64,000 nucleotides of DNA, from the IMG/VR virus record IMGVR_UViG_3300036760_001167, positions 1 through 64,000 of that record; one strand, given 5' to 3'. Position numbers and translations under genes: made by a program. The stretch is from a virus. The notes under the pieces are model-generated. The model ran no database searches and had not been told where the DNA came from. It was given only the letters and a program-made list of their open reading frames with translations. This document shows, piece after piece, positions 1-64,000 of this stretch (positions are counted from its first letter, which is position 1; every line of letters begins with the position of its first letter).

Positions 1-257
1 CTGCCTCCGGTGCCGCCCGCGGAGCCGGGACCGCCGGTGCCTCCCGTGCCTCCCGCCCCACCGGTGCCGCCCGTCCCTCCCGAGCCGCCGGTCCCGCCGG
101 ATCCGCCGGATCCTCCGGAGCCTCCCGAGCCGCCGGTGCCGCCCGTCCCGCCGGCCTGCCCCGACTCGGACGTGACAACGGGGACCCACTTGCCGAGGGC
201 GTCGTCGTACACGACGAGAACCGACTCGTCGGGCTGCAAGGTCAGGTCGTTCGGCAT
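1..257 (-). CDS. GGX (Gly-Gly-Thr/Ser) repeat tail-associated protein, runs off the left edge
   Basis: Not in the ORF track. Manual translation from the ATG at 257 gives MPNDLTLQPDESVLVVYDDALGKWVPVVTSESGQAGGTGGTGGSGG...; starts just after the stop of 262..1512. Confidence 0.75.
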   Translation of the reverse strand, partial: MPNDLTLQPDESVLVVYDDALGKWVPVVTSESGQAGGTGGTGGSGGSGGSGGSGGTGGSGGTGGTGGAGGTGGTGGPGSAGGTGG

Positions 258-261
258 CGCC

Positions 262-1512
262 TTAGCGCAGCTCCTTCCAGTTCAGCGCGGCGTTGTTCGT
301 CGAGGTCCCGGTGAGCGAGGTGACGACGACGGAGAGAGCCTTCGGGTTCGCGCCCGCGCTGTCGAGCACGAGGGGAAGCCGCGTCGGGGTGTCGCGTCCG
401 ACCGCGACCCGGTTCGCACCGGAGCCCGCGGTGCCGTAGAGCGACGAGATCGGGATGCCGTTCGTGATGGCCCCCGCGTTCGCGTCGCCGTGAACGCAGT
501 ACTCCACCCCTGAGTCGGCGGCGTCGGCCGCCGTCCACGTCAGCGCGCCTCCGCCGACGGTGAACGTCGGGTCGTACACGAGCTCGACGAGCGAGTCGTT
601 CGTCTTGGTGATGACCGTGAAGTCGCGCGGGATGATCACTCCGCGGAAGACGATGCTGTTCAGGGTCGCGGCCGGGCGGATCGAGAGGATGGCGCGGCGC
701 GTCGTAACGCCGATACCAGTGATTCCGTTGTTCGCGGTGAAGTCGTACCCGCGGTCGTCCTCGAACCCCCCTTCGGAGATGACCGTCGTGCAGACCTGCA
801 GCAGCGTCGTCGCGCCCGCCGCCGCCGCCGTGTTCTGAATCTCCCAGCGGCACGGGAGGTTCGCCGTCTTCATGTAGGGGACGGTGAGCGCGTTCGCGTT
901 CCGGAACTCGTGGCAGTAGATGATCTTCCCGCCGACGTCGAAGCCCATCCGGACGCGGCCCGCGCCGAGCCACTGCAGGTCGATGACGAAGATGTTGTCC
1001 TTCGAGGTGTCGATCGTGACGCCCGACGTGCCGGAACCGTTCATCTTGTCGAGGTTCCACGCCGACTGGTTCACCGCGTTCGCGTCCGACGGCGACCCCG
1101 ACGTCGACGTCCGCAGCACGACCTTCAGGTTCGTCCCGTCCTGCTCGAAGAACGCGCCGTCGCTCGCGTCGAAGTACCCAACGCGCTGCCGGACGTTCGC
1201 CTTGAGCGCGCCCATCACGCCGGTCATGACGATGAGCTGCGACTTCCCGGGCTGGTACCGCATGTACGAACGAGTCTGCCGGTACGCGTAGTTCCCCGAC
1301 GTTCCCGCCGCGGTCGAGAGCGTCGCGCCCGAACTGTTCGGGGCATGCGTCACCGTGCCACCGTTCAGGATGTCCTCCCACTGCAGCGGGTTCGTGTTGT
1401 ACTGCAGCGTCGAGTCGAAGGTCGTGACCGGGTCGGACACTCGCCAGCGCCCGAACGCGTCGACCGTGGGCGAGTCCGCCCCCTGCACCGCCACCTGGTC
1501 GAAGTACGACAT
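262..1512 (-). CDS. Putative virion structural protein (beta-rich)
   Basis: 416 aa; N-terminal DAFGRWRVSDPVTTFDS and RYQPGKS motifs that I recognise from uncharacterised phage proteins; lies in the tail module. Confidence 0.6.
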   Translation of the reverse strand: MSYFDQVAVQGADSPTVDAFGRWRVSDPVTTFDSTLQYNTNPLQWEDILNGGTVTHAPNSSGATLSTAAGTSGNYAYRQTRSYMRYQPGKSQLIVMTGVMGALKANVRQRVGYFDASDGAFFEQDGTNLKVVLRTSTSGSPSDANAVNQSAWNLDKMNGSGTSGVTIDTSKDNIFVIDLQWLGAGRVRMGFDVGGKIIYCHEFRNANALTVPYMKTANLPCRWEIQNTAAAAGATTLLQVCTTVISEGGFEDDRGYDFTANNGITGIGVTTRRAILSIRPAATLNSIVFRGVIIPRDFTVITKTNDSLVELVYDPTFTVGGGALTWTAADAADSGVEYCVHGDANAGAITNGIPISSLYGTAGSGANRVAVGRDTPTRLPLVLDSAGANPKALSVVVTSLTGTSTNNAALNWKELR

Positions 1513-1528
1513 CAGCTCTCCTCGCTCG

Positions 1529-4228
1529 TCACAGCACGTACCATCCGGTCCCGTCGCTCACGACCGTGATCGAGGTCATCGGGAACTCGATCACCTGTGC
1601 CAGCTGCCCGTCGACCGTCTCCGACCCGCTCCCGTCGACCGTCACGAGGTGGCCGGTCGCGTCGACCTTCTTGACCGTGAACGACGCGCCCTTGCTCACC
1701 GACGCGACGGCCGGCAGCGTAATCGTAACGTCCCCCGAGCCCGCGTCCACCAGGACGACCTGGTAGGTGGCGTCCAGCGCGGTGTTCCCTGAGACCGAGG
1801 TCACGAGGTAGGTGGAGGTGCTCGGCGTGGAGGCCCCGATGAGGAACCGGTTCCCCGCGGCCGAGGCCGGGTCGGAGTCCGCGAGCACGATGGGGTTGGA
1901 GCCGACGTTCCTGATGAGGAGCACCCGGCCGTCGGTCCCGCCGGACACCCCGGTGATACGGCGGCTCGCGTCGCTCGAGACGCGGACGACGCTGGCCGTC
2001 GCGATCCCGGTCGGCGCGTAGTCGTTCTTGTCAGCGGCGATGGCGTCGGTGATGTCGTCGCGGATCGTGATCGGGCCGGGGATGTCTCCCGTCGTCGGTC
2101 CGGGCGCGCCGGTCCCGCCGGTGCCGCCGGTGCCGCCGGCCCCGCCGGTGCCCCCGGATCCGCCGGTCCCGCCCGTGCCGCCGGTTCCGCCGGTGCCGCC
2201 CGTGCCGGCGTCCGCGCCGGACCCGCCGGTGCCGCCGCTGCCGCCGGTCCCGCCGCTGCCGCCCGTCGGTCCCGGGACGGTCGAATCGGCGCCGCTGCCG
2301 CCCGTGCCGCCCGTCCCGCCGGGTCCGCCGCTGCCGCCGGTCCCGCCGCTGCCGCCGGTCCCTCCCGAGCCGCCGGTCCCGCCCGTCGGGCCGACGCTCC
2401 CGCCGGGCGACGCGACGCTCGCGCGGATGGAGTAGTTGCGGCCCGTCGTCGTGGGTGAGTACCATCCCCAGTCCGCGGCCCAGTGCCCGCCCGAGTCGTA
2501 CGTGCGGTCCGAGCCGCCGTCGTCGTAGTAGATCCGGAGCGCGAGGTTGCCGAAGGCGTTGTCCCCGAGCTGCACCGCGATCCAGTAGTCGCCGGCCTCG
2601 ACGTACGCGCCGATCGGGACCTGCAGCCACCTCGCGTCGGAGCTACCGGCCCCGCCGCCGACCGCGTCGTCCATGAGCAGCGAGACGTCCGGCGCGACGT
2701 GGTGCGCGATGATGTGCTTCGGCGCGCCCGCGACGTCGTCGAAGAGGATCGCGCCGACCGACTGCACCCTGTCGTCGTCCGCGTCCTGGTCGACGTGGGC
2801 GTCGATGGACGTGAGCCAGCCGGCCGCGTCCATCGTGACCTTCTTCGCGTAGACGCGGTTGTCCGCGGCGGTCTCGGTGTTGGCGCCGACCGTCGCGGTG
2901 CCCAGGTACGAGTGGCCTACGCCCGCGCCGCCGGTTCCTCCCGTGCCGCCGGTCCCGCCGTCGGAGCCGGGTCCGCCGGTGCCGCCGGTGCCGCCGACGT
3001 CTCCGGTTCCTCCGGTTCCTCCGGTTCCTCCGGTTCCTCCGTCGGAGCCGCTGCCGCCGGTACCGCCAGTCCCTCCGCCAGGGCCGGGACCTCCCGTTCC
3101 TCCAGTTCCACCGCTGCCTCCCGTTCCTCCCGTGCCGCCGTCGGATCCGGGCCCGCCCGTTCCGCCGGTCCCGCCCGTCCCGCCCGTGCCTCCGGTGCCG
3201 CCCGCGCCGCCGCCCGAGATGAGCAGGTCCCAGAAGATGTCGACGCCCGGCTCGCCGTCGGTCGACGGGCCCGGCTGGTCGTTGCGGATCCACAGCGCGT
3301 TGGCGTGCGCGACCACGTCGCGCTGCAGGTCGGCGTTCTCGTAGTCGACGCCGCCGACCCAGTCGTGCGACCAGCGGAAGCCCTGCCCGTTGTCGATCTC
3401 CATGACGAAGACCCAGTGCGACCCGTCGTCGGTGGTCGGGTCGACGCCCGTCGAGCTCGCGTCCGACAGCCAGAACTGGACCGCGCCGTCGATGCCGTAC
3501 GTGACGAGGACGTTGGCGGTGTAGGGCGTGCCCGCGTCCCAGGGCCCGGCGAAGTTGAACCCCGCGCCCGCGGCGCCCGTCCCGCCGGTCCCGCCCGTGC
3601 CGCCGGTTCCGCCGGTGCCGCCCGTGCCGCCGCCCTGCCCGCCGCCGCCGCCGCCCATGACGACGGTGCCGGCCTCTGTGAGCTTGTCCCACTCCGGATG
3701 GGGCGGCCCGTGGTCCGTGTCGACCAGCGCGACGTACGCGGTGCCGAGCTGCTTCGCGACCTCGCCCTTCTTGTAGGTCCGGCCCGGCTCGTAGTCGCGC
3801 GTCCACTTCATCGCGAGGCTGAGCCTGCGCTCGTCGATCGCCGCCTTGACGCGGCGGGCCCGCTTGGTCGCCTTCTCCGGCTCCCCGGCCGCGAGCTCGC
3901 GCGTCGCCTCCGCCACCTGGTCCGGCGGGGACGTCGCGGGCATCTCCCTGATCTCGGCGGCGGCCGCCTCCTCGCGGCTGCGCTTCGCCTGCGCCTCGGC
4001 GGCGAGCGCCGCCTGCCTGGCCTCCTCCGCCTCGACCGCCTTGCGGCGGTCCTCGAGGAGCTCGGCGAGCGAGTCCTCCATCGACTTGAGCAGGCGGTCC
4101 GCGCCCTCGACGTCCCCCTCGAGCGCGCGCTTCGCGATGCCCGCGAGCGTCGCGGCCACCAGCTCCGGGTGGTCGACGGCGGCGCGGAGCGCCTCGAGCC
4201 GCGCCTGGATCTCCGCCTTGGTCGTCAC
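1529..4228 (-). CDS. Tail fibre/adhesin-like protein with GGX linkers
   Basis: 899 aa; helical N-terminus, about three short W-x(n)-Y-x2-(G/N)-x2-V carbohydrate-binding-like repeats, three long GGT/GGS tracts and a C-terminal VLVDAGSGDVTITLP...VKKVD...ETVDG fibre-type domain. Confidence 0.7.
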   Translation of the reverse strand: MTTKAEIQARLEALRAAVDHPELVAATLAGIAKRALEGDVEGADRLLKSMEDSLAELLEDRRKAVEAEEARQAALAAEAQAKRSREEAAAAEIREMPATSPPDQVAEATRELAAGEPEKATKRARRVKAAIDERRLSLAMKWTRDYEPGRTYKKGEVAKQLGTAYVALVDTDHGPPHPEWDKLTEAGTVVMGGGGGGQGGGTGGTGGTGGTGGTGGTGAAGAGFNFAGPWDAGTPYTANVLVTYGIDGAVQFWLSDASSTGVDPTTDDGSHWVFVMEIDNGQGFRWSHDWVGGVDYENADLQRDVVAHANALWIRNDQPGPSTDGEPGVDIFWDLLISGGGAGGTGGTGGTGGTGGTGGPGSDGGTGGTGGSGGTGGTGGPGPGGGTGGTGGSGSDGGTGGTGGTGGTGDVGGTGGTGGPGSDGGTGGTGGTGGAGVGHSYLGTATVGANTETAADNRVYAKKVTMDAAGWLTSIDAHVDQDADDDRVQSVGAILFDDVAGAPKHIIAHHVAPDVSLLMDDAVGGGAGSSDARWLQVPIGAYVEAGDYWIAVQLGDNAFGNLALRIYYDDGGSDRTYDSGGHWAADWGWYSPTTTGRNYSIRASVASPGGSVGPTGGTGGSGGTGGSGGTGGSGGPGGTGGTGGSGADSTVPGPTGGSGGTGGSGGTGGSGADAGTGGTGGTGGTGGTGGSGGTGGAGGTGGTGGTGAPGPTTGDIPGPITIRDDITDAIAADKNDYAPTGIATASVVRVSSDASRRITGVSGGTDGRVLLIRNVGSNPIVLADSDPASAAGNRFLIGASTPSTSTYLVTSVSGNTALDATYQVVLVDAGSGDVTITLPAVASVSKGASFTVKKVDATGHLVTVDGSGSETVDGQLAQVIEFPMTSITVVSDGTGWYVL

Positions 4229-4238
4229 CGGCTTCCCC

Positions 4239-4451
4239 TCAGCTCAGCCAGCTCCACGACCCCGCGTCGGTCTCGGGCCCGCCGCCCACGCAGGGCGCTC
4301 CGCCGCCCGCCGGGAGCAGCGCGTCCGGGATCCGCTTCGCCGTGTAGCCCCGCGCGCCCAGGACCTCGGCGTCGTCGCCGAACTCGGTCGCGTCGGCGTT
4401 GGTCGTCAGGAGCGTGGTGGCCCCGAACTCGGTCGCTAGGAAGTCGGCCAT
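4239..4451 (-). CDS. Small hypothetical protein (MADFLATEFG..., 70 aa)
   Basis: ATG overlaps the upstream stop (TGATG); it is the C-terminal part of track ORF 4239..5255. Confidence 0.55.
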   Translation of the reverse strand: MADFLATEFGATTLLTTNADATEFGDDAEVLGARGYTAKRIPDALLPAGGGAPCVGGGPETDAGSWSWLS

Positions 4452-5503
4452 CAGAACGCGTCGTCCCTGGCGCAGATCACCTGGGTCTGGAACGACAGCC
4501 CGACGCCGGCGTTGACGTTGACGTGGTTGAGGCCCAGCACGTAGTGCAGGTCGCCGTCGATCGTGACCGCGTCCCCCGCCTTCACGGTCGGCCCGAGGGT
4601 GGCGGGCGTGTCGTGGCCGAACAGGGCCATCGAGCCCAGCTTCCCGAGGTGGGTGCGGATCGCCGCGGACGCGATGGTGTTCGAGGCGCTGTGGAGGTAC
4701 GCGCGGTAGCCCGCGAAGCTCTTGAGCCACATGTGCGCGACGCCGAACCGCCCGCCCGCGCCGGCCTGCGGGCACATCTCCACGGAGCTCGGCCCGGCCG
4801 TCGCGTAGCAGAACGCTCCCGTCAGCGCGACCGCGCCCTGGTTGGGCTCGCGCGACGTGCGGTAGTCGCCGGTGCCGGAGCCGATCGCGACGGACCACGA
4901 CACGCACTGCGCGTTCGTGACCGCGCAGCCGCCCAGGAACACGAGGCTGCTGCTCGGGCTCAGGTTGACGTTCCCGCCGTCCAGCCGGCCCGCGTGCATC
5001 CAGTTCGGGAAGACCGCGCCCGTCGCCAGCACGACCTCGTCGGCGTTCGCGCCGCAGACGTACTCGAAGCCGCCGCCGGACACGGGGATGTCGACCCAGC
5101 CGACCTTCTGGCCGCTGGCGACGGCCTGGTAGATCGTCAGGAGCCCGGCGTCGACCGCGTCCGCGGCCGTCGGGGTGATCGAGGCGCCGGACGAGAAGCC
5201 CGGGCACGGGAACTGGACCTTGTGGTCGGAGCCGGCCGTGTACGACTCCGCGCACCTGAAGCGCAGGCGCGGCGGCGCCGTCCCGCTCTCGTCGGTCGTG
5301 ATGAGCAGGAACACCGTCGAGGTCGCGTTGCGCCAGACGTCCACCCCCACGTTCTCGACCGCGTCGCCGGTGTTGCCCGCGTCCGAGGCCGACGCCTGCT
5401 CGACGTGGACCCAGCTCGCGGCGAGCATGATCGCGGTGACCGCGTCGTACAGGTCGGCCGCCGGCGTCGCGCTGGCTGGCTGGAACGCTGAGGTCAGTGC
5501 CAT
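4451..5503 (-). CDS. Minor tail/structural protein, paralog B
   Basis: 350 aa; full-length similarity to 5517..6542 (LRFRCAE, KVGWVDIPVS, SREPN, KLGSMAL). Confidence 0.7.
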   Translation of the reverse strand: MALTSAFQPASATPAADLYDAVTAIMLAASWVHVEQASASDAGNTGDAVENVGVDVWRNATSTVFLLITTDESGTAPPRLRFRCAESYTAGSDHKVQFPCPGFSSGASITPTAADAVDAGLLTIYQAVASGQKVGWVDIPVSGGGFEYVCGANADEVVLATGAVFPNWMHAGRLDGGNVNLSPSSSLVFLGGCAVTNAQCVSWSVAIGSGTGDYRTSREPNQGAVALTGAFCYATAGPSSVEMCPQAGAGGRFGVAHMWLKSFAGYRAYLHSASNTIASAAIRTHLGKLGSMALFGHDTPATLGPTVKAGDAVTIDGDLHYVLGLNHVNVNAGVGLSFQTQVICARDDAF

Positions 5504-5516
5504 CTCTCTCCCCTTC

Positions 5517-6542
5517 TCAGAACGCGCTGTCCTTGGCGCACAGGATCTTGCACTGGATGTCGTACGGCGTGGCGCTCGAGACCAGGTGTGTCGGCCCGAG
5601 CGCGTAGTGGACCGCGCCGTCGATCGTGACGGTGTCGCCGACCCTGGTCAGGCCCTCGATGATCGCGACCGTGTCGTGCCCGACCAGCGCCATGGAGCCC
5701 AGCTTGCACAGGTGGGTCCGCGACCTCGCGGTCGCCGGCGACGCGGAGGCGTTGTGCAGGTACGCCGGGAACCCGGCCATGGCCGCCAGCCACTTGTGGG
5801 AGGTGCCCGGCTGCCCGCCCGCCCCGGCGTTCACCGAGTCCGAGACCGAGCTGACGCCGTCCGCCACGTAGCAGAACGGCCCCTGCATCGCGACCGCGCC
5901 GTTGTTCGGCTCGCGCGACACTCGGTAGTTCCCCGCGGAGCTGGAGATCGTCCAGGAGATGCAGGTCCCCGAGACGACCGCGCAGCCGCCCAGGAAGACG
6001 ATGGAGCTCGCCGGGCTCAGGTTGTCCGCGGGCGGGACGTGGCCCAGGTGAAGCCAGTTGAACGGGGCCGTGCTCGTCGCGAGGACGACCTCGTCGGCGT
6101 TGGCGCCGGCCACGTAGTTGAAGCCGCCGTTGGAGACCGGGATGTCCACCCACCCGACCTTCGACGTCGTCGACAGGGCCTGGAAGATCGTGAGCAGCGC
6201 GGTGTCGACCGAGTCGTCGAACTTCGGCGTCATGCTCGTGGCGGAGTTGTTCCCCGGGCACGGGTGCCGGACCTTGTGCGTGCCGACGTCGTAGGCCTCC
6301 GCGCACCTGAACCGCAGGTGGTGCAGCGTGTCGTCGACCTCTGCCAGCAGGACGACGTCCGCGTCCGCGTTGGTCCAGACCTCGACCGGGATGTTGGTCC
6401 CCGCGTCGGTCCCGGCCTGCACGGCCGACGCCTGCTCGACGAACGTCCAGCCCGCGACGGTCATCAGCCCCGTGAGGGTCGTCCAGAGGTCGGCCGCCGC
6501 CGTGCCGCTCGCTCCCTGCGCTGCCGAGGTCAGTCCCATCAT
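5517..6542 (-). CDS. Minor tail/structural protein, paralog A
   Basis: 341 aa; tandem paralog of 4451..5503; purine-rich RBS. Confidence 0.7.
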   Translation of the reverse strand: MMGLTSAAQGASGTAAADLWTTLTGLMTVAGWTFVEQASAVQAGTDAGTNIPVEVWTNADADVVLLAEVDDTLHHLRFRCAEAYDVGTHKVRHPCPGNNSATSMTPKFDDSVDTALLTIFQALSTTSKVGWVDIPVSNGGFNYVAGANADEVVLATSTAPFNWLHLGHVPPADNLSPASSIVFLGGCAVVSGTCISWTISSSAGNYRVSREPNNGAVAMQGPFCYVADGVSSVSDSVNAGAGGQPGTSHKWLAAMAGFPAYLHNASASPATARSRTHLCKLGSMALVGHDTVAIIEGLTRVGDTVTIDGAVHYALGPTHLVSSATPYDIQCKILCAKDSAF

Positions 6543-6549
6543 CTCTCCC

Positions 6550-7185
6550 TTACGTGGTGAACACGACGTACACGCGGCCGCGCCCGGTGGCGCCGCCGTT
6601 GTCCACGACCTTCATCTCCAGGTAGTCTCCCGCCAGGACGCTCGTCACGTCCGGCACCGCGCTCGCGCTGACGAAGTTCCCGGCGAGGACCGTCGGCTTA
6701 GTCGCGATGGTGAAGACCGTGCCTCCGTTGAGCTTCACGTCGAAGACCGAGTCCGTGCCGCCGTCTCCGAGGGCGACGCTCGCGTACACGTGGTCGATCA
6801 CGCGGGCGAGCGGCATGTAGAACCTGTCGCTCGTCTCGTTGTCGGGCATCGCGACCGTGGTCTCCCACGTGAGCACCGCCGGGTCCGACGCGCCGCCGGT
6901 CCCGCCCGAGCCACCCGTCCCGCCGGTGCCGCCGGTGCCGCCCGTGCCGCCCCGCCCGCCCGTTCCGCCGGTGCCGCCCGAGGGGCCGCCGCTTGGGCCG
7001 ATCGCGCCCGAGCCTCCGGTGCCGCCAGAGCCTCCGGTGCCGCCGGTGCCGCCGGTGCCGCCCGGCGTGCCGCTCGCGCCGGTCCCGCCGCTGCCCCCTG
7101 AGCCGCCGGACCCGCCCGTGCCGCCGGTGCCGCCCGTGCCGCCGCGGCGGTGCTCCTCTACGATGTACGCGTCTTCGTCGGTCAT
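6550..7185 (-). CDS. GGX-repeat tail protein with small C-terminal beta domain
   Basis: 211 aa; about 85 aa of GGT/GGS repeats, then a domain resembling the C-terminus of 8789..9673. Confidence 0.7.
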   Translation of the reverse strand: MTDEDAYIVEEHRRGGTGGTGGTGGSGGSGGSGGTGASGTPGGTGGTGGTGGSGGTGGSGAIGPSGGPSGGTGGTGGRGGTGGTGGTGGTGGSGGTGGASDPAVLTWETTVAMPDNETSDRFYMPLARVIDHVYASVALGDGGTDSVFDVKLNGGTVFTIATKPTVLAGNFVSASAVPDVTSVLAGDYLEMKVVDNGGATGRGRVYVVFTT

Positions 7186-7234
7186 CCGGTCCCCTCGAGC
7201 TGCTCTGGGCTCATTCTACCGTCCCGCACTTTGG

Positions 7235-8131
7235 TCACAGGAAGGTCCACGAGTCTGTCCCGACCGTGTCGAGCGGGGTGGTGAAGTTCAGGATGACCGA
7301 GAACGCGCCGGTGATCCAGTTGTCCGTGGCCGCCTCGAAGCCGAGCTCTTCGGCCGTGAACGTGACGTGCGTGGCGTCGAGGCCCTTGCCCTTGCCGAAG
7401 ACCGCGCAGTGGCCGACGCTCTCGTGCCGCCCGTCGAAGGAGTTGGTCCACACTGTGCTCGCGAGGATGTCGAGGTAGCCCAGGTCGTCGCTCACGAAGA
7501 TGGGCCGCTCGACCGACGGCGCGTCGAGGTAGTTGTTGTACACCTCGCCGAACCCCATCCCGATCACGGCCTGGTGGGCCTTGAGCACGGCCCCGAGCTC
7601 GCACTCCATCGCCTGGGTTCCGTCGATGATCGCCGCGCCGTCACCCCGCGCGATCCCGCCCGAGTCCTTCCCCGCCTTGGTGTACGCGCCGTCGCCGCGG
7701 AAGACCCACGTGGCCCACGCCCCGCCGAAGATGTCGGAGGACGCGCCCGTCGGGAAGTGGAACCCGACCCTGGACAGCGTTCCGGTGCCGTCCGCGGTGA
7801 GGTCGTCGACCGGCCCCGGCCCCTCGATGCGCTTCCGCGCGATGCCGACGACCCCGCTGGGGCTGCCGCCGAGCCCCTCGTCGAACGGGCGCCCGAACGT
7901 GCCCGCCGCCCCCCACGGCCCGCCCAGCCCGCCGCCGTTGCCAGGCCCGATCACGTCCGCGAAGTAGTTGAAGCCGCCGCCGCCGACCACGGTCTGGAGC
8001 GCGACGAAGACCTCGTCGCCGTACTGCAGCGGGAGCGCGAGGCAGTCGTACGACGCGCCGAACGGGTCGGTGGCGCTGTTCCCCTCGCTCAGCTGGAAGT
8101 CCACGAGCTTCATCATCCGACCAGGCTCCAC
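7235..8131 (-). CDS. Hypothetical protein, probable minor tail
   Basis: 298 aa ORF with protein-like composition in the tail module. Confidence 0.55.
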   Translation of the reverse strand: MEPGRMMKLVDFQLSEGNSATDPFGASYDCLALPLQYGDEVFVALQTVVGGGGFNYFADVIGPGNGGGLGGPWGAAGTFGRPFDEGLGGSPSGVVGIARKRIEGPGPVDDLTADGTGTLSRVGFHFPTGASSDIFGGAWATWVFRGDGAYTKAGKDSGGIARGDGAAIIDGTQAMECELGAVLKAHQAVIGMGFGEVYNNYLDAPSVERPIFVSDDLGYLDILASTVWTNSFDGRHESVGHCAVFGKGKGLDATHVTFTAEELGFEAATDNWITGAFSVILNFTTPLDTVGTDSWTFL

Positions 8132-8787
8132 TCGTCAAGCGCTGCGCCGCCCTCGCTCGGGTCGCCCCACGTCGTCAGGGAGCTGCGCGACTGCGAGCCC
8201 GCGATCGCGCCGTCGGCGGCGAGGCCCGCGACTGCGGTGCTGTGGAAGTGGTACTCCTGCAGGACGAACGGCGTCCACGCCCCGCCGAAGATCGTCCCGT
8301 AGAGCGTCGTGCCGTCGTCGTCCGCCCGCACGATGTCCACGGCATCGTCGCCCGCGTAGTACCAGAGCACCAGCCCGTACGTCTCGGCCACGAGCCCGGT
8401 TCCGCCGGGGTTGGTCGGCCCGCCGACCTTGATCAGGTCGTGCGGCGGGAGGTCGGTGAACGACGCGACGAGCACGCCGACGCTGGCGGGCGCGCCGCCG
8501 ACCCACGAGACCGATACCGACGCCTCCCCCTCATAGCCCTTGTGGTAGAAGCCGACGAAGGCCTCGGGGCTGATCACGAAGCCGCCGTTGTTGTCGAGCG
8601 CGAAGTCCGGGACCGGGTCGAACGTGACCGGCGACCCGGAGATGTTCGCCTCGAAGACCCACATGAGCAGCGTCGCGCCGTCCGGGATCGGCGTGCCAGT
8701 GGTCAGGTCGACGACGACGGGCCCCGGGTCGAGGAACGTCGAGTGGTTCTCGAAGGCCTGGTCGAACGCGGCGGCTGGGGCTGGCAC
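8113..8787 (-). CDS. Hypothetical protein, probable minor tail
   Basis: 224 aa ORF contiguous with its neighbours. Confidence 0.55.
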   Translation of the reverse strand: MPAPAAAFDQAFENHSTFLDPGPVVVDLTTGTPIPDGATLLMWVFEANISGSPVTFDPVPDFALDNNGGFVISPEAFVGFYHKGYEGEASVSVSWVGGAPASVGVLVASFTDLPPHDLIKVGGPTNPGGTGLVAETYGLVLWYYAGDDAVDIVRADDDGTTLYGTIFGGAWTPFVLQEYHFHSTAVAGLAADGAIAGSQSRSSLTTWGDPSEGGAALDEWSLVG

Positions 8788-8788
8788 G

Positions 8789-9673
8789 TTAGAACTCCGC
8801 CGTGACGATCGCCTTGACGCGGCCGGCGATGCCCGCGTCGTCGACGATCTCGACCTGCAGCATCTGGTGGCGGCCGAAGTCGTTGTTCTTGTGGATCGGC
8901 TGCACCGCGCTCACGCGCTTCCCGCTCGGGATGACGAGCGTCGCGAACGCGTCGCCGTCCTGGAGCAGGCGCAGCGTCACGTCGGCGGGCGCGTCCTCGT
9001 CCTCGAGGTAGATCTCCCAGGCCAGGACCTGCGCCTCCTTCGGGAAGCGCTGCACGGTGCCGGTCATCGCGCCGGGCGAGTCCAGCGACGCCCACTGCAG
9101 GTACCTCGTCTGCGCCGCGACGAGCTCCTTCGCGATGACGTCGGTGATCACGTACAGGTCGCCGTCGTGCTCCAGGTTGACCGTCTCCTGCTGCAGGTCC
9201 GCCGGGTCGCCGGACTTCGGCGCGCGGAGCCCCGCCGCGACCGCGTGGAACAGCGCGTGTGGGACGGTCGCCAGGACCGCCTCGTTCGGGTCGTCGAACA
9301 GCAGGACGTGCGCGAGCCGCTCCTGGGTGTGCGGCCAGAGGTTGACGCGCGTGCCCGCGCCCCACCCGACGTCCAGGCCGGCCGTCAGGTGGACGGTCAG
9401 CGCCGCGTCGTCGACGGAGTCGTAGTCCTTGAGCTCGTTGTCGCCCCCGCCCTTCAGCTCGAGCTGCCCGCCCGCCTCGTCGAAGTCGTAGGTCGACTCC
9501 ACGTGGATCGTCGTGGCCGTCGAGCTCGAGCCCGCGGAGAGCTGGCTGCCCGCGCGGTGCGCGTCGACCGCCTGCACGGTGCCCCAGATCTTCGGCCCGC
9601 CGGGCTGGCCCGGCAGCTTGCCGACCTGCCCCGCGAGCTCCGCGCCGCCGCCCGTCGGCGTGACCGGGATCAC
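8789..9673 (-). CDS. Minor tail protein
   Basis: Likely GTG start (VIPVTPTGG) overlapping the upstream TGA; C-terminal part of track ORF 8789..10645. Confidence 0.6.
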   Translation of the reverse strand: MIPVTPTGGGAELAGQVGKLPGQPGGPKIWGTVQAVDAHRAGSQLSAGSSSTATTIHVESTYDFDEAGGQLELKGGGDNELKDYDSVDDAALTVHLTAGLDVGWGAGTRVNLWPHTQERLAHVLLFDDPNEAVLATVPHALFHAVAAGLRAPKSGDPADLQQETVNLEHDGDLYVITDVIAKELVAAQTRYLQWASLDSPGAMTGTVQRFPKEAQVLAWEIYLEDEDAPADVTLRLLQDGDAFATLVIPSGKRVSAVQPIHKNNDFGRHQMLQVEIVDDAGIAGRVKAIVTAEF

Positions 9674-10977
9674 TGGCCCGCCCCCACTCCCGGGTTCCCG
9701 CCGGCGCCGGGCAGGTTGCCCGCCGCGGCCGTGCTCTCGGCGATGGTCGGGACGCCCGCGCGCTGCACCGGCTGGTTGCCGAACCCGCGCGAGTGCGTCG
9801 GCCTGCGGCCCGCGCGGCGCGTCGTGCCGACGGACATGGTGCCCTGCGCGGTGAGCGGGATCACGAACTGGCGGAGCGGCATCTTCACGTCGACGTCGAT
9901 CGCGCCCACGTCCGCGACGACGTTCACGACGTCCATCGGCTCGAGGCACGGGACCGGCAGCGCGTCGAAGGTGACCTGCTCGACGAGCCGCAGCCCGCGG
10001 TCCAGCATCAGGGTCGCAACCTCCTGCGCGCCGCCCGGCCCGTCGACGCGCTTGATCGTCGTGTCCGTGACGTACGCCCAGACGTACCGCGGCTTGCCGT
10101 TGCGCGCGAGGGACTCTGGCGAGAGCGGGTTGTGGACCGGCGCCACCGCCGTGAACTTCACGGTCCCGCGCGCGCCCTTGTGCTCCTTCTTGCCCACGAC
10201 GGTCACCGCGTTCCAGAAGTTCGACGAGTCGACGAAGTCCACGTCGATGCTGGGCAGCGTCAGGATGTTGCCGCCGATGCCGTCGTGGAACGTGTAGACC
10301 GGCCTCGTCGGCAGCGGGCGCAGCCGCACGCGGCCGCGCGCGTCGTAGTACAGCTGGTTCTGCTTTCCCGCCAGCCGCTGGCAGACCTTCCAGACCTCGA
10401 TGCCGCGGCCGTACGACCGGACCTTGTGCAGCGCGGGCGAGTTCGCGGGGAGCGAGAACCTCGTCTCGCCCATCTCCTCGAGGAGCTCGCGGATCGCGTC
10501 GTAGTGCAGGTCGCCGACCGCGTAGTTGTGCGCGGTCCACAGGACGTTCGGGGTCTGCGAGAGGACCTCCTTGCCCATGCCCTCGAGCGTCACGACGCCG
10601 CCCGCGCGCTGGAACCGCGTCATCGGCCCGCGGAAGACGGGGCACTCGACCCAGTCGTCGAGCGCGTTGACCCAGTCCTCGCGGATCACGTGGATCTGGT
10701 GGTCGGGGTAGACCGTCGCGCGGCGCGGGGAGTCCGGGTCGATGTGGAGCGCGCCCTTGCGGTCGATCACGGTCAGGCTCAGCGTCCGCGTCACGTCCTG
10801 CGTCGCGTCGACCGTGACCGTTCCCGCCTCGACGTCGCTCGCCGGCGCGGTCAGGTGGCCGATCGCCTTGTCGTCCTGGTCGAGGATGCGCACGGTGAGC
10901 CGCATGGGGTGCGAGTAGGAGAGCGACGCGAGGTAGGCGTCGAAGTCGTCGCGGTCCTCCAGCCCGAGGTTCAGCAC
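9670..10977 (-). CDS. Minor tail protein (baseplate hub-like)
   Basis: 435 aa; GTVTVDATQDVTRTLSLTV, PVFRG, LYYDARG and ALPVPCLEPMDVV motifs typical of actinophage tail hub proteins; second gene after the tape measure gene. Confidence 0.7.
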   Translation of the reverse strand: MLNLGLEDRDDFDAYLASLSYSHPMRLTVRILDQDDKAIGHLTAPASDVEAGTVTVDATQDVTRTLSLTVIDRKGALHIDPDSPRRATVYPDHQIHVIREDWVNALDDWVECPVFRGPMTRFQRAGGVVTLEGMGKEVLSQTPNVLWTAHNYAVGDLHYDAIRELLEEMGETRFSLPANSPALHKVRSYGRGIEVWKVCQRLAGKQNQLYYDARGRVRLRPLPTRPVYTFHDGIGGNILTLPSIDVDFVDSSNFWNAVTVVGKKEHKGARGTVKFTAVAPVHNPLSPESLARNGKPRYVWAYVTDTTIKRVDGPGGAQEVATLMLDRGLRLVEQVTFDALPVPCLEPMDVVNVVADVGAIDVDVKMPLRQFVIPLTAQGTMSVGTTRRAGRRPTHSRGFGNQPVQRAGVPTIAESTAAAGNLPGAGGNPGVGAGQ

Positions 10978-10978
10978 G

Positions 10979-12898
10979 TCACGCCTCGACGTGCGTCGGG
11001 AAGGTGAACTCGCCGGTCTGGAGGTAGGGGACGGTCACGTCGTACAGCCCGCCGTTCGCGGCCTGGCTCGGCTGGATGACCACGCCGCCCGGGATCTGGA
11101 TCGGGAAGTTCTTGTTGGGGATCGCGAGGCGAAGCTCGTCGGAGCCGGCCAGCCCCTTGAAGTCCTCGAGCATCGCCGCGTACTCCTCGGCCGTGAGGCC
11201 GGACCACGGGACGAGCACGCCGGAGACGCTGCCCTCGTAGCCGCGGATGGAGTCCGTGATGAGCACCGGCGCGCGGCGCCCGATCGGCATGTGCGCGGTC
11301 GAGCTCTCGCCGATCGTCGCGCCGATGCTGCCGCGGCCTGCGATGAAGAGCATGTCCCCGCTCGACGGGCGTGTGATCCAGACGCCCCACAGGTCGGTCG
11401 TGAGCGTGTCGCTCGCGTTGCCGGTGATGACCTTGAGCTCGCCCGCGTCGAGGATGACCGGGCACATGTGGTAGATCGTCGCCTCGCCGTCGATCGCGTT
11501 CCAGTAGTCGTACTCGTAGTTGTAGGTCGCCCCGGCCGGGTCCAGCAGGTCGAGCGGGTCGATCCGCTGGTCGACGAAGACTGGGTCCGCGCCGGGCCGC
11601 GTCACGCGGAGCGCGAACCAGACGGGGTGCTCGCCGCGCGTCGCCTTGTAGTGGAACCGGAGCCTGACGTACGGCGCGTGCGGCACCGGCTGCGTCGCGT
11701 CCAGGAGGTCGACGATGTCGTCCTCGGCGCGGTGGAACCTAAACTCGGCCTGCGACTGGGAGTAGGCGAGGTCGCCGGCCGAGTGCTGCCTGTCCTCGGT
11801 GTCCCACACGCGGACGACGATGCGGTACGGGAACGCGACGCCGCCGATCGCGTCCTCCTTCTTGATCAGGTGCTTCGGGATCTCGAGCGCGGTGTCCGTC
11901 GTCGTCTTCTTGCCGCGCTTGTAGATCTGGCGCCACTCCGCGCCGATCCTGTCCCACTCCTTCAGGATGTACTCCGTCGCCTCCTGCGTCCCGGCCGAGA
12001 GCGTGTGGGTGATGTTCGGCGTGTGGGTGTGGACGTCGCCGTCCTCGGTGGGGTGCGTGATCGTCACGTCGCCCTTCGCGACCTTCTTCATGGTCGCGAC
12101 CAGCGACCAGGCGCTCGTGTTGCCGTCGTCGTCTCGCGCGCGGACGCGCCAGTAGCGCGTCGCGCCCTCCGGGACGCCGGGGTAGGCCGTCGCGTTCAGG
12201 TCGACCTGCGTCTTGCGGTCGACGACCCAGCCCGTGTCGAACGGCGTCGGGAAGGTGTCGCTCGAGTCGATCTGGACCTGGAAGGACTTCTGGTCGCTCT
12301 GGCCGCTGCGGTCCTGGAAGGCCCAGTTGAGGCGCGGCTTCGCGCGGCCGATCACGTGCCCGTCCGGGGACAGGTCGGTCGGCGCGTCCGGCGTCGTCGC
12401 GAAGCGGACCTCGAGGGTCGGCCTGCGGTGCCGCTGCGCGGTCTCGCTCGAGTGCAGGTAGAGGTCGCCGCCGGCGGAGAGCGTCAGGAAGAAGCCGTAC
12501 CAGGCCGCGCCGCCCGAGACCGTCGCGAGCATGTCGGTCACGTCGATGTCGACGGCGTCCCCGTCCGCACCGGACGAGACGGTCGCGGTGGCTCGGTCGG
12601 CCGAGTCGATGTCGGACGGCGCGTTGTTCCAGGTCAGCGTGTCCTCGCGCCAGGGCTCGTTGATCCGGTCGACCTGGATGTCCCGGCTGCCGGCCCACGC
12701 GTCGCGCAGGTAGACCGTGAGCGTCGCGGAGACGACGTTGTCGCCGTGCTTGAACGGGCGGTGGAAGAAGACGAAGGCGTCCTTCTCGTCGCCGCCGCCC
12801 GGCGCGTTCAGCGCGAGGCGCGCGTCGTCGCCGTGGTTGGACTGCGCGGCGCCCTCCGCGTCCCAGGTGTCGATCGCCGCCTTGAGCGTGACGTCCAC
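10979..12898 (-). CDS. Minor tail protein (DNRLRE-like N-domain plus Fn3/Ig-like domains)
   Basis: 639 aa; VVSATLTVY...WREDTLTWNNAP and YWRVRARD...SAWS; directly follows the tape measure gene. Confidence 0.7.
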   Translation of the reverse strand: MDVTLKAAIDTWDAEGAAQSNHGDDARLALNAPGGGDEKDAFVFFHRPFKHGDNVVSATLTVYLRDAWAGSRDIQVDRINEPWREDTLTWNNAPSDIDSADRATATVSSGADGDAVDIDVTDMLATVSGGAAWYGFFLTLSAGGDLYLHSSETAQRHRRPTLEVRFATTPDAPTDLSPDGHVIGRAKPRLNWAFQDRSGQSDQKSFQVQIDSSDTFPTPFDTGWVVDRKTQVDLNATAYPGVPEGATRYWRVRARDDDGNTSAWSLVATMKKVAKGDVTITHPTEDGDVHTHTPNITHTLSAGTQEATEYILKEWDRIGAEWRQIYKRGKKTTTDTALEIPKHLIKKEDAIGGVAFPYRIVVRVWDTEDRQHSAGDLAYSQSQAEFRFHRAEDDIVDLLDATQPVPHAPYVRLRFHYKATRGEHPVWFALRVTRPGADPVFVDQRIDPLDLLDPAGATYNYEYDYWNAIDGEATIYHMCPVILDAGELKVITGNASDTLTTDLWGVWITRPSSGDMLFIAGRGSIGATIGESSTAHMPIGRRAPVLITDSIRGYEGSVSGVLVPWSGLTAEEYAAMLEDFKGLAGSDELRLAIPNKNFPIQIPGGVVIQPSQAANGGLYDVTVPYLQTGEFTFPTHVEA

Positions 12899-12901
12899 GG
12901 G

Positions 12902-15424
12902 TCAGCCCCTCGCCATCCGCTGCACCGACTCCTGGTAGTCGCGCTCGTCGTCGACCTCGTCCTGCGCGATGGCGACCATGCGCGCGACGCCCTCGTCCCA
13001 GTTGATGTGGAGATCGCCGACCACGTGCGTCGGGCCCTTCTGCCTGCCGCCCAGCCCGGCCAGCGGCAGCACCAGCTCCGGCCCGTGCTCCCCCAGCGGC
13101 GCGACGATCGGCCCCGTGACCAGGCCGCCGAGCGCGAGGCCGTGGTGGAACAGCGCGCGGTGGCGCGGGTCGACCGAGCCGCGCGTGGGCGCGGTGCTGG
13201 GCCCGTAGTCGCCCGGCCTGCCGGATCCGCCGGGCGTGCCGCTGCCGTCCTCGGCCGTCACGCCGATGGTGAGCCGGCCGCCGCCCACGCCGCCCAGCAT
13301 GTTGATGATGTCGCGGAGCGCCTTGCCGCTCGAGTCGATCTGGGAGTGGTCGAGGTGGATGACGGTGTTGAGCTTGTCGAGCACGCCGCTCGAGTCGATC
13401 AGCTTCATGAACTGCTCGTTGGCGACGTTGAGGATCGGCAGCGAGCCGGCCTGCACCGAGTCGGCCGACGACTTGATCGCCTGCTGGAACGCCTTGAACG
13501 CCGCGGGAGACGACTGCACGACCGCGTTCAGCTCGCGGACGCTGGTGATCCCGTGGTCGGCCATGTACTGCAGGACCGCCGCGCTGCTCGTGCCGGCGCG
13601 CTGCGCGATGACCTGGACGTCCCGCGCGATCTGCGCCTGGTCGCGCGCCTCCTTGACCGCGTCCGCGAGGATGTACTGCATCGTCTGGTGGCTCTTCTTC
13701 GCGAGGTTGTCGAAGTTGGACGTGGCGCCGCTGAAGGAGGCCGCGATACTCTCGGCCCAGGACCTCATGGCCTCCTCCGTCGACTGCACGAAGTCGCCGA
13801 ACGCCTTGCCGCCGTCGGTCGCGATGGAGTCGATGGCCGCGGCCAGGCCGGCCTTGAGGGCCGTGCCGGTCACGCCCGCGGCGCCCGCGAGGAGCGCGAG
13901 GTTCTTCGACCCGATCTGCATCTGGCCCCAGAGCGCCTTGAACTTCTTGGTGACCGCCTCGACCGCGGGCTGCTGCGCCCAGATCGCGCGCGTCATGCGC
14001 TGGACCTCGGCGTCGACCTGCGCCTGGCTCTTGCCCAGGCCCATCGTGAACTTGGTGTAGTCCGCGAGGCTGATCTTCCCGTCCTCGAACAGCATGTTGA
14101 GTTCCTGCTGGAAGATCTCGGGGTGCTGGTTGATGATGGCCAGCTGCTGCATCGACATCCCCTCGAGCGCGTTGCCGAAGGCCTCCGCCGCGGGCACCCC
14201 GTTCCGGATGTCCAGGCCGACCTGGAGCATGGCGGTGTGGATGTCCGACAGGTCGGCCTCCGCGTTGTACTTCTTGATGTCGAGGGCGAGCTTCAGCTCG
14301 TACAGGATCCCGACGACGTCGGCGATCGCCCCGAAGATGACGATGAACTCGGCGGCGAGCGCGGCCGTCGTGACCATGGCGGCCACCTCCATGCCCATCA
14401 TGTCGCCGATGCTCAGCGCCAGCTCGTCGAACGTGAGCGAGGTCCCGAAGGCCGCGATGCCGGCCTTGACGATGGCGGAGCCCAGGCCCCACATCCCCTG
14501 AACGATCAGGGTCAGCGCCGAGATCACCTTCGCGGCGATGACGATGGCGAAGAACTTGATGAACACGCCGGTCACGCCGTCGACGCCGAAGACGAGGTCC
14601 TTGAAGAACGCCTTGACGGGGTTGGCGCCCTCGGCGACGTCGCGGAGGAACACGTCCAGCGCCTTGCCCAGGCGCGTGACGATCGGGATGACCTTGTTGC
14701 CGATCATGACCTCGACCGCCTGGAGGCCGATCTGCATGACCTCGAACTGCTGCATCGTCGCCTTGCTCGGCGCGACCTTGTCCCAGTCCAGGCCCAGCGC
14801 CTCGACGCCCTTGCGCAGCGCATTCCACTGGTCGAGCACCGGCGCCATGTTCATGCCGCGCGGGCCGAGCGTGGAGGCGATGAACGCCTGCTTGTCCGCG
14901 GCGTTCGCGTAGGCGGTCGCGAGGTTGTCCATGACGCCGATGAGGCCGTTGGTCTTGACGGACAGCATGTCCTGCGACAGGCCGTACGACATCAGGTTGG
15001 CGGCGCCCGCGCCGGACGACGCGCCGAGCTTCGTGAACTGCGCGTCCAGGCGGACAAGGACCTTCGCGACCATGTCGGCCGACCCACCGGTGGCGTCGAC
15101 GATGGCCTTGAACTCCGTCGCGTCGGCCTTCTGCGCGCCGAAGGTGGCGACGATGCGCTCGACCGCCTGCCCGTAGGCGACGGACTTCTTCGCGAGCATG
15201 TCCAGGCCGAGGAAGAGGATGCCGCCGCCGAGGACGCCCATGGCCGCGCTCTTGAGCTTGCTGAGGCCGCCGGTGATGTTGCCCATGGCGGCGGTCATCG
15301 ACGCCTTGATCGACGGGGCGGCCTTGGCGATTCCCGCGGTGGCGCCGGCCGCGAGGCCGGTGCCGAACGTCTCCATGTTGGGGACGACGTCGACGTACGC
15401 GACTCCGACCCTAACGCCCGCCAT
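12902..15424 (-). CDS. Tape measure protein
   Basis: 840 aa, Ala/Gly-rich helical; N-terminal VGVAYVDVVP and C-terminal LALGGLVTGP...LGEHGPELVLPL; follows the tail assembly chaperones. Confidence 0.9.
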   Translation of the reverse strand: MAGVRVGVAYVDVVPNMETFGTGLAAGATAGIAKAAPSIKASMTAAMGNITGGLSKLKSAAMGVLGGGILFLGLDMLAKKSVAYGQAVERIVATFGAQKADATEFKAIVDATGGSADMVAKVLVRLDAQFTKLGASSGAGAANLMSYGLSQDMLSVKTNGLIGVMDNLATAYANAADKQAFIASTLGPRGMNMAPVLDQWNALRKGVEALGLDWDKVAPSKATMQQFEVMQIGLQAVEVMIGNKVIPIVTRLGKALDVFLRDVAEGANPVKAFFKDLVFGVDGVTGVFIKFFAIVIAAKVISALTLIVQGMWGLGSAIVKAGIAAFGTSLTFDELALSIGDMMGMEVAAMVTTAALAAEFIVIFGAIADVVGILYELKLALDIKKYNAEADLSDIHTAMLQVGLDIRNGVPAAEAFGNALEGMSMQQLAIINQHPEIFQQELNMLFEDGKISLADYTKFTMGLGKSQAQVDAEVQRMTRAIWAQQPAVEAVTKKFKALWGQMQIGSKNLALLAGAAGVTGTALKAGLAAAIDSIATDGGKAFGDFVQSTEEAMRSWAESIAASFSGATSNFDNLAKKSHQTMQYILADAVKEARDQAQIARDVQVIAQRAGTSSAAVLQYMADHGITSVRELNAVVQSSPAAFKAFQQAIKSSADSVQAGSLPILNVANEQFMKLIDSSGVLDKLNTVIHLDHSQIDSSGKALRDIINMLGGVGGGRLTIGVTAEDGSGTPGGSGRPGDYGPSTAPTRGSVDPRHRALFHHGLALGGLVTGPIVAPLGEHGPELVLPLAGLGGRQKGPTHVVGDLHINWDEGVARMVAIAQDEVDDERDYQESVQRMARG

Positions 15425-15876
15425 CAGCTGCTCACCTCGTCACCCTTGCCCCTGCGCTTCTCCACCACGACCGCGCCTCCGAACGCGGCGGCCATCTCCT
15501 GGCTGGTCGCCATCCTCGGCGGCGGCGGCCTCGTCGCCGCTCCCGCCCACGGCCGCGTGACCTTCACGGCCGGCGGCAGGTCGTGCTCCTTCACCCCGTG
15601 AGCGCTTAGGTACAGGATGTTCGCCCAGTCCACCCGCTCGAGGATCCCTGCCAGCAGCTCCTCCTTGTTGTTCCAGTTCCAGCCCCTCGGATCCGTCGCC
15701 CTGTGGAGCGCCGAGTCCGGCGGCAGCCCCCGCACGAGCGAGATCAGCCGCCTGGCCCCGACCGGCTCTCGGCCCCAGAGGGCCTCGCGCAGGTCGATGC
15801 CGTACTCGTGCAGGAGGGCGGCCTCGAGCGGCTCGTAGCTCTGGTTCACGAGTCGGACGAGGCCGGTGATTCCCCC
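15424..15876 (-). CDS. Tail assembly chaperone, -1 frameshift extension (gpT-like)
   Basis: The -1 frame reads GITGLVRLVNQSYEPLEAALLHEYGIDL...LPPDSAL; slippery GGGGGAA at 15876-15870. Confidence 0.8.
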   Translation of the reverse strand, partial: GGITGLVRLVNQSYEPLEAALLHEYGIDLREALWGREPVGARRLISLVRGLPPDSALHRATDPRGWNWNNKEELLAGILERVDWANILYLSAHGVKEHDLPPAVKVTRPWAGAATRPPPPRMATSQEMAAAFGGAVVVEKRRGKGDEVSS

Positions 15877-16253
15877 TGGATCAGCCCGTACAGGACGAGG
15901 ACCTCGTTCATCATCGCCGCGACGTCGTCGACCGCGGGCCGCAGCGCCTTGAACCGCGCGAGGTTCTCCTCGCCGAGGAGCGCCCCGAGCGTGTCGTCGA
16001 GCGGCCTGCTGAACCCGAAGCCCGCGCTGTCGATCACCTCGGACATCAGCTCGAGGAGGTCGTACGGCAGCTCCCGCGGCAGCTCGAAGGTCTCGCCCCC
16101 GAACAGCACCGTCGGCGTCTTCCGCTTGCCCTCGAGCCGCGCGGCCTTCTTCTTGTCCAGGTCGATGACGCCCTCGGCCTCCGCCCTCGCGGCGGCCTGC
16201 TCCTCGGGCGTCGGCCCATCCGGTCGCGGCACTACCTTGTCCTCGTCGGCCAT
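15846..16253 (-). CDS. Tail assembly chaperone (gpG-like)
   Basis: 135 aa between the major tail and tape measure genes, with a slippery site near its 3' end. Confidence 0.8.
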   Translation of the reverse strand: MADEDKVVPRPDGPTPEEQAAARAEAEGVIDLDKKKAARLEGKRKTPTVLFGGETFELPRELPYDLLELMSEVIDSAGFGFSRPLDDTLGALLGEENLARFKALRPAVDDVAAMMNEVLVLYGLIQGESPASSDS

Positions 16254-16313
16254 CTACCTTCCCTCCGTTCGTTCCGGTTGACCTGCCCGTTCTCGTTCTG
16301 GGACGCGGCCTCG

Positions 16314-16895
16314 TTAGGAGGCCGAGTCCTCGGCGAACGCGGGGTCGTCCGTGAAGAGCGTGTAGATGTCCTCGGTCCCGTCGTTGGTCGCGGAGAAGGT
16401 GATCGGCAGGTCCGACGGCGCCGTGCGCGCCAGCGTGGTCTGCGTGTTGCTGGTCACCATCCCGACCGGGACGTAGAGGCGGTAGTGCTTGTCGCCGTCC
16501 TGCCACTCGAGCACCATCGACCGCTCGTCGATGTCCTCGGGGTCCGGCGGCGAGTAGCTGAACTCCCCGCCTCCCAGGTCGGTGATGTCGCCGCCGCCGA
16601 ACGCGAGGCGGACGGTGTTCCCGTTCCACTCGCGGGCCGCGAAGGCCAGCTCGAGGTTGCGAGCCGTGATCCTGCGCGCGATCACGAACAGGCTCTGCCA
16701 GGCCATGACCTCGAGGACCGTCTTGGTGTCCGTGAAGTTGGCGCCGGCCTCGGAGACGAACCCGAGGTCCTGCCAGCCGCTGTCGACGGACTCCATGTCC
16801 GTGCTGACGTCGCTGGGGGCGGTCACGTCGGTCTCGCCCACCCAGAGGGCGCCGTTGGCGCCGATCACGACGTTCGCTGCATCGTTGGTCGTCAT
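16314..16895 (-). CDS. Major tail (tube) protein
   Basis: 193 aa; WQDLGFVSEAG...VMAWQS motif of actinophage tail tube proteins. Confidence 0.85.
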   Translation of the reverse strand: MTTNDAANVVIGANGALWVGETDVTAPSDVSTDMESVDSGWQDLGFVSEAGANFTDTKTVLEVMAWQSLFVIARRITARNLELAFAAREWNGNTVRLAFGGGDITDLGGGEFSYSPPDPEDIDERSMVLEWQDGDKHYRLYVPVGMVTSNTQTTLARTAPSDLPITFSATNDGTEDIYTLFTDDPAFAEDSAS

Positions 16896-17057
16896 GCTGC
16901 TCCTCCTGCGGCTCGGACGCCGCGCTCAGTTCGGGTCCCCTCGGACGGTTCCCCGGCCTACGCGCTAATCCTACACCGCGTCGGGCCGGACCCTAGCGGT
17001 GCCCGATGTTGAGCCATGACGCAACAACCCGCACCGCTGGGAAGCTAGTCGGAGCGG

Positions 17058-17474
17058 TTATGAGCTGGACGGCGCGCCGTGGAGCGCGACGAGCAGCGAG
17101 AGCACGTAGCGGTCCTTGCCCGTGTCCGGGTCGGGGAGGAACGTGAGGCCCAGCGCGTCGTCCACTGCGGTGATGAAGGCGTCGACCGGGTCGTGCACCG
17201 TCGTCCCCTCGAGGGCCATGACCGCCACGCGCGCGGCCTGCGCGATGTCGTGCGCGACGGTCGAGCTCACGGCCCAGCAGTCGAGCTGGATCCTGGCCTG
17301 GTCGAGGTGGTGCCGCTCGAGGGGCTGCCCGCCCAGGCGCGTCACCACGACGTAGTTGTCCGGCGGGTCCTTGGGCACGCTGGAGTACGCGCCGTCCAGG
17401 TCGGTGATGCCCGCGTTCCTGATCGCGTACGCGATCACGGCCTCGCAGTCCGGGAACTCCTCGAAGAGCGTCAC
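17058..17474 (-). CDS. Tail terminator
   Basis: 138 aa; VVVTRLGG...LDQARIQLDCWA...PDPDTGKDRY; synteny. Confidence 0.8.
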   Translation of the reverse strand: MTLFEEFPDCEAVIAYAIRNAGITDLDGAYSSVPKDPPDNYVVVTRLGGQPLERHHLDQARIQLDCWAVSSTVAHDIAQAARVAVMALEGTTVHDPVDAFITAVDDALGLTFLPDPDTGKDRYVLSLLVALHGAPSSS

Positions 17475-17836
17475 TTGTCGATCACCGTCAGCCCCGCCGC
17501 CTCGGCCCCGCGGCGCAGCGGCGCGAGCGCCCGCATGTTGACGGTCCCGAACTCGAGCCAGTGCGCCGTGAACTTGTTCGCGTTGACGCGCGCGACCGCG
17601 TGCGGGCCGGGCAGCCCGGCGATGGGCGTGTCGTCGATCCCGACGTCGACCGTGACCTGGTCGTGGTAGTGGCCCCAGCGCGCGTCCGAGCCGGTGTCCT
17701 CGCCGATCGGCACGAGCTCGCGGGTGCGCATCGCGGCCTCCTGCGCGAACACGTCCATGGACTCGACCATGCCGGGGGCCTCCGCGAGGATCGCGATGCC
17801 CTCGGGGTCGGGGACGAAGATCACCTTGCCGGCCAT
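17471..17836 (-). CDS. HK97 gp10-like neck protein
   Basis: Start MAGKVIF; AHWLEFGT...APLRRG motif. Confidence 0.75.
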   Translation of the reverse strand: MAGKVIFVPDPEGIAILAEAPGMVESMDVFAQEAAMRTRELVPIGEDTGSDARWGHYHDQVTVDVGIDDTPIAGLPGPHAVARVNANKFTAHWLEFGTVNMRALAPLRRGAEAAGLTVIDK

Positions 17837-18177
17837 CAGACTCCCTCGATCCGTTCCATCATGAGCTCGACGTGGTGCGGGCCGCTGCGGCCGTCTAGCG
17901 TGTCGGGCCCGCCGACGACGCGGTGCCTGCGGCCCTCCCACTCGACGACTGAGGTTGCGGTCACGGTCACGTCCCGGGGAAGGAACACGCGGTAGGTGGT
18001 GAAGCGTGCGTCCCGCCTCGCGTCGTCCACCTCTGTCGCGGTCGTCAGCTCCACGCGCGCGGGGCTGCTGACGCCGGTGCCATCCGAGAAGACCTCGTTC
18101 CCGCGGCGGTCCGTGCTGCCGCTCGTCGGGTTGTAGATCGTCACGGTGTGGATGAGGAGGCTCGTGAACCGCGCCAC
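17836..18177 (-). CDS. Head-to-tail stopper/head closure protein
   Basis: 113 aa; LLIHTVTI...DRRGN...VEWEG...PHHVE; synteny. Confidence 0.8.
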   Translation of the reverse strand: MARFTSLLIHTVTIYNPTSGSTDRRGNEVFSDGTGVSSPARVELTTATEVDDARRDARFTTYRVFLPRDVTVTATSVVEWEGRRHRVVGGPDTLDGRSGPHHVELMMERIEGV

Positions 18178-18178
18178 G

Positions 18179-18796
18179 TTAGGGGACCCGCTTCGCCTTG
18201 TACTGCTCCAGGATCATCTTCTCGCCCTTGAGCATGACCGCGGCCAGCAGCACGGCCTCGGAGGCCGCGTTGGTGTACGCGTAGTTGCCGATCGTCTCGC
18301 CGGCCACGTCCGAGGCGAACTCGCCGCCGTCGTTGTACGCGCGGCGCGCGATGCCGAGCGTGACGAGGACGATGTCGGCCGGGACCTGGAACTCAGGGTC
18401 GCCCCCGCTCGAGGAGGTCTCGTCGCCGACGTCCCAGCCGTGGTCGTACTTCACGGCGACGTTGCCGCGGCCGAACTGCCAGACGCTGCCCCAGGTCGAG
18501 CCGCCGGACCGCTTGAAGAGCATGCCATCGCGGAGGAGCAGCGTGGACGGCTCGATGCTCGAGCCGTCGACGGACACGGTCGAGACCTTGCGGACCGGCT
18601 GCTCCGGCAGGAGGAGCGAGTCCTTGCCCCTGCCGTCGAGCTCCACCTCGTCGTCCGCGTGGAACGTGATCTCCTGCCCGAGGAACTTCCGGACTGAGGC
18701 CATCGCCGCGTTCAGCGAGAGCGTCGCGAGGTCGTCGTCGACCAGCGTCTCCATGAAGATCTCGAGCTCGTCCTGCGTCACGTACGGTTCCGGCAT
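18179..18796 (-). CDS. Head-to-tail adaptor
   Basis: 205 aa; LLLPEQPV, VKYDHGW, VPADI and ETIGNYAY motifs. Confidence 0.8.
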   Translation of the reverse strand: MPEPYVTQDELEIFMETLVDDDLATLSLNAAMASVRKFLGQEITFHADDEVELDGRGKDSLLLPEQPVRKVSTVSVDGSSIEPSTLLLRDGMLFKRSGGSTWGSVWQFGRGNVAVKYDHGWDVGDETSSSGGDPEFQVPADIVLVTLGIARRAYNDGGEFASDVAGETIGNYAYTNAASEAVLLAAVMLKGEKMILEQYKAKRVP

Positions 18797-18928
18797 CCTG
18801 GGCTCCTCGTGCTCCTAGCTGCATCTTACCCCAGGAGGCCCCTGCGCCCGGAACGGGCGCCGGTGCCGGGTTGCCGCCGCCGAGCACGAAACGGGCCCAC
18901 GGAGGCCGTGGGAGGCCGCGCGGGCCCC

Positions 18929-20524
18929 TCAGATCTGGATGCGCTCCCTGGCCTTCTTGGCCCTGTGGACCGGCGCGATCGGCGCGGCCTCTCCGCCTAG
19001 CGGGTGCTGCGCGCACAGCTCGAGCATCTGCGCGCGGTTGATCGCGCTCCGGTAGACCGAGTTCAGCGCGCGGTTGGCGGAGCTCGCGCTCTCGCCCTCC
19101 CACACCCTGCCGCCGCGCGACGGCCTCGGGTGGTAGAGCGTGACGACGTCGTGGCCGGTCCTGAGCAGCCGCGCGTTCCCGAGCACCCTCGCGCAGGCGA
19201 CCGCGAAGCAGACGTCCTCGTGGCCCCAGCCGCGGAACCTCGGGTCCATCCCGCAGACGAGCTCGAACGACTCCCGCCTGATGACGACGAGCGTCGCCGC
19301 GGTCCGCTGGCCGGGGCTGGAGAAGGCCCGGCGCCTGACCTCGGGCGACAGGTCGAAGTCCGCGTCGGGCGGGCCGTCGGTCATCAGGTTGGAGTCCGCC
19401 TCGGTGAGCCGGACGACCTTCCGCCACGGGACCACGAGCCGCCCCGTCTCCGCCGCCTCGCCGCCCGCGGCGAGGAGCGCGCCGGTGTCCATCCAGCAGT
19501 CCGCGTCCGCGATCACCAGGATGTCCCGCGTCGACCTGAGGAACGCGTCGTTGACCGCCGTCGTCTTCGAGAACGGGACGCCGCCCGAGTCGGCGCCGAC
19601 CACGATCTCGGCCTCCGGGAACTTCAGCGCCCACCGCTCGCGCAGCCACGACCACGCGACCAGCCTGTGGTCGCTGCCCGTCTCCGCGCGGAACGGGACC
19701 AGGATCGACACGCGGTCCGGCGCGACTGGCGCGGGCGGCACGCGCGCGGCGGCCGGCTTGGCCCTGGACGTGACCCTCGCCTCCCGCGCCTCCCTGAGCT
19801 TCTGCCTGCGCTGCTCGGTCAGGGCCCTGCCCGTCACCTTCTCCCGCTCACGGGCGGCCTTGGCCCGCCAGGCCGCGTCGTCGGCCGCGCGCCGCTCCGC
19901 GGGCTTCCACCCCGCGTTCCAGTGGTGGACCGCGAACGACTCGGCGGGGTAGGGCCCGCCGAGGAGCTCCATCTCCTTGTAGTGGACCGGGAAGAAGGAG
20001 ATCGGGCGGAGCCTGCGCACGTCCGGGCGGTGGCGCCACTGCGCGGTGACGAAGCCAGGGCCGGTCAGCGAGGGCGGGCCGCCCTTGTTCCCGGGCGGGC
20101 CCTCGAACGACGCGACGCTCTCGACAAGGGCGACCGCCGCGGGGTGCCCCGGCGGGGACGCGATCACCGCCGGGTCGAGCTCCCAGTCGTCCTCCCACGC
20201 GATGAACGGGCGGGGGTCTGCCATCAGCTCGTCGAACGCGCGGAGCGGCTCGACGTCCGCGTCGAGGTAGACCCCGCCGTACTTCGCCAGGATCTCGTAC
20301 CGCAGGACGTCGGACCGGGTCGCGTACGAGGAGACTCCCTCGGCCTCCAGCGTCGCCGCGTCGAACATCTCGCGGTTCTTGATCCACCCCAGCTCGCCGG
20401 AGTCCGCCCACGTGCGGAACTCCCAGCCCCGCGGGTGGAGCTCGCGCAGCTTGGCCCAGAACTCCTCGAACTTCTCGGGCACCGGCTCGTCGAGCCAGAT
20501 CCGGTGGAAGACGCGCGGGATCAC
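18929..20524 (-). CDS. Two-domain glycosyltransferase (GT32/OCH1-like DXD domain plus GT2-like domain)
   Basis: GTG start IPRVFHRIW; RSDVLRYEILAKYGGVYLDAD, TGP and AVHHW; second domain ILVPFR...FSKTTAVN...IADAD...GMDPRFRGWGHED. Confidence 0.85.
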   Translation of the reverse strand: MIPRVFHRIWLDEPVPEKFEEFWAKLRELHPRGWEFRTWADSGELGWIKNREMFDAATLEAEGVSSYATRSDVLRYEILAKYGGVYLDADVEPLRAFDELMADPRPFIAWEDDWELDPAVIASPPGHPAAVALVESVASFEGPPGNKGGPPSLTGPGFVTAQWRHRPDVRRLRPISFFPVHYKEMELLGGPYPAESFAVHHWNAGWKPAERRAADDAAWRAKAAREREKVTGRALTEQRRQKLREAREARVTSRAKPAAARVPPAPVAPDRVSILVPFRAETGSDHRLVAWSWLRERWALKFPEAEIVVGADSGGVPFSKTTAVNDAFLRSTRDILVIADADCWMDTGALLAAGGEAAETGRLVVPWRKVVRLTEADSNLMTDGPPDADFDLSPEVRRRAFSSPGQRTAATLVVIRRESFELVCGMDPRFRGWGHEDVCFAVACARVLGNARLLRTGHDVVTLYHPRPSRGGRVWEGESASSANRALNSVYRSAINRAQMLELCAQHPLGGEAAPIAPVHRAKKARERIQI

Positions 20525-21114
20525 AGCTCCCACAGCCCCAGCACCTTCGTCGCGGGCGGCGGCTGCTCGCGGTCGCCTGTCCGCCCGTCGGGGATCGTCT
20601 CGAGCGGCGGGCCGAGCGAGAACGGCTCGGCCGACAGGTCCGGGCAGTAGGTGTCGCCGATCGCCACGTCGACGTTCGCGCCCTCCAGGTACGTCGACGC
20701 CAGGAGCCACCGCGCGCCGGTGTCGCGGAACGTCGCGAGGCACCTGGCGCAGTCGCCCAGGGGGAGGTGCTGCATCGCGTCGCGCGTCAGGACCAGGTCT
20801 GCGCGCGGGAGCACTGGCATCCCGGTCCGCAGGTCGCCGAGCAGGTACGCGCGGTCCGGGTGCGCGTCGCGCGCCGCCTTGAGGGCCGACGGTGACCCGT
20901 CGACGCCCACGTAGCCCGGCAGCTCCGGCACCCAGAACCCCTCGCCGCAGCCCGCGTCGAGGACGCGCCTGACCGCGGGCCTGAGCCGGCCGACCAGCTC
21001 GGCGACGGCGGGCGCGACGAGCTCGGTGGCCCAGAGCGTCGAGCCGGGGCCCGAGCGCGTCTCGGTCCCGTTCCACCAGTTCCGCTCGTAGATCCTCTCG
21101 AACTCCGGGATCAC
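20521..21114 (-). CDS. Class I SAM-dependent methyltransferase (glycan-associated type)
   Basis: FERIYERNWW...SGPGS...VLDAGCGEG...DLVLTRDAMQHL. Confidence 0.85.
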   Translation of the reverse strand: MIPEFERIYERNWWNGTETRSGPGSTLWATELVAPAVAELVGRLRPAVRRVLDAGCGEGFWVPELPGYVGVDGSPSALKAARDAHPDRAYLLGDLRTGMPVLPRADLVLTRDAMQHLPLGDCARCLATFRDTGARWLLASTYLEGANVDVAIGDTYCPDLSAEPFSLGPPLETIPDGRTGDREQPPPATKVLGLWEL

Positions 21115-21710
21115 GCGCGCCTCCTCGCCGTCCAGAGCGTCTCGGCGAGCGGCGCGGCCTCCCACTCGCCGGTGGGCAGGATGTGCCGGCCGACGACGCG
21201 CGCGGTGTCCGGGAACCCGTGGCTGTAGTCGTGGAGCGCGAGCCACCCGCCCGGCGCGATGTGCGGGGACCAGAGCGTGAAGTCCTCGAGGATGCTGTCG
21301 TACTCGTGGACCGCGTCGACGAAGAGCAGGCCGACCGGCCGCCCGTCCCACGCCGCTGCGGCCTCCGCGGAGGTGGCGCGGACCGGGACGACCCTGTCCT
21401 CGACGCCGCACGCGCGGACGTTCTCGGTGAACTTCGCGAGCCACGCGTCGCCCGTCTTCAGGTCCCACGGGTCGTCGGTCCCCTCGCGGCCCGGCCGCGG
21501 GCCGAGCCAGGGGTCGACGCAGGTCACGCGCACGCCCGCCGCCACCGAGGCGGCCATCCAGCAGGACGACCTCCCCAGGTACGAGCCCACCTCGACGATC
21601 TCCTGCCCCGGCGGGACCCCCGCCGCGAGCTCGGCCAGGCGTGCGCCCTCGCGCTCGGAGAACCAGCCGCCGATGCCGCGGATCACCTCGAGCGTCGCGG
21701 GCGCGATCAC
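21111..21710 (-). CDS. Class I SAM-dependent methyltransferase (Methyltransf_24-like)
   Basis: GWFS...IVEVGSYLGRS...VDPW...LLFVDAVHEY...PGGWLALHDY. Confidence 0.88.
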   Translation of the reverse strand: MIAPATLEVIRGIGGWFSEREGARLAELAAGVPPGQEIVEVGSYLGRSSCWMAASVAAGVRVTCVDPWLGPRPGREGTDDPWDLKTGDAWLAKFTENVRACGVEDRVVPVRATSAEAAAAWDGRPVGLLFVDAVHEYDSILEDFTLWSPHIAPGGWLALHDYSHGFPDTARVVGRHILPTGEWEAAPLAETLWTARRRA

Positions 21711-22444
21711 TTCTCCTCCTTGACGTCGTACCCGCGCAGCCAGGTCCTCGCCATCGAGCGGACCTTGAAGTAGCCGCAGTCCCGCCAGCGGACGCGCTTC
21801 CCCAGGAGCGCGGCCGCGATCATCACGTGCGCCCTGTCGGTGCGGACTTCCTCGGCCCCGGCGATCGCGCCGAGCCACTCCTCGAGCGAGCTCCTGGTCA
21901 GGGAGATGTCGTCGTTGCCGTCCGGGACCCACCCGCGCGCCGACTCGTGGTCCGTGCGGTACGCGAGGAGCGTGCCGCTCCCGGAGCGCTGGTACTGGGA
22001 CAGGTCGGTGAAGAACGACGGGCAGTGCGCCAGCGTGGACCTCGGCACCCGCCGCGCGGACTCCTCCTCTCGCGAGAACAGCCGCGCCTTCGTGAGCTTG
22101 AGGGAGTGCCTGGTCCTGGCGTCGGTCGTGTCGAAGGACGAGGGGAACACGACGGCCCGCGCGAAGCCGTGCGCGCTCGCCATGACCTCCGGCGAGTGCG
22201 CCCAGTACCTGCACCAGCCGCCGCCGCCTCCCAGCAGGAGCAGGTCCCCGCGCAGCGTCCTGACGCTCTCGGCGCCGTCGACGTGGACGAAGCTGTAGGG
22301 GATGCCGGCCCCGCCGAGCAGCGCGCGGGTCCCGGCCTCGATCAGGTCGTCGCCGCGGTTCCCCTCGTACCGGAGGAAGGTCACGTCCGCGCCGCGGACC
22401 GCTCCGAGCAGGAGCTCCCTCGACTCCTCGAGCGTCGGCGGCAT
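21707..22444 (-). CDS. Polysaccharide pyruvyl transferase-like protein
   Basis: GNRGDDLI, LGGGG, FSREEES and VRTDRAHVMIAAALLG motifs. Confidence 0.75.
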   Translation of the reverse strand: MPPTLEESRELLLGAVRGADVTFLRYEGNRGDDLIEAGTRALLGGAGIPYSFVHVDGAESVRTLRGDLLLLGGGGGWCRYWAHSPEVMASAHGFARAVVFPSSFDTTDARTRHSLKLTKARLFSREEESARRVPRSTLAHCPSFFTDLSQYQRSGSGTLLAYRTDHESARGWVPDGNDDISLTRSSLEEWLGAIAGAEEVRTDRAHVMIAAALLGKRVRWRDCGYFKVRSMARTWLRGYDVKEEK

Positions 22445-23118
22445 CAGAAGACGGCCTTCGCGTTCACGAGGCCCTTGTTCGCGGCCCACGCGTCGATGAG
22501 GTCCTTGTTCGCGACAAGCGCCTCGCCGTACAGCTTGTCCGACTGGCGCTTCACCTTGCCGGAGAACGGCTGGTGCCAGAGGTGCCACGCCTGGCCCGGC
22601 AGCCTGTCCCACGGGCCCGCGCGCAGGAGGCTCAGGTTCAGGGCGGAGTCCTCGCGGCCCCACTCGACGTATCGCTCGTCGAAGCCGCCCACCGACTCCC
22701 ACGCGTCGCGCGTCAAGACGAGCAGCCCGCCGCCCGCCCACTGCGGGCCGAAGTGGTGCGGCTCGAGCGCCGCCTGCCCGCGCGTGACCAGCGCGACGGT
22801 GCCGTCCTTCGTCAGCATCCAGCGCTCGTCGTGCGGCCTCGCGGCGCCGCCGGTGTCGAGGACCCACGCGACCGCGCGCCTGACGGCGCCGGGGTCCGGG
22901 ATCGTGTCGGAGTCCGAGACGAGCGCGACGTCCCACCTGCCGGCGGCGGCCGCGGCGGCGTTCACCGCACGCCCTCGCGCCCACGGGCCCTCCGAGTCGC
23001 CCAGGAAGATCGGGTATCCCAGCCCCTCGAGCGACGGCAGCGCCATGTCCCAGCACCACTCCCGCCGGTCGTCGCCGGACCGCCACGGGACCAGCGTCAC
23101 CACCCTCGTCTTGGGCAC
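22444..23118 (-). CDS. Glycosyltransferase (GT2 / galactosyltransferase C-terminal-like)
   Basis: LVPWR, RGRAVN, VSDSD (DXD), GGFDERYVEWGRED, HLWH. Confidence 0.88.
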   Translation of the reverse strand: MPKTRVVTLVPWRSGDDRREWCWDMALPSLEGLGYPIFLGDSEGPWARGRAVNAAAAAAGRWDVALVSDSDTIPDPGAVRRAVAWVLDTGGAARPHDERWMLTKDGTVALVTRGQAALEPHHFGPQWAGGGLLVLTRDAWESVGGFDERYVEWGREDSALNLSLLRAGPWDRLPGQAWHLWHQPFSGKVKRQSDKLYGEALVANKDLIDAWAANKGLVNAKAVF

Positions 23119-23150
23119 GAACCACCTCCGCCGAATAACTCTAGCACGCG

Positions 23151-23180
23151 GAAGGGACCGGCCCTGAGGCCGGTCCCTTC
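23151..23180 (-). terminator. Hairpin downstream of the major capsid gene
   Basis: GAAGGGACCGGCC-CTGA-GGCCGGTCCCTTC, a perfect 13-bp stem. Confidence 0.65.
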
Positions 23181-23213
23181 ACCGCTGCGGTGCGGACTTT
23201 CCGGTGACTGCGC

Positions 23214-24422
23214 TTACGCGCTGACCACCGACACCTGCACGAACGCCGCCGGGCGGTAGACCGCGAGCGCGAGGCGCTCCTCGGCCCTGATCGCCGTCAG
23301 GTTCTTGCGGAAGTAGTCCGCGTGCGAGTTGCTGGCCTCGACCGTCAGGCCGCCCTTGCGCCAGACCGTCGCGCCCGTGCTGAACGCGCCGACGATCGGC
23401 GTGCCCGGGGCCACTGCGGTCGTCACGACCGAGCGGAGTCCCCACGGGTTCCTGGACGCGGCCGCGTACGGCCCGCCCGAGAAGTACCCGCCGTCGCCGC
23501 CGACCGACTTCGTGACCGCCATGGTCCAGAAGTCGACCGGGTTGATCAGCAGCGCGTCCGGCTCGAGGCCGCCGTCGACCTGGCAGGACATGATGCCAGC
23601 GGCGATCGCGTCGAACATGTTGTCGCCCTCGATGTCGCTGTTGTCCGCCGAGCCGATGCCGGCCGCGATGAGCTCCGCGACCAGCTTGGTCTCCTCGGCC
23701 TGCTTCACGAACAGACCGAGGCGGCCGTTGATGTAGCTCGCGATCGCGGGCTCATCCTCGATCATCTCGTCCGAGACGGGGAGGAAGGTCGCGAGCTTCT
23801 CGATCGCGACGCTCTCCTTCTCGAAGTCGAGGAACGAGGCCGGCTTCTCGTCTCCCTCGGACACGAGGCCCGCGGAGTTGTCCGTGCTGATCTCGCGCAG
23901 GTACACGATGGTGTTCTGCGTCGCCGTGCCGCTGCCGAACAGGTCGGCCACGTACAGCTTCTGCTCCACCGGCGTCTGCACGCCGGGCAGGACCTGGTTG
24001 CTCAGGCGGTCTGCCCCGTCGGCCTCGAAGACGCCGCCGGTCTCGAAGACCGGGCTGTCCTTCTTGCCGACCTCGATCGCTCCGGTCGTCCACCTGCCGG
24101 CCATGCCCGACGCCTTGAGCGCCTGGTACGCGTCCGACTTGGTGAACTGCTCGCCGATCGTCTTCGCCTTGCGGTCGCCCTCGTGCGTCTCCACGACCTG
24201 GACCTGGCCGAGCGCGTCGATGGAAGCCTGCAGCTTCTCGTTCGCCTCGAGCTCCTCGGCGCGAGCCTTCAGGCCCGTCGCCTCGCCCAGTGCCGCCTCG
24301 ACGCGGGCCCTCTCGTCGTCCGACATGGTCCGGTTCTCGTCGTCGGCCTTCTGGCTGATCGCCCTGGCCTCCGCGAGCTTGCGGTCCACCTCGGCCTTGA
24401 GGTAGTCCTTCGCCGTCTTCAT
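23214..24422 (-). CDS. Major capsid protein, HK97 fold
   Basis: Coiled-coil delta domain, then VSEGDEKP, KLATFLPVSDEMIED and FRKNLTAIRAEERLALAVYRPAAF; start placed at MKTAK after AGGTGA. Confidence 0.95.
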   Translation of the reverse strand: MKTAKDYLKAEVDRKLAEARAISQKADDENRTMSDDERARVEAALGEATGLKARAEELEANEKLQASIDALGQVQVVETHEGDRKAKTIGEQFTKSDAYQALKASGMAGRWTTGAIEVGKKDSPVFETGGVFEADGADRLSNQVLPGVQTPVEQKLYVADLFGSGTATQNTIVYLREISTDNSAGLVSEGDEKPASFLDFEKESVAIEKLATFLPVSDEMIEDEPAIASYINGRLGLFVKQAEETKLVAELIAAGIGSADNSDIEGDNMFDAIAAGIMSCQVDGGLEPDALLINPVDFWTMAVTKSVGGDGGYFSGGPYAAASRNPWGLRSVVTTAVAPGTPIVGAFSTGATVWRKGGLTVEASNSHADYFRKNLTAIRAEERLALAVYRPAAFVQVSVVSA

Positions 24423-24614
24423 GTGCATCATCACCTTGGCGCTTGCGCGCCGCTCGCGGCTCGCCCTTCCGGCGGCTGGCAGCGGCGGGGTCCTCAGCCC
24501 TTGGCGCTCGCGCGCTCCTCAGGCCTTGCGCCCGTCGGCGTCACCGTCTCGCGGGTGTGCCGTGTCGTACGTGACCATCGTACCATGCCCTTGGTCGGGC
24601 ACGGCCCGGCGGCC

Positions 24615-26564
24615 TTACTGCTGCTCCAGCAGAAGCAGCCTCGTCCTCAGCTCCTGGTCGCGCGTGACGCTCGACGGCGGCGGGGTCGGGTCGAGCGGGC
24701 TGACGTCGGCCGCGGCCGCGTTGATCTCCGCGACGCGGATCTCGAGCTGCGTCTTCTCGCTCGAGACGCGCGCCTTGCCCGGCACGGGCTCGGAGGCCAC
24801 CGACGCGAGCACCTCGCGCAGCGCCGTCACGGCGCCGTCGATCGCGTCGACGGCGGCCTTGATACCGCTCTCGTTCTTGGAGCTCAGCGTCCTGCCCGCC
24901 TTGGCGAGCACGCCGTCCGCGATCCTCAGCGCCTCGATGCGCGCCGTGAGCTCGGACTTCTCGGCCTGCGCCTTCGCGGCGTTGATCGCGTCCTCGTGCT
25001 TCTGGAGGTGGGCCTTGGCCTCGGCCGAGTTCGTCAGGCCCTGGACCTGGTCGAACCTGCCGAGCGCCGCGCTCACGCCCTTGACGTTGGCCGGGCCGCC
25101 CTGCGTCGCGTGGTGCGGCAGCGCCCACGCGGCCTCCGTGGCCGCGTCGCCGTCGCGCTTGCCCGCGCAGATCGACGCGAACGCCGCCGCCGGGTCGCTG
25201 GAGGCGAGCGCCGCGGCCATCGCGGCCGGCCCGTCCCAGGCGCCCTCGTCGAACGAGCCCATGTCGCCCGCGGCCTTCGCCTCGTCCTTCGCCGGGCCGT
25301 TGGTGACGCCCGCGTGCGAGTGGCCGGAGTAGCCGGTCGCCTCGTGGATCCGCATGTGCTCTGGCCCGAGGAACCCGTCCGCCGTCGCGTCGACCTTGGC
25401 CGCGTCCTTCCCGTGCCCGTCCGGCGTCGCCGCCTTCAGGTGAGAGCGCATGCCCGCCGCGTCGCCCGGCATCGGCATGTCCGCCGCCGCGCCGTCGCCG
25501 GCGTCGCCGGCGTCGGCCGCGTCACCGGCGTCGGCCGCCTTGGACTTCGCCTCGTGGTCGTGCTCCGCGGCGTCGCCCTCGTGGGACTCGCCGTGCTTCG
25601 CCTTCAGCTCCTCCGCCGTCAGCGCGAGGACGTCCTCCTCGGCCTTGGCGTGGCCCTCCGGCGCGGCGGCCTGCAGGTGCTCGCGCAGCACCGCGGCCGT
25701 GGGCTCGGGCGCCTCGTCGGCGGCCTTCTGGCGCTCGACCTTCGCGGCCTTGGCCGTGACCTGCACCTCGACCGACGCCGGAGCTGGAGCCCCGAGCGTC
25801 ACGGCGCCGTCGGCGCCGACGCTGTAGGGGATCTCGAAGTACTCGTCGTCCTTCGCGTCCTGCTCGACCGAGACCAGCACGTGGTCGCCGAACGTGGCGG
25901 CGACGCAGACGTACGGGCCCCATCCCTGCGCGTTCGGGTCGCGCGGGTAGGTGGCGTCGCCCCACACCTGCACGGCCTCGCGGATCGCGTTGCGCCTCTC
26001 CTCGTCCGAGCCGGCGATCGCGGCGTACACGTCCTTCTGGCCGTTCGTCATCCTTGCCGCCTCCTCGAGCGCCCGCTTCACGCCGATGAGCTGCGTGTCG
26101 GGGTTCGCGCCCTTCAGGGTCGGGCCCGCCTCGATGAGGTCGAGCGTGACCAGGTCGTTCGCGCCGTCCTTCGCCTTGCGCTCCGTCACGACGTCGTACG
26201 CGAAGCTGAACTCCTTGACCAGCCGCTGCCGCATCAGGTTGTGGACCTGCGCGGCGAAGGGGTTGGTCAGGTCGATCTTGCCCTTGACGAGCAGGCCGGC
26301 CTTCGTCTCCGTCAGGTCGGCCGGGTCGGCGCTGCCGATGATCGCGTGCGGGTTGCCCCAGTCATGCGACCAGATGATGGGGAACGGGTCGCCGCCCGCG
26401 CGCCACACCTCGAGGGACTTGGTGAACGCGCCGGGAAGCACGCGGTCCTGCTGGAGGTCGACGTTCCCGAAGACGCTGACCAGCGCCTCGAATTCGCCGA
26501 TCGTGCCGTCCGCCGAGACCGGCCCTGCCTTGTACTCGGCGACGTAGGTCTTCTGCAGCCGCAT
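24615..26564 (-). CDS. Prohead maturation protease (HK97 family) with long C-terminal extension
   Basis: GEFEALVSVFGNVD...PGAF...WSHDW...EFSFAY...LIEAGPTLKGAN, followed by about 480 extra aa. Confidence 0.9.
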   Translation of the reverse strand: MRLQKTYVAEYKAGPVSADGTIGEFEALVSVFGNVDLQQDRVLPGAFTKSLEVWRAGGDPFPIIWSHDWGNPHAIIGSADPADLTETKAGLLVKGKIDLTNPFAAQVHNLMRQRLVKEFSFAYDVVTERKAKDGANDLVTLDLIEAGPTLKGANPDTQLIGVKRALEEAARMTNGQKDVYAAIAGSDEERRNAIREAVQVWGDATYPRDPNAQGWGPYVCVAATFGDHVLVSVEQDAKDDEYFEIPYSVGADGAVTLGAPAPASVEVQVTAKAAKVERQKAADEAPEPTAAVLREHLQAAAPEGHAKAEEDVLALTAEELKAKHGESHEGDAAEHDHEAKSKAADAGDAADAGDAGDGAAADMPMPGDAAGMRSHLKAATPDGHGKDAAKVDATADGFLGPEHMRIHEATGYSGHSHAGVTNGPAKDEAKAAGDMGSFDEGAWDGPAAMAAALASSDPAAAFASICAGKRDGDAATEAAWALPHHATQGGPANVKGVSAALGRFDQVQGLTNSAEAKAHLQKHEDAINAAKAQAEKSELTARIEALRIADGVLAKAGRTLSSKNESGIKAAVDAIDGAVTALREVLASVASEPVPGKARVSSEKTQLEIRVAEINAAAADVSPLDPTPPPSSVTRDQELRTRLLLLEQQ

Positions 26565-26592
26565 AGCTGATCTCCCCTTGGGTTCAGGTCTG

Positions 26593-26612
26593 CCCTCATC
26601 TTACACCGCGGC
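26593..26612 (-). promoter_or_regulatory. Putative late promoter (GGTGTAAGAT), identical to 30977-30996
   Basis: 20-bp exact repeat upstream of the protease and portal genes; contains TAAGAT (TANNNT -10). Confidence 0.65.
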
Positions 26613-26668
26613 AGTTTCGTCTCCCCGCCGCAGAGGTCCCGTGCCCTACGTCAGAGGAGCCTGGTCCG

Positions 26669-26980
26669 TCACCGCGGAAGGACCGCGGCTTCGCCCGGCG
26701 CCCAGACGTAGCGGTCGATCGGGTTCGGCGGCGGGTCCGGAGGCGGCGCGTGCTCCGTCGCCTCGGCCCACAGGTACGGCGCGTTGCGCAGCCTGCCCGG
26801 CAGCTCGGAGACGAATAGGTCGCCCTGCGCCGGGTCGAGGCCGCGCGCTACCTGCTGGCGCATCAGGCGGTCGATGCCCGCGTCCCACTCTGCGCGGCCG
26901 TCGACGACCCTGACCTGCCCGAGCTGCCTCGGCCCGCCGTCCTGCGGAGAGCCGCGCCAGGTGTACAGCGTCGCGATCAT
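26669..26980 (-). CDS. Small hypothetical protein, candidate immunity protein
   Basis: MIATLYTWRG..., 103 aa, start overlaps the stop of the toxin-domain gene. Confidence 0.55.
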   Translation of the reverse strand: MIATLYTWRGSPQDGGPRQLGQVRVVDGRAEWDAGIDRLMRQQVARGLDPAQGDLFVSELPGRLRNAPYLWAEATEHAPPPDPPPNPIDRYVWAPGEAAVLPR

Positions 26981-29163
26981 CACGTCCTCCACTGGCCGGT
27001 CGTGAGGATGTGGTCGATCCTCTCGAACATGGCGTCGACGTCGACGAAGCCGTCCCACTGCTGGCGGATGGACGCCTCGTCCTCGACCATTGTGTCGAGG
27101 ATCGTGCGCTGCGCGTCGGTGAGGACCATGTCGCCGGACAGCGACTCCCTGATCGCGCTGTCGTACAGCGCGCCGCCGCCGGGGAAGGTCAGCGAGCCCG
27201 TCTGCGTGAACGCGAGGCCGTGGTCCAGCGCGACCAGGTGGTGGTCCGCGGTGATCAGCCAGTTCCCGTCGTTGCGGTCGAGGTTGCCGATGACCTGGTC
27301 GAAGAGGACCATCGACTGCCGCTCCTGGAGCGGGATCCGGCTGACCGCGTCCTCGAGCGCGGCCTGCGCCCCGCCCGTCGACCGCGCCTCGTAGATCTCG
27401 AGCCCCGTCTTGCCGGGCACCTTGGCGGACACGAGCGTGAAGTCCGGGTTCTCGGAGGTGCGCGGGAGCAGCACGTTGAACCCGTAGTCCTCGTTGAAGG
27501 ACTGCGCCGCGAGCTCGGCGGCCTGCTCCTCGGACGGGACCACCTTCAGGACGACGTCGAGCTTCGAGCCGTCCGCCTGCGCGACCGTGCCCCAGTGGGG
27601 CGCGTTGATCCCGGTCCCGATCGCCTTGCCCTCCGTCGCCGTCGACTGGAGCGCGTCGTCTAGCAAGGGGCTCATCCAGCTCGGGACGGCGGCACTCGGC
27701 GCGGGGCCAGCCGGGACGGCATGGACGAGCTGCACGTCGACGTACTTCGCGTCCGGGACGACCAGGTGCCCGAACTCGTCGCGGAGCTCGCTGACGTCGA
27801 TGCGCACCGTGTCGACGCCCGTGACCTCGAGCGGCGTGCCGCGCGGCAGGATCAGCTCGGCCTCCTGGCCGACGCCGCCCATCGCGCTCGTGCCCGCGGG
27901 GAGGCTGATCTCCCACACGGCCGGGTTGTCCGACGTGCCGCCCGCGAACTTGGCGGCGACGCCCGGGTCGAGCGACGTCGACAGGTAGGCCGGGTCGGCG
28001 GTCGGCCCGAGCCCCGCGACGCCCGGCCCGCCCCGGAACACGACGAGCGGCTGGTCCAGCCACGACCGCGCGAGCGCGCTGTCGAGGCCGCCGACGACGT
28101 CGCCGACCTGGGCGGCGTCGATCGTCTCCAGCACGTCGGCCGAACCCGAGCGGAGGTACGCGTTGACGTCGGTCGAGACGTCGGTGTTCTCGTACGCCTT
28201 GAGGGCCGCCGCCTCGACGTCCGTCAGCTCTGGCATGCTGGAGGTCGCGAACCGCGCCGCCGACTGGAACTCCGCGGTCGCCGCGTTGGCCGCCAGCACG
28301 CCGGCGGCGTCGGGGGCGGCGGCGGAGGCGTCCACGACGTGCGCCTTGATCACCTGCAGGTAGCGGATCTCCTGCTGGGACTCCTGGCCGATGACGAGCT
28401 GCGCCGTGCCGAACTCGTCGACGACGAGCGTCGTGCCGCGGCCGAGGATGACCTCGCCCTCGGTGTCGAGGCCGAGCGCGACGCCGGTCCCCGCGGGGAC
28501 GGTGATGTCGTAGAGCGCCGGGTCCTGCGCGTACTCCGAGACGAAGTCCGCGGCCATCCCGCGGTCGATGCTCGTGGACATGAAGCCCTGGTCCGTGATG
28601 ACCGTGCCCCGGTCGAGGCCGGTCCTGATCGCGACGCCGCCGCGGTGCAGCACGACGTCGCCGGGGAGCGGGTTCCGCGCGACGAGCGAGTCCAGCCCGT
28701 CCGCGACGCCGCGGACCAGGTCGCCCGCCCCGAGGGCCGCCGGGTCGCCGCCCGCCCTCAGGTACTCGTTCACGTAGGAGAAGTCGCTGACCGAGTACGA
28801 CTCGACGGCGCTCGCCTCCGCGGCCGTCGGCTCGGCCGTCAGCTTGCCGACGAGGTTCGAGTACAGCGTCTCGCCGAGCGGGCTGAGCTGGCGGTCCTCG
28901 GGGAACGGCACCTCGATGTCGGGGTACTCGATCGGGCCGCCGGCCGGAGCCTCGGGCGGCGCCTCGGGCGGCGCGACCTCGCCGTCGACGAGCATCAGGC
29001 AGGTGCAGCCAGCCGTCTCGTCGGCGCTGCCCGTCGGGTCGCCGGGGTAGTAGAGGCCGTTGGAGAACGGGTCGCCGTACGGGACCGTCTCGCCGTCGAT
29101 CGCCTCGTGGCTCGGGCGCGGCTTGTCGCTCGTCACGACCCAGGTCTTGTCGACCTCAGCCAC
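26980..29163 (-). CDS. MuF C-terminal half fused to two VIP2-like ADP-ribosyltransferase domains and a PI3/4K/HipA-like kinase domain
   Basis: KTW...RPSH...DG...PGDP...CTC (MuF); two copies of N-x-YLR...RG...STS...E-x-E; FDQVIGNLDRNDGNWL...LDHGLAF. Confidence 0.85.
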   Translation of the reverse strand: MAEVDKTWVVTSDKPRPSHEAIDGETVPYGDPFSNGLYYPGDPTGSADETAGCTCLMLVDGEVAPPEAPPEAPAGGPIEYPDIEVPFPEDRQLSPLGETLYSNLVGKLTAEPTAAEASAVESYSVSDFSYVNEYLRAGGDPAALGAGDLVRGVADGLDSLVARNPLPGDVVLHRGGVAIRTGLDRGTVITDQGFMSTSIDRGMAADFVSEYAQDPALYDITVPAGTGVALGLDTEGEVILGRGTTLVVDEFGTAQLVIGQESQQEIRYLQVIKAHVVDASAAAPDAAGVLAANAATAEFQSAARFATSSMPELTDVEAAALKAYENTDVSTDVNAYLRSGSADVLETIDAAQVGDVVGGLDSALARSWLDQPLVVFRGGPGVAGLGPTADPAYLSTSLDPGVAAKFAGGTSDNPAVWEISLPAGTSAMGGVGQEAELILPRGTPLEVTGVDTVRIDVSELRDEFGHLVVPDAKYVDVQLVHAVPAGPAPSAAVPSWMSPLLDDALQSTATEGKAIGTGINAPHWGTVAQADGSKLDVVLKVVPSEEQAAELAAQSFNEDYGFNVLLPRTSENPDFTLVSAKVPGKTGLEIYEARSTGGAQAALEDAVSRIPLQERQSMVLFDQVIGNLDRNDGNWLITADHHLVALDHGLAFTQTGSLTFPGGGALYDSAIRESLSGDMVLTDAQRTILDTMVEDEASIRQQWDGFVDVDAMFERIDHILTTGQWRT

Positions 29164-29166
29164 GGG

Positions 29167-30945
29167 TTACTTCCCGTCGTTCGGGGAGTTCTGGTGCACC
29201 GCCTCGTTCGCTGCCCAGTTCATCACGAACGTCGTGCGGGTCGCCGCGATCTGCGGGGCGCGCGCGTCGATCAGGACCTGGAACACCGCCGCGGCGTCCG
29301 CGCCCTCCTCGCCGAGCTGGGTGTCGGTCACGTCGTTGATCGACTTCGCGACGCCGTCGGCGTTGGCCCGCAGGTAGTTCGCGGTGCGCTCCTGGTCCCA
29401 CGCGCCCTTGACGCGCTCGGCCGCGTGCTCGCCGAAGTGGGTCGTCGCCTGCACCGCCACGCCGAACAGGTCGTCCGCGAGCTCCTTGTCCCAGCGCAGC
29501 CGGTCGAAGCCCTTGCCGCCCAGCACCGAGTTCCGCTGCCGCCTGAACGTCTTCTGCAGCGCCTCGAGGTGGCGGGCCGTGTACGTGTCGCGCCCCTCCT
29601 TCAGGAACTCGACCTCCGCCGCGTCCGCGGCCTTCGCGCCGTCCGGCCCGAGCGCCTTAGGCACATTCTGAGGCGTCGCGGGCGTCGCGGTCGGCGTGAC
29701 CGGGGAGGGCTGCCCGCCGAGGACGACGTTCGCGGGGACGATGAGCTCGTCGTACTCGGGCTTGTCGATCCGCGGCCTGTTGAACTCCGCGCGGACCTCG
29801 TTCCTCGTCAGGTACGGGCCGCCGCCCGCCTGCACCGCGATCTTGGAGCGGTCCTCGAACGAGCCCTTGAGCTTGTCCTCGATGTTGAACTCCAGGTACT
29901 GCCGGCCCTGCGCGTCGAACGCCTCGAACTCCGGGAGGAGCTGGAGCGCGAGCTCCTGCTCGAGGCGGTCGAGGAGCGGCTGCATCGTGTCCTGGTAGAG
30001 CTGCTTGTGGGACTCCTGGACGTTCGCGTACGTGCCGTGGTCGAGGATGCCGATCATCGGCGGCGGGATGTGGTACGCGCTCGCGACCTCCTCGCGGAGG
30101 AGCTTGCGCGACTGGATGAACTGGCTCTCCTCGGCCGAGAACTGGGCGTCGACCCAGTGCATGCCGTCCTCGAGCATCGCGACGCGGCCGGTGTTCTCCG
30201 CGCCCGTGTGCCTGCCCTCGAAGTCCTCGCGCCAGCGGGCGCGGGCGACGTCGTCCCACTCCGGCGCCTCGACCGGGCGCTCGACCACGCCGCCCTTGCG
30301 CGCGAAGTTCCGCCAGAACCAGCGGCGCGCCACCTGCGCCTCGAACTCCTCCATCAGCAGCGAGCGCAGCGTCTCGAGCGGGCTGAGGCCCTCGCCGCCG
30401 AGCGGGTCGTAGCCCGGGAACAGAATGAACTCGTCGGGCCGGACCATCTCGCCGGTGGCCATCCGGTACGCGCGGAGCTGGCCCGTGGCGGGGTCCCAGT
30501 CCGGGAGCAGCGACAGCGGCGACACGCGCGCGACGCCGACCATCCTGGAGCCGGGGCCGGCCGCGCGGAGCTTGCGCCAGTAGGCGCGGTTGTAGATCCC
30601 GATGTCCGCGACGGTGCCCTCCCAGAGCCGGTAGGGCGTGAGGCCGGGGTTCGGCTTGCGGAGGATGACGGAGGCGGGGTGCTCGTCGAGGTGGACGCGG
30701 TCGGTCGCGCTCACGCGCTCGTACAGCTTGATCGTGAGCTGCCCCACGTTCCTAGCCAGGAAGTCCACCACGGTGCGGACGTTCGGCTGGTGGCGGTAGA
30801 TCTCGGCGTAGCTGCCCCAGGCGCCGTACGACCTCATCACCGAGGAGATGTCGGGCGAGAACGAGACCACGGGCAGCCCGTCCACGACAATGCTCTTCCC
30901 CGCGCGCCGCTTGCGGCGCTCGGCCATGCGCGAACGGACGCCCAT
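29167..30945 (-). CDS. Portal protein (HK97 family) fused to the N-terminal half of MuF
   Basis: GLSPLE, LEDGM, SQFIQSR, AYHIPPPMIG, TRNEVR; the tail ends ARAPQIAATRTT...N (MuF helix). Confidence 0.92.
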   Translation of the reverse strand: MGVRSRMAERRKRRAGKSIVVDGLPVVSFSPDISSVMRSYGAWGSYAEIYRHQPNVRTVVDFLARNVGQLTIKLYERVSATDRVHLDEHPASVILRKPNPGLTPYRLWEGTVADIGIYNRAYWRKLRAAGPGSRMVGVARVSPLSLLPDWDPATGQLRAYRMATGEMVRPDEFILFPGYDPLGGEGLSPLETLRSLLMEEFEAQVARRWFWRNFARKGGVVERPVEAPEWDDVARARWREDFEGRHTGAENTGRVAMLEDGMHWVDAQFSAEESQFIQSRKLLREEVASAYHIPPPMIGILDHGTYANVQESHKQLYQDTMQPLLDRLEQELALQLLPEFEAFDAQGRQYLEFNIEDKLKGSFEDRSKIAVQAGGGPYLTRNEVRAEFNRPRIDKPEYDELIVPANVVLGGQPSPVTPTATPATPQNVPKALGPDGAKAADAAEVEFLKEGRDTYTARHLEALQKTFRRQRNSVLGGKGFDRLRWDKELADDLFGVAVQATTHFGEHAAERVKGAWDQERTANYLRANADGVAKSINDVTDTQLGEEGADAAAVFQVLIDARAPQIAATRTTFVMNWAANEAVHQNSPNDGK

Positions 30946-30976
30946 CTGTCTCCTTGGCAGTGCGCTAGTTCTAGCA

Positions 30977-30996
30977 CCCTCATCTTACACCGCGGC
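30977..30996 (-). promoter_or_regulatory. Putative late promoter upstream of the portal gene
   Basis: CCCTCATCTTACACCGCGGC, identical to 26593-26612. Confidence 0.65.
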
Positions 30997-31007
30997 CAGA
31001 CCGGCCC

Positions 31008-31316
31008 TTAGTCCGAGCCCGAGTCCGGGGTGGCGGGCACGGCGCCGGCCCAGCCGCGGTAGCGGTGCCCGCGCTCGGAGGCGGTCAGGCCGCCCCGGAT
31101 GCCGTAGCTCGGGGCGCCGCCGGCGCCGTCGTGGGCCGAGCGGGCCAGGCACTCCTCGCGGATCTGGCACGCGCCGCAGAGCTCGAGCGCCTCGAGGATC
31201 CGGAGCGGGTCCGGAAGCCGGCCGTCGTCGGCCGCGTTCTCCACCTCGAAGAAGCCCTCCGGGTCGGGGGCGTCGACGCACTCCGCGAGCTCTGCCCACC
31301 AGACCCTCTCGAGCAC
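31008..31316 (-). CDS. WhiB-family transcription factor
   Basis: W...AEC...FF...C-x2-C-x5-C...GIRGGLT-x2-ER. Confidence 0.88.
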   Translation of the reverse strand: MLERVWWAELAECVDAPDPEGFFEVENAADDGRLPDPLRILEALELCGACQIREECLARSAHDGAGGAPSYGIRGGLTASERGHRYRGWAGAVPATPDSGSD

Positions 31317-31323
31317 GCCGCGG

Positions 31324-31662
31324 CTACTCGTCGGTCTCGGTGAGCCACTCGACCAGGGCCGGGTTCTCGCGGAGCGCCGCGAGGAGGAAGGCGTCGATCG
31401 CGTTGATGAACTGCTCCTCCTCCTTGGCCGGCATCTTGAGGCCCGCGCGTTCGACGCAGTGGTGCATCAGCTCGTGGACTACGACCGCGCGCTGCCCGTT
31501 CCTGGTCTGGCCCTTCGCGACGCGGATCACGTTGCCGCCGTAGTCCCCGCCGATCTCGTAGCCGACCGCGAACTGCCCGATGCTCCTGAGCCACCGGATC
31601 CTGACCACCTGGCCGTCGACGTGGATCCTGTCCGGCCGCGTCTCCTTCGAGCTCCCGTTCAT
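31324..31662 (-). CDS. Small HExxH metallopeptidase-like protein
   Basis: VVVHELMHH followed by a downstream EE. Confidence 0.6.
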   Translation of the reverse strand: MNGSSKETRPDRIHVDGQVVRIRWLRSIGQFAVGYEIGGDYGGNVIRVAKGQTRNGQRAVVVHELMHHCVERAGLKMPAKEEEQFINAIDAFLLAALRENPALVEWLTETDE

Positions 31663-32510
31663 GCGTACTGTCCCGGCCTCTCCTCATCGTCGGCCGAGCT
31701 CGCCCGCCCGGCGTTCATCGCCTTGAGGAGCCGCAGCGTCTCGTCGTAGTCCGAGCCGATCACCTGCGTGGAGACCAGCAGCTCCTTCAGGTGGGCGAGC
31801 GACATCCCCTCCGTGTCCTTGACCATCCGGTCGACGTCGACGCGCACGCCCTCCGGGACGAGCGACCGCAAGTACTCGCCGCGCGCCGGCGCGGTCGGGT
31901 GCCCGATCTTGAAGCGCTTGTCGAAGCGGCTCGGCCGGTTCGCGATGCGCGGCGCCAGCACCTCGATGTAGTTGGTCGTCGCGAGGAAGACCACCTTCGG
32001 GTACTTCTCGACACCGTCCAGCAGGTTGAGCACCGCGGACTCATTCTCGTTGCGGCCCGCCAGGATCGCGTCGAGGTCCTCCATCAGCACGACGACGCGC
32101 GCCTCCGGCTGGATCGCGCGGATCTGCCGCAGCGCGATGTGCATGAGGTCCGGGCCGGGCCAGGTGATGACGAACCCGCCCGCCGCGATCACGTCCTGCG
32201 CGACGAGGGAGAGCGTGCTGGTCTTGCCGGAGCCGGGCGGGCCGTAGAGCAGGATCCCGCGCTTGTGCGTCATGCCGAACTTCTCGTACAGCTCGCCGCG
32301 CTCCCAGAACTGCTGGATCTCCGTCACCACCGCGTCGCCCGCGGTGCCGGGCAGCCGGAGCAGCTTGTCCGTGCCCATCTCGGCCCTGGTGAAGAAGAGC
32401 GTGCCGTTGGTGACCTGCACGTCGTAGAGGCCGGCGGGCATGACGTCGACCGTGTCGCTGACCGCGTAGTACATGCCGTTCGCGAAGCCCCACTGCGAGA
32501 CCAGCGGCAC
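31659..32510 (-). CDS. AAA+ ATPase
   Basis: KRGILLYGPPGSGKT (Walker A), VLMEDLD (Walker B), LNLLDG, ATTN, RPSRFD; GTG start after GGGAGG. Confidence 0.92.
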   Translation of the reverse strand: MPLVSQWGFANGMYYAVSDTVDVMPAGLYDVQVTNGTLFFTRAEMGTDKLLRLPGTAGDAVVTEIQQFWERGELYEKFGMTHKRGILLYGPPGSGKTSTLSLVAQDVIAAGGFVITWPGPDLMHIALRQIRAIQPEARVVVLMEDLDAILAGRNENESAVLNLLDGVEKYPKVVFLATTNYIEVLAPRIANRPSRFDKRFKIGHPTAPARGEYLRSLVPEGVRVDVDRMVKDTEGMSLAHLKELLVSTQVIGSDYDETLRLLKAMNAGRASSADDEERPGQYA

Positions 32511-32648
32511 GTCCCTCCCCTTCCTTGCCCGCTCCGTCACGTTGGTGACGCGGGGAACCCACCCCGCGCCGCGGCCGCTCCCACGACTCCTCGACACCGG
32601 CCGCCTTGAACCGTGCCGGTCCGTGGCAGCCACGCGGCCTTCCCTGCG

Positions 32649-32721
32649 TCCCCGGAGAAGGACTCGAACCCTCGGCCGTCGCGTTAGGACCGCGCCGCTC
32701 TTTCCTCTGAGCTACCCGGGG
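32649..32721 (-). tRNA. tRNA-Arg (CCU)
   Basis: Manual cloverleaf: CCCCGGG-TA-GCTC AGAGGAAA GAGC-G-GCGCG GTCCTAA CGCGA-CGGCC-GAGGG TTCGAGT CCTTC-TCCGGGG-A; CCA not encoded. Confidence 0.88.
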
Positions 32722-32727
32722 CTGAGC

Positions 32728-32753
32728 GGGAGGGCCGCCCTCGCGGCCCTCCC
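32728..32753 (-). terminator. Hairpin between the surface protein gene and the tRNA
   Basis: GGGAGGGCCGC-CCTC-GCGGCCCTCCC, an 11-bp stem. Confidence 0.55.
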
Positions 32754-32782
32754 GTCCTGCTTGGCTCCGATACCTTACCTCG

Positions 32783-33802
32783 TTACCTGCCTCCCCGCGT
32801 CACCGACGCGATGGACCGCTTCCGCGTGAGCGCGAGCGCGCCCAGGCCGAGCAGCGTCAGGAGCCCCATGCCGATCGCGGGCCGCGTGACGTTCGAGCCC
32901 GTCATCGCGAGGTCGCCGCCGGACGGCGGGCCACCCGCGAAGGTCGGGATCGGAGGCGCCGGCGTCCAGGTGGACTGCCAGCAGGGGAACTGGTCCGCCG
33001 GGCACGCCTTGGGCGGCGGCGTCGGCGAAGGGGTCTGGCAGCCGGCGTTGTCCACCGTGAGCGTCCGCACGTCGCCGCCGTTGAACGCGGCCGTGACCAC
33101 GGTCCCGTTCGCGAGCTGGCCGAGGTCCACGTCCGTCGGGTTGACGGAGATGGTCACGTCGGTGAAGACGCCGTCGACGCTGTAGTACGCGTTCCCGGTG
33201 CCCTCGAACCTGATGAACGTGTCCGTGCAGCTCGAGAAGATGAACGCCTCGGGCGTCGCGGGCGGTGGCGGCGGGGTCTGCGTGCCGATCGGCACGCACT
33301 GCCCGTCGTTGTTGAGCTCGTACCCCTCCGGGACCGTCGCCTGGTCGCCCTCGATGTTCGGGCAGACGTCGACGGGCGGGGGCGTGGTCGTCAGCGGCAC
33401 GCAGTCGCCGTTGTCGTCGATCACGTCGCCCTCCGGGACCGTCGCCTGGTCGCCCTCGATGTTCGGGCAGACGTCGGTCGGCGTGTCGCCGGACGGGCAG
33501 TCGCTCGCGGACGGGCTCTCCTGGCCGACGTCGAGGGCCAGCACGAAGCTCCGGCCCTGCGCGTCGTTGAAGTACAAGCCCACCACGACCGGGTCCTCGC
33601 CGATCGCGTTGAAGTCCACGTCGATCGGGTTCTGGCCGGTCTGCAGCGTCTCGTTCACGCCGGGCGTCCCGACGTACTTGCAGACGAACGCCTTGTGCGG
33701 CGCGGCCGTCGCGTTCGCGGCCATGATGTTCGCCCCGATCGGCAGGAGCACCACGGCCGTCACGGCAAGCGCCGCGAGCAGCTTGTTCCTTGTCCTCTTC
33801 AT
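32783..33802 (-). CDS. Sortase-anchored (LAXTG) cell-surface protein
   Basis: Signal peptide MKRTRNKLLAALAVTAVVLL; two DVCPNIEGDQATVPEG repeats; Pro/Thr linkers; C-terminal LAMTG, hydrophobic helix and RKR. Confidence 0.85.
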   Translation of the reverse strand: MKRTRNKLLAALAVTAVVLLPIGANIMAANATAAPHKAFVCKYVGTPGVNETLQTGQNPIDVDFNAIGEDPVVVGLYFNDAQGRSFVLALDVGQESPSASDCPSGDTPTDVCPNIEGDQATVPEGDVIDDNGDCVPLTTTPPPVDVCPNIEGDQATVPEGYELNNDGQCVPIGTQTPPPPPATPEAFIFSSCTDTFIRFEGTGNAYYSVDGVFTDVTISVNPTDVDLGQLANGTVVTAAFNGGDVRTLTVDNAGCQTPSPTPPPKACPADQFPCWQSTWTPAPPIPTFAGGPPSGGDLAMTGSNVTRPAIGMGLLTLLGLGALALTRKRSIASVTRGGR

Positions 33803-33848
33803 CTCCGTCTCCTCTCGCGCAGGCTTGTGACCTGCCTCCATCCGCATC

Positions 33849-34088
33849 TTACCTGGATGCGGCCGCCTTGTACACCCCCACCCGCTCTGCCACTGCGGCG
33901 AAGCCGGCGTGGATCGCGCTGGCCGCGCAGGCCCACGCCTCGGCGGCGCAGCTCTCGCCGTGGAACTCGAAGCGGGCCTCGTGCGGGCGGATGCCCGCGG
34001 CGAGGTCGCCCTTGTCCCGCACCGTCACGACGAAGTAGTCCACGCCTCCATCGTAGTGCCTCGTCGCCGCCTCCCTCGTCGCCCTCAT
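33849..34088 (-). CDS. Small hypothetical protein (MRATREAAT...)
   Basis: ATGA overlap with the tadG-like stop. Confidence 0.45.
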   Translation of the reverse strand: MRATREAATRHYDGGVDYFVVTVRDKGDLAAGIRPHEARFEFHGESCAAEAWACAASAIHAGFAAVAERVGVYKAAASR

Positions 34089-34780
34089 GCCGACAGCCAG
34101 ACGTGCGGGCTCGCGTCGTGCGGGCAGTCGACGGCCGGGTCGATGAAGTAGCTCTGGTTTGACTGCGGCACCGACGCGATCACGAAGGAGTCCTGCGCGT
34201 CGTTGAAACCGGTCGTCCCGTTCCACGGGAGGCCGCTGTGCCAGTCCTTGAGGTCGGAGCTGTTCACGCTCCTCCAGCCGCTCGCTGACACGCTGAGCCT
34301 CTCGGGGTTCCCGACGTACTTGCAGACGTAGACCTGCTTGTCGGCCCCGTTCACGGGGTGGAGCACCGCGGGCGTCAGCCCGTTCAGCCGCCACGAGCCG
34401 GTCGCCGCCACGGTGACGGTCCTCGAGTTGGAGAGGCCCAGGACCGGCGCGAAGTACAGCGGCTGCGTCGACGTGAACGTGACCGAGACGCTGCCGGTCA
34501 CGTTGTTGCACTGGCTGAGGTTCATCGTCCAGGTGAAGCCCGCGGCATGCGGCGCGTTCACCGGGAAGATCGCGAGCGCGTCCGCCTGCGCGGCCGGCGC
34601 GCCCAGCCCCTTCGAGCACTTGAGCGCGGCCGCCAGCGCGGCCGCGTCGGCGCCGTTGACCATCTCTCGCCGCCTGTACAGCATCCCGCCGACGTCGACC
34701 GTCAGCGCGACCGCGCCCATCATCACGACCAGCACGAGCGCCGTGACGACCGCGACGACGCCCTCCTCGCGGCGCCTCAT
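34085..34780 (-). CDS. TadG-like Flp pilus minor pilin
   Basis: MRRREEG|VVAVVTALVLVVMMGAVALTVDVG...NGADAAALAAA, the Tad N-terminal motif. Confidence 0.88.
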   Translation of the reverse strand: MRRREEGVVAVVTALVLVVMMGAVALTVDVGGMLYRRREMVNGADAAALAAALKCSKGLGAPAAQADALAIFPVNAPHAAGFTWTMNLSQCNNVTGSVSVTFTSTQPLYFAPVLGLSNSRTVTVAATGSWRLNGLTPAVLHPVNGADKQVYVCKYVGNPERLSVSASGWRSVNSSDLKDWHSGLPWNGTTGFNDAQDSFVIASVPQSNQSYFIDPAVDCPHDASPHVWLSA

Positions 34781-35169
34781 CGCTCGCACCTGAAGGTCGC
34801 CGCGATGTTCGTCGCGATGTGGAAGTCCGGGAGCAGCGGGATCGAGATCACGATGCCCTGGCCCCCGTTCAGCAGGCCCGTGTTGAAGCTCGCGGTCGAG
34901 TCGACGCCGGCGCCGTCGCAGGAGGTCACGAGCACCTGGGCGGCGGGCACGAGCCCTGCCGAGGTGTCCGAGACCTTCTGCTGGACGGTCGCGACGCAGG
35001 TTCCGCCGGGACAAACCGCGCCGGTGCGGGCGCCCTCGCGCACCGCGCCGCGGATGGTCTGGAGCTGCATGAAGCCCAGCCCGAACCCGATGACGCCGAA
35101 GACCAGCATGAACAGCAGCGGCGCGACGAGCGCGAACTCGACCGCCGCCGCCCCGCGCTCGCGCCTCAC
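34777..35169 (-). CDS. tadE: TadE-like minor pilin
   Basis: RRERG|AAAVEFALVAPLLFMLVFGVIGFG...AVREGAR. Confidence 0.9.
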   Translation of the reverse strand: MRRERGAAAVEFALVAPLLFMLVFGVIGFGLGFMQLQTIRGAVREGARTGAVCPGGTCVATVQQKVSDTSAGLVPAAQVLVTSCDGAGVDSTASFNTGLLNGGQGIVISIPLLPDFHIATNIAATFRCER

Positions 35170-35261
35170 TTCGAGACCGCCCGCGCGAAGAGCGAGAACG
35201 CTCCCCACACCATCACGTTCGCGGCCACTCCCACGAGCAGCCACGTCTTGAAGTTCTTCAT
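35166..35261 (-). CDS. 31-aa membrane peptide
   Basis: MKNFKTWLLVGVAANVMVWGAFSLFARAVSK; ATGA/GTGA overlaps with rtcB and tadE. Confidence 0.55.
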   Translation of the reverse strand: MKNFKTWLLVGVAANVMVWGAFSLFARAVSK

Positions 35262-36502
35262 CGCGTGCCTCCTGTCTTCCGGCGCCTGTCGTCGACGCCC
35301 TTGTAGTTCGCGATCGCGCGGAGCCTGTAGTCGACCCGCACGAGGTCGGCCTGGTCGGCCATTACCGTCTCGACGTCCTTGTACGCCTGCGGGCTCTCGT
35401 CCAGCAGGCTCGCCGCGTCGCCGTCCTGCCAGGCGACGCCCTCCATCCGCGCCGCGAAGTCCTCGAGCGCGACCTCCTTCCTGGCCCTGCCGCGCGACAT
35501 CACGCGGCCCGCGCCGTGCGAACAGCTCTCGTAGGACTCGGGGTTCCCGAGCCCGCTCACGACGAAGCTCGCCTGGCCCATGGCGCCGGGGATCAGGCCG
35601 CGGCTCGAGACGTGCGCGGCGATCGCGCCCTTGCGCGTGACGTACGCGTGCCGCCCGAGCTCCGCGACGCCCTCGAAGCTCACGTAGTTGTGGTGGCAGT
35701 TCACCTCGTCCTCGATCAGGAGGCGCTTCCCGGCGACCTCCTCGAGGGCGGCGTGGGCGCGGCGCAGGATCTGCCGACGGTTCTCGAGCGCGTACCGCTG
35801 CGCCCAGGAGACGTCCGCCACGTAGGCCGCGAACTCGCTGCCGCCGCGGTCGAGCCAGGCCAGGTCGAGCTCCGGCACCGTCTCGCCGGCCGCCGCGCGC
35901 TCCGCGCTGGGGTGCGGCTTGAGCGGCACGTCGGCGCCGTGGAGCAGCGCTGCGGCGTCGCCGTAGACCCGCGCCAGCTTGTTCCCCGCGCCGCGCGAGC
36001 CGGAGTGCAGCAGGATCCACACCTGCCCGAGCTCGTCGACGCTGAGCTCCACGAAGTGGTTCCCCGCGCCGAGCGTGCCGATCTGCCGGCCCGCGAGCGG
36101 GACGTCGTCGACCCTCGACGGCGCCGGGTCGCAGGCGATGAACTCCGCCGCCTCGTCGGACATCGCCCTGTCCCAGTGCCCCAGCCCCGCCGGGACGAGC
36201 CGCCCCACAGCCTCCACCCAGGCCGCGGCGTCGCCGTCGCCCAAGTCGCCCAAGTCCAGCGCCAGCCTGCGCGCGGCCATGCCGCAGCCGATGTCCACGC
36301 CGACCGCCATCGGGATGACCGCGTCCTCGGTCACGAGGACGCTGCCGATCGTGGCGCCGTGGCCGAGGTGCGCGTCCGGCATCAGCGCGACGGGCAGGCT
36401 CAGGATCGCGAGCTCCGCGGTCCGCTCCGCGGCCTCGCGGGCGTTGTCATCCAGGATGCTGGCCCAGCTCCGGACCCTGCCGTTCGCGAACGTCTCACGC
36501 AT
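35258..36502 (-). CDS. rtcB: RtcB RNA ligase
   Basis: MPDAHLG, GVDIGCG, GTLGAGNHFVE, HSGSRG, HHNY, RKGA, SHGAGR, DESPQAYK. Confidence 0.96.
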   Translation of the reverse strand: MRETFANGRVRSWASILDDNAREAAERTAELAILSLPVALMPDAHLGHGATIGSVLVTEDAVIPMAVGVDIGCGMAARRLALDLGDLGDGDAAAWVEAVGRLVPAGLGHWDRAMSDEAAEFIACDPAPSRVDDVPLAGRQIGTLGAGNHFVELSVDELGQVWILLHSGSRGAGNKLARVYGDAAALLHGADVPLKPHPSAERAAAGETVPELDLAWLDRGGSEFAAYVADVSWAQRYALENRRQILRRAHAALEEVAGKRLLIEDEVNCHHNYVSFEGVAELGRHAYVTRKGAIAAHVSSRGLIPGAMGQASFVVSGLGNPESYESCSHGAGRVMSRGRARKEVALEDFAARMEGVAWQDGDAASLLDESPQAYKDVETVMADQADLVRVDYRLRAIANYKGVDDRRRKTGGTR

Positions 36503-39500
36503 CTACTCCTCCGTCCCTCAGGATTCCCTCGGCGTCGCTCAGCACGCCGCGCAGGGCGGCGACCAGCACCTGCGAGGTCTCATGCTCGGGGTGCAGCCTG
36601 AGCATGTGGGTCGTCCACGCCTCGATGGCGAGGCGCTCCGCGTCCTCGTGGTCTTGCGGGTGCCAGGTCTCGCACACCTCGCAGCGCAGCTCCAGCACCT
36701 CGTCATCCACGGCCCAGCCTCCCCTCGCTCCAGAACTCGAGCTCGCCGCACGTCGCGGGCGGGCTCGCGTCCATCGCGAGCACCAGGCCCGGCACGATCT
36801 CGCGCTCGTACTGCTCCAGCTCGACCTTGTCCGCCGCGTCTTCGGGCATCGTCATCTCACTGCTCCTCCCGCTCGCGGCGCTCCAGCGCCAGGTACCACT
36901 CCTCGTCCAGGTCCGACTCGCGCGCCACCTCGCGGGCGAGCAGCGCGTCGACGCGGTCCTGCGTCGCCTCCATCAGCGCGTCGCCGGCGCGGGCGCCGAG
37001 CTCGAGCGGCGGGAGGAAGACCTCGAGCCTGCAGAAGCCGCGGCCGAGCGGGTCGACGTCGAAGCACCAGGCGAGCACCCTCGTCCCTCATGAGAAGCCG
37101 CCGACCCGGCCCGCTGCGTCCGCGAGCTCGAACGCGACCCAGGCAAGCGCCGCCACGACGGCGAGCACGCAGAAGACCCGCGCCCAGATCATCGTGGGAC
37201 CGCCAGGATCCGGGCCTCGGCCTCGTCGTACTCCTCGCGGTGCCGCTCCGGCAACGAGGAGAACTCGACCGTGTAGCCGTGCCGCTGGCCAGGGACCAGG
37301 CGGTCCGCGAGGGTCTCGCCCTCGGCCTCGGCCGCGTCGCGCAGCCTGGCCCTCAGCGCGTCGCCGAACTTTCCCTGGTTCCTCATGACGCCTCCTCCGT
37401 GTCCGCGATCGCCCGGCCGGTCGCCCTGACCCAGTCCGCGATCTGCTCGATGGTGCCCGCGTCCCACTCCTCGCCGCTCAGGTACTCGGCCATCTGGTCG
37501 AGCGCCCTGCCGTCCGGCAGCGGCGCCCACGGGTTGCCCGTGACCGCCAGCGCGCGGCGCGCGGCGTCGTCGCTCGGGTAGAGCGCGCACAGGTCGCAGC
37601 GGTACGGCTGCTCGACCTCGCCCTGGTCGCCCGGCCGCACCGTGAAGATCCCGGCGTTGGGCTGGGTGCCGCAGGCGTCGCACGCGCTCGGCTGGCTCAT
37701 CCGAGCCTCGTCCCGAGCACGCTGCCCTCCGCCTTGATGACCTCGGCAACGTTGTCCCGCTTCGCGTCCGCGCGCTCGTGGCGGCGCTCCTCGCGCATCC
37801 ACGCGGGCCGCGGCTCGCGGCGCTCCTGGCGCGGTGCCAGCTCGTCCTCGAGGCGCTCCATCTCCGTCGCGTTCACTCTGTGCCTCCTTGGTCGCTCTCG
37901 TGCCTGTGGCCGGACGGTGTTCCGTCCGACTCCGGGACGCAGTCGCCGCGGGCGCAGCCCGCGAAGACCGCGCGCCTCGCCTCGCAGTGGCCGCAGCCCT
38001 CGCGGTGCGACGCCTGGTGGTGCGCGTCGTCCCTGGCCGCGGCCGCCACCTCGCGCAGGACCGGCGCCTCCGATCGGCTCAGCCTGGCCTGGTCGGCCTC
38101 CGCGCTCTCGCCGGTCAGCTGGCGCGCGGCGGCGGCCTCCTCGACCTCCTCGACCGTCTCCTCGTCGACGTGCCCGGCCTCGACCAGCTCGCGCAGCGTC
38201 TCGGCGCGGCCGACCACCCAGTCGAGCTCGGCCATCGTCAGGCAGCCGGTATTCTGCAGCCCCGTCGCGCGCCACTCGGCGTCGACCCTGGCGCGGATGC
38301 TCTCGACGTCCATCATCAGAACCATCCTCCTTCGCGGATCCTCGTCCTCATGTCCTCGATGCTCAGGCGGGCGGCCATGAGCTTGTCGGCCGCGGTCGGG
38401 CGGTGCGCCGCGTGGTCGCGGGTCGCCTCGGCCCTCCGCCAGAACCAGCCGGAGTCCTCGGACCAGCGGCCGAGCTTGCTGCAGAGCCACTCCGCGAGCT
38501 CGCAGTCCGTCAGTCGCGCGGCGTTCGCGGCCTTGACGACCGCAGCGTCGACGCCCGCCTGGGCGCTGCGCATCAGGTGCCGCTCGCCGCCGTACCCGTA
38601 GTCGCTCTGCCGGTCGATGTCGGCGGCCGTGAAGTCGCGGCGGCCGATCGCGTCCGGGTTGTCGCAGGGCGCTCCCACGCCGTGCGTGCAGGTCTCAGGC
38701 ATGGGGCGCCTCCAGTCCGCGCAGCGCGTTGGCGAAGCGCAGCCGGGCGTCGGCGTCGTCGGCGCTCAGGCCCTCGGCGATGAGCGCGACCGCGTCGCGG
38801 CCCTCGAACTCGACGACGGACCAGCCGGCGTCAGTGACCTCGGTGCCGTACCAGCGCGCCCTCATGACTGGGCCTCGCGGGCCAGGTGCCGCTCGACGTC
38901 TAGCTCGGAGAACTTGTAGCGCTTGCTGTCGTCGAGGCACAGGGCGGAGATGCCGTACTTGGTCGAGCGCGGGTTCACGCCCACGATCTTGAAGCGCCGC
39001 ACGCCCACGGTGAACTCGGCGCCGAAGTGCTCGGGCCGCAGGCCGAAGGACGGCGCGTACCGCTCGAACTCGAGCTTGGCCGCGTCGGCCTGCTCGAAGA
39101 CCACCTTGTTGGGGCGGAAGGAGCTGCCGCCGCCGACCTTGACCGTCAAGCCGTGCGCCTGGGCGATCGCTGCGAGCGCTTGCTGCGCCTCTGTCGCGAG
39201 CGTCCTGCAGAGTGCCTTGTCCATCCCGTGCCTTGTCCATCTCGTCCATCCCTTCTGTCGAGCGCGGTCCGTCCGCCTCGCGGTTCCGCGCGTTCTTCGC
39301 CGCGCGGAGCCGTCAAGCGTCAGGCGTAGATGCTGGCGGAGAAGCGGCGGGCAACCTCGGCGTTGATGGCGTCGACTGCCTCTTGGTCGACGTACGCGCC
39401 GCCCAGGTTCTCGTGCTCCCAGACGACGGTGCTGCGGACGTCGGCGAGCTTGTCGCTGTTCATGGCCTTGAAGTTCCGGAGTCTTCCTGTGGGTCCGCGT

Positions 39501-39511
39501 CCTGAGTTCAT
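36495..39511 (-). other. Cluster of about 10-12 small hypothetical genes, several Cys/His-rich
   Basis: Chained short ORFs with stop/start overlaps, e.g. 36495..36710, 38316..38702, 38862..39224, 39320..39511; no recognised family. Confidence 0.6.
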
Positions 39512-39555
39512 CCTGCGTCTCCTTCGTTCTCGAGCGGCCGTTCCGCTCTCTAGCT

Positions 39556-39653
39556 CTATTATCGGCAGCGCGCCCGCGGTGAGTACCGGCCGAAAGGGCC
39601 AGAACCGCCCTCCCCGGCAGCCTAGGTCGAAGGTCTGGTATGCGCCATACTAG
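39556..39653 (-). promoter_or_regulatory. Conserved ~97-bp promoter element, copy 3
   Basis: CTAGT...AGACCT..CCTAGG...GGCCC..TCGG.CGGT...GCTGCCGATAAT. Confidence 0.75.
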
Positions 39654-40309
39654 GCCGGGTTCCCGCTGCCCAGGGCCTCGGCGCGGTGCTTCCGGCACAG
39701 GGGCACCTTGCCCGCCCGCTCCGGCTCGATGTCGAGGCCCGCCCGCTCCGCCGCCTCGGGCTCCGCGGTGCCCGCGTAGTAGTGGCCGCAGCCCTTGACG
39801 CAGCAGACCCGGATCGTCCGGCCCTTGCCGCCTCCGACGCGGCTGCCGCTGCCCGCCTGCGCCGCCGATCGCAGCGCCTCCGCCGGGAACGTCGTCGCCG
39901 CGCCCGTCGTCTTGCCGCTGCGCGCCTCGCTCTCGACGCGGTGGACGCGGGCGCCCATGCCGCAGTAGTCGCGCGGCCACGCGTACAGGTTGCTCACGCC
40001 GATCCCCTCGCCCTTCAGGTGCGGCCTGCCGTCCGCCTCCCAGTGGTGGAACTCCCAGCGCTCGCCGGGGTCGGACCAGGGCAGGTCGACGATCAGGACG
40101 TCGCCGGGCCGGAAGTCCGGGCGCTCGAACCCGAGCAGCTCCGGCGCGTGCTCCGCCGCGCAGTGGAGCGGGCAGAAGCCGCACGGGTCGAGCCGCTCCT
40201 CGCGGCAGTCGGCGTGGAAGCAGCGCGGGTAGTGCTCGCGGCAGAAGCCGCGCGGGCTGATCGCCCCGGCCTTGCACTCCTCCTCGACGCACCGCGGCTT
40301 GGCCGTCAT
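39650..40309 (-). CDS. Cys/His-rich zinc-finger-like hypothetical protein
   Basis: C-x4-C...C-x2-H repeats at both termini. Confidence 0.55.
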   Translation of the reverse strand: MTAKPRCVEEECKAGAISPRGFCREHYPRCFHADCREERLDPCGFCPLHCAAEHAPELLGFERPDFRPGDVLIVDLPWSDPGERWEFHHWEADGRPHLKGEGIGVSNLYAWPRDYCGMGARVHRVESEARSGKTTGAATTFPAEALRSAAQAGSGSRVGGGKGRTIRVCCVKGCGHYYAGTAEPEAAERAGLDIEPERAGKVPLCRKHRAEALGSGNPA

Positions 40310-40502
40310 GCCTGGCCGCCGATCGCCCGGACCTGGTCGGCGCGGAGCTCGCGCCACTCGCCGCGCTCGTCGATGTGGCGCCAGAACGCGATCGACCGCG
40401 CGGCGGCGGCGCGCGACGGCGCGGCGACGACGTAGTCGGCCTGCACGATCCAGGGCTTCGCCTCGAGCCGCTCCGGCGCCGTGTGGAGCCAGTGCCAGGT
40501 CC

Positions 40503-41051
40503 TCACAGCTCGGCCCTCGCGAAGCGCCAGCCGAAGGAGGCGGCGAGGCTTCCCTCCATCTCGTCGCGGTAGGCGTGGAGGGGCGTGCCCTCCAGCGCGG
40601 TCCTCTTCGCGAGGATCGCGTCCACGGTCCGGCCCAGGATGACCGCGAGCTCGGCGTCGGTGACGCCGCGGTCGGGGTCGCAGGCCAGCAGCGCGTCCTC
40701 GTGCGACCACTCCTCGCCCCGGCGGTCGGCGGTGTCGATGGACGTGGCGTTGAGCCGCTTCTGGGCGATCGCCTTCTTGGCCCTCTGCTCCTCGGGCGTC
40801 CGCATCCGGCCGTCCTTGCGGGGCACCGTCGCGAGCAGGTCGAGCACGTCGTCGACGCAGACCCAGTGCCCGCCCGCGTTGACCTCGGCGCGCACGACCC
40901 CAGCGCTCACCCACTTGTGGACGGTGCTCTCGCACACGGGCAGCGCGCGGGCCGCGCCCGCGGGGTGGAGCCAGCGCGTGCCGTCGGCCTTCCTGCGCTT
41001 GACGTCGGCGGCCCTCACTCGGGCACCTCCCGCCAGCAGGACTTGCAGCAC
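40503..41051 (-). CDS. Helix-turn-helix DNA-binding protein (excisionase/MerR-like)
   Basis: WLHPAGAARALPVCESTVHKWV..G and a second HTH-like segment DAELAVILGRTVDAI. Confidence 0.65.
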   Translation of the reverse strand: MLQVLLAGGARVRAADVKRRKADGTRWLHPAGAARALPVCESTVHKWVSAGVVRAEVNAGGHWVCVDDVLDLLATVPRKDGRMRTPEEQRAKKAIAQKRLNATSIDTADRRGEEWSHEDALLACDPDRGVTDAELAVILGRTVDAILAKRTALEGTPLHAYRDEMEGSLAASFGWRFARAEL

Positions 41052-41917
41052 AGGACGTCATCGTGGTAGGTCGTGGCGGCGCCGCAGCAGGGGCTGAGGC
41101 ACTCGCAGCGCGAGCCGTTGGGGTAGGTGCCGAGGCAGACCTCGCAGGTGAGCAGGCCGCCGCGGACGTCGTCGTCCTCGCCGGAGCTCAGCCGCCGCGC
41201 CCACTCGCGCTCGGTCAGGGGCGCGTCGCCGAAGTGGCCCCGCACGCCGTGGGCGTGCTCGCCCTGGATCCCGGACCCGCACCAGCACGCGCTCATGCCG
41301 CGCTCCTGAGTGCTAGCGCCTCGTCGAGGGGCACGTCGACGCCGAGCTCCCACGTGACCTCGCAGAACATCAGGTCGAAGACGGCCGCGGCCTCGTCGTT
41401 GCCGACGGGCCGGCCGATCGCCGCGAGCGCGTCGAGCCGCTCGACGGCCTTGGCCTCGGGCATGCGCCGCATCATGGGGTCGCCGCCTTGCAGCCGTCGC
41501 ACGTGGGCTCGCGGTCGGTAGGCTCGCACAGAGACGCGAACGCCCACTCGCCGCAGCGCCAGTTGAGGAGCTGCTGGGGAGGAGGGCAGCCCGCGGGCGC
41601 CTTCATGCCGGTGGACTCGACGGCGTGGATGACGCCGTCGAGGTGGCGGGCGTTCTTGAGGCGATCGCTCATGAGTTGTCCACCCTGTGCTCGGCCTTGC
41701 AGGCGGGACACGCGTCGCCGTCGCCGCAGTCGTCGCAGCCGCGGCGGTCGTCGCGCTCGTCGTCGCGCTCGTACCAGGGGAGCTCGTAGCGGCAGCCGAC
41801 GACGTGCGTCTCGCCGCTCAGCACGTCCCGGCCGCACAGTGGGCAGGTGGGCACTGGCTCGGCCGCGGGCAGGTAGAGCTCGCTGCGGCCGGTGAAGGTC
41901 CTGATTGCTCCGAACAT
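41015..41917 (-). other. Small Cys-rich hypothetical genes
   Basis: About four short overlapping ORFs with CxxC motifs. Confidence 0.5.
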
Positions 41918-41955
41918 CTTGCGCTCCTTCTCTCGGGGTCCGCTTGCTGTCTACT

Positions 41956-42053
41956 TCATTATCGGCAGCGGCGGGCCCCGGGAGCACCGCCCGATCGGGC
42001 CGTTTCCGGCCCTGGGGCGGCCTAGGCGGAAGGTCTAGTGTGGCGCGCACTAG
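41956..42053 (-). promoter_or_regulatory. Conserved ~97-bp promoter element, copy 2
   Basis: Same blocks and spacing as copies 1 and 3. Confidence 0.75.
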
Positions 42054-42389
42054 TGGTCGTGCGCCCGCCGGTCAGGACCTGGGTGATGACGCAGCGCGCG
42101 CGGCCCTGCACCCACGTGACCTCGGCGCGGAGCACCAGCACGCCTCGCCGCCTCGACGGCACCTCGTAGGTCATGCCGGCACCGCCACGTAGGCCGCGTC
42201 CTCGAGCGGGATGCCGCGGGCGTCCATGAACCTGGCGCCGTAGCAGCCCCACACGCCCAGCATCTGGACGCAGTAGATCGCCTCGTGGCGCAGGCCCGCG
42301 AGCCTGCCTGCGGCGGAGCGGATGCTCGCCGGGACTCTCTCCTCCATCATCTTGACCTCCTTCTCTCGGGCCCACCTTACACCGTGTCG

Positions 42390-43425
42390 GCCGAGAAGGG
42401 AACGGGCGCCTCCCACCGCTGCCGCCGCTCACGCTCGGGATCGTCGGGCCGGCTCGACACCGAGCCACCCATCTCCGGCTCGCTGCGCGATCGCCCGCGC
42501 CTCGTCCGGTCACTCCGTCCACGCATGCTGCTCCGGCCTCACCCTTGCGGGCGGTGGTGCTGCGGCGCCCCGCTGGCGGCGGGCGGGTTGCGGGATCGGC
42601 CCGCCAAGTTGTGCCCGCTGCCAGCGGGGCGCCGCAGGTTCCTAGCGGCGCCTTACTCCGCCAGCCGGGCGGCGGCGGGCGACGTGTCCTCCGGCCCGCC
42701 AGCTCCCCGAAGGTCGCGATTACGCGGGGCGGTCGACTTCGCTGCCACACCGCCCGGATTCGGGCGGAGGTTCTGGCGGGACCGAGGGACGGCGGGCGGG
42801 TGCTACCGTCCGCAGCGGCGTCGGCTCTTGCGACTCTCAGGGTTCGTCTGGGCATCTAGGATCTCGCGTTCCCGCGTCGCCGCGGGGCAGCACGTCCACA
42901 GCGTGCGCCGCTTCACCAAGAGGGGAAACTATTCCGCCCAACCTGGGTCGGGAGTCTATCCGAGGCTTTACGACGACCTCGGTCCCGTTTCGCCGGACTT
43001 CACTTGACCGGCTTCGAGAGCGGCGGAGGTTCCCGGCGTACGGAGAACATCTCCCGCCGAACTACCTCGCGCTCGCTCTCGGAGCCGTTCAGGCTCCGTG
43101 CGGCCGATCGCTTGACCGGCTTCGAGAGCGGACCCGTGTGCCCACGTCCCTGGGGCTGCGCTCTCGCGCTCCCTGGGTTCCGGCTGGCCCAGCGCCTCTC
43201 GGCGCGCTGGCGGTTCGGCCTGGCCTTGCACCTCTGGTCTCGCTCTCGGAGCCGTTCAGGCTCCGTGTCTTGGCGCTCGGCGGGGAGTACGATGCCCCGG
43301 AACTCAGGGGGAATCCGGTCAGGCCCTGAGGGCCGCCGCGTACCTCCTGGAACCGCGGGCCCACTTCGCCCGCCGAGCCGGATCTGCTTCTGCCGCTCTG
43401 GCTTCCACGCTCCGGTCTGTTCGCC
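42390..43425 (-). ncRNA. Candidate ~1 kb structured non-coding RNA
   Basis: No convincing ORF; promoter element at the 5' side; many stems with GNRA/UUCG loops; duplicated junction module with compensatory changes. Confidence 0.65.
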
Positions 43426-43433
43426 TTACATCA

Positions 43434-43531
43434 TCATTATCGGCAGCCGTGCCCCCGCAGCGTACCGGCCGAAGGGCCCGAGATCGCCTGGGCGTCGGCC
43501 TAGGCCGGAGGTCTAGTGTGGCGCGTACTAG
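43434..43531 (-). promoter_or_regulatory. Conserved ~97-bp promoter element, copy 1
   Basis: Begins at the terL TAG stop and ends GCTGCCGATAAT. Confidence 0.75.
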
Positions 43532-45306
43532 ATCCTGATGCGCTGGCCCGGCTTCTTGGGCGCGGGCTTCTTCGCGCGGCGCCGCTCGTCGGCCTCGCGG
43601 CGGAGCCGGCGCGCGTAGGACTCCTGCGGCTCCGCGGGCTTCGGCTTCCGCTCGGGCCGCGGCGGCGCGGGCTGCTCCGCGGGCTCCGGCTGCGCGTCCT
43701 CGCCGGGCTTCGGGTCCGTCTCGCGCGCGTACGCGCTCCTCTTCTTGGGCTTCGCGCCCGCGGCGATCGCGTCGCCGCGCGCCTCCCACGACAGCGCGCC
43801 GGCCGCGGCGGCGTCGATCTTGTTCGGGGACATCGGCGCCTCCTTCGAGATCGTCCAGAGCTGCCGGCCCTCGTCGTCGTACGAGGCGATCGGCTTCCTC
43901 CGCGTGTTCTCGACGTGCCGCGCCATCACCTCGTCGCCGTCGTGCGTGACGTCGCCGGCCTTGATCGACGCGGCGTACTTGCGGACCATGATCGCGGCCT
44001 GCTTCGGCCGGGACATCAGCCACGCGACCACGACCTTGTCGCCGTACTTCCCCTGCCACCTGTCGAGCAGCGCCTCGATGTTCGCGTACTGCGAGCCGGG
44101 GTCGACGTAGACGCGCCAGACCGACCAGGTCTCCATCGCCTCGGAGAGCGTGCCGTCGACCTCGTCGAAGTCGTGCTCGTAGTCGTCGTTCGCGGTCTCC
44201 GGCTTGGTCCAGATCCCGAGCGGCCACTGCCAGCCCGAGTCGACCTCGGTGGCGACCATCGCGAGCGCGTCCTCGTAGCGGGCGCCGTCGACGCCGACCG
44301 TGACCAGCGAGCCGGGCTTCGGCTGCTCCCGCTCCCTCTTGAGCTTGCGCCAGCGCTCCCCGTCGAACGCGCGGTCCTCGCCGGGCACCACGCGGTTGAG
44401 GAAGTAGCGCTCCGCCTGCGCGAGCTCGCCGCGCTTGAGGAGGTCGTCGATCTCGGACGAGATCCGCTCGGTGTCGACCCACCAGCTCGAGCCGTACAGG
44501 TTCCTGAGGACGCGCATGCGCTCGCGCTTGTTCTTGATGGAGCCGCGGCCGCCCTTGCCCATCATCCTGAAGACGCCGACGCCGGACTCGTGGGTCGCCT
44601 GCGCGACGCTCTGCTCGCTCGGGTCCCACGCGTTGCCGGTCTCGAGGAAGCGGCCGCCCATGCCGGCCAGGTTGCGGCGCTGCGTGTCGGCGAGCTTGCG
44701 GCCGCCGTTGCGCTTGGTCCAGTCGTGCGCCTCGTCCTCGACCGCGAACGTGATCCGCTGCCCGAGCCGGCTCCGGGCGCTCGCGGTGACGGGCTCGATC
44801 TTGCCGCCGTTCGGGAGGTTGATCCTGGTCTCCCCGGTGTCCGGGATCTCCGCCTTGAGGTTGCCGAGCTCGATCATCGGCACCAGCGATCGCCAGACGT
44901 TGGCCGTCTGGTCCTCCGAGACCGCCGTGACCTGGATCCACGGCGTCGCCCACGGCCGGCCGACCGGCTCGCCGTCCGCGTCCCACCCGTCGAACAGCAC
45001 GGGGCCGAAGGACTCGACGATGATCATGGCCGCGGCGAAGGGCCCCTTGCCGAGCTTCTGCGGCTCGACGATCTGGCCGCCGCGGTTGTAGCGGAACGCG
45101 CCGCTCGGCTTGGTCAGGTCCTTGACCGCGTCCGGCTTCAGCTCGTAGAAGTTGAGGACGAACTCCTGCTGCCAGTCCGACAGCAGGAACGGCTCGCCCG
45201 CGAACTCGCCGTCGGGGATGACGCACAGGTCCTGGATCGCGTCGAGCACTGCCCACCCGAGCGTCGGCAGCTCGCCCTCCGTGCGCGGCCCGCGCCAGCC
45301 CGTCAC
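43528..45306 (-). CDS. terL: Terminase large subunit
   Basis: LSDWQ, PQKLGKGP (Walker A), AVSEDQT, AVEDEAH (Walker B), GVDGA..ED and SPNKIDAA (nuclease). Confidence 0.95.
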   Translation of the reverse strand: MTGWRGPRTEGELPTLGWAVLDAIQDLCVIPDGEFAGEPFLLSDWQQEFVLNFYELKPDAVKDLTKPSGAFRYNRGGQIVEPQKLGKGPFAAAMIIVESFGPVLFDGWDADGEPVGRPWATPWIQVTAVSEDQTANVWRSLVPMIELGNLKAEIPDTGETRINLPNGGKIEPVTASARSRLGQRITFAVEDEAHDWTKRNGGRKLADTQRRNLAGMGGRFLETGNAWDPSEQSVAQATHESGVGVFRMMGKGGRGSIKNKRERMRVLRNLYGSSWWVDTERISSEIDDLLKRGELAQAERYFLNRVVPGEDRAFDGERWRKLKREREQPKPGSLVTVGVDGARYEDALAMVATEVDSGWQWPLGIWTKPETANDDYEHDFDEVDGTLSEAMETWSVWRVYVDPGSQYANIEALLDRWQGKYGDKVVVAWLMSRPKQAAIMVRKYAASIKAGDVTHDGDEVMARHVENTRRKPIASYDDEGRQLWTISKEAPMSPNKIDAAAAGALSWEARGDAIAAGAKPKKRSAYARETDPKPGEDAQPEPAEQPAPPRPERKPKPAEPQESYARRLRREADERRRAKKPAPKKPGQRIRI

Positions 45307-45746
45307 AGCCGGCCCACCCGCTCGAGCTCGTCCTTGGCGGCGAGCACCCTCTTCGCCTGCTCCTCGGACCCGCCCTCGTGGTCGGGGTGCGCGGCCTTGA
45401 TCGCGGCCCTGAACGCAGCCCGCGCGTCCTCCACCGACGCGTCGGGGCCGATCCCGAGCACCCGGAGGGCCGCCTCGAGCTTCTGGTTGGCGAAGTTGAA
45501 CCCGCTGACCCGCCCGAAGCCCTCCGCGGCGTCGGCCCTGTCCTGCGCCTCCGTCCGCCCGCGCTCGTCGCCGACGAAGACCCGCTCGCCGCGCGCGTAG
45601 GCGTCGCGCTGCTCAGCCCGCATGCGCGTGTGGGGCCCGGGGAAGTGCCAGTCCCGGCAGTCGCCGCACCAGGGGATCTCGGTCTTGGTCCCGTAGCGCT
45701 CGTTGAAGATGTCGGCCGCGCTGCGCTTCGCCGGGCGTCCGCTCAC
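45303..45746 (-). CDS. J-domain (DnaJ-like) protein
   Basis: LRVLGI...ARAAFR...AAHPDHEGGS...AKDEL with an intact HPD; N-terminal CxxC-x2-WH. Confidence 0.85.
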   Translation of the reverse strand: MSGRPAKRSAADIFNERYGTKTEIPWCGDCRDWHFPGPHTRMRAEQRDAYARGERVFVGDERGRTEAQDRADAAEGFGRVSGFNFANQKLEAALRVLGIGPDASVEDARAAFRAAIKAAHPDHEGGSEEQAKRVLAAKDELERVGRL

Positions 45747-46177
45747 GACTGCACCCTCGGGACGTGGACCCGCGCCGGGCCCTTCGCCCTCGGCGCCGGC
45801 TCCTCCTCCTCCTCGATCGGCTCGTCCGTCTCCCAGCGCAGCTTCATCATCGCCATGGGCGTGAGGCCCAGCCGGTCCTCGAGCTGGCGCGCCTCGGCGC
45901 GGAGCTGCGGGTTCGCGTTCGACTGCTCGGACTCGACCAGGATCCGGACGTAGCGCGCGACCACCCGCACCCAGCCCAGCCGCTCCCACTCGCTCGCCTG
46001 GGGCGTCGCCCAGAGCTCCGACCAGACCGTCGCCTCCTCGATCGCCCCGATCAGTGGCTCGTCCAGCGGGAACGCGGGCGGCGGGCCCTTCCGGCCCTCG
46101 TACGGGAGCTGCCTGAACCCCGCGGTCGCCCTCCGGCGCCGGGTGAGCTCCGGGTCCTTCTTCGGGGGTCCGGGCAT
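45743..46177 (-). CDS. terS: Terminase small subunit
   Basis: MPGPPKK...WSELWATPQA..W...EARQLEDRLGLTPMAMMKLRW, typical of actinophage TerS. Confidence 0.85.
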   Translation of the reverse strand: MPGPPKKDPELTRRRRATAGFRQLPYEGRKGPPPAFPLDEPLIGAIEEATVWSELWATPQASEWERLGWVRVVARYVRILVESEQSNANPQLRAEARQLEDRLGLTPMAMMKLRWETDEPIEEEEEPAPRAKGPARVHVPRVQS

Positions 46178-46180
46178 CGG

Positions 46181-46480
46181 TCACAGCACCTCCCGGAGCC
46201 GGTCCGCGATGTGCTGCGCCGTCGGGTCGCCCGCCGCCGCCTGCGCCCGCAGGATCGGCTCCGCCATGCGGAGGAGCTCCCTCGCCCGGCGCGCCTTGCG
46301 GACCTCGTCCCAGCGCTTGTGCTGCGTCGCGCTGATCTTGCCGGCGCGGTCGAGCGGCGCCGGCCGATCGCCCGAGCCTGAGCTCGCCGGCGGGTGATCC
46401 TCGGCCTGGCCATCCTGGGCTAGGTCGACCGGCCTAGGCTGCGCGCGGCCGGCCTGGCGCTGCCTGCGGGACCGTCCCAT
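46181..46480 (-). CDS. Hypothetical basic protein
   Basis: 99 aa ORF between the late-promoter motif (46487-46497) and terS. Confidence 0.45.
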   Translation of the reverse strand: MGRSRRQRQAGRAQPRPVDLAQDGQAEDHPPASSGSGDRPAPLDRAGKISATQHKRWDEVRKARRARELLRMAEPILRAQAAAGDPTAQHIADRLREVL

Positions 46481-46609
46481 GTAGCTATCTTACACCGAGT
46501 AACTCCCGGCCGGATCCCGTTCACAGGGGCTCGGGCCTACTACGCCGGTCGGTCGGTGAAAGACAGGTCTTTGCCAAGCCCCGCCCTCCATTCGGACGGT
46601 GACCTTCAC

Positions 46610-47025
46610 CCAAGGACCTAGGCCGCGGCCTCAGCGACTACAGACCTAGGTCCTATCAGGCCGCGCATCGGACCTAGAAGACGTAGCTCAACGTGACGCC
46701 CGCCCGATGTGACTAGACCGATATGGCCACGGGCCCTGTGGCCTAGGGCGGCCGATCGGGCCGGCACGATCGGGCAGCCTAGGCCGTGTTGCGATCCGCG
46801 ATCGCCCAAGGGCCTAGGCCGTCGACGCCCTGCGCGACGATCGGGCGGCCTACGCCCGGCGAGATCGAAGGGCCTAGGCCGCTCCCGTCTCTGGCGACTT
46901 TCCGCAGGCTAGGCCTTGCGGTCTTGCGGCGAGATCGAAGGGCCTAGGCCGGCGACTTTCGGGCCGGCGACTTCCGGCCTGTTAGGCCCGGCGACTTTCC
47001 GGCCGATAGCTGGCGACTTTCCGGG
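46610..47025. repeat. CCTAGG/GGCGACTT repeat-rich region, putative genome end or packaging site
   Basis: At least seven CCTAGG; 25-bp direct repeat at 46857-46881 and 46927-46951; five GGCGACTT; lies between HNH/MTase and terS. Confidence 0.65.
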
Positions 47026-47534
47026 ACCATGACCTGCCAGCGCCCGGGCAGCGGCTCCGGGTCGCCTGGCCGCATCACGACGATCGCGGGCGCGAACGGC
47101 GCCTGCACACGCCCGCCGTCGAAGCGGATCCGGCCGCGGACCAGCCTCACCTCCGAGCCCGCGCAGCTCGCCTGCCACCACCGCGTCTCGGTGCGCGCGG
47201 GGAGCAGGCAGACGACCACGATCCCGCCGCGCGCCTCGAGCCTCGCGCGCGCGACGAAGTCCGGGGTGTGCTTGGAGTAGGGCGGGTTCAGGAAGGCGGC
47301 CTGCCCGCGCCTGGCCCAGCGGCCCGGCGAGAGCGCGTCGGCCATGAAGCCGCCGGGCCCGATCCACCGGGCGGCCTTGTGGTTGGCCTCGTTCGCGGCC
47401 GCGTCTACGGCGAAGCGGAACTCCCGGTCCAGCTCGTCGTAGAGCTCCCGCGGGGTCCCGTAGTCCGTCTTAGCCGCGGCGGTCGCCGGGTTCGCCCCGC
47501 CGAACGTCGTCGCGCTACCCCGGCCTCCTGCCAC
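46944..47534 (-). CDS. Phage N6-adenine DNA methyltransferase (Dam-like)
   Basis: TPRELYDELDREFRFAVDAAA, FLNPPYS, LLPARTETRWW, GRIRF. Confidence 0.9.
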   Translation of the reverse strand: MAGGRGSATTFGGANPATAAAKTDYGTPRELYDELDREFRFAVDAAANEANHKAARWIGPGGFMADALSPGRWARRGQAAFLNPPYSKHTPDFVARARLEARGGIVVVCLLPARTETRWWQASCAGSEVRLVRGRIRFDGGRVQAPFAPAIVVMRPGDPEPLPGRWQVMVPESRQLSAGKSPGLTGRKSPARKSPA

Positions 47535-47901
47535 CCAGCACCTCCTTGGCCGTCTTCTCGGAGTGCGACCTCTTGCAGCGCCCCTCCACGGACTCGCGCG
47601 CGAACGGGTCGCCGCCCTCGGCGAGGATCTGCCGCAGCGGCGGCGTGTGGTCCAGGTCCGTCCACGGCGACCTGCAGCCGCACAGGCAGAACGGCTGCTC
47701 TCGCCTGACCCTCCGCCGAAGCGCCCGCCAGCGCGGCGAGTCGTAGACCCAGCGCCAGTCCGCGGACCGGCCCTTGTACCGCGAGTCCTGGGCGGCGTTG
47801 CGCTCCGCCTCGTGCTTCGGGCAGCGCTCCGTCCCGCCGGGAACCAGCTCCGGGCACCCGTCCTCGGCGCATACGTGCTGCCTGCGGCTCGCCCGGCTCA
47901 C
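47515..47901 (-). CDS. HNH endonuclease (packaging-associated, HK97 gp74-like)
   Basis: CAEDGC...RCPKH, Y.SPRWRALR...PFC..C...LDH..P...CKRSHSEKT; near terS. Confidence 0.85.
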   Translation of the reverse strand: MSRASRRQHVCAEDGCPELVPGGTERCPKHEAERNAAQDSRYKGRSADWRWVYDSPRWRALRRRVRREQPFCLCGCRSPWTDLDHTPPLRQILAEGGDPFARESVEGRCKRSHSEKTAKEVLGGRRPG

Positions 47902-49381
47902 GTGATCATCGCCTTGGCCGCGCACGCGACGCAGAGCTCGCCGAGCCCCGGGTCGTGCTTGAGGTACGTCCCGAGCGGCATCGTGCCCGCGAACGCGGGG
48001 ATCCCCCACCTGCCGCAGAGGGCGAACCAGACCCCGCGCGCGGCGCTCTGCTTGATGTGGCGCGGCCCGCCGTCCTCGATCATGAACGTCACCGCGGGTC
48101 TCCGCTCCGCGGTCACCGGTCGACCCCCGCCCAAGCTGCCCAGATGAGGGCGCACCCGACGGCGAACACCCCGACGCACAGCACCGCGAGGAGCATCATC
48201 GGTCGAGCATCCTGACCAGCCCCTCGCGCGCGAGCCGGCGCGCCTCGTCGACGGGCAGCGCGATCCACAGCGCGCGGTGCCGGCCCAGCTTCCACGAGAC
48301 CGTGACGTACCGGCGGCCGCAGTTCGGGCAGGTCCTCACGCGCGCCCGCAGTCGCAGCAGCCCTGCCGCGCGTGGACCGCGCAGTCGCCGCTCGTCGTGT
48401 GAGGGCCGGAGTTGTGCGCCGCGCAGTAGAGCCGCGACAGGCACGGGCACTCGGCGCAGGCGCAGTCCCCGCCGTCGCTCACGGGCGAAGCACCGCCACG
48501 CACCAGCGGCCCGCGTGGACGTAGACCGTCGCCTTGACGCCGAACTGGCCGCTGTACCGCTCGCTCCAGAGCGGCCGCATCCGCGAGTGGTCGCGCAGCG
48601 CGAGGCCCCAGCCCAGGACGCGGAACCACCCCTCGCGATCGCCCCTGTACCAGCGGCCCGATAGCATCCGTGCAGTCGTCATCCCGGGTAGCTTCCCTCG
48701 CGCGCCGCGCAGCGCCTGCACGTGGCCGGGCTGGTGGTCGGGACGCCGCGGCCTCCGAGCCAGCGGCCCGGGTCGACCTCGCTGGTCCAGAAGGGCACGC
48801 CGCAGAGCGTGACCCACCGCGCGAGCGTCGACTCGCGGCGCACGTGGACCTTCCCCGTCCAGAGCTCTACCCTCACGCCGGCCTCCACTGCCTCGCCGCG
48901 AGCTCGGCCGCGGCCTTGTCGTACGCCTCGTTCAGCGTCGTCCCCCGGCGCTCCACGCCGCGGCCGCCGCACACCCAGCAGCTCCAGACGCCGGCCTCGT
49001 CGGACCACTCCACGCCGCAGGCGGGGCAGCAGAGCGTTGCCACGCGCTCACCTCCACCAGCAGCAGTCGCACCAGCGGGCCCGGCACCCGCACCGCGCGA
49101 GGCCGGCCGCGTGCCGGAGCCTGGACAGCAGGTGCCGCGCGCGCCTCGCGCGCGAGGAGCCGATCGCCCGGACCTCCCGCGCGTCCCGCAGCCCGTGGTA
49201 CCGGCGGCCGGTCACGCGAGCCTCGCCTTCGCCGCGAGGTACTCCAGCGCCCCCGGCGCGTCCTCGCCGTACTCCTCGCGGAACAGCCCGGCGAGCAGGA
49301 CCAGCGAGAACCCGCCCGCTCCCGGCGACTCCCACAGGCGCACGAGCCGGCGGTCGCGGCGGCGGGCTAGCAGGCGGCGGA

Positions 49382-49720
49382 TCACTGGGCACGCGCCGAT
49401 CGCGCGGTTCGGTCGCGGTGGTACGCGTCCATCTTCGCCTGGACCGTCGCCGGGTCGCCGTGAAGGAACTCGGCGAGGCCGACCGGCTCGAGCGCGTCGG
49501 CGCGCAGGCCGCGCGCGAGCTCCGCGAGCTCCTGCGCGTACCGGAACCCGAGCTGCGCGAGCGTCAAGGCGCCGAGCTTCGCGCGGAGCGAGGCGACCTC
49601 GGTCTTCGTCGTCTTGAGCGAGGTCCCGCGGCGGTCCGCGACCTCCCGCATGCGCATCCCCGCGCAGAGCATGCGCGCCACCTCGTGCTCCGAGCGGGAG
49701 ATCGGGCCGAACGTGCTCAC
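49382..49720 (-). CDS. LuxR-type HTH protein
   Basis: ISRSEHEVARMLCAGMRMREVA...SLKTTKTEVASLRAKLG. Confidence 0.8.
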   Translation of the reverse strand: MSTFGPISRSEHEVARMLCAGMRMREVADRRGTSLKTTKTEVASLRAKLGALTLAQLGFRYAQELAELARGLRADALEPVGLAEFLHGDPATVQAKMDAYHRDRTARSARAQ

Positions 49721-50843
49721 CTCTTCCCCCGCCACATCTCGGCGAGCACGCGGAGGAACAGCGCCATGGAGATCAGCACCAGGCCGACCGCGCCGACGTG
49801 CTCCAAGTGCAGGAACTGAAGGACGTCCTGGTGCGTCATCGTCAGACCTCCTCCATGTCCAGCCGGAGCCGCGCGATCGCCGCCTGCTCGTTCGACATCT
49901 CGCTCGCGTCGCGCGCCGCGAGGAAGGACCCGATGTCCGCCTCGAGCTGCAGGACGCGGCGCTCGCACGCGCGGGCCCGGATCCTGCAGAGGACCAGCCT
50001 CTGCACGAGCGCGGCCTTGGGCGAGATCATGCGGACGCCAGCCGCGCGGGCCGGAGCGCGTCGGCCGCGCGCCGCGGCGCCCTGCGGAGCCACGCGCGCA
50101 GCCTGTGCGGCCACGTCCTGAGCCTGACGACCGCGAACGCCTCGGGCCTGTAGACCGAGACGGCCGCCTGCTGCTGGACCCTGATCGCGGTCAGCGGCCT
50201 GGCGAAGAACTCGTCGCCGACCGACTCGCCGACGTCGACCGCGGGCGTGCCCTGGAGCCAGAGCTGGGCGGCCTGCCCGAACGCGCCCACGACCGCCTGG
50301 TCGCCGCGCGTCCTGGCCGTGCCCACCGCGAGCTGGGTCCGGCGCTCGACGCGGCGGGCGCAGCGTCGGATGGCCCGCTCGTTGGTCTCCAGCGGCCGGA
50401 CGCGGCGGCGCTCGGCGCCGGAGTCCTCGATCCTGCGCGCGACGAAGCCGCCCAGCGCGTTCTGGAACAGCGGCAGCGCGCGGGCCTGCACGTACGCCGT
50501 GACCGCCGGCCCGTCACCGGCCATGTCCGCCGTGATCGGCAGGAGCATCGCGACCCGCTCCACGTCCGTGTCCACGACGTCGAAGTCGAACTCGCCGCCG
50601 CGCCTCTTCCGCTCGGCGATGTACCTGACCCTGTTCGACCTGACCTCGCCGACCGCCACCATCTCCTGGATGCCGCTCATCGTGCCCCCTTCGCCTCGAG
50701 CTCCGCGATCTCCAGCATGAGCCGCGCGAGCGCGTCCCTGTCCCCGCCGGCCGCCTTGCACGTGTCGCAGCCCGCCTCGTGCTCGGGCGTGCCCTCGCGC
50801 GAGAGCGCGACGGACGCGATCGACTCCATCAGCAGGAACGGGT

Positions 50844-51044
50844 TCACTCGCCCGCCGCCCACGCCGCGGCCAGCTGGGCCAGCGTCCTCGCGCCCGCCTT
50901 GCGCATCGCGCAGCCGGCCTGGTACTTGACGGTCTTGTCCGACGTCCCCCGCTCCTCCGCGATCTCCGCGTACCGCTTGCCGTCGCAGAGCGCGCGGACG
51001 ACCTCCTCCTCCGCCCGCGTCAGGCCCCAGTCCTCGCGGCTCAC
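50844..51044 (-). CDS. LuxR-type HTH protein
   Basis: LTRAEEEVVRALCDGKRYAEIA...SDKTVKYQ...MRKAG. Confidence 0.85.
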   Translation of the reverse strand: MSREDWGLTRAEEEVVRALCDGKRYAEIAEERGTSDKTVKYQAGCAMRKAGARTLAQLAAAWAAGE

Positions 51045-52462
51045 CGCGGCACCACCCTCAGCCGCAGCCGCGCCCGCCTGGCCGGCTCGCACGGGCCGTC
51101 GCAGTGGTACACGCCGGGCGCGACCACCATCAGCGACCACCTCGAGCGGCACTGCCAGCAGCGGACGCCCCTCTCGGTCCGCCACCCGCCCTCGAACTCG
51201 CTGGCGGCAAGCCCGCCGAACCGCACGGCCCTCACCCCGCCCTCGCCGTCCGGCCCTCGCCGTTCCAGGCGACGGCCATCTCCCTGTGGCCGCAGCCGCA
51301 GCAGACGCGGAACAGCGCGCCGACGGTCAGCCCGAGCAGCGTCCGGCGGAGACACATGCAGTGCTCGTGCCTCACGCGACCCGCTCGAGCTCGACCCAGC
51401 TCCGGGTGTTCATCTCGCCCAGCGCCGGGTGGCTGGTGAAGACGTGCTCGAGCGTCTCGACCGCCGTGTGCGTCGGCACCGCGTGGTCGTAGAACGGCGA
51501 GCGCCGCTCCTGGCCGTTCTCCTTGCGGCACACGTAGACGTTCCACACGTGCCTCACGTCACCCGCGGCCACGCGTCCGGCGGCTCGGGCGCGTCCGCGA
51601 AGTCGACGATCACGAGCGCGGCTCGGAGCGGACCCTCGTCGTAGACCTTGGTCCCGTCCGGCTCGGTCCTGCTGGGGTAGGCCTGCCCGACGATCGCCAC
51701 GTCCTCCGGCGTCCGCGCGGGCTCGCCCGCCTCGTCCGCGAGGTACGAGACCCTCACGGTCCCGCCGCCCAGCAGCTCGATGCGCTGGATCAGCCCGCGC
51801 TCCGAGATCCCCGCCGCGAGCGTCCAGCCGTTGAGCTCGTCGTGCTGCTCCGGCGCGAGCCGCTGCCAGTCTCCCTCGTTCGCGTCCAGAGCGCGGACGC
51901 GCTCGCCGCTCGCGGGGTCGGGCACGTGCGTCCCGTCCTCCGCGGTGGTCCAGCCGGCGATCGGCCTCCCCGGGTCCGTCACGTCCGTCACCTCGATGTG
52001 AACCCCGTCCATGGCTGCCTCCCTTGCCCTCGTCCTTCCCTATCTTACGGCGTGCGACCTTGGTCCGGGGCCACCGGCTCGGGCATCGGCGACCTCCACC
52101 ACAGCGTCACCGTCCCCTCCCCGCGGTCGTACGTGGCGAGGACGCGCTGGTCGACGGGCTCCTCGCCGAGCGTCGCGCGCCAGCCCTCCTGCCGGGCCCG
52201 CGCGCGGCCCGCCTCCGTCGCGGCGACGGCGTCGGCCTGCGTGCGCACGCCCTCCATCATCGCCCACGGGACGACCTCGCGCCTCGTCTGCGGGTCGCGG
52301 CGGCGGCCCAGCCCGCGCCTCACCGACACCCCGGATCGGCGGCGGTACCGGCGCGGAGGGGATGGACTTCCGGGCGCGCAGAACTCGCGGCCTTGTGCGC
52401 GTATATAACCATCCTCTTAGAACTGGTACCTTCTGGGGTATCCGCCTTCTCGGGCTGCGGGT

Positions 52463-54952
52463 TCACCGGGTCCGCGCCTGGTCCGCGCCGGTACTTCCGG
52501 TACTTCCGGGGATGCGGACGACGAAGAGCTTCGTCGTGACGAGGCCCCGGCCCTGCACCCAGACCTTCCGCTTCCTGGTGTCGCGACCCCGGTCGTGCGA
52601 CAGCACGCCCTGCTCAGCCCACTTGTCGAGCACGGGCTTCGGGTCGCGCAGCCCCGCGTACTCGCGGAGGATCAGCGCGAGCGTCGACCGGCCGATGATC
52701 CCCACCGTGTCGTCGCCGAACCAGACGCCCCAGCGCTGCTGGCCGATCGGCTCCTCGTTCGCGGGGAAGAACCGGCCGCTGCCGAGCAGCGCCTCCTTCA
52801 CCGCGTTGAGCCCGCGCTCGCCGATGTCGGCGCCCTCGTCCGCGCCGGACCTCTGCAGCTTCTCGAACACCGAGAGCGCCGCCCCCTCGAGCTCGCCGTA
52901 CTCCACGCCGCGGCCGCAGACCCGCGCGAGCTGCGCGAAGCCCGCGACGCACGTCGCGACCTGCCCGGCCTGCGCGAGCTCGACCTGCTGGCCGCTGGCC
53001 TCTGGCGCCATCTCGAGGAAGAGCCGCTTCTGGAGCGCGAGGAACTCGGCCGGCCGCGGGTCGCGCGCCAGCCACCGCAGCGGCCAGCCGTGCGCCCGCT
53101 GCGCCGACGCGAGCATCCGCAGGTGGGCGTCGACGTCGTCGGCGAGCGGCGAGTACAGCTCCATGATCCTGCGGCGCACGCCCGTCAGGCCGGACTGGAT
53201 CGTCAGCCGCGCCTCGCCGGTCGACAGCACGCACGCGCTCCAGGTCGAGGTGCCGGACACGTTCCGGCCCGCGTTCCCCGCGATCTTCCGCTCGCGCCCC
53301 TCCATCAGGTTGAACAGCATCTGGGTGAACTGGTCCGGCTCGAGGCCGAGGTTCGCGGCCTCGTCGAACCAGACGGGCAGGACGCCGACCTGCTTGAGCA
53401 CGTTCCCCGGCGCCTTCGCGGTCTGGTTCCACGAGCGGTAGAGCCGCCCGTCGGGGCGGCGCGCGTCGCCGAGCTGCTGGAACGCCATCTCCGCCGACTC
53501 GGACTTCCCGGTGTGCGACTCGCCGGTCACGTGGACCGTGAAGATCTGCTTGTCCTTCAGCAGCGTGACGTAGAGCGCGCCGAGCGGGAAGCCCAGCAGG
53601 ACCGCGAGCTTCGGCCAGCCCGCGGCCTCGTCGACGACGTTCCTCCACTCGCGGCGCGCGTCGTCCTCCGCGACGTCGGCCGCGTCGCCGTAGACGACGA
53701 GCTCCTCCTTGCCCGGCGACGCCTCGAGCTCGCCCGGCACGCGCAGCTCGCCGCCGCGCCACTCCGCGCGCGTCAGCACTGGCCTCGTGCGGAACAGGCC
53801 CGACGCGCGGACCGCCGACAGGAACTCCGCGACCGCGGCGCACTCGGCGGGCATCAGGTCCGGCCCCTCGAGCTCGGACAGGAGCTGCCCGCGCTTGTCC
53901 GCGGTCATGAACGTCGACGGGACGACCATCCGCTTGGGCGCCGGGCCCGCTCCCTCGAAGGTCACGTCGTAGCCGCGCACCTGGCCGTCCTCGTCGACGA
54001 GCACCTCGTGCGGGACCACGTTGAACTGGGCGCGCGCGATCCACCTCTTGTCGCGCCTCTGCGAGAGCCAGCCGGAGCGGAACGCCCAGCCGAGCGAGTC
54101 GGTGTCGGGCGGGCGATCGGCGGCGGCGCGCCTCCGCGCGGGCCTCGCGCCGTCGGCCTCGAGGACCAGCGCCCTCAGCTCTGCGGCGGTCCCGCCGCGG
54201 TCGAGCCAGTCCGACACGTCCTCGCCGCGCGACTCCCGCTCCTCGAGGCCCGGCAGGTCGACGGCGACCGCGTGCACCCCGCGCGACGCGAGCGCGTCCA
54301 TCGCCGCGGCCCGCGCCCGCTTGCCGTGCGCGTCGTAGTCGCGCAGCACGGCGACCCTGAACCCCTCGAGCTTCCTGGCCAGCTTCGCGGTCAGGTGCCC
54401 CTCCGACGGGGCCGTCGCCTGCAGCCCCTCGGCGCGCAGCCTGTCGACGTCCTTCTCGCCCTCGACGACGAGGACCCAGCGGTCCTTCTCGAGCGGCGGC
54501 ATGTAGAGCAGCGGCCCCGGCTTGCGCGGCCTCCACCGGAAGTCCTTGCGCCAGCCGTCGGGCCACTCGTAGCGGACCTTGGTCGCGCCCTCGTACTCGT
54601 AGCGCGCGACCTCGACCGCGCCCGCGTCCTCGGGCCGCACGCCGCCGCCGGGGTTGCGCGTCCGCCACAGCCGCCCGGCCTCGCGCGGCGGCGGCGCGGA
54701 CCCGAACGCCTCGAAGATCGCGTCGACGTGCTCGCGGTCGCGCTCGCCGCCCGCGTCGAGGCCGCAGCCGCCCTTCCCGCTGAAGCAGTACAGCAGCGCC
54801 TCGCCCTCCCGCGATCGCTTCACCGCGAACGACGGGCTGTTCGAGCCGTCCCCTTCGCACACGGGGCAGAACGTGCGGAAGGAGCCGGCGCCCGACGGGA
54901 ACGTCGGCCAGCCCCGGCCCTCGAGGAGCTCGAGCAGCTCGTCGTACGTCAA
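52463..54952 (-). CDS. DNA primase/helicase (Zn finger, TOPRIM, DUF927-like helicase)
   Basis: FCPVC...LYCF...C; VVEGEKD...LRDYD; GESHTGKS; WFDE; STGE. Confidence 0.88.
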   Translation of the reverse strand: MTYDELLELLEGRGWPTFPSGAGSFRTFCPVCEGDGSNSPSFAVKRSREGEALLYCFSGKGGCGLDAGGERDREHVDAIFEAFGSAPPPREAGRLWRTRNPGGGVRPEDAGAVEVARYEYEGATKVRYEWPDGWRKDFRWRPRKPGPLLYMPPLEKDRWVLVVEGEKDVDRLRAEGLQATAPSEGHLTAKLARKLEGFRVAVLRDYDAHGKRARAAAMDALASRGVHAVAVDLPGLEERESRGEDVSDWLDRGGTAAELRALVLEADGARPARRRAAADRPPDTDSLGWAFRSGWLSQRRDKRWIARAQFNVVPHEVLVDEDGQVRGYDVTFEGAGPAPKRMVVPSTFMTADKRGQLLSELEGPDLMPAECAAVAEFLSAVRASGLFRTRPVLTRAEWRGGELRVPGELEASPGKEELVVYGDAADVAEDDARREWRNVVDEAAGWPKLAVLLGFPLGALYVTLLKDKQIFTVHVTGESHTGKSESAEMAFQQLGDARRPDGRLYRSWNQTAKAPGNVLKQVGVLPVWFDEAANLGLEPDQFTQMLFNLMEGRERKIAGNAGRNVSGTSTWSACVLSTGEARLTIQSGLTGVRRRIMELYSPLADDVDAHLRMLASAQRAHGWPLRWLARDPRPAEFLALQKRLFLEMAPEASGQQVELAQAGQVATCVAGFAQLARVCGRGVEYGELEGAALSVFEKLQRSGADEGADIGERGLNAVKEALLGSGRFFPANEEPIGQQRWGVWFGDDTVGIIGRSTLALILREYAGLRDPKPVLDKWAEQGVLSHDRGRDTRKRKVWVQGRGLVTTKLFVVRIPGSTGSTGADQARTR

Positions 54953-55473
54953 GCCGTGGCCCCGATCGGTCGGAGCAGGTCGAGGAAGAAGTCCGCGTGC
55001 CGGGGAGCGAAGAACTCGCGGCCGTGCGCCGGGAGGATCCCGGCGCGGCGCGCCTCGTCGAGCAGGAACCGCTCGAGGGCGCGTGGGTCAGGCACCCACT
55101 CCGCGTACAGAACCTCCTGGCGCTCGCGCTCCGACGACGAGTACGCGGCGAGCCTGCTCCGCATGGAAATCGTCCTGCCAACCTTCACCCACTCTGCGAA
55201 GTCGACGACGTAGACGAAGCCGCCGCCCTCGTAGGTGGGGCGGAGCCAGACCGAGAACCCGAGTCCAGCCGCGGCCAGCCGCCTGACCTCCGCGACCCCG
55301 AGCCGCTGTACCGCGCCGTAGTGCCCGCCACTCGAGCAGTAGGAGTCGGCCCCCCTCGCAGTTACCGCATCCTGGCAGCCGAGAATGGAGCAGACCCTGT
55401 TGGTCGGCTCTCGCCTCCGCGCTCCGTTCACCGGGTCGTAGGTGCGACCTGTCGAGGCATGCACCTCCGGCAC
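54949..55473 (-). CDS. GIY-YIG-like (T5orf172/MUG113) protein
   Basis: GFVYVV...VKVGRT...RL...LE...GREFF; N-terminal CSILGC...YC..H. Confidence 0.65.
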   Translation of the reverse strand: MPEVHASTGRTYDPVNGARRREPTNRVCSILGCQDAVTARGADSYCSSGGHYGAVQRLGVAEVRRLAAAGLGFSVWLRPTYEGGGFVYVVDFAEWVKVGRTISMRSRLAAYSSSERERQEVLYAEWVPDPRALERFLLDEARRAGILPAHGREFFAPRHADFFLDLLRPIGATA

Positions 55474-56186
55474 GGCCGCAGGTTCCTGACCTTGCGCAGC
55501 TTCACGCGCTCCAGGTAGCCCAGCCACCCGCGCCGCGCGGTGAGCGCCGGGCAGAGCGCGTCTCGGTGGAAGACGTCCGTCCCGTCGACCCCGCGGCAGA
55601 CGACCACTAGCGAGTCCAGCGTCCGCGGCATCGCCGCCCGCGCCGTCACGAGCGCAGCGCCGCGAGCTCCGTCGCGGCCTCCAGCAGGTCGACGCGCGCC
55701 TCGAGCTCCGCGTGCGGGCTCGTCGACTGCGCCCACGACATGGCGCGGTAGCACAGGCGCTCCATCAGCTGGTAGTCCGGCGACTCCTCCCGGAGCAGCT
55801 CGACCGCCGCCGCCAGGCTCAGCTCAGCCACTCGTTCCTCCCCTCGACCAGGTCGTCCGCGGTCCGGTCTCGCAGCTCGTGGCGGCGGAGCCACCTCGCG
55901 AGCCTGCGCTCCGCGCGCGCCATCCGGCGCTCGAGCCTGCGCGGCTTGAGCACGCGGTCGTCCAGCCAGACGAGGCGCCAGTGCTCGTTGTCCGCGGAGT
56001 AGAGCACGAGGCACGCGCAGTCGATGCCGCCTGGCGGCGAGAACTCGTAGTGCCGCCTGCGCACCTCGCGCTCCCACTTGAGGCCGAGTCCCCGCGCGGC
56101 CGGGCCCCGGCCGACGATGCCGCCGACCGCGAAGCCGTCCTGCGCGCGGTCCTTCAGGCTCCGGTCCGGGGGCGCGCCGTCGCGGG

Positions 56187-56612
56187 TCACGGGTCGATCC
56201 CCGCGACGCGCGCGATCACGGCGGCGTAGCCCGCCATGTCGACGATGGTGTCGCGCTTGACGCCGCCCGTCGCGAACCGCGAGACCTTGAGCAGGAGGAG
56301 GCAGCACGCCGCGTCCTCCGCGGTCAGGACGACCTCGTGGGGCAGGACGCCCGCGCCGTGCAGGTACGTCGTCCACAGCGCCGCGATGTTCTCGCAGCTC
56401 GGCCGCGGCCCGCCGTAGTCCGCCTCCCGGTCGCCGCCGTAGACCAGCGCCCCGGCCTCCTCGAGCACCGTCGGCGCGGGCGCCAGGTTCAGCGCCCGCG
56501 GCTCCTCGTCGCGCTCCGCGGTCAGCGGCTCCTCCGGCATGCTCTGGTAGTGGCGGCCTCGGTGCCTCTCCCTCCCGCGTGCCGCGCACTCCGGGACGTC
56601 GCATAGCGCCAT
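56187..56612 (-). CDS. DUF6378-like protein (putative nucleotide hydrolase fold)
   Basis: LEEA..LV..DREADYG...NIAALW..YL...LLKVSR...DTIVDMAGYA. Confidence 0.75.
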   Translation of the reverse strand: MALCDVPECAARGRERHRGRHYQSMPEEPLTAERDEEPRALNLAPAPTVLEEAGALVYGGDREADYGGPRPSCENIAALWTTYLHGAGVLPHEVVLTAEDAACCLLLLKVSRFATGGVKRDTIVDMAGYAAVIARVAGIDP

Positions 56613-56988
56613 GTCGTTCTCCCTTCGCCTCTCGCCCATCACCATCGACTCGACCCACGCCGCGAGCGCCGCCCTGTCTGCCGCGCTCGCGGCGGCGCCG
56701 TCGCGCCAGCAGCGCAGGATCAGCGCCGCCTCGTCCGGGTGGCGGCGCAGGTACGCCTCGACCTTCGCCAGCCCCGCCGCTCCGGGCCCCTCGTTGCTCA
56801 GTCTCCCCGCCGCCTGACTACGCGCCGGACGTTCGCCGTCGGGACGATGACCTCGTCGCCCTCGGAGCGCATGATCGGGAAGTACGTGATCCGCGTCGGC
56901 CAGATCGTCAGCAGCTCCGGGCGGCGCTCCACCCTGCCGTCCATGTACTCGATGCTGCCGTACGCGTAGACCGGCTGCTCCTCCTCCA

Positions 56989-57390
56989 TCAGTCTCCCTC
57001 CCGGCCCTCCCGCACGCGCTGCGCGAGGCCGCCGCTGAGCCTGCTCGCCGCGGTCTCGCGGTGGCTCTCCGCGGTCGTCGCCCCGCCGGTCGTGACCCTG
57101 CCCGGCGACTCCTCCGACGAGGTCGCGCGGAAGTGCGCGTCCGGGTGGCGCGGGTTCATGAACTCGATCATCGCGAAGTTCGCGACGTCCATCAGCCACT
57201 CCGTGTTCCCGTCATCCCGGTAGAGCGCGAGCCGCTTCTCGAGCGACTTGAGGTGGTCGCTCGTCGAGTCCTTCACCGCGCCGTACTTGTGGTAGCTGAA
57301 CGCCATCCGGTCGGCGCAGCCCTGCAGGAACTCCCGCGACACCTCGTGCGGGATCACCGCGATCTCGTAGGTCGCGTGCTCCGTCGGCAT
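56989..57390 (-). CDS. Conserved phage protein, putative all-alpha NTP pyrophosphohydrolase
   Basis: DRMAFSYHKYG...KRLALY...GNTEWLMDVANFAMIEF. Confidence 0.55.
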   Translation of the reverse strand: MPTEHATYEIAVIPHEVSREFLQGCADRMAFSYHKYGAVKDSTSDHLKSLEKRLALYRDDGNTEWLMDVANFAMIEFMNPRHPDAHFRATSSEESPGRVTTGGATTAESHRETAASRLSGGLAQRVREGREGD

Positions 57391-57393
57391 ATC

Positions 57394-57951
57394 CTACCTC
57401 CCCTCGTCGACTTCGCGGAACCGGTCCAGGAACTCGGCCTCTGCCTCGGCCGGGCCCAGGGGCCAGATGCGCCCCTCCATCGGCGCGGGCAGCCCGCCCC
57501 ACGTCTCGGGCTCGCCGGGCGCCATCAGGTCGCGCGCCTCCGTCGCGAGCGCCCGCAGGTCCGCCTCCTTGACCCGCGGGTCGTGCGGGTAGCGCGTGCC
57601 GTACCGCCGCGCGATCGCCCTGTGGGCGAGCTCCTCGACGACGTCGTACCCCATGCTCCCGGTCTCGCGGAGCGCCGCCTTGAGCGGCGAGCTCATGTCG
57701 CCGACGTACGCCTCCGACGCGTCGTGCAGCAGCCCGTCCATGGCGAGCTCCGCGGGCACGTCCCGCGAGACGAGGACGCAGTGCTGCGCGACGGAGTAGA
57801 AGCGCTCGAGCTGGCCGCCGAACCGGCAGAGCAGCGACAGCGCGTGGGCGACGTCGCCGATGTCGACCTCCTCCGCCGTCGGGTTGGTCAGGTGGAAGCG
57901 CCCGCCGCGCCTCGTCTGCACGTAGTGCCCGCGCTCGTCGGTGAAGCTCAC
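57394..57951 (-). CDS. HD-domain deoxynucleotide phosphohydrolase (YfbR/YfdR-like)
   Basis: AHALS..CRFGG...YSVAQH...LLHDASEAYVGD..SPLK...ADL..LATE. Confidence 0.9.
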   Translation of the reverse strand: MSFTDERGHYVQTRRGGRFHLTNPTAEEVDIGDVAHALSLLCRFGGQLERFYSVAQHCVLVSRDVPAELAMDGLLHDASEAYVGDMSSPLKAALRETGSMGYDVVEELAHRAIARRYGTRYPHDPRVKEADLRALATEARDLMAPGEPETWGGLPAPMEGRIWPLGPAEAEAEFLDRFREVDEGR

Positions 57952-58141
57952 GGCGCGTCTCCCGCCCCGCGCACGGCCGCGTCCATGAGCAGGCTGCGGG
58001 CCTCCTGGTACAGCTGCGACGCCGCGGCGCGCTTCCTGCCGGTGAGCTCCGCGGCGTTCTCCTGGAGCACCTGCAGCTCGGTCAGCTCGCGCAGCTCCCT
58101 GCTGGCGTCGGCGAACGCCGCGGCCGCGGCCTCGAGCGGCG

Positions 58142-58480
58142 TCACCGCGCGTCCTCCGGCGGGCGTCCCGTCTCCGGGTGCGCGACCCAGTCGCGCGTCT
58201 TGACGTCGGCCCAGACCCGCGTGACGATCTCGTCCAGGTCGTAGCCGTTCGTGTTGCAGAAGCCCGCCAGGAAGACCTGGATGTCGCCGATCGCGTCCTC
58301 GATCTCGCTCCGCGACTTCTCGATGTCGTACCCGCGGATCGCCTGCTCGTGCTTGAGCCGCGCGTGCGCGAGCTCGCCCACCTCCTCGACGATCCCGAGC
58401 AGCGGCTGGTGCGGCTCCTGCCCCGGGAAGTTGTGCGCGAGCCACTCGCGCGTCTCGTCCTGCAGCGTCCTCAGGTCCAT
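58142..58480 (-). CDS. MazG-like nucleotide pyrophosphohydrolase
   Basis: EEVGEL...EIEDAIGD motif. Confidence 0.85.
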   Translation of the reverse strand: MDLRTLQDETREWLAHNFPGQEPHQPLLGIVEEVGELAHARLKHEQAIRGYDIEKSRSEIEDAIGDIQVFLAGFCNTNGYDLDEIVTRVWADVKTRDWVAHPETGRPPEDAR

Positions 58481-58549
58481 TCCCTCGCCTCTCGCTCGGT
58501 CAACGCCCGGCCTCGCGGCCGGGCTGGCGCGGTGGCAACCGCGCGTCCC

Positions 58550-59191
58550 CTAGAAGCCGACCTTGTCGGTGCCGCGCTTCGCGACCGCGCGCGGCTTGCG
58601 CGCCGACTTCTTCTCCGGCTCCGGCTCCGGCTCGTCGTCCGCGCCGGCCTCCTCGGCCTCGGCCTCCTCGGCCTCGCGGCGGAGGCGCTGCGCCTTCGTC
58701 TCGGGCTTCGCCTCCGGCTCGGCCGCGGCCTCGTCGTCGTCGTCGTCGTCGTCGTCGTCCGGGTCCTCGAACGACTCGCCGAGCGGCCGCGTCTCGAGCA
58801 GCTCCTGCGAGCCCTTGTACTGGCCCTTCGCCTGGATGCCGAGGCGCGCCGTCAGCTTGACGCCGTCCATGGCCTCCATGATCGCTTCCATCTCGTCGTC
58901 GCCCTCGAGGTCCTCGTCGACCTCGCGGAGCACGGAGAAGAACCCGCGCGCCTTCTTCTTGAACCAAAACTGCGCCTTCGTGTTCTCCTCCGCCGGGAAG
59001 TTCAGGCTGACGGACGTGACGCTCTTCGCGTCCGGCCCGTCGAGGACCTGCAGGTCCATGAAGACGGTGAACGACCCGTCGTCCTTCATCTCGCCAGCCT
59101 TGCGGACCTCCAGCACCTCGACGTCGTAGACGTCGACCGGCAGCGGCTTCCCGCTCCCGTCGTCCTCGGTCTTGATGTAGCCCCTGGTCAC
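58550..59191 (-). CDS. Putative ssDNA-binding protein (DUF669-like)
   Basis: PLPVDVYDVEV N-terminus and long acidic tail; downstream of the Sak4-like ATPase. Confidence 0.6.
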   Translation of the reverse strand: MTRGYIKTEDDGSGKPLPVDVYDVEVLEVRKAGEMKDDGSFTVFMDLQVLDGPDAKSVTSVSLNFPAEENTKAQFWFKKKARGFFSVLREVDEDLEGDDEMEAIMEAMDGVKLTARLGIQAKGQYKGSQELLETRPLGESFEDPDDDDDDDDDEAAAEPEAKPETKAQRLRREAEEAEAEEAGADDEPEPEPEKKSARKPRAVAKRGTDKVGF

Positions 59192-59502
59192 TTGTGTCCT
59201 CCTTCTCGCAGCACCTCTGCCGCGCGCGATCGGCGCCGCTGCCCCAGACCGTTCCAGAGCATCGCGACCACCGCCTGCACCTTCTCCAAGCCGTCGGCCT
59301 TCCACTCCCACCGCTGGAAGTTGCCGTGTCCCAGGTACGGTCCGTACGGCCCGTACACCTTGCCGATGCCGACCGCCGCGCAGAACCTTCGAACGACGTC
59401 CTCATCGTTCATGGTCAGGGCGGCGCGCGGAGCGGTTCCGCGCATCAGGGTGAAGCAGCCTTCACCTTCGAACAACCCGCCCGCCCAGCACAGCTCGTTC
59501 AT
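59188..59502 (-). CDS. Free-standing single-motif LAGLIDADG endonuclease-like protein
   Basis: WAGGLFEGEGCF...MNDEDVVRRF...GIGKVYGPY...WEW. Confidence 0.8.
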   Translation of the reverse strand: MNELCWAGGLFEGEGCFTLMRGTAPRAALTMNDEDVVRRFCAAVGIGKVYGPYGPYLGHGNFQRWEWKADGLEKVQAVVAMLWNGLGQRRRSRAAEVLREGGHK

Positions 59503-60335
59503 GCCTTGGCCGTCTCCGCGTCGGCCTTCGCGCGCTCGGCGAGCGCGGCAGTGATGTCCTCCATCATCGTCACCAGCGTGTTCCGCCAGCCGATGTCCTC
59601 GTCGTAGGTCACGTCGACCCAGCCGTCGAGGAAGGTGTGCGTCCGGTCCTTCGCCTGCACGTTGTCCACCGGCCGCACGTGCAGCCTGTGCTCGATCGTC
59701 CCGCCCGGACCCTCCGGCGTCTCGAGCCGCAGCATCCCGACGATGTCGACGAAGCCCGCGAGGGTCTTCGCGAGCTGCCCCTGCACGTACGGGACGAGCT
59801 TGACCTCCTCCTGGCCGCGCTCGGCGGTGCCCGCGACGAACGCGACGCACTGGACCGGCTTCACGACGTTGTACTTCAGGTCGCGCATCGACCGGATGAG
59901 CGCCTCGCTCTTCCGGAACAGCACGCCCCAGTCGTCCCACTCCATCTTCTCGGAGCCGGCGACCTCGTCGACGATCCTCTTCTGCACCTCGCTCAGCGAG
60001 TCGACGATCACGGAGGTGAACCCGTGCCTCCCGCGGTTCAGCCACTGCGCCGTCTGCCGCACGTCCTCGAGGCCGCGCACGCGGACGACGCACGTGTCCC
60101 ACGTGCCGTCGGCCTTGGGCGGCGCCTCCTTCGGGTTCTCCCAGATCACCTTGCGGCCGAAGGTGAACTCGCTGCCTCCCTCGGCGTCGAGCACGAGCCG
60201 CGGCGCGGGCGCGGTCTGCGCCAGCCACGACTTCCCAGTTCCCCAGTCGCCGTGGATCAGGATCGTCAGCGGCCGGAGCGCGGGCGCCGCGGCCGCCCTC
60301 CTACGTGCTGGTGCCTCCGTGCCTGTCGAGGCCAT
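59499..60335 (-). CDS. AAA_24 / Sak4-like recombination ATPase
   Basis: ILIHGDWGTGKS, VLDAEGG, VIVDSLSE, AKDR. Confidence 0.85.
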   Translation of the reverse strand: MASTGTEAPARRRAAAAPALRPLTILIHGDWGTGKSWLAQTAPAPRLVLDAEGGSEFTFGRKVIWENPKEAPPKADGTWDTCVVRVRGLEDVRQTAQWLNRGRHGFTSVIVDSLSEVQKRIVDEVAGSEKMEWDDWGVLFRKSEALIRSMRDLKYNVVKPVQCVAFVAGTAERGQEEVKLVPYVQGQLAKTLAGFVDIVGMLRLETPEGPGGTIEHRLHVRPVDNVQAKDRTHTFLDGWVDVTYDEDIGWRNTLVTMMEDITAALAERAKADAETAKA

Positions 60336-61452
60336 CGCCTCCCACCCCCTTCTCGTCCGGCCTGTCGCCGGTCCCCTTCACGTACCCGTACCGCCAGCCC
60401 GTGGCGAGCGTCACGTGGATCGACTCCTCCGCCGCGCCCATCTCGCGCAGCACGCCCGCGACCTCGTCGACCAGCCCCGCGAGCTCCAGGACCCGGCCCT
60501 TCAGCGTGACCGGGTCGACGTCGTGCAGCGCGATCGGCCGCTCGACGTTGCGCGTTACCTCGAGCCTCATCCGCGCAGGTGGTCGTCGTGCGCGTCGAGC
60601 TCGCCGTCGTGCGGCCCGCCCGTCCGCGCGCCGACGGGCGGCAGGACCATCTTGTGCCGCACGCCCGCGTCCACGTGGACCAGGTTCGGCTCGTCGAAGG
60701 TCGACGCCTCCGGCTTGCCGTCCTTGTCGGCGCGCTCCAGCGTCACGCGCCGGCAGCCCTGCATGTACTCGTGGTGAGCGGTGTCGATGCCCTCGAAGCC
60801 CGTCACCACGTCCGCGTAGCGCTCGCCCAGGACCGCGTCGCCGTTGCCGATGGTCTCGTTCCCTCCCATGCCTTGCCTCCCTCGCCTCGGGTGCCCGTTC
60901 TGGCTGCCCACGGCCTCCGTGGGCCCGTTTCGTGCTTCCGGTGCCGGCTCGCCCGCCGGCGGCCTCAGCCGCGCGGCAGCGCCTCCAGGCGGTCCATCGC
61001 GTTCGCCGCCGCGTGCGTCATGTCCGCGTCGCCGCTGTCCAGCGCCTTCTTCAGCGCCGCAAGCGCCGACTGCCGGACCTCGTCCAGCGTCACTCCCTCG
61101 CCCATCCCCGTCACCTCCTCGAAGTAGTCCGGGACCTCCGAGAACAGCCAGTGCACGAGGCAGCCCGCGTGGCAGAAGGCCAGCGCGTCCTCGGCCGCGT
61201 TGCTGCCCGGCGTCATCAGCCAGGCCCAGTCGAAGTCGACGGGGCTGCCGGCGCCGCACCACTCGCAGGCGGTCACGGCCGCGCCTTCAGGATCTCGCCG
61301 AGCGCGATGATCGCGTGGGTCAGCGCGACGCTCGCCAGCGCGGCCGCGCCCTCCGGCGTCTTCACCGAGTGGTCGGCCGACAGGTCGTCCTCGTACCGCT
61401 CGACCTTATCGAGCAGCGCCTCCGCCTTCGCCAGGTGCTCGTTGCCGCTCAT
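60301..61452 (-). other. Small hypothetical genes (60301..60570, 60567..60869, 60965..61276 and one more)
   Basis: Short chained ORFs. Confidence 0.55.
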
Positions 61453-61494
61453 GCCGCGACCTTCATCTTGTGGAGCTCAAGCAGTCCATCTCGC

Positions 61495-62442
61495 TCATCG
61501 CTTCTCCAGGAGTTGGTAGCGCTCAAGCGGGTCGGACTCCTCGAACTCCTCAGCCAGCACGTACTCCACGTCGCTGCCGTCGTCGAAGAGCGGGCAGACA
61601 GTAAAGAACTGGCAGTCCCAGCGGCACGTCGTCGTCGGGTTCGGCGGGACCAGCGAGTGGTGGTCCTCGCCGTCCTCCAGCCGCGCCTCCAGCTCCTGCA
61701 TCTCGCGGCCGATCCCGACGAAGTGCTTCCAGTGCGAGCGGAGCTGCTCGCGGTTGTGCTGGACCTCGACGCGCTCGTAGAACGGCGGGTTGGCCCGCGC
61801 GGTGCGCTTCACCTTGCGCAGCATGTTCAGCACCGCGCCCACGACCTTCGGGTTCTTCACGCCCTTCGCGATCTCCTCCAGCAGGAGGATGAGCTCGTAC
61901 GTCAGGAGCTGGCGGTCCATGCGCGCGATCGCCGGCAGGTCGGTGAAGTTGCCCACCGTCTTGTGCTCGAGGATCGCCTTCCACTTGTCGCGCATCACGA
62001 CGAGCCCGTCCATCTTCGCGCGCAGCGTGATCTCCGCGCGCCACAACACGCCCTCGTCGGCGGGCGCGAGCACGACCTCCGCCTCGCGCTCCGGCTCGAC
62101 GGCCGCGAGCTGGTAGTCCTTGCCCGTCTCCTCGAGGTCGGCGAGGTAGCCCTCGACCATGATCGACGCGAGGTCCTCGTCTTTGTAGATCTCCTCCGCG
62201 TGGTCCGGGTGCAGCGCCGCCATCGCCTCCGCGAACTCGCGCACGTGCGCCGCCGGGTCCTCGAGCCGGCCCGCGTACCACTCGGCGAGCGCGTCGTGGA
62301 CCATGTTCCCGACGTCGCTCGGCGAGTTGTACTCCGCGGGCCTGGCGAGGCGGCGGACGTAGCGCAGCCACCACCGGCGCTTGCACCTCTGGTAGTCCTT
62401 CACCGTCGACTGGGTCAGGACGAGCGGCTCGCCGACGGTCAC
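61495..62442 (-). CDS. PD-(D/E)XK Cas4/RecB-like exonuclease
   Basis: YQRCKRRWWL.Y, GNMVH, AKMDG...LEHKT, QLLTY, C-x2-DC-x4-C. Confidence 0.88.
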   Translation of the reverse strand: MTVGEPLVLTQSTVKDYQRCKRRWWLRYVRRLARPAEYNSPSDVGNMVHDALAEWYAGRLEDPAAHVREFAEAMAALHPDHAEEIYKDEDLASIMVEGYLADLEETGKDYQLAAVEPEREAEVVLAPADEGVLWRAEITLRAKMDGLVVMRDKWKAILEHKTVGNFTDLPAIARMDRQLLTYELILLLEEIAKGVKNPKVVGAVLNMLRKVKRTARANPPFYERVEVQHNREQLRSHWKHFVGIGREMQELEARLEDGEDHHSLVPPNPTTTCRWDCQFFTVCPLFDDGSDVEYVLAEEFEESDPLERYQLLEKR

Positions 62443-62765
62443 GCGTCCGCCAGTCCGAGCATGCGGGCGGACGGGTCCTCGATCTCCTCGAGCTGCTCCT
62501 CGTTGGAGCGCGGGTCGTCGAAGTCGAAGTCCTCGCACGGGTTCCGCGGGTACGCGGGCTCGAAGTCCAGCCCGAGCACCGGCCCGCAGTCGAGGATCTC
62601 CAGGTGCGGAAGCGGGGCGGTCGTCGGCCCGACGTCGAACAGCTCGAGCCGCGCGACGCCGTGCTCCGGCAGCAGCGCCAGCTCCTCGGCGTCGGTGACG
62701 TTCGCGGCGGGCGCGTCCTCGCCGTCCCCTCGGCCGTGCCGCCCCGCGTAGATGATCTCGCTCAT
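62439..62765 (-). CDS. Hypothetical acidic protein
   Basis: 108 aa ORF overlapping the exonuclease start. Confidence 0.45.
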   Translation of the reverse strand: MSEIIYAGRHGRGDGEDAPAANVTDAEELALLPEHGVARLELFDVGPTTAPLPHLEILDCGPVLGLDFEPAYPRNPCEDFDFDDPRSNEEQLEEIEDPSARMLGLADA

Positions 62766-62947
62766 CCCTCGTCCTCGTCCATCGCGTCCACGTCGTCCGG
62801 GATCATCTCGTCGACCGACTCGATGTCCTCGATGTCGACCTCCTCGATGTCGCTGTCCACGCCGATCCTCCTGAGCTCCCGTGCACCACGCGCTCGATCT
62901 CGCCGCGCGTCAGGTCGGTCTTCGGGCCGTTCTCGTCGTCGCCGTCG

Positions 62948-63613
62948 TCAGAACCCCGCCCGCTCGTTGTAGGTCGCCTCCCCGCACGCGCACGTCCAGA
63001 GGATCACGCCGCTCGGCAGCCGCTGGCTCGTCGCGCCGTCCTGGTAGGAGAAGGAGTGCCTGTGCGCGTGGCGCGCGGCCTCGTCCATGTCGTCAAGCGT
63101 CGCGGCGACCGCGCGCGACTCCGCGTCCTTCTCCAGCGCCTCGAACCGCTGCGCGCCCGCGGGCGTCAGGACCGCGCCGCCCTCGGCCATGACGACGAAC
63201 ATGCCCTCCGGCACCGCGTCGTCGGCGGCAACCGCCCGCCGCAGCGCGTCGACGTTCGAGACGAGCTCCGCGTCGAGCCGCTCCTCGAGGTCCATGCCGC
63301 ACATGACGTTCCACACGACGGCGGCGCCGTGGTCCTCCGTGACGTCGCTCCCCTCGCCGTCGAGCTCGCGCTCGCCGGAGAGCCACGCGATCAGGTGCCT
63401 GAACGCGCAGTCCTGGAACTCCAGCAGCTCCCCGCGCGTCTCGGCCTTGCGCCAGTTGTCCGCGCCGTACGCCTCCGCCCCGGCGGTGTAGTGGTCGGCG
63501 ACGCGGCGGAGCGAGGTGCGCGGGATGAGCGTGTACCGCGGCTTGCCCGCCGCGCTGTCCCTGTGGAACCCTGACGGGAACTCTCGCATGCTGCCGGAGC
63601 CCTGGATCGTCAC
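62948..63613 (-). CDS. dATP/dGTP diphosphohydrolase-domain protein (DUF5664-like)
   Basis: RD...GKPRYTLIP...GA..YG..NWRK...RHL.AW..GE...H..AV.WN. Confidence 0.82.
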   Translation of the reverse strand: MTIQGSGSMREFPSGFHRDSAAGKPRYTLIPRTSLRRVADHYTAGAEAYGADNWRKAETRGELLEFQDCAFRHLIAWLSGERELDGEGSDVTEDHGAAVVWNVMCGMDLEERLDAELVSNVDALRRAVAADDAVPEGMFVVMAEGGAVLTPAGAQRFEALEKDAESRAVAATLDDMDEAARHAHRHSFSYQDGATSQRLPSGVILWTCACGEATYNERAGF

Positions 63614-63691
63614 GCCTTGACCCTCCCTGGTCGCCCTCGCTGCTTATCTTACCCCGGCCGGGCGCGGTCCCGCCTCTTCCGCCGCAGTGTC

Positions 63692-64000
63692 TCAGGGCGG
63701 CGAGGCCCACGGTCCCCAGCCGCCGCGTCGGACCATGAACGCGGCGACCCAGACGTTCAGGTACGGGTCGAAGACGTTGCTCCTCCACCGCGTCGCGAAG
63801 TCGCGCAGGTACGGCGCGATCCAGCTCCTCGGCATGTACTCGCGGAGCCGCCCGAGCCAGTAGTCCATCTGGTGCTGGAAGACGCCCGCGCTCCCGCTCG
63901 GGTTGTACGCGGACGGGCAGTAGTGCGACTCCCGGTCCGCGACGTGCTCCGCGTACGGGACCGACTCTCCGATCCACGCGAACGCGCAGTCCACCAGGTT
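63692..64000 (-). CDS. Lytic transglycosylase (SLT-like), 5' end outside the window
   Basis: VADRES....AYNP.GSAGVFQ...FDP..N...A....GGWGPW. Confidence 0.75.
   Translation of the reverse strand, partial: NLVDCAFAWIGESVPYAEHVADRESHYCPSAYNPSGSAGVFQHQMDYWLGRLREYMPRSWIAPYLRDFATRWRSNVFDPYLNVWVAAFMVRRGGWGPWASPP

Follow-up and report, generated by a model that had tools for sequence, protein, structure and literature searches.

The DNA stretch analyzed here (the window, 64,000 nt) comes from the record of a complete phage genome of 106,510 bp (~106.5 kb). The phage is uncultured and infects high-GC Gram-positive bacteria. In a variable region between the terminase and the portal genes, its one-strand genome contains a small group of genes, which are listed in Table 1. 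They comprise a coupled run of rtcB, a 31-aa peptide, TadE, TadG and a small open reading frame (ORF), followed by a gene for a LAXTG surface protein, as described in the original prediction; all of them lie on the minus strand. The run is held together by four successive 4-nt overlaps of starts and stops, which lead from rtcB via the peptide, TadE and TadG to the 79-aa ORF. With these coupled starts the longest-ORF extents given before for the two pilin-like proteins turn out to be too long; TadE shrinks from 155 to 130 aa and TadG from 309 to 231 aa.

Table 1. Genes and border elements of the locus (positions refer to the window).
Feature	Position	Strand	Evidence and remarks
rtcB RNA ligase	35258..36502	-	PF01139, E 7e-91; phrog_1075, E 1.4e-113
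31-aa hydrophobic peptide MKNFKTWLLVGVAANVMVWGAFSLFARAVSK	35166..35261	-	ATG overlaps rtcB stop as ATGA; stop overlaps TadE start as GTGA; GC3 0.91
TadE-type minor (pseudo)pilin, 130 aa	34777..35169	-	PF07811, E 3.4e-15; GTG start
TadG-like large minor pilin, 231 aa	34085..34780	-	PF13400, E 1.6e-9; ATGA overlap with TadE
79-aa ORF	33849..34088	-	ATGA overlap with TadG stop; signal peptide absent
Putative sortase-anchored surface protein, 339 aa	32783..33802	-	signal peptide; C-terminal LAMTG
GC-rich hairpin, 12 bp	32728..32753	-	-34.8 kcal/mol, z -4.07; 0/200 shuffles fold as well
tRNA-Arg(CCT)	32648..32721	-	ARAGORN

rtcB is a common phage gene. Its link to the module is translational coupling only, and it probably stands outside the surface function. 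The 31-aa peptide, which has no match in Pfam, NCBIfam or PHROGs, is by its sequence a putative small membrane protein. We considered it as a major or adapter Flp/Fap pilin (PF04964) and rejected this candidate on the grounds that it has no Pfam match, contains no Glu and lacks the G/xxxxE(Y/F) motif. In 76 related loci the stretch upstream of TadE contains no credible hydrophobic ORF comparable to the peptide; a script returned candidates in only three of them, and these are not hydrophobic peptides. The 79-aa ORF matches nothing in Pfam or PHROGs. It belongs to a small, uncharacterized family with the pattern DY-VV-V-D...RFEF-GE...AW-C, which has 15 relatives at E≤0.001 among 1.84 billion representatives (of which one, a repeat protein, is probably spurious) and includes one homolog with 78% identity. 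The hairpin that closes the module has no U-tract and looks like a terminator or a processing site; a scan of the region from 31 to 40 kb for consensus promoters and terminators gave no match. The tRNA gene directly downstream is the 3' border and lies outside the module.

The TadE protein scores 56.3 bits with the PF07811 model (58.6 bits in a six-frame search) against a curated cut-off of 22.9. It has a prepilin signal, in which the 6-residue leader MRRERG precedes AAAVEF and a hydrophobic helix (MRRERG/AAAVEFALVAPLLFMLVFGVIGF). In an alignment of 12 TadE sequences G-1 and E+5 are invariant in all 12, and the leader of the phage protein is the shortest. The phage TadE retains 23 of 25 columns that are invariant in its 11 relatives, including G-1, E+5 and the C84/C128 pair. 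It is 70% identical to the TadE from a locus (L007) in a metagenome-assembled genome (MAG).

The TadG-like protein is recognized by PF13400 with 38.4 bits (cut-off 22.3) and in six frames with 41.8 bits (E 1.8e-11); NCBIfam TIGR03816 matches it weakly (26.7 bits versus a cut-off of 51), and its relatives carry the JGI label 'Flp pilus assembly protein TadG'. An N-terminal helix with a β-sheet makes up residues 1-135 and is followed by a domain with the motif VCKYVG (residues ~145-220, the head) and by the conserved tail PHVWLSA. This full architecture is common to 14 metagenomic relatives, and 42 of 48 invariant columns are retained in the phage protein. The heads are modular, in that the same pilin base and the tail PHVWLS(N/A) enclose either VCKYVG or a different Cys/His-rich module. 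An AlphaFold2 model, which contains a helix at 2-56, a second helix at 60-75 and three strands, reaches a pLDDT of 77-91 over residues 1-130, with low values beyond and less than 50 in the head. A fold search with the modeled N-terminus returned PilJ (Z 5.2), GspK (4.3) and PilV (4.0), and unrelated α/β proteins scored higher (Z 6.6); the predicted pilin fold is only weakly distinguished from chance. No sequence relative of the protein occurs in the PDB at E≤1.

The surface protein begins with a signal peptide (MKRTRNKLLAALAVTAVVLLPIGANIMAANA), which is followed by a VCKYVG domain, two Cys-bounded CPNIEGDQ repeats, an Ig-like β-sandwich, a Pro-rich stalk and the LAMTG motif; 20 hydrophobic residues and a basic RKRS tail complete the C-terminus. 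The LAXTG signal is the specificity of class E sortases. The NCBIfam LAETG/LAVTG models match the protein below their cut-off (E ~0.006). Relatives with the same architecture end in LAFTG (P0094) or LPNTG (P0109), and some relatives in LPYTG. The structural model has a pLDDT of 82-94 across the three folded parts. A fold search with residues 182-255 gave generic Ig/FN3/CBM56-like and Bap matches (Z 6-8), and a search of the ESM Atlas with residues 30-108 gave no match above 0.78 (TM <0.5).

The VCKYVG domain is common to the C-terminus of TadG and the mature N-terminus of the LAMTG protein. The similarity was detected by BLASTP (E 5e-5) and confirmed with an HMM that was built without TadG sequences (E 4e-5). 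Only two copies, those in TadG and in the LAMTG protein, are present in the whole genome. The domain, which is unclassified, stands at the start of many surface proteins of the sortase-anchored or DUF11 type and has 283 relatives at E≤0.001; searches for a Pfam family or a matching fold gave no result. The original prediction had listed the parts of the module correctly, and missed both this shared domain and the cassette nature of the TadE-TadG pair, which is described below.

We also analyzed the machinery that these proteins would depend on. In a Pfam scan of the 165 ORFs with at least 40 aa in the whole 106,510-bp genome (two ORFs spanning the locus borders were excluded) we found no Flp, TadA/B/C, prepilin peptidase or sortase. 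Six-frame searches of the genome with family models gave no sortase, A24 peptidase, T2SSE or T2SSF; the Flp model only touches the N-terminus of TadE, with 14 bits and below its cut-off. The absence of this machinery, which had been noted for the window, extends in this way to the complete phage. Judged from its sequence, the phage encodes substrates only, namely two prepilin-like minor pilins and one sortase substrate. The five uncultured Actinomycetota MAGs with the closest TadE/TadG all contain TadA-like ATPases, Flp, an A24 prepilin peptidase and a sortase. The one MAG sortase that was scanned fits the class E model best, with 127 bits and below the cut-off of 160. A search of the five MAGs with the LAMTG protein matched only the head of TadG itself and CPNIEG-type repeats, with no close relative outside TadG. 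A phage with substrates only and well-equipped candidate hosts are both in line with the original view that the phage plugs its subunits into host machinery; processing, pairing and pilus incorporation are steps that we infer.

Of 96 related loci, 87 have TadE immediately upstream of TadG and on the same strand, which fits an obligate pair. The flanks of 14 loci were scanned with Pfam; in 11 of them no tad machinery lies near the pair, and relatives of TadG occur in 19 of the 31 genomes searched (one being the unpublished G013). By its gene order, the TadE-TadG pair is a conserved two-gene cassette of uncultured Actinomycetota, which usually resides far from tad loci. Most MAG loci in the set L003-L128 have the same pair in the same order, with 50-70% identity in TadE; some of them, for example L008 and L056, encode a TadG of 231-241 aa with a VCKYVG head and a PHVWLSN tail. 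They differ from the phage locus in their cellular context, in a usually longer TadE leader and in the lack of an adjacent LAMTG-type protein; a LAMTG query matched only the TadG head in five loci. The phylogeny against host pilins, which had been proposed with the prediction, places the phage TadE and the N-terminus of its TadG in a clade with TadG proteins of 332-337 aa (SH-like support 0.954). The head of the phage TadG belongs to another clade, so that compared with the MAG cassettes the pilin base derives from one clade and the head from another.

The cassette is mainly cellular and is widespread in bacterial contigs without a link to phage genes. This distribution argues against the idea that the TadE/TadG-like proteins are phage envelope factors in lysis, egress or virion assembly and that the LAMTG protein is an unrelated moron. 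The module does adjoin structural genes, Pfam recognized no lysis cassette in the genome, and the 31-aa membrane peptide has the size of a holin. However, the prepilin motifs are intact and the domain common to TadG and the LAMTG protein is a link between their genes; we consider such a role hardly plausible.

Often a small soluble protein is encoded upstream of TadE. We found it in four host cassettes (L007, L009, L077 and L059) and in L071, a member of the second contig family described below; the phage under study has the 31-aa membrane peptide in this place instead. This substitution and the short TadE leader would be compatible with a dominant-negative action, in which the phage pilins poison the tip complex or the platform of the host; the cell would then make no Tad pili and lose the receptor. 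Phage-encoded proteins that stop type IV pilus assembly are known (PMC11436027 and PMC11461919). However, nearly all family-invariant residues are retained in both proteins, and a complete exposed head together with a second, wall-anchored copy would be superfluous for a plug. We therefore regard this explanation as quite improbable.

A second contig family (L071, L073 and L074), which is probably also phage, carries its own coupled TadE-TadG pair with a different head. Its ribonucleotide reductase and an exonuclease-like protein are 60% and 64% identical to those of the phage. The pair of this family branches elsewhere in the tree (support 0.999), which points to recurrent acquisition. The original prediction had called for a search of viral databases. 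TadE, TadG, the LAMTG protein and the 79-aa ORF remained without a match in 50,697 GenBank phage records (tblastn, low-complexity filter on). PHROGs contains no family for these four proteins or the 31-aa peptide, and pattern scans of IMG/VR for TadG, TadE, the LAMTG protein and the 79-aa family, which reach only the same subfamily and possibly left out the phage's own record, yielded no confirmed relative. The portal protein has relatives in IMG/VR with only 29-30% identity, so that no close phage is available for synteny.

The lack of relatives in these collections and the location of the module in a variable region are what one would expect of passenger DNA, that is a host cassette and a surface gene picked up accidentally and without a selected role, or of an assembly artefact. 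However, the stretch is not a chimera with a host fragment, a possibility that had been raised at the outset. Contigs with a depth of 74-83 in sequencing run X1, possibly the source sample, span positions 31500-37000; the single break in coverage coincides with the internal CPNIEG repeat at 33342-33458. A run of another study, X2, has short contigs without any difference, which cover pieces of the stretch, including the rtcB/peptide, TadE/TadG and TadG/79-aa/LAMTG junctions. Read depth is even, and GC and GC3 of the module equal those of the remaining phage. Furthermore, the four overlaps tie the module into the phage operon, the nearest relatives are only 48-70% identical, which excludes a recent pick-up, and a second phage-like lineage has acquired the pair independently. 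Together, these results make a passenger or an artefact very improbable.

The explanation that we favor is that the phage carries a host-derived Tad (Flp) tip cassette, which depends entirely on host machinery; taken as a whole and including its benefit, we assign it a probability of roughly 45%. In an infected or lysogenic cell the TadE and TadG-like proteins would enter the membrane, where a host prepilin peptidase would cut TadE at G/AAAVEF and probably TadG at G/VVAVV. The pair could then serve as an alternative minor-pilin tip complex, which would prime host Flp filaments such that the pilus ends in the VCKYVG head of the phage. Sec would export the LAMTG protein and a class E-like sortase of the host would attach it to the wall, placing the same head on the cell body. 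That phage proteins are built into Tad pili and wall of the host in this manner is likely. Points on the other side are the weak fold match of the TadG N-terminus, the low model confidence in its head, the missing small soluble protein in front of TadE and the lack of a close LAMTG relative in the five MAGs.

The benefit is less certain. On the basis of the genes it would most likely be receptor replacement, meaning exclusion of other phages, or altered adhesion. In the former and most likely case the tip would be swapped and the wall covered while pilus function is kept, and phages binding at tip or surface, possibly including the phage's own progeny, would be denied docking. This would match the effect of the minor pilin P-FimU on type IVa pili. 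Exclusion as the selected benefit is a tentative proposal, to which we give slightly less than even odds. It is an assumption that Tad pili act as receptors for phages of this host. Given its position between terminase and portal genes on a one-strand genome the module may be expressed late, and this would suit exclusion less well than early expression. A tail protein of the same phage carries a CBM96 carbohydrate-binding domain (Pfam) and gives no hint that the phage itself uses a pilus.

The alternative benefit, adhesion or aggregation, presumes the same incorporation. Infected or lysogenic cells would stick via the VCKYVG head to particles, biofilm or neighbors, and the display on retractile pili and wall would keep new hosts near the burst or make the lysogen fitter. 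One head on two independent display systems is expected of a binding module and not only of a mask, and the occurrence of this domain at the front of so many surface proteins, as well as the generic CBM56 and Bap matches of the Ig-like sandwich, point in the same direction. Prophage-borne LPXTG surface proteins exist, SasX of staphylococci being an example. Like the LAMTG protein, SasX is encoded by a phage gene and needs a host sortase for display on the wall; it differs in coming from another phylum, in having LPXTG rather than LAXTG, and in having no homology, no linkage to pilin genes and no domain shared with a pilus protein. In Myxococcus, Tad tips are described to set target specificity (PMC12075869). 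However, the head has no known family, fold or ligand, and a temperate lifestyle is in doubt; a tyrosine recombinase of 214 aa is its sole sign, and the remaining genome resembles a large replicative phage. A short lytic cycle would leave little time for adhesion to pay off, and we consider this benefit possible but somewhat unlikely.

The favored explanation, a tip cassette that works through host machinery, has a precedent in P-FimU, the FimU minor pilins that are encoded by F10-like prophages of Pseudomonas aeruginosa (Sztanko et al., Cell Rep 2026; PMC12952977). According to that paper, P-FimU enters the type IVa pilus of the host and blocks tip-binding phages, and PilA-like genes also occur in non-temperate phages; the paper does not mention Tad, Flp or Gram-positive hosts. 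The original statement that no phage system of this composition is described is thus partly outdated. In both systems the phage encodes a tip minor pilin and no machinery, and the exposed part of the tip is altered, or would be in our case. The systems differ in that P-FimU is one protein, which acts on type IVa pili in a Gram-negative host, whereas the phage studied here has a TadE+TadG pair for Tad/Flp pili of a monoderm actinobacterium and, in addition, a sortase-anchored protein with the same head as TadG. Also, the function of P-FimU was demonstrated, while here we infer it from genes.

A cellular parallel is the KilL/KilM/KilN complex of Myxococcus xanthus, and TadE/TadF/TadG in general (Herrou et al., Nat Commun 2025; PMC12075869). 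The paper describes a TadE/F/G-like tip complex that primes the Flp filament, in which the large TadG-like member is a backbone with an exposed, modular C-terminal domain; several unlinked paralogous tip clusters provide one machine with different tips. Minor pilins homologous to TadE/F/G and a modular C-terminal domain in the TadG-like protein are common to both. In contrast to the phage-borne pair of pilins, the Kil proteins are chromosomal, form a complex of three in a Gram-negative bacterium and need the Flp-like KilK/KilO; the 31-aa peptide beside the phage TadE lacks the Flp cleavage motif.

A more far-reaching, and in our view unlikely, idea is that the phage uses one shared binding module to reprogram the Tad tip together with the sortase-anchored wall layer, two host display systems that are unrelated, and that this module comes from a pool of interchangeable heads, which uncultured Actinomycetota and their phages exchange among pilus tips and wall proteins. 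If true, infected cells would gain a new surface identity, which would hide long-range (pilus) and short-range (wall) receptors from rival phages; alternatively, retractile pili would draw cells and particles towards a wall coat that matches. It would then be the first case of a Tad tip complex encoded by a virus, and likewise the first of a coordinated remodeling of pilus and wall by a phage.

Tad pili are widespread organelles of adhesion, predation and DNA uptake, and the specification of their tips is only beginning to be understood. The redecoration of host pili by phage tip proteins has so far been shown only for Pseudomonas phages and another type of pilus. A phage-borne tip pair would bring this replacement of a receptor by an own copy, known from the type IVa pili of Pseudomonas, to Tad pili and into monoderm Actinomycetota. 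It would also mean that tip cassettes, with heads that can be swapped, move between bacteria and viruses. The genes are candidate tools with which Tad pili might be re-targeted, and the head shared by pilus and wall protein provides a handle for finding what a large family of actinobacterial surface proteins, which is without annotation, binds.

The 106,510-bp record, whose first 64 kb make up the window, has direct terminal repeats, with a 64-bp exact repeat at its ends, and a CheckV completeness of 100%. The phage is present at sediment sites. The GC content is ~72% over the whole genome, and 161 of the 168 ORFs in a GC3-based gene call lie on the minus strand. A reading of this strand together with Pfam confirmed the coupled run of rtcB, a 31-aa peptide, TadE, TadG and a small ORF, followed by a protein with an LAXTG signal, that the original prediction had described (see table). 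Four overlaps of 4 nt each (ATGA, GTGA, ATGA, ATGA) link the genes from rtcB to the 79-aa ORF. The gene of the LAMTG protein follows after a gap of 46 nt, which holds a GGAG-rich ribosome site; on its 3' side are a 12-bp GC hairpin (-34.8 kcal/mol, z -4.07) and then tRNA-Arg(CCT). The downstream neighbors of the module are an AAA ATPase and a 112-aa ORF, then WhiB and the portal, followed by a MuF-type ADP-ribosyltransferase/kinase fusion, the prohead protease and the capsid gene; the upstream side has ~25 small ORFs as well as the large terminase (phrog_19179). With these flanks the module falls into the variable region that separates terminase and portal.

Features of the phage module, its neighborhood and related loci. 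Positions are those of the window unless a locus number (L) is given.
Feature	Position	Strand	Evidence or remark
rtcB	36502-35258	-	Pfam RtcB, E 7e-91, above cut-off
31-aa hydrophobic ORF	35261-35166	-	Reading of minus strand
TadE	35169-34777	-	PF07811, E 3.4e-15, above cut-off
TadG-like gene	34780-34085	-	PF13400 (Tad/TadG-like), E 1.6e-9, above cut-off
79-aa ORF	34088-33849	-	Reading of minus strand
LAMTG protein gene (339 aa)	33802-32783	-	Sec signal peptide and C-terminal sorting signal
Two tandem 'DVCPNIEGDQATVPEG...G.CVP' Cys-bounded repeats in LAMTG protein	33300-33480	-	DNA copies nearly identical
AAA+ ATPase (324 aa), 112-aa ORF (phrog_1233) and WhiB-like regulator	31008-32633	-	Between the tRNA of the module and the portal gene
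Small soluble protein 5' of TadE	L007:9346-9606, L009:9336-9602, L077:5661-5885, L059:5881-6147, L071:9346-9567		Conserved motif

Several other genes of this phage deserve mention. The 727-aa protein just past the portal (26980-29163, minus strand) matches ADP-ribosyltransferase exoenzymes in three stretches (E 2e-27), and its C-terminal part is a PI3/PI4-kinase or HipA-like kinase region; it appears to be a polymorphic toxin-like fusion in the MuF position. The capsid-tail interval (18929-23118, minus strand) encodes two glycosyltransferases, two methyltransferases and a polysaccharide pyruvyl transferase, a cluster that may serve to modify glycans of the virion or the host. A tail-region protein (10979-12898, minus strand) combines a CBM96 carbohydrate-binding module with a Rha78A-like Ig domain, which may mean that this phage itself uses a polysaccharide, and not a pilus, as its receptor. 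Beyond the window there is a 214-aa tyrosine recombinase (PF00589, E 7.5e-39; G000:C1:99561-100205, equal to L045:16561-17205); the rest of the 106-kb genome is replicative-looking, with DNA polymerase A, ribonucleotide reductase, thymidylate synthase and ligase.

The possibility that the segment is a chimeric host fragment with a coverage break had been raised together with the original prediction. Logan contigs of run X1, which is possibly the source sample, span 31500-37000 at a depth of 74-83. Their sole break is at the tandem CPNIEG repeat in the LAMTG gene (33342-33458), and it is explained by the near-identical DNA of the two Cys-bounded repeats. In run X2, from a different study, low-depth contigs cover eight pieces of the same stretch with zero differences; these pieces span the rtcB/peptide, TadE/TadG and TadG/79-aa/LAMTG junctions. 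The even depth in X1 and the X2 contigs across the junctions speak against a chimera. The GC3 of the module genes (0.86-0.97) is in line with the rest of the genome. We consider it improbable that the module is just passenger DNA.

At E<=0.001, 86 proteins are related to the phage TadG; P0002 is the closest of its relatives. The whole architecture of the protein occurs in 14 of the 86 (220-269 aa, 38-48% identity); others, of ~332 aa, have only the N-terminal 135 residues in common with it (52-59% identity). From scans of genome and metagenome collections we obtained 41 + 80 = 121 loci, 120 with a TadG match and 96 with a TadE match; TadE is immediately 5' of TadG on the same strand in 87 of the 96. 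We then surveyed the flanks of 14 loci (144 ORFs) with Pfam. Two more distant ones, L113 and L115, are canonical tad loci with Flp, RcpC, ParA-like TadZ, TadA and T2SSF, and in L095 the pair adjoins a prepilin peptidase and PilM. In the remaining 11, among them two (L009 and L107) where the ORF calls missed the pair itself, tad machinery was not seen within ~5 kb. This indicates that the TadE-TadG pair is usually a stand-alone unit. In L005 (7305-13046) the genes bordering the pair are near-duplicate XRE-type regulators and phosphoesterases present in duplicate, and in L007 a large serine recombinase (12655-14046) lies 1.7 kb 3' of the pair; these flanks hint that the bacterial cassettes are located in mobile or rearranged DNA.

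The phage TadE keeps 23 of the 25 columns that are invariant in its 11 relatives, including G-1, E+5 and the Cys pair, and the phage TadG keeps 42 of 48. In the AlphaFold2 model of TadG a long N-terminal helix is followed by another helix and three strands (pLDDT 77-91), while the C-terminal 100 residues are poorly modelled. A fold search with it found pilins at Z 4.0-5.2, values not set apart from chance matches (up to Z 6.6), and no PDB sequence is related to TadG at E<=1. A role of the two proteins outside a pilus seems very improbable to us.

The absence of Flp, TadA/B/C, prepilin peptidase and sortase, noted for the window in the original prediction, extends to the whole genome. By Pfam none of them, A24 peptidases included, occurs in 165 ORFs of at least 40 aa, a scan that left out two ORFs that cross locus borders. 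In six frames, family searches over the complete record detected one TadE gene and one TadG-like gene, and no sortase, A24 peptidase, T2SSE ATPase or T2SSF; the Flp model had no match beyond TadE's own N-terminus (14 bits). The closest TadG relatives are located in MAGs of uncultured Actinomycetes or Actinomycetota. All five MAGs considered as candidate hosts (G001-G005) contain several T2SSE ATPases, TadA-length ones among them, as well as 2-3 Flp pilins, one A24 peptidase and a sortase. For the one sortase scanned the best model was class E, with 127 bits below the cut-off of 160. The loci of these MAGs have 60-69% GC, compared with 72% in the phage, and close relatives of the LAMTG protein were absent from all five.

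The LAMTG protein ends with LAMTG, a hydrophobic segment and RKRS, which is a sortase sorting signal, even though the NCBIfam LAETG/LAVTG models match it below cut-off only. The start of the mature protein (residues 34-115) aligns with residues ~146-227 of TadG (33% identity, E 5e-5). An HMM of this 'VCKYVG...FNDAQ...DCP' domain, built from LAMTG-type relatives alone, detected exactly two copies in the six-frame genome, one in the LAMTG protein (E 3.7e-38) and one in TadG (E 4e-5). The domain matches no Pfam family, and structure searches gave no convincing neighbor. Its 283 relatives at E<=0.001 form the N-terminal part of many predicted surface proteins, where CPN(I/L)(E/D)G Cys-bounded repeats, DUF11 repeats or LPXTG/LAXTG signals often follow. 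The closest full-length relatives of the LAMTG protein have the same domain order; they are P0094 (LAFTG, on a 3.3-kb contig), with 50% identity over 74% of the query, and P0109 (LPNTG, on an 84-kb contig), with 42% over 83%. In another sortase-anchored protein, P0196, a different Cys/His-rich module stands at the N-terminus in place of the VCKYVG domain. In a second contig family (L071:9983-10807; also L073 and L074), TadG retains the pilin base and the GPHVWLSN tail, but its head is a different Cys/His-rich module. Since comparable modules occur in this TadG and in P0196, the heads seem to be swappable between pilus tips and wall proteins.

We analyzed the phylogeny against host pilins with FastTree, using TadE and the N-terminus of TadG (59 tips; 62 loci near full length for both, 58 of them distinct). 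The phage pair falls with the clade of 332-337-aa TadG proteins (SH-like support 0.954), and L007, L089 and L053 are its nearest neighbors in both single-gene trees. The head of the phage TadG, however, is of the type of the L008/L056/L060 clade. The phage thus combines a base and a head in a way that is absent from the cellular loci examined.

A tblastn search with the 168 phage ORFs against the 121 loci gave matches for eight ORFs. Three loci from three metagenome records, L071, L073 and L074, match four phage proteins beyond TadE, TadG and the head domain: the class II ribonucleotide reductase (661 aa aligned, 60% identity), a 374-aa protein (64%; phrog_284 exonuclease), a 120-aa protein (37%) and, weakly, a secreted 159-aa protein. 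L071 has 55% GC and densely packed genes on one strand, among them a 73-aa ORF, TadE (139 aa, MKLNRQDG|AAAVEF) and TadG (274 aa), whose starts and stops overlap. The 15 kb of it that were analyzed contain no virion genes; this contig family is probably a phage. In the tree the L071 pair joins the L008/L056 clade (support 0.999), apart from the phage pair, which indicates that phage-like genomes acquired such cassettes at least twice.

The 31-aa peptide has no relatives, family match or Flp motif, and no credible hydrophobic ORF like it is found 5' of TadE in 76 loci (script candidates in three loci are non-hydrophobic). A soluble 73-88-aa protein lies directly 5' of TadE in the bacterial loci L007, L009, L077 and L059 and in L071. 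It has the C-terminal motif ...AG(V/I)xYxxI...(I/V)S(F/W)N(D/E)A...Y..E.F, also written ...AGVxYxxI...ISFNDALExIYxERF, and no Pfam, NCBIfam or PHROG match. This protein is absent from our phage and is possibly an undescribed third component of the cassette. The family of the 79-aa ORF is small, with proteins of 64-95 aa that lack signal peptides. It has 15 relatives in 1.84 billion representatives, one of them probably a spurious repeat protein. The homologue P0208, on a 13-kb contig, is 78% identical. GenBank phages and IMG/VR gave none.

The best-supported mechanism is an alternative, host-dependent Tad tip with a wall-anchored copy of its head. TadE and TadG with its VCKYVG head would be assembled into this tip by the machinery of the host, and the LAMTG protein would display the same head on the wall alongside it. 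Judged from sequence, we give this arrangement a probability of roughly 0.7. The Myxococcus Kil Tad pilus has unlinked alternative Tip clusters (PMC12075869), which are matched by the stand-alone TadE-TadG pairs here.

The original prediction that no phage system of this composition is described holds in part. Searches of viral databases (50,697 GenBank phage records, PHROGs and pattern scans of IMG/VR), which reach this subfamily only, detected no relatives of TadE, TadG or the LAMTG protein, and a full-text literature search, judged on titles and the starts of abstracts, found no publication on phage-encoded TadE/TadG. The concept, however, is published: according to PMC12952977, P. aeruginosa prophages encode FimU-like minor pilins (P-FimU), which are built into the type IVa pilus, leave its function unaltered and stop phages that bind the pilus tip. 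Jamming of the host pilus is a rather unlikely benefit of the module, while receptor replacement or the exclusion of other phages is the benefit that we tentatively put first; adhesion, with the head domain so common in predicted surface proteins, is a possible but less likely one. PilA-like proteins are encoded by other phages, some of them non-temperate, and that paper makes no mention of Tad, Flp or Gram-positive hosts (PMC12952977). Sortase substrates carried by phages, e.g. SasX, are known as well. Phage-encoded pilus tip components as such are already known; new in this case are the class of pilus and the phylum of the host, the tip made by two genes, its modular head, and the link with a sortase substrate.

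Follow-up and report, generated by a model that had tools for sequence, protein, structure and literature searches.

Downstream of the terminase large-subunit gene (terL) of an uncultivated phage with 72% GC, we observe a kilobase-long stretch that is non-coding and self-complementary, lies on the coding strand, and carries a cassette that is repeated elsewhere in the genome. The most economical reading is that of a transcribed untranslated leader or spacer of ~1.08 kb whose hairpins would serve in RNA processing, stability or termination. We favor this reading tentatively, and we infer transcription, its start point and every functional step. A first-pass annotation had proposed a new large structured phage RNA at this place; the observation behind it is real but overstated.

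A non-coding kilobase downstream of terL

The phage is represented by a 106,510-bp IMG/VR virus record with direct terminal repeats, recovered from a sediment metagenome, and the 64-kb window analyzed here is the first part of that record. The minus strand carries almost all genes, and a second sediment sample (X2) contains the identical sequence, as do the contigs of the likely source run (X1), so that neither run shows variation. The terL gene (43528..45306, minus strand, 592 aa) was identified by tblastn to annotated terminase large subunits and has a GC3 of 1.00; its best annotated relative is that of Streptomyces phage Kromp (42.6% by tblastn). The gene for the small terminase subunit is at 45743-46177. 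With its stop codon at 43528, terL lies directly upstream of the stretch in the direction of transcription. The first gene on the 3′ side encodes 59 aa of no known family (42171..42350, minus strand; no Pfam or PHROG match) and is enclosed in an ORF at 42171-42416 with a GC3 of 0.87. Its ATG at 42350, behind a GGAGG, is the next real gene start after the stretch. This start is preceded by a leader with a ribosome-binding site (CCGAGAGAAGGAGG, 42348..42373, minus strand), which shares 91% identity with the next cassette's leader (41915-41937).

The gap between the terL stop codon and the next start codon (42351-43527) is devoid of coding signal. In 180-nt windows, the per-phase GC spread is 0.08-0.22 over ~42350-43450 compared with 0.4-0.6 in the flanking genes. 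Measured from the predicted transcript start, ~7 nt after a −10-like GATAAT, to the next start codon, the untranslated stretch covers ~1080 nt (42351..43430, minus strand) with a flat GC-phase signal throughout. In a genome-wide scan, 42256-43591 is the longest run without GC3 signal in the 64-kb window, followed by 46336-47131; the only longer run in the genome is a tRNA array at 95.3-97.8 kb. The stretch had been described as the largest without genes, which holds within the window but not for the genome.

ORFs inside the stretch have no Pfam or PHROG family match, and the GC3 bias of genes in this genome (~0.95) is absent. The only near relative, X3, is a 4,188-nt contig from a 2024 soil run whose terL is 91% identical at the amino acid level. 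Among the differences listed, X3 has indels of 1, 1, 3, 1, 1, 2 and 3 nt within the stretch, along with a net deletion of 89 nt. Since a gene would not tolerate such non-triplet indels, we rejected a protein-coding gene, and the gene-free stretch reported at first pass is real. One Arg-rich ORF of 49 aa inside it (42377-42526, minus strand) has an ATG, a weak Shine-Dalgarno sequence and a GC3 of 0.84. In X3, a 1-nt deletion affects its start region and other sequence takes the place of its 3′ part, which makes it an unlikely gene.

Other features of the genome were noted in passing. The tRNA array (L018 9410-11560, genome ~95.4-97.6 kb, outside the window) has its tRNA genes, at least 17 of them, on the minus strand; no other part of the genome goes so far without a protein-coding gene. 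The second non-coding stretch of the window, 795 nt at 46336-47131 upstream of the small terminase gene, is a possible packaging or regulatory region; it holds 8 of the 15 genomic CCTAGG sites, about five GAAAGTCGCC-like repeats and recurrent GGCCTAGGCCCTTCGATCTCGCC units. One terL relative, P0021 (861 aa), carries a LAGLIDADG-type domain (PF14528), suggesting that an intein or homing endonuclease has entered terL within this group of phages.

A repeated promoter-like cassette

The stretch is opened by a promoter-like cassette of 98 nt (43434..43531, minus strand) that begins at the terL stop codon. It consists, in order, of a CTAGT..ACTAG palindrome, CCTAGG, a GC hairpin, and GCCGATAAT with the −10-like GATAAT (43441-43436). 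Four copies are found in the genome (43434-43531, 41956-42053, 39558-39642 and 89018-89084); aligned, they all have CTAGT..ACTAG, ACCT, CCTAGG, the GC hairpin and GCCGATAAT in common, and the spacing from CCTAGG to GCCGATAAT, counted on the alignment, is exactly 54 nt in each. GATAAT is invariant among the four; its six genomic occurrences are all on the minus strand, the two outside the cassettes being at 91705 and 94503. From these features we infer that the cassette acts as a promoter, and it may be a phage-specific regulated one. The first-pass annotation had placed a promoter cassette at one boundary of the stretch; the repeated cassette on the 5′ side agrees with this, its promoter activity being predicted. 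A consensus scan for sigma-70-type promoters (−35 and −10 boxes 16-18 nt apart) found none, with no −35 match at the cassette, and no promoter motif was seen on the plus strand.

What follows the cassette differs from the other copies. The cassettes at 41963 and 39563 have a ribosome-binding site and start codon within ~45 nt, and leaders elsewhere measure ~0-170 nt on a rough gene map, compared with ~1080 nt here. The first 40 nt 3′ of the cassette at 43441 align with the leaders of the other cassettes, with the ribosome-binding site spoilt and no start codon. The cassette features together with this spoilt leader make minus-strand transcription of the stretch likely. The leader or spacer reading is favored for the same reasons: the stretch sits in the minus-strand gene direction right after terL, the cassette recurs with its fixed spacing at such a distance from the next start codon, and the leader-like 40 nt have a spoilt ribosome-binding site and lack a start codon.

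The spoilt ribosome-binding site and missing start codon are also what would be seen if the stretch were debris, a decayed cassette-plus-gene unit after terL that was padded by duplications and inversions at the edge of a mosaic block. Such debris could be passively transcribed and would have no function of its own. A cassette-like remnant without a −10 box upstream of the 59-aa gene is in line with this explanation, as is the chance-level folding of about half of the stretch, described below. We nevertheless consider it rather unlikely. The overall fold energy (z of about −6.8) and the exact 29-nt repeats are unlike plain decay, no residual protein similarity was found in Pfam or PHROG, and the sequence recurs unchanged in X2.

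Hairpins, repeat modules and the question of strand

Three long hairpin elements, hairpin H and modules A and B, give the whole fold signal of the stretch. No inverted repeat of the 64-kb window surpasses hairpin H (42560..42637, minus strand), whose 25-bp arms (42560-42584 with 42613-42637) pair at 24 of 25 positions around a 28-nt loop containing a small hairpin. The perfect 17-bp helix of the first-pass annotation is in fact a perfect 18 bp (42560-42577 with 42620-42637) extending to these 24 of 25, and the other stems it named are all present at or near their places. With 24 of 25 bp, compared with a criterion of at least 20 bp of near-continuous duplex, the arms are long enough for a double-strand RNase, whose cleavage is a prediction only. 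Right after H lies a small GCAA-loop hairpin (42540..42556, minus strand) with one G.U pair on the minus strand. No U-tract follows H on the minus strand, and a terminator scan finds nothing there; an intrinsic terminator at H was rejected since the GC-rich stem has no T-run, U-less termination as in Actinobacteria not being readable from sequence.

Modules A and B share a common architecture. Module A (43108..43267, minus strand) is composed of the repeat D4 (43239-43267), a 107-nt insert carrying two GAGA-loop hairpins, and the repeat D5 (43108-43131); module B (43000..43100, minus strand) is composed of D4 (43072-43100), a 48-nt insert and D5 (43000-43023). Between the modules, D4 is identical at 29 of 29 positions and D5 at 23 of 24, and the inserts are unrelated in sequence. 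In turn, D5 matches the inverted D4 at 17 of 20 positions, so the modules amount to four copies of one 20-nt motif arranged as two inverted pairs. No further occurrence of the 20-nt motif is found in the genome; its core, CGAGAGCG, has further copies. D4 also holds an operator-like 6+6 palindrome with a 5-nt spacer. On the 5′ side of the modules, a domain at 43276..43380 (minus strand) is predicted, in the MFE and centroid folds only, to form a long-range helix around a branched fold; its local z is ~0 and its sequence is ~96% conserved in X3. The best explanation of these patterns is that the stretch grew by local duplication and inversion of the 20-nt motif and is quickly remodelled by indels.

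For the fold of 42440-43430, z is −6.8 (minus strand) and −6.9 (plus strand) with 20 shuffles each, compared with controls of +2.2 for a terL segment of equal length and −3.9 for the non-coding 46300-47150. In 200-nt windows, z falls below −3 only in 42500-42800 (about −4) and 42900-43300, and chance-level values are seen in 42300-42500, 42700-42900 and 43200-43500. Small tetraloop hairpins, counted with stems of 4 bp or more, are not above shuffles (11 compared with 8.0, P = 0.18). The stretch had been called packed with stems, which applies to about half of it and is reflected in the overall z; the rest, and the tetraloop hairpins, are at chance.

Equal z on both strands means that fold energy does not select a strand, and the remaining evidence on strand, and on RNA or DNA, conflicts. 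GNRA loops are found in 4 of 11 tetraloop hairpins on the minus strand compared with 0 of 11 on the plus strand (0.51 in shuffles, P = 0.002). The strand on which such loops read had been taken at first pass to point to RNA; however, two of the four loops, both GAGA, are copies of the core CGAGAGCG and the other two are overlapping. In the long helices, the transition mismatches number three (one in H, two in D4:D5), and each gives A.C on the minus strand and G.U on the plus strand. The versions of the module in A, B and X3 all gain 5-6 kcal/mol when folded as the plus strand. Such a pattern agrees with inverted DNA duplications on which selection for either RNA strand has left no strong mark.

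These observations bring in an unlikely alternative in which the stretch acts at the DNA level. Proteins would bind the motif copies, the further copies of its core CGAGAGCG and the 25-bp inverted repeat as iterons or operators, or these repeats would form the ends of small inverted-repeat mobile elements, and inverted repeats in the DNA would yield the RNA structure only as a by-product. The alternative accounts for a fold signal that is the same on both strands, for mismatches that show no bias to G.U on the transcribed strand, and for a motif whose four genomic copies are all contained in the two inverted pairs. Binding sites or element ends would also fit repeats that are 100% (D4) and 96% (D5) identical between modules with unrelated DNA between them, as well as the D4 palindrome. 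Iteron or operator arrays and MITE-like elements likewise have a repeated motif, 20 nt here, in inverted pairs with a variable interior. Unlike them, however, the stretch has variable spacing, with the centers of the motif pairs 42 (X3), 71 and 130 bp apart and thus in no fixed helical phasing. No target-site duplication was seen at the module ends, and the adjacent genes include no initiator, transposase, replication or partition gene. Searches of viral contigs and genomes gave no exact match to D4, D5 or the hairpin arm, which argues against a spreading element.

The leader or spacer reading draws on the same hairpins, since H and modules A and B are long helices and GNRA loops are enriched on the minus strand only. 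We counted against it the lack of a sigma-70-type promoter or a U-tract terminator, a plus-strand fold that is equal or slightly better, and long-helix mismatches that form G.U on the plus strand.

The large RNA put forward by the first-pass annotation is a further alternative and, in our judgment, an improbable one. It would be a new structured non-coding RNA of ~0.87-1.08 kb with its own promoter that ends at H and acts in trans in an architectural, decoy or catalytic role. The order of elements is suggestive, as the promoter-like cassette is followed by 870 nt and then by the strongest hairpin of the window, and the GNRA loops favor the minus strand. The D4/D5 stems have variable tops, much like expansion segments, and a phage with RtcB and a large tRNA array invests in RNA biology. 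Against such an RNA, the fold signal is strand-symmetric and comes from three simple long hairpins in place of conserved junctions, their near-perfect helices look young, about half of the stretch folds at chance level, two of the GNRA loops are motif copies, and H has no U-tract. Its only homologue is the one near relative, in which the middle is remodelled, and it is absent at 65-71% terL identity. The claim is not supported, and we retain it as improbable. We consider it no less improbable that the RNA is a lineage-restricted one of ~0.9-1.1 kb, in which conserved D4/D5 stems carry swappable apical inserts of 15, 48 and 107 nt and which acts in trans, for instance as a decoy or scaffold. 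Such an RNA would be transcribed from a regulated cassette promoter of its own, would end at the 25-bp hairpin, and would form a new class unrelated to any Rfam family.

Relatives, precedents and the accessory block

X3 matches the stretch at ~96% over its 5′ 250 nt (43273-43523) and its 3′ 245 nt (42406-42651), and the middle between these conserved ends is 423 nt in X3 compared with 622 nt here. In X3, 43133 is joined to 43237 with 15 other letters between, yielding a single D4/D5 module in which a 15-nt top replaces the 107-nt insert. The rebuilt module still folds as hairpin, stem, hairpin, and 11% of shuffled inserts do equally well. Several deletions affect the left arm and loop of hairpin H in this relative, which also has 694 other letters in place of the 59-aa gene. 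The changes listed fall partly on unpaired and partly on paired positions. The terL DNA differs from that of X3 at 164 of 2204 nt, and the ends of the stretch are at least as conserved. That X3 keeps both ends and one D4/D5 stem with its top swapped favors the leader or spacer reading; the shuffled inserts that match the X3 fold were counted against it. For debris, the large indels and the swapped downstream gene are as expected, but the conservation of both ends is not.

Relatives at 65-71% terL identity (L006, L007/L019 and L020) share no DNA with the stretch by blastn or nhmmer, so any role would be dispensable in the wider group. In L006 (71%), terL is followed by a 168-nt gap and then by a 641-aa gene, the presumed portal, which is homologous to 29188-30882 here. 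In our phage, terL and the presumed portal homologue are separated by an accessory block of 12.6 kb (30946-43527), of which the stretch is the first kilobase. The absence of the stretch from these relatives, and a 168-nt gap where this phage has a 12.6-kb block, also agree with debris at the edge of a mosaic block. The block encodes an RtcB RNA ligase (35258-36502, Pfam E = 7e-91), a tRNA-Arg(CCT) (32648-32721, Rfam scan), small genes, an HTH protein and pilin-like genes. Together with the tRNA array, RtcB and the tRNA-Arg suggest an investment in tRNA supply and repair.

The first-pass annotation could not match the stretch to a known RNA by eye, and the Rfam check agrees. We scanned the 64-kb window against Rfam 15 at gathering thresholds, covering GOLLD, ROOL, HEARO, OLE, raiA, YrlA, group I and II introns and riboswitches; nothing was found at the stretch and only the tRNA-Arg at 32649-32721 passed. 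At E-values up to 10, the region 41800-43800 gave only chance matches, the best at 26.6 bits compared with a cut-off of 67. A large non-coding RNA here would thus be new. The stretch has no blastn match among phages and plasmids, and no homologue turned up among metagenome contigs. Exact scans of 2.9 million viral contigs found none of D4, D5 and the strict cassette pattern, and a scan of 185,579 species genomes for the D4 core and a 22-mer of the hairpin arm was likewise negative. Relaxing the cassette pattern gave 41 single matches in contigs of 22-68% GC, which we attribute to chance since none of the 41 contigs resembles the cassette or the stretch by blastn. A six-frame tblastn without composition correction returned composition-driven noise only and was discarded.

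Several other identities were rejected. A CRISPR repeat mimic would have a spacing of ~30-40 nt, whereas the 29-nt D4 copies are 167 nt apart, with no exact genome match. A type III antitoxin (ToxI-like) would have tandem repeats; those here are dispersed and inverted, and the 59-aa gene downstream has no family. A decayed intron, a retron, a DGR template, a Y-RNA partner of RtcB, a cos or pac site and a replication origin each lack their defining feature here.

In the leader or spacer reading, a minus-strand transcript would start at the cassette abutting the terL stop codon. The stretch would then be the very long leader of the first small accessory gene, the 3′ trailer of the terS-terL message, or both. 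Modules A, B and H would act in cis as RNase III-type processing sites, 3′-end stabilizers or partial terminators, and these hairpins would set the packaging operon apart from the accessory block of 12.6 kb that follows. In phage T7, RNase III hairpins between genes cut polycistronic messages and leave protective 3′ hairpins. The T7 hairpins are likewise long, imperfect and intergenic, and belong to a one-strand transcription programme; however, they are single hairpins of ~60 nt compared with a 1-kb stretch here, where processing by a host RNase III is a prediction.

GOLLD and ROOL often adjoin tRNA genes, whereas the stretch is ~52 kb away from the tRNA array. Like the stretch, they are associated with phages or prophages and extend over several hundred nt as non-coding RNAs, but each is a conserved family in which multi-way junctions and many covarying pairs are found, while the stretch has simple hairpins and belongs to no family (PMC5737381; 10.1101/2024.12.08.627333). 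The nearest precedent in kind is offered by the non-coding intergenic regions of actinophages, to which no sequence relationship is expected. In actinophage WC1, such regions are the most highly transcribed loci, and similar non-coding RNAs were reported for mycobacteriophages D29 and Kampy (PMC10986025). WC1 nc_1 to nc_3 and the D29 and Kampy RNAs likewise lie between genes on the transcribed strand of an actinophage, with unclear function and no Rfam family; the transcription of the WC1 regions was seen by RNA-seq, whereas the stretch is known here from its sequence (PMC10986025). This precedent also favors the leader or spacer reading.

The stretch is a candidate and not a discovery, as it was read from one uncultivated phage and one near relative. 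If transcribed and functional, it would be an unusually long non-coding element built from hairpins, added to the few such elements known in actinophages, and it would show that such an element can grow by motif duplication and inversion together with insertion into hairpin tips. The stretch also marks the boundary of a 12.6-kb block insertion and may show how phages insulate or express their cargo.

Follow-up and report, generated by a model that had tools for sequence, protein, structure and literature searches.

What might a phage gain from a stretch of about 1 kb that carries no gene, lies directly after its terminase, and holds two short repeats, A and B, that alternate twice around unrelated inserts? 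We address this for a window comprising the first 64 kb of the 106,510-bp IMG/VR virus record IMGVR_UViG_3300036760_001167, which has terminal repeats and is rated complete. A preliminary description of the locus had proposed a duplicated RNA module with a constant scaffold and swappable arms. The reading we prefer, to which we assign a probability of about 0.4, is that A and B together make up a constant platform for recognition, carried on a non-coding RNA of the phage; one of its helices (P3) has a variable tip, and the platform acts on the fate of the transcript.

Results

An untranslated gap between terL and a small ORF

The genome has a GC content of 72%, and nearly all of its genes are on the minus strand, including every gene near the gap, with third-position GC (GC3) of 0.9–1.0. 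Judged by TerL, the closest cultured relative is Streptomyces phage Kromp (43% identity), and because the remaining TerL matches are all actinobacteriophages and the phage carries a WhiB gene, its host is probably an actinobacterium. No TerL relative in IMG/VR or JGI exceeds 71% identity, and the nearest protein in a large protein collection reaches 72%. In the relatives at 65–71% identity (e.g., L003 and L004), terL is directly adjacent to the portal gene and the gap region is absent; in this phage, ~12.5 kb (30985–43527), gap included, has been added between the two genes. The added block also contains genes for WhiB, an AAA ATPase, tRNA-Arg(CCT), and the RNA ligase RtcB (Table 1). Elsewhere in the genome is a 19-gene tRNA array (95420–97556, minus strand), which together with tRNA-Arg and RtcB indicates that the phage invests heavily in supplying and repairing tRNA. 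The DUF3800-VI RNA motif has a weak match, below threshold, adjoining the tRNA-Arg gene (32723–32763, plus strand; 25 bits vs. a gathering score of 35, E = 0.19).

Few stretches of the genome other than tRNA arrays are non-coding, and the gap itself, with terL directly upstream and a 59-codon ORF on its other side, is the longest of them. GC3 periodicity is absent across 42600–43590 and stands at 0.95–1.0 in the flanking genes, and neither the spacing of repeat A (167 nt) nor the changes seen in a diverged relative, X3 (a net loss of 88 nt, and indels), are multiples of three. On these grounds, we take the stretch to be non-coding. Pfam and PHROG searches with the 59-aa ORF gave no match. This ORF is preceded by one of five minus-strand sites of a promoter-like motif, GGTGTAAG(A/G)T, that lie ahead of genes (window 26606, 30990, 42382, and 46495; genome 79653), among them the portal gene, the terS-side operon, and the small ORF at 42350. 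The small ORF thus probably has its own promoter, in which case the RNA upstream of it may be a separate transcript. The portal gene of L003 is preceded by a similar box, GTGGTAGGAT.

Table 1. Positions of the features discussed, in window coordinates
Feature	Position	Strand	Remarks
Terminase large subunit gene (terL)	43528..45306	-	phrog_19179 3e-79, phrog_9 2e-50; GC3 ~1.0 in frame
Cassette, ~100 bp	43434..43540	-	hairpin plus promoter-like end GCTGCCGATAAT at 43447-43436; one of six genome copies
Predicted untranslated transcript	42406..43428	-	non-coding RNA or long leader; both ends predicted
5' domain	43273..43428	-	best-conserved block between this phage and X3; 3 substitutions/156 nt
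UGACCGG	43315..43321	-	candidate 5' strand of closing helix, with CCGGUCA of B2
Repeat A2	43239..43267	-	hairpin A 43264-43248; P3 5' strand GAGAGCG 43247-43241; bulged A 43240
Insert 2	43132..43238	-	107 nt; branched, two C-GAGA-G tetraloop hairpins (minimum-energy folds)
Repeat B2	43108..43131	-	P3 3' strand CGCUCUC 43130-43124; GAA; GCCGGUC 43120-43114
GAUCGGC	43103..43109	-	may pair with B2 (local hairpin) or B1 (closing module 1)
Repeat A1	43072..43100	-	29/29 identical to A2
Insert 1	43024..43071	-	48 nt; nearly perfect hairpin; sequence unrelated to insert 2
Repeat B1	43000..43023	-	23/24 identical to B2 (96%)
Terminator-like hairpin with U-rich tail	42915..42951	-	hairpin 42951-42934; read from sequence, putative function
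Long hairpin	42560..42637	-	25-nt arms, 96% complementary; folding z ~ -3.2 on both strands
Small ORF, 59 aa	42171..42350	-	own GGTGTAAGGT promoter-like box 42384-42375 and GAAGGAGG ribosome-binding site
RtcB RNA ligase	35258-36502		in 12.5-kb added block; ~7 kb downstream of modules
tRNA-Arg(CCT)	32648-32721		in 12.5-kb added block
AAA ATPase	31659-32633		in 12.5-kb added block
WhiB	31008-31316		in 12.5-kb added block
Portal gene	29167-30984		this phage

A promoter-like cassette at the head of the gap

Directly after the terL stop codon is one copy of a cassette that occurs six times in the genome, always on the minus strand. Three copies lie in the window (39558–39662, 41958–42062, and 43436–43540; 80% column identity in their alignment) and three beyond it (88993, 91700, and 94498). 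Each is made up of a CTAG-rich block, a small hairpin, and GCCGATAAT. After five of the six, a start codon follows within a few to ~50 nt, four of these with a clear ribosome-binding site, and the cassettes look like phage-specific terminator-plus-promoter units for accessory genes, with a putative promoter function. The copy at 43436 is the only one without a nearby ORF, and ~1.05 kb without start codon or coding signal comes after it. Since this copy is directly upstream of the gap and the other copies mostly stand before start codons, the gap is probably transcribed on the minus strand from about 43428. No match to sigma-70 region 2 was found in the phage genome, so the cassettes are promoter-like in a phage without a sigma-70-type factor. 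A scan of IMG/VR with the cassette pattern had no matches, and among public sequencing runs none listed as RNA holds the stretch.

We set the 3′ limit of the predicted transcript at 42406, the point where similarity to X3 stops. Within it, the terminator-like hairpin lies in the lowest-GC part of the gap (GC 0.64); a rule-based terminator scan did not call it. The long hairpin in the 3′ part of the gap is very stable and is also found, with indels, in X3; it may serve as a factor-independent terminator that lacks a U tract.

Two tandem modules bounded by repeats A and B

On the minus strand, A and B alternate as A-insert-B twice, in tandem. Repeat A is as first described, 29 nt long and identical at every position in its two copies. 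The duplication of B is also real, but the repeat is 24 nt long rather than the 21 nt originally given. In blastn against the whole genome, the repeats score E = 8e-9 (A) and E = 2e-4 (B), and no further true copy of either was found in the 106,510 bp. A fifth copy of the 21-mer, with two mismatches, at 31070–31090 lies inside the WhiB gene and was taken as chance. The short motif GAGAGCG is not enriched in the genome (26 occurrences, where 7-mers of identical composition average 22).

A relationship absent from the preliminary description is that A and B are inverted repeats: of the 21 positions in the A core, 18 match the reverse complement of B, and the figure rises to 20 on the plus strand if G-U pairs are included. 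Both modules have the same three A:B mismatches, all in the outer part of the repeat; the inner GAGAGCG/CGCUCUC is perfect, and copies of one type share the same A-vs.-B differences. At two sites where A departs from perfect complementarity to B by a transition, the hairpin formed by A alone (hairpin A) has a G-C pair in place of G-U. Because these changes strengthen hairpin A to the detriment of A:B pairing, they hint that it has been selected over a long A:B duplex.

The two inserts had been claimed to differ and yet to fold, and their sequences and predicted folds agree with this. They have no significant similarity (local alignment p = 0.74 vs. shuffles), and both extend P3 in the modelled structures. 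For insert 2, the minus strand scores z = -3.2 and -2.4 in folding and the plus strand -1.2 and +0.5, so that only the minus strand is clearly structured. A 16-codon mini-ORF, MFSVRREPPPLSKPVK (43000–43050, minus strand), begins with an AUG in the apical loop of insert 1 and runs on through B1, where the one base by which B1 differs from B2 creates its UGA stop. It encodes a PPP stalling motif. Chance may well account for this ORF, and the module 1 region does not align in X3.

Inverted repeats around unrelated interiors are also what a feature of the DNA would present. The four 21-bp copies might be the termini of a MITE- or Correia-like element that inserted twice, or sites for a DNA-binding protein, with RNA folding as a by-product. 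The units (~101 and ~160 bp) abut head to tail, their interiors are unrelated as in MITE families, and both strands fold. In Neisseria, the longer forms of Correia repeat enclosed elements are 153–157 bp, are bounded by inverted repeats, and give transcripts that form hairpins bound or cut by RNase III; there are 100–250 dispersed copies with related cores and mobile-element features, and a copy may separate a promoter from a gene (PMC2649163). The units described here are likewise short and bounded by inverted repeats, but they are two copies at one locus, and dispersed copies were found neither in the phage nor in IMG/VR or JGI metagenomes, four matches in GTDB being taken as chance. Moreover, the repeat is perfect in its inner part and least similar at its outer ends, the reverse of what transposon termini show. 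Neither unit is surrounded by a target-site duplication or flanking direct repeat, and no transposase lies nearby. The within-type identity of the A/B differences points to duplication of a whole A…B unit rather than to four independent sites, and all three inserts seen so far, including that of X3, extend a helix, which a DNA site does not need. We consider a DNA-level origin quite unlikely, and return to A and B as parts of an RNA.

Pairing potential and competing folds

All of the pairings first described are present as potential base pairs. Hairpin A (GGAGCC-UGAAC-GGCUCC, 6 bp) is present on the minus strand at 43264–43248 and 43097–43081, and abuts the 5′ strand of P3 without a linker. 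P3 pairs GAGAGCG of A (43247–43241 and 43080–43074) with CGCUCUC of B (43130–43124 and 43022–43016). Beyond the bulged A (43240 and 43073), the helix can continue as GACC/GGUC in one copy and as GCG/CGC, then GAGGU/ACCUC, in the other. For the closing helix proposed for each module, the strands UGACCGG (43321–43315) and GAUCGGC (43109–43103) exist, but their pairing is not unique. The UGACCGG pairing is used in the minimum-energy fold of a 346-nt context and not in other folds with different flanks. GAUCGGC also pairs locally with GCCGGUC of B2 over an AAGC loop, and GCCGG of B1 alternatively pairs with CCGGC at 42996–42992.

Thermodynamic folds switch among these options with the amount of flanking sequence, and the three-way junction is one among several near-isoenergetic, mutually exclusive folds. 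For module 1, a form with an extended A:B hairpin and the form with hairpin A have equal energy (-71.3 kcal/mol each), whereas module 2 and its variant in X3 prefer a form with three hairpins. The pair probability of hairpin A is 0.8–0.9 in A2 and only 0.4 in A1, because the extended A:B form competes with it there. In these models, the two modules may be able to switch conformation through competition between the A:B and GAUCGGC pairings and the others. The minus strand of 42990–43335 folds better than shuffled controls (z = -3.9), and both strands exceed controls; module 1 folds better on the plus strand (z = -5.5 vs. -4.3 on the minus strand).

The extended form raises the question of whether the modules are processing stalks, i.e., imperfect A:B duplexes of ~25 bp that host RNase III would cut, releasing or trimming the hairpins or setting transcript stability. 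The 18/21 complementarity of A and B, followed past the bulged A by 3–4 more pairs, amounts to more than two helical turns, and the extended form is the minimum-energy fold of module 1 in every context tried. As modelled, it would offer the stem of at least ~20 bp expected of an RNase III hairpin, in competition with hairpin A. The early RNAs of phages T7 (the R sites) and SP82 carry conserved RNase III processing hairpins, which lie between cistrons. By analogy, the modules resemble these in occurring in several copies with a conserved imperfect stem on one phage's transcripts, and ~25 bp with mismatches would suffice as substrate. Unlike them, the modules are in tandem inside an untranslated RNA, have unrelated upper parts, and include an extra self-pairing hairpin. 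The duplex has a competitor in this hairpin A, a perfect 6-bp palindrome favored by the A-vs.-B substitutions, and the three-hairpin preference of module 2 and the X3 variant does not fit a stalk. In addition, the phage encodes no RNase III, and the enzyme would have to be assumed for the host. For these reasons, we regard the stalk as an unlikely account, and a platform built of hairpin A and P3 as the better one.

A diverged relative replaces an insert and is predicted to keep the helix

Public contigs were aligned to the region, and differences were taken from the summary table. The same phage is seen in a second sediment study (X2). A single diverged relative, X3, is a 4188-nt contig from a soil metagenome in a third study. 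Within the 5′ domain, X3 differs by 3 substitutions in 156 nt (~2%), as against 8–14% in the flanks (8/95 in the cassette and 9/64 in the terminase tail; Fisher p = 0.004 and 1e-4, respectively, vs. the 5′ domain). A2 and B2 have no listed differences. Between them, X3 has 15 nt in place of the 103 nt at 43134–43236, and these 15 nt fold with GAC/GUC kept and UC/GA added, which gives a third version of P3 on the A/B base. The 15-mer has CCAGCCGGA in common with insert 2 (p = 0.03), and because of this it may be a truncation of insert 2. Further 3′, blocks 42406–42651 and 42885–42946 are kept with indels (the latter at ~87% identity), and 42652–42884 is replaced. At the position of module 1, ~150 nt do not align. 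An earlier interpretation that X3 has a single module was withdrawn, since these ~150 nt of contig are unaccounted for and a second module is possible there.

We conclude that pairing, on whose persistence in homologues the preliminary description had staked its model, appears to be retained in X3, with P3 preserved by 15 nt predicted to continue the helix. The idea of a constant scaffold with variable arms is likewise sustained in part: three insert variants that extend P3 in the models stand beside A and B with no listed differences, but a sponge, a guide, or a ribozyme, the roles suggested for it, found no support. A structured RNA whose cores are constrained and whose helix tips vary would be expected to give the pattern in X3, and a mosaic recombination block could mimic such uneven conservation. 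A and B are invariant among the copies compared and so carry no information on pairing, and one relative is too few for statistical covariation.

That recombination might explain more than the conservation, leaving the modules without function, is the claim of another alternative, in which they were left behind when related phages recombined unequally within a tolerant spacer, and look conserved through recency. Phage genomes are mosaic, the region is known from two genomes only, and the TerL relatives at 65–71% do not have it. Simple duplication, however, would copy the insert too, and here the inserts are unrelated between identical flanks; X3 also diverges less in this region than in the cassette and the terminase tail, and the structure signals of the region are above shuffled controls. 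We therefore think a functionless remnant improbable, and a conserved A/B platform the more fitting description.

Searches for known families and partners

Rfam 15 at the gathering threshold gave no match to the modules, the sole match in the window being a tRNA. When the limit was relaxed to E ≤ 10, 42000–44000 gave only spurious matches of miRNA/snoRNA type far below threshold, none on the modules, and 30900–43600 likewise gave nothing on the modules. There was no Rfam family match to ribozymes, riboswitches, CRISPR repeats, 6S/Ms1, Y RNA, pRNA, or GOLLD/ROOL. Distant-mode blastn of 42200–43600 against INPHARED phages had no match, and nothing similar to the gap was found by blastn or nhmmer in any of the loci retrieved for TerL relatives. 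Pattern searches of IMG/VR with the A 19-mer and a 5′-domain 28-mer, and of JGI metagenomes with the A 24-mer, returned no matches. The matches that other patterns did return were taken as chance: one in IMG/VR to A with a degenerate loop, inside a coding ORF and without a B partner; three in IMG/VR to a B 18-mer, in coding DNA; and four in GTDB genomes to a P3+B pattern, in unrelated MAGs, apparently coding and without hairpin A.

Several known kinds of RNA were considered and set aside. Repeat A is 29 nt with a hairpin, as a CRISPR repeat may be, but its copies are 167 nt apart and paired with an inverted B, and it has no CRISPR-DR match. A retron or DGR-type RNA was rejected since no reverse transcriptase (RVT_1) match was found anywhere in the genome. 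Bacterial Y RNAs (YrlA/YrlB) of Rsr-RtcB operons combine a constant protein-binding stem with a variable module, are often in tandem, and are linked to RtcB. The modules share with them a constant stem joined to a variable module, the tandem arrangement, and an RtcB gene in the same genome, but RtcB is 7 kb away behind two more cassettes, and a Y RNA/Ro system was rejected because the complete phage genome has no TROVE (Ro60) match, with positive controls working, and there is no Rfam Y-RNA match.

The RtcB gene ~7 kb downstream bears on one further proposal, in which the modules act as a guide-like RNA or as a self-cleaving ribozyme of a new kind, perhaps tied to the phage ligase; the identical A copies, 167 nt apart, could in principle bound an excisable unit. 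Against this, no known ribozyme class matched at E ≤ 10, no conserved unpaired core is identifiable, and the genome has no effector protein (reverse transcriptase or TROVE). A search for complementarity between the inserts and the phage genome, a check suggested in the preliminary description, gave only weak matches (E ≥ 0.03), none a convincing target. We hold a ribozyme or guide to be very improbable, and prefer sequence-specific recognition of A and B as the basis for the modules.

Discussion

Under the reading we prefer, the two modules would be tandem copies of one RNA unit within an untranslated minus-strand transcript of ~0.9–1.0 kb that would start at the phage promoter cassette just after terL, its start and ends being those predicted above. 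Folded in vivo, element A would give the 6-bp hairpin, stacked on P3 and abutting its 5′ strand with no linker, and element B would give the 3′ strand of P3, the GAA linker, and the GCCGGUC strand that pairs with flanking sequence. The distal end of P3 would tolerate any hairpin, be it of 48 nt, 107 nt, or the 15 nt of X3, and would act as a neutral expansion site. The A/B platform would be recognized sequence-specifically by a hypothetical trans-acting factor, most likely an RNA-binding protein or nuclease of the host or phage, and would thereby set the fate of the transcript through processing, stability, or read-through into the accessory gene block, which the transcript would head.

Read-through has a precedent in the put RNAs of phage HK022, which are cis-acting antiterminators with abutting, promoter-proximal stem-loops, two similar copies per phage lying in separate operons. 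The modelled modules would also place two abutting stem-loops near a promoter, with A2 ~160 nt after the predicted transcription start (a figure reckoned from the cassette position and the repeat coordinates). By analogy, such an arrangement would fit a transcript that needs to pass several hairpin-containing cassettes. Unlike put, the module copies are in tandem, and the likeness is one of architecture, with no sequence similarity established.

The ~1-kb transcript may be viewed more broadly as a new class of large structured phage RNA in large actinobacterial phages with 20 tRNAs and RtcB, in which an invariant three-helix platform displays interchangeable hairpins and either offers a host factor a multivalent decoy or scaffold, or self-assembles in the way of ROOL or GOLLD. 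GOLLD and ROOL are large, ornate, phage-associated RNAs (PMC12286853). The likeness is that of a large, highly structured candidate non-coding RNA in a phage with many tRNA genes; the differences are the lack of an Rfam match, another lineage and GC content, and an occurrence here in two genomes. We think this broader view doubtful.

The modules are a credible candidate for a new structured RNA that belongs to no known family and is present in two genomes; its modelled structure is plausible, and the comparison with X3 gives some evidence of constraint. Large structured phage non-coding RNAs are rare and mostly unexplained, and a promoter-driven RNA of 1 kb between the packaging genes and an RNA-repair/accessory block could reveal a new phage use of RNA, whether in control of its own transcript or in engagement of a host factor. 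One scaffold with three different inserts suggests a naturally tolerant insertion point. We give the candidate modest weight for now, as it is known from the sequence of two genomes.

Sequence at the edges of the gap

The heptamer TGTAAGG occurs only twice in the genome, at 43424–43430 and 42375–42381, i.e., at both edges of the gap. The idea that the whole 1-kb gap is a mobile insertion that duplicated TGTAAGG was weakened by the finding that the downstream copy fits the GGTGTAAG(A/G)T motif and that X3 similarity ends before it. After the second TGTAAGG, CCCGAGAGAAGGAG..CAAGATG closely resembles the leader of the cassette-2 gene, and from the sequence it looks as if ~1.05 kb had been inserted into a standard short leader.
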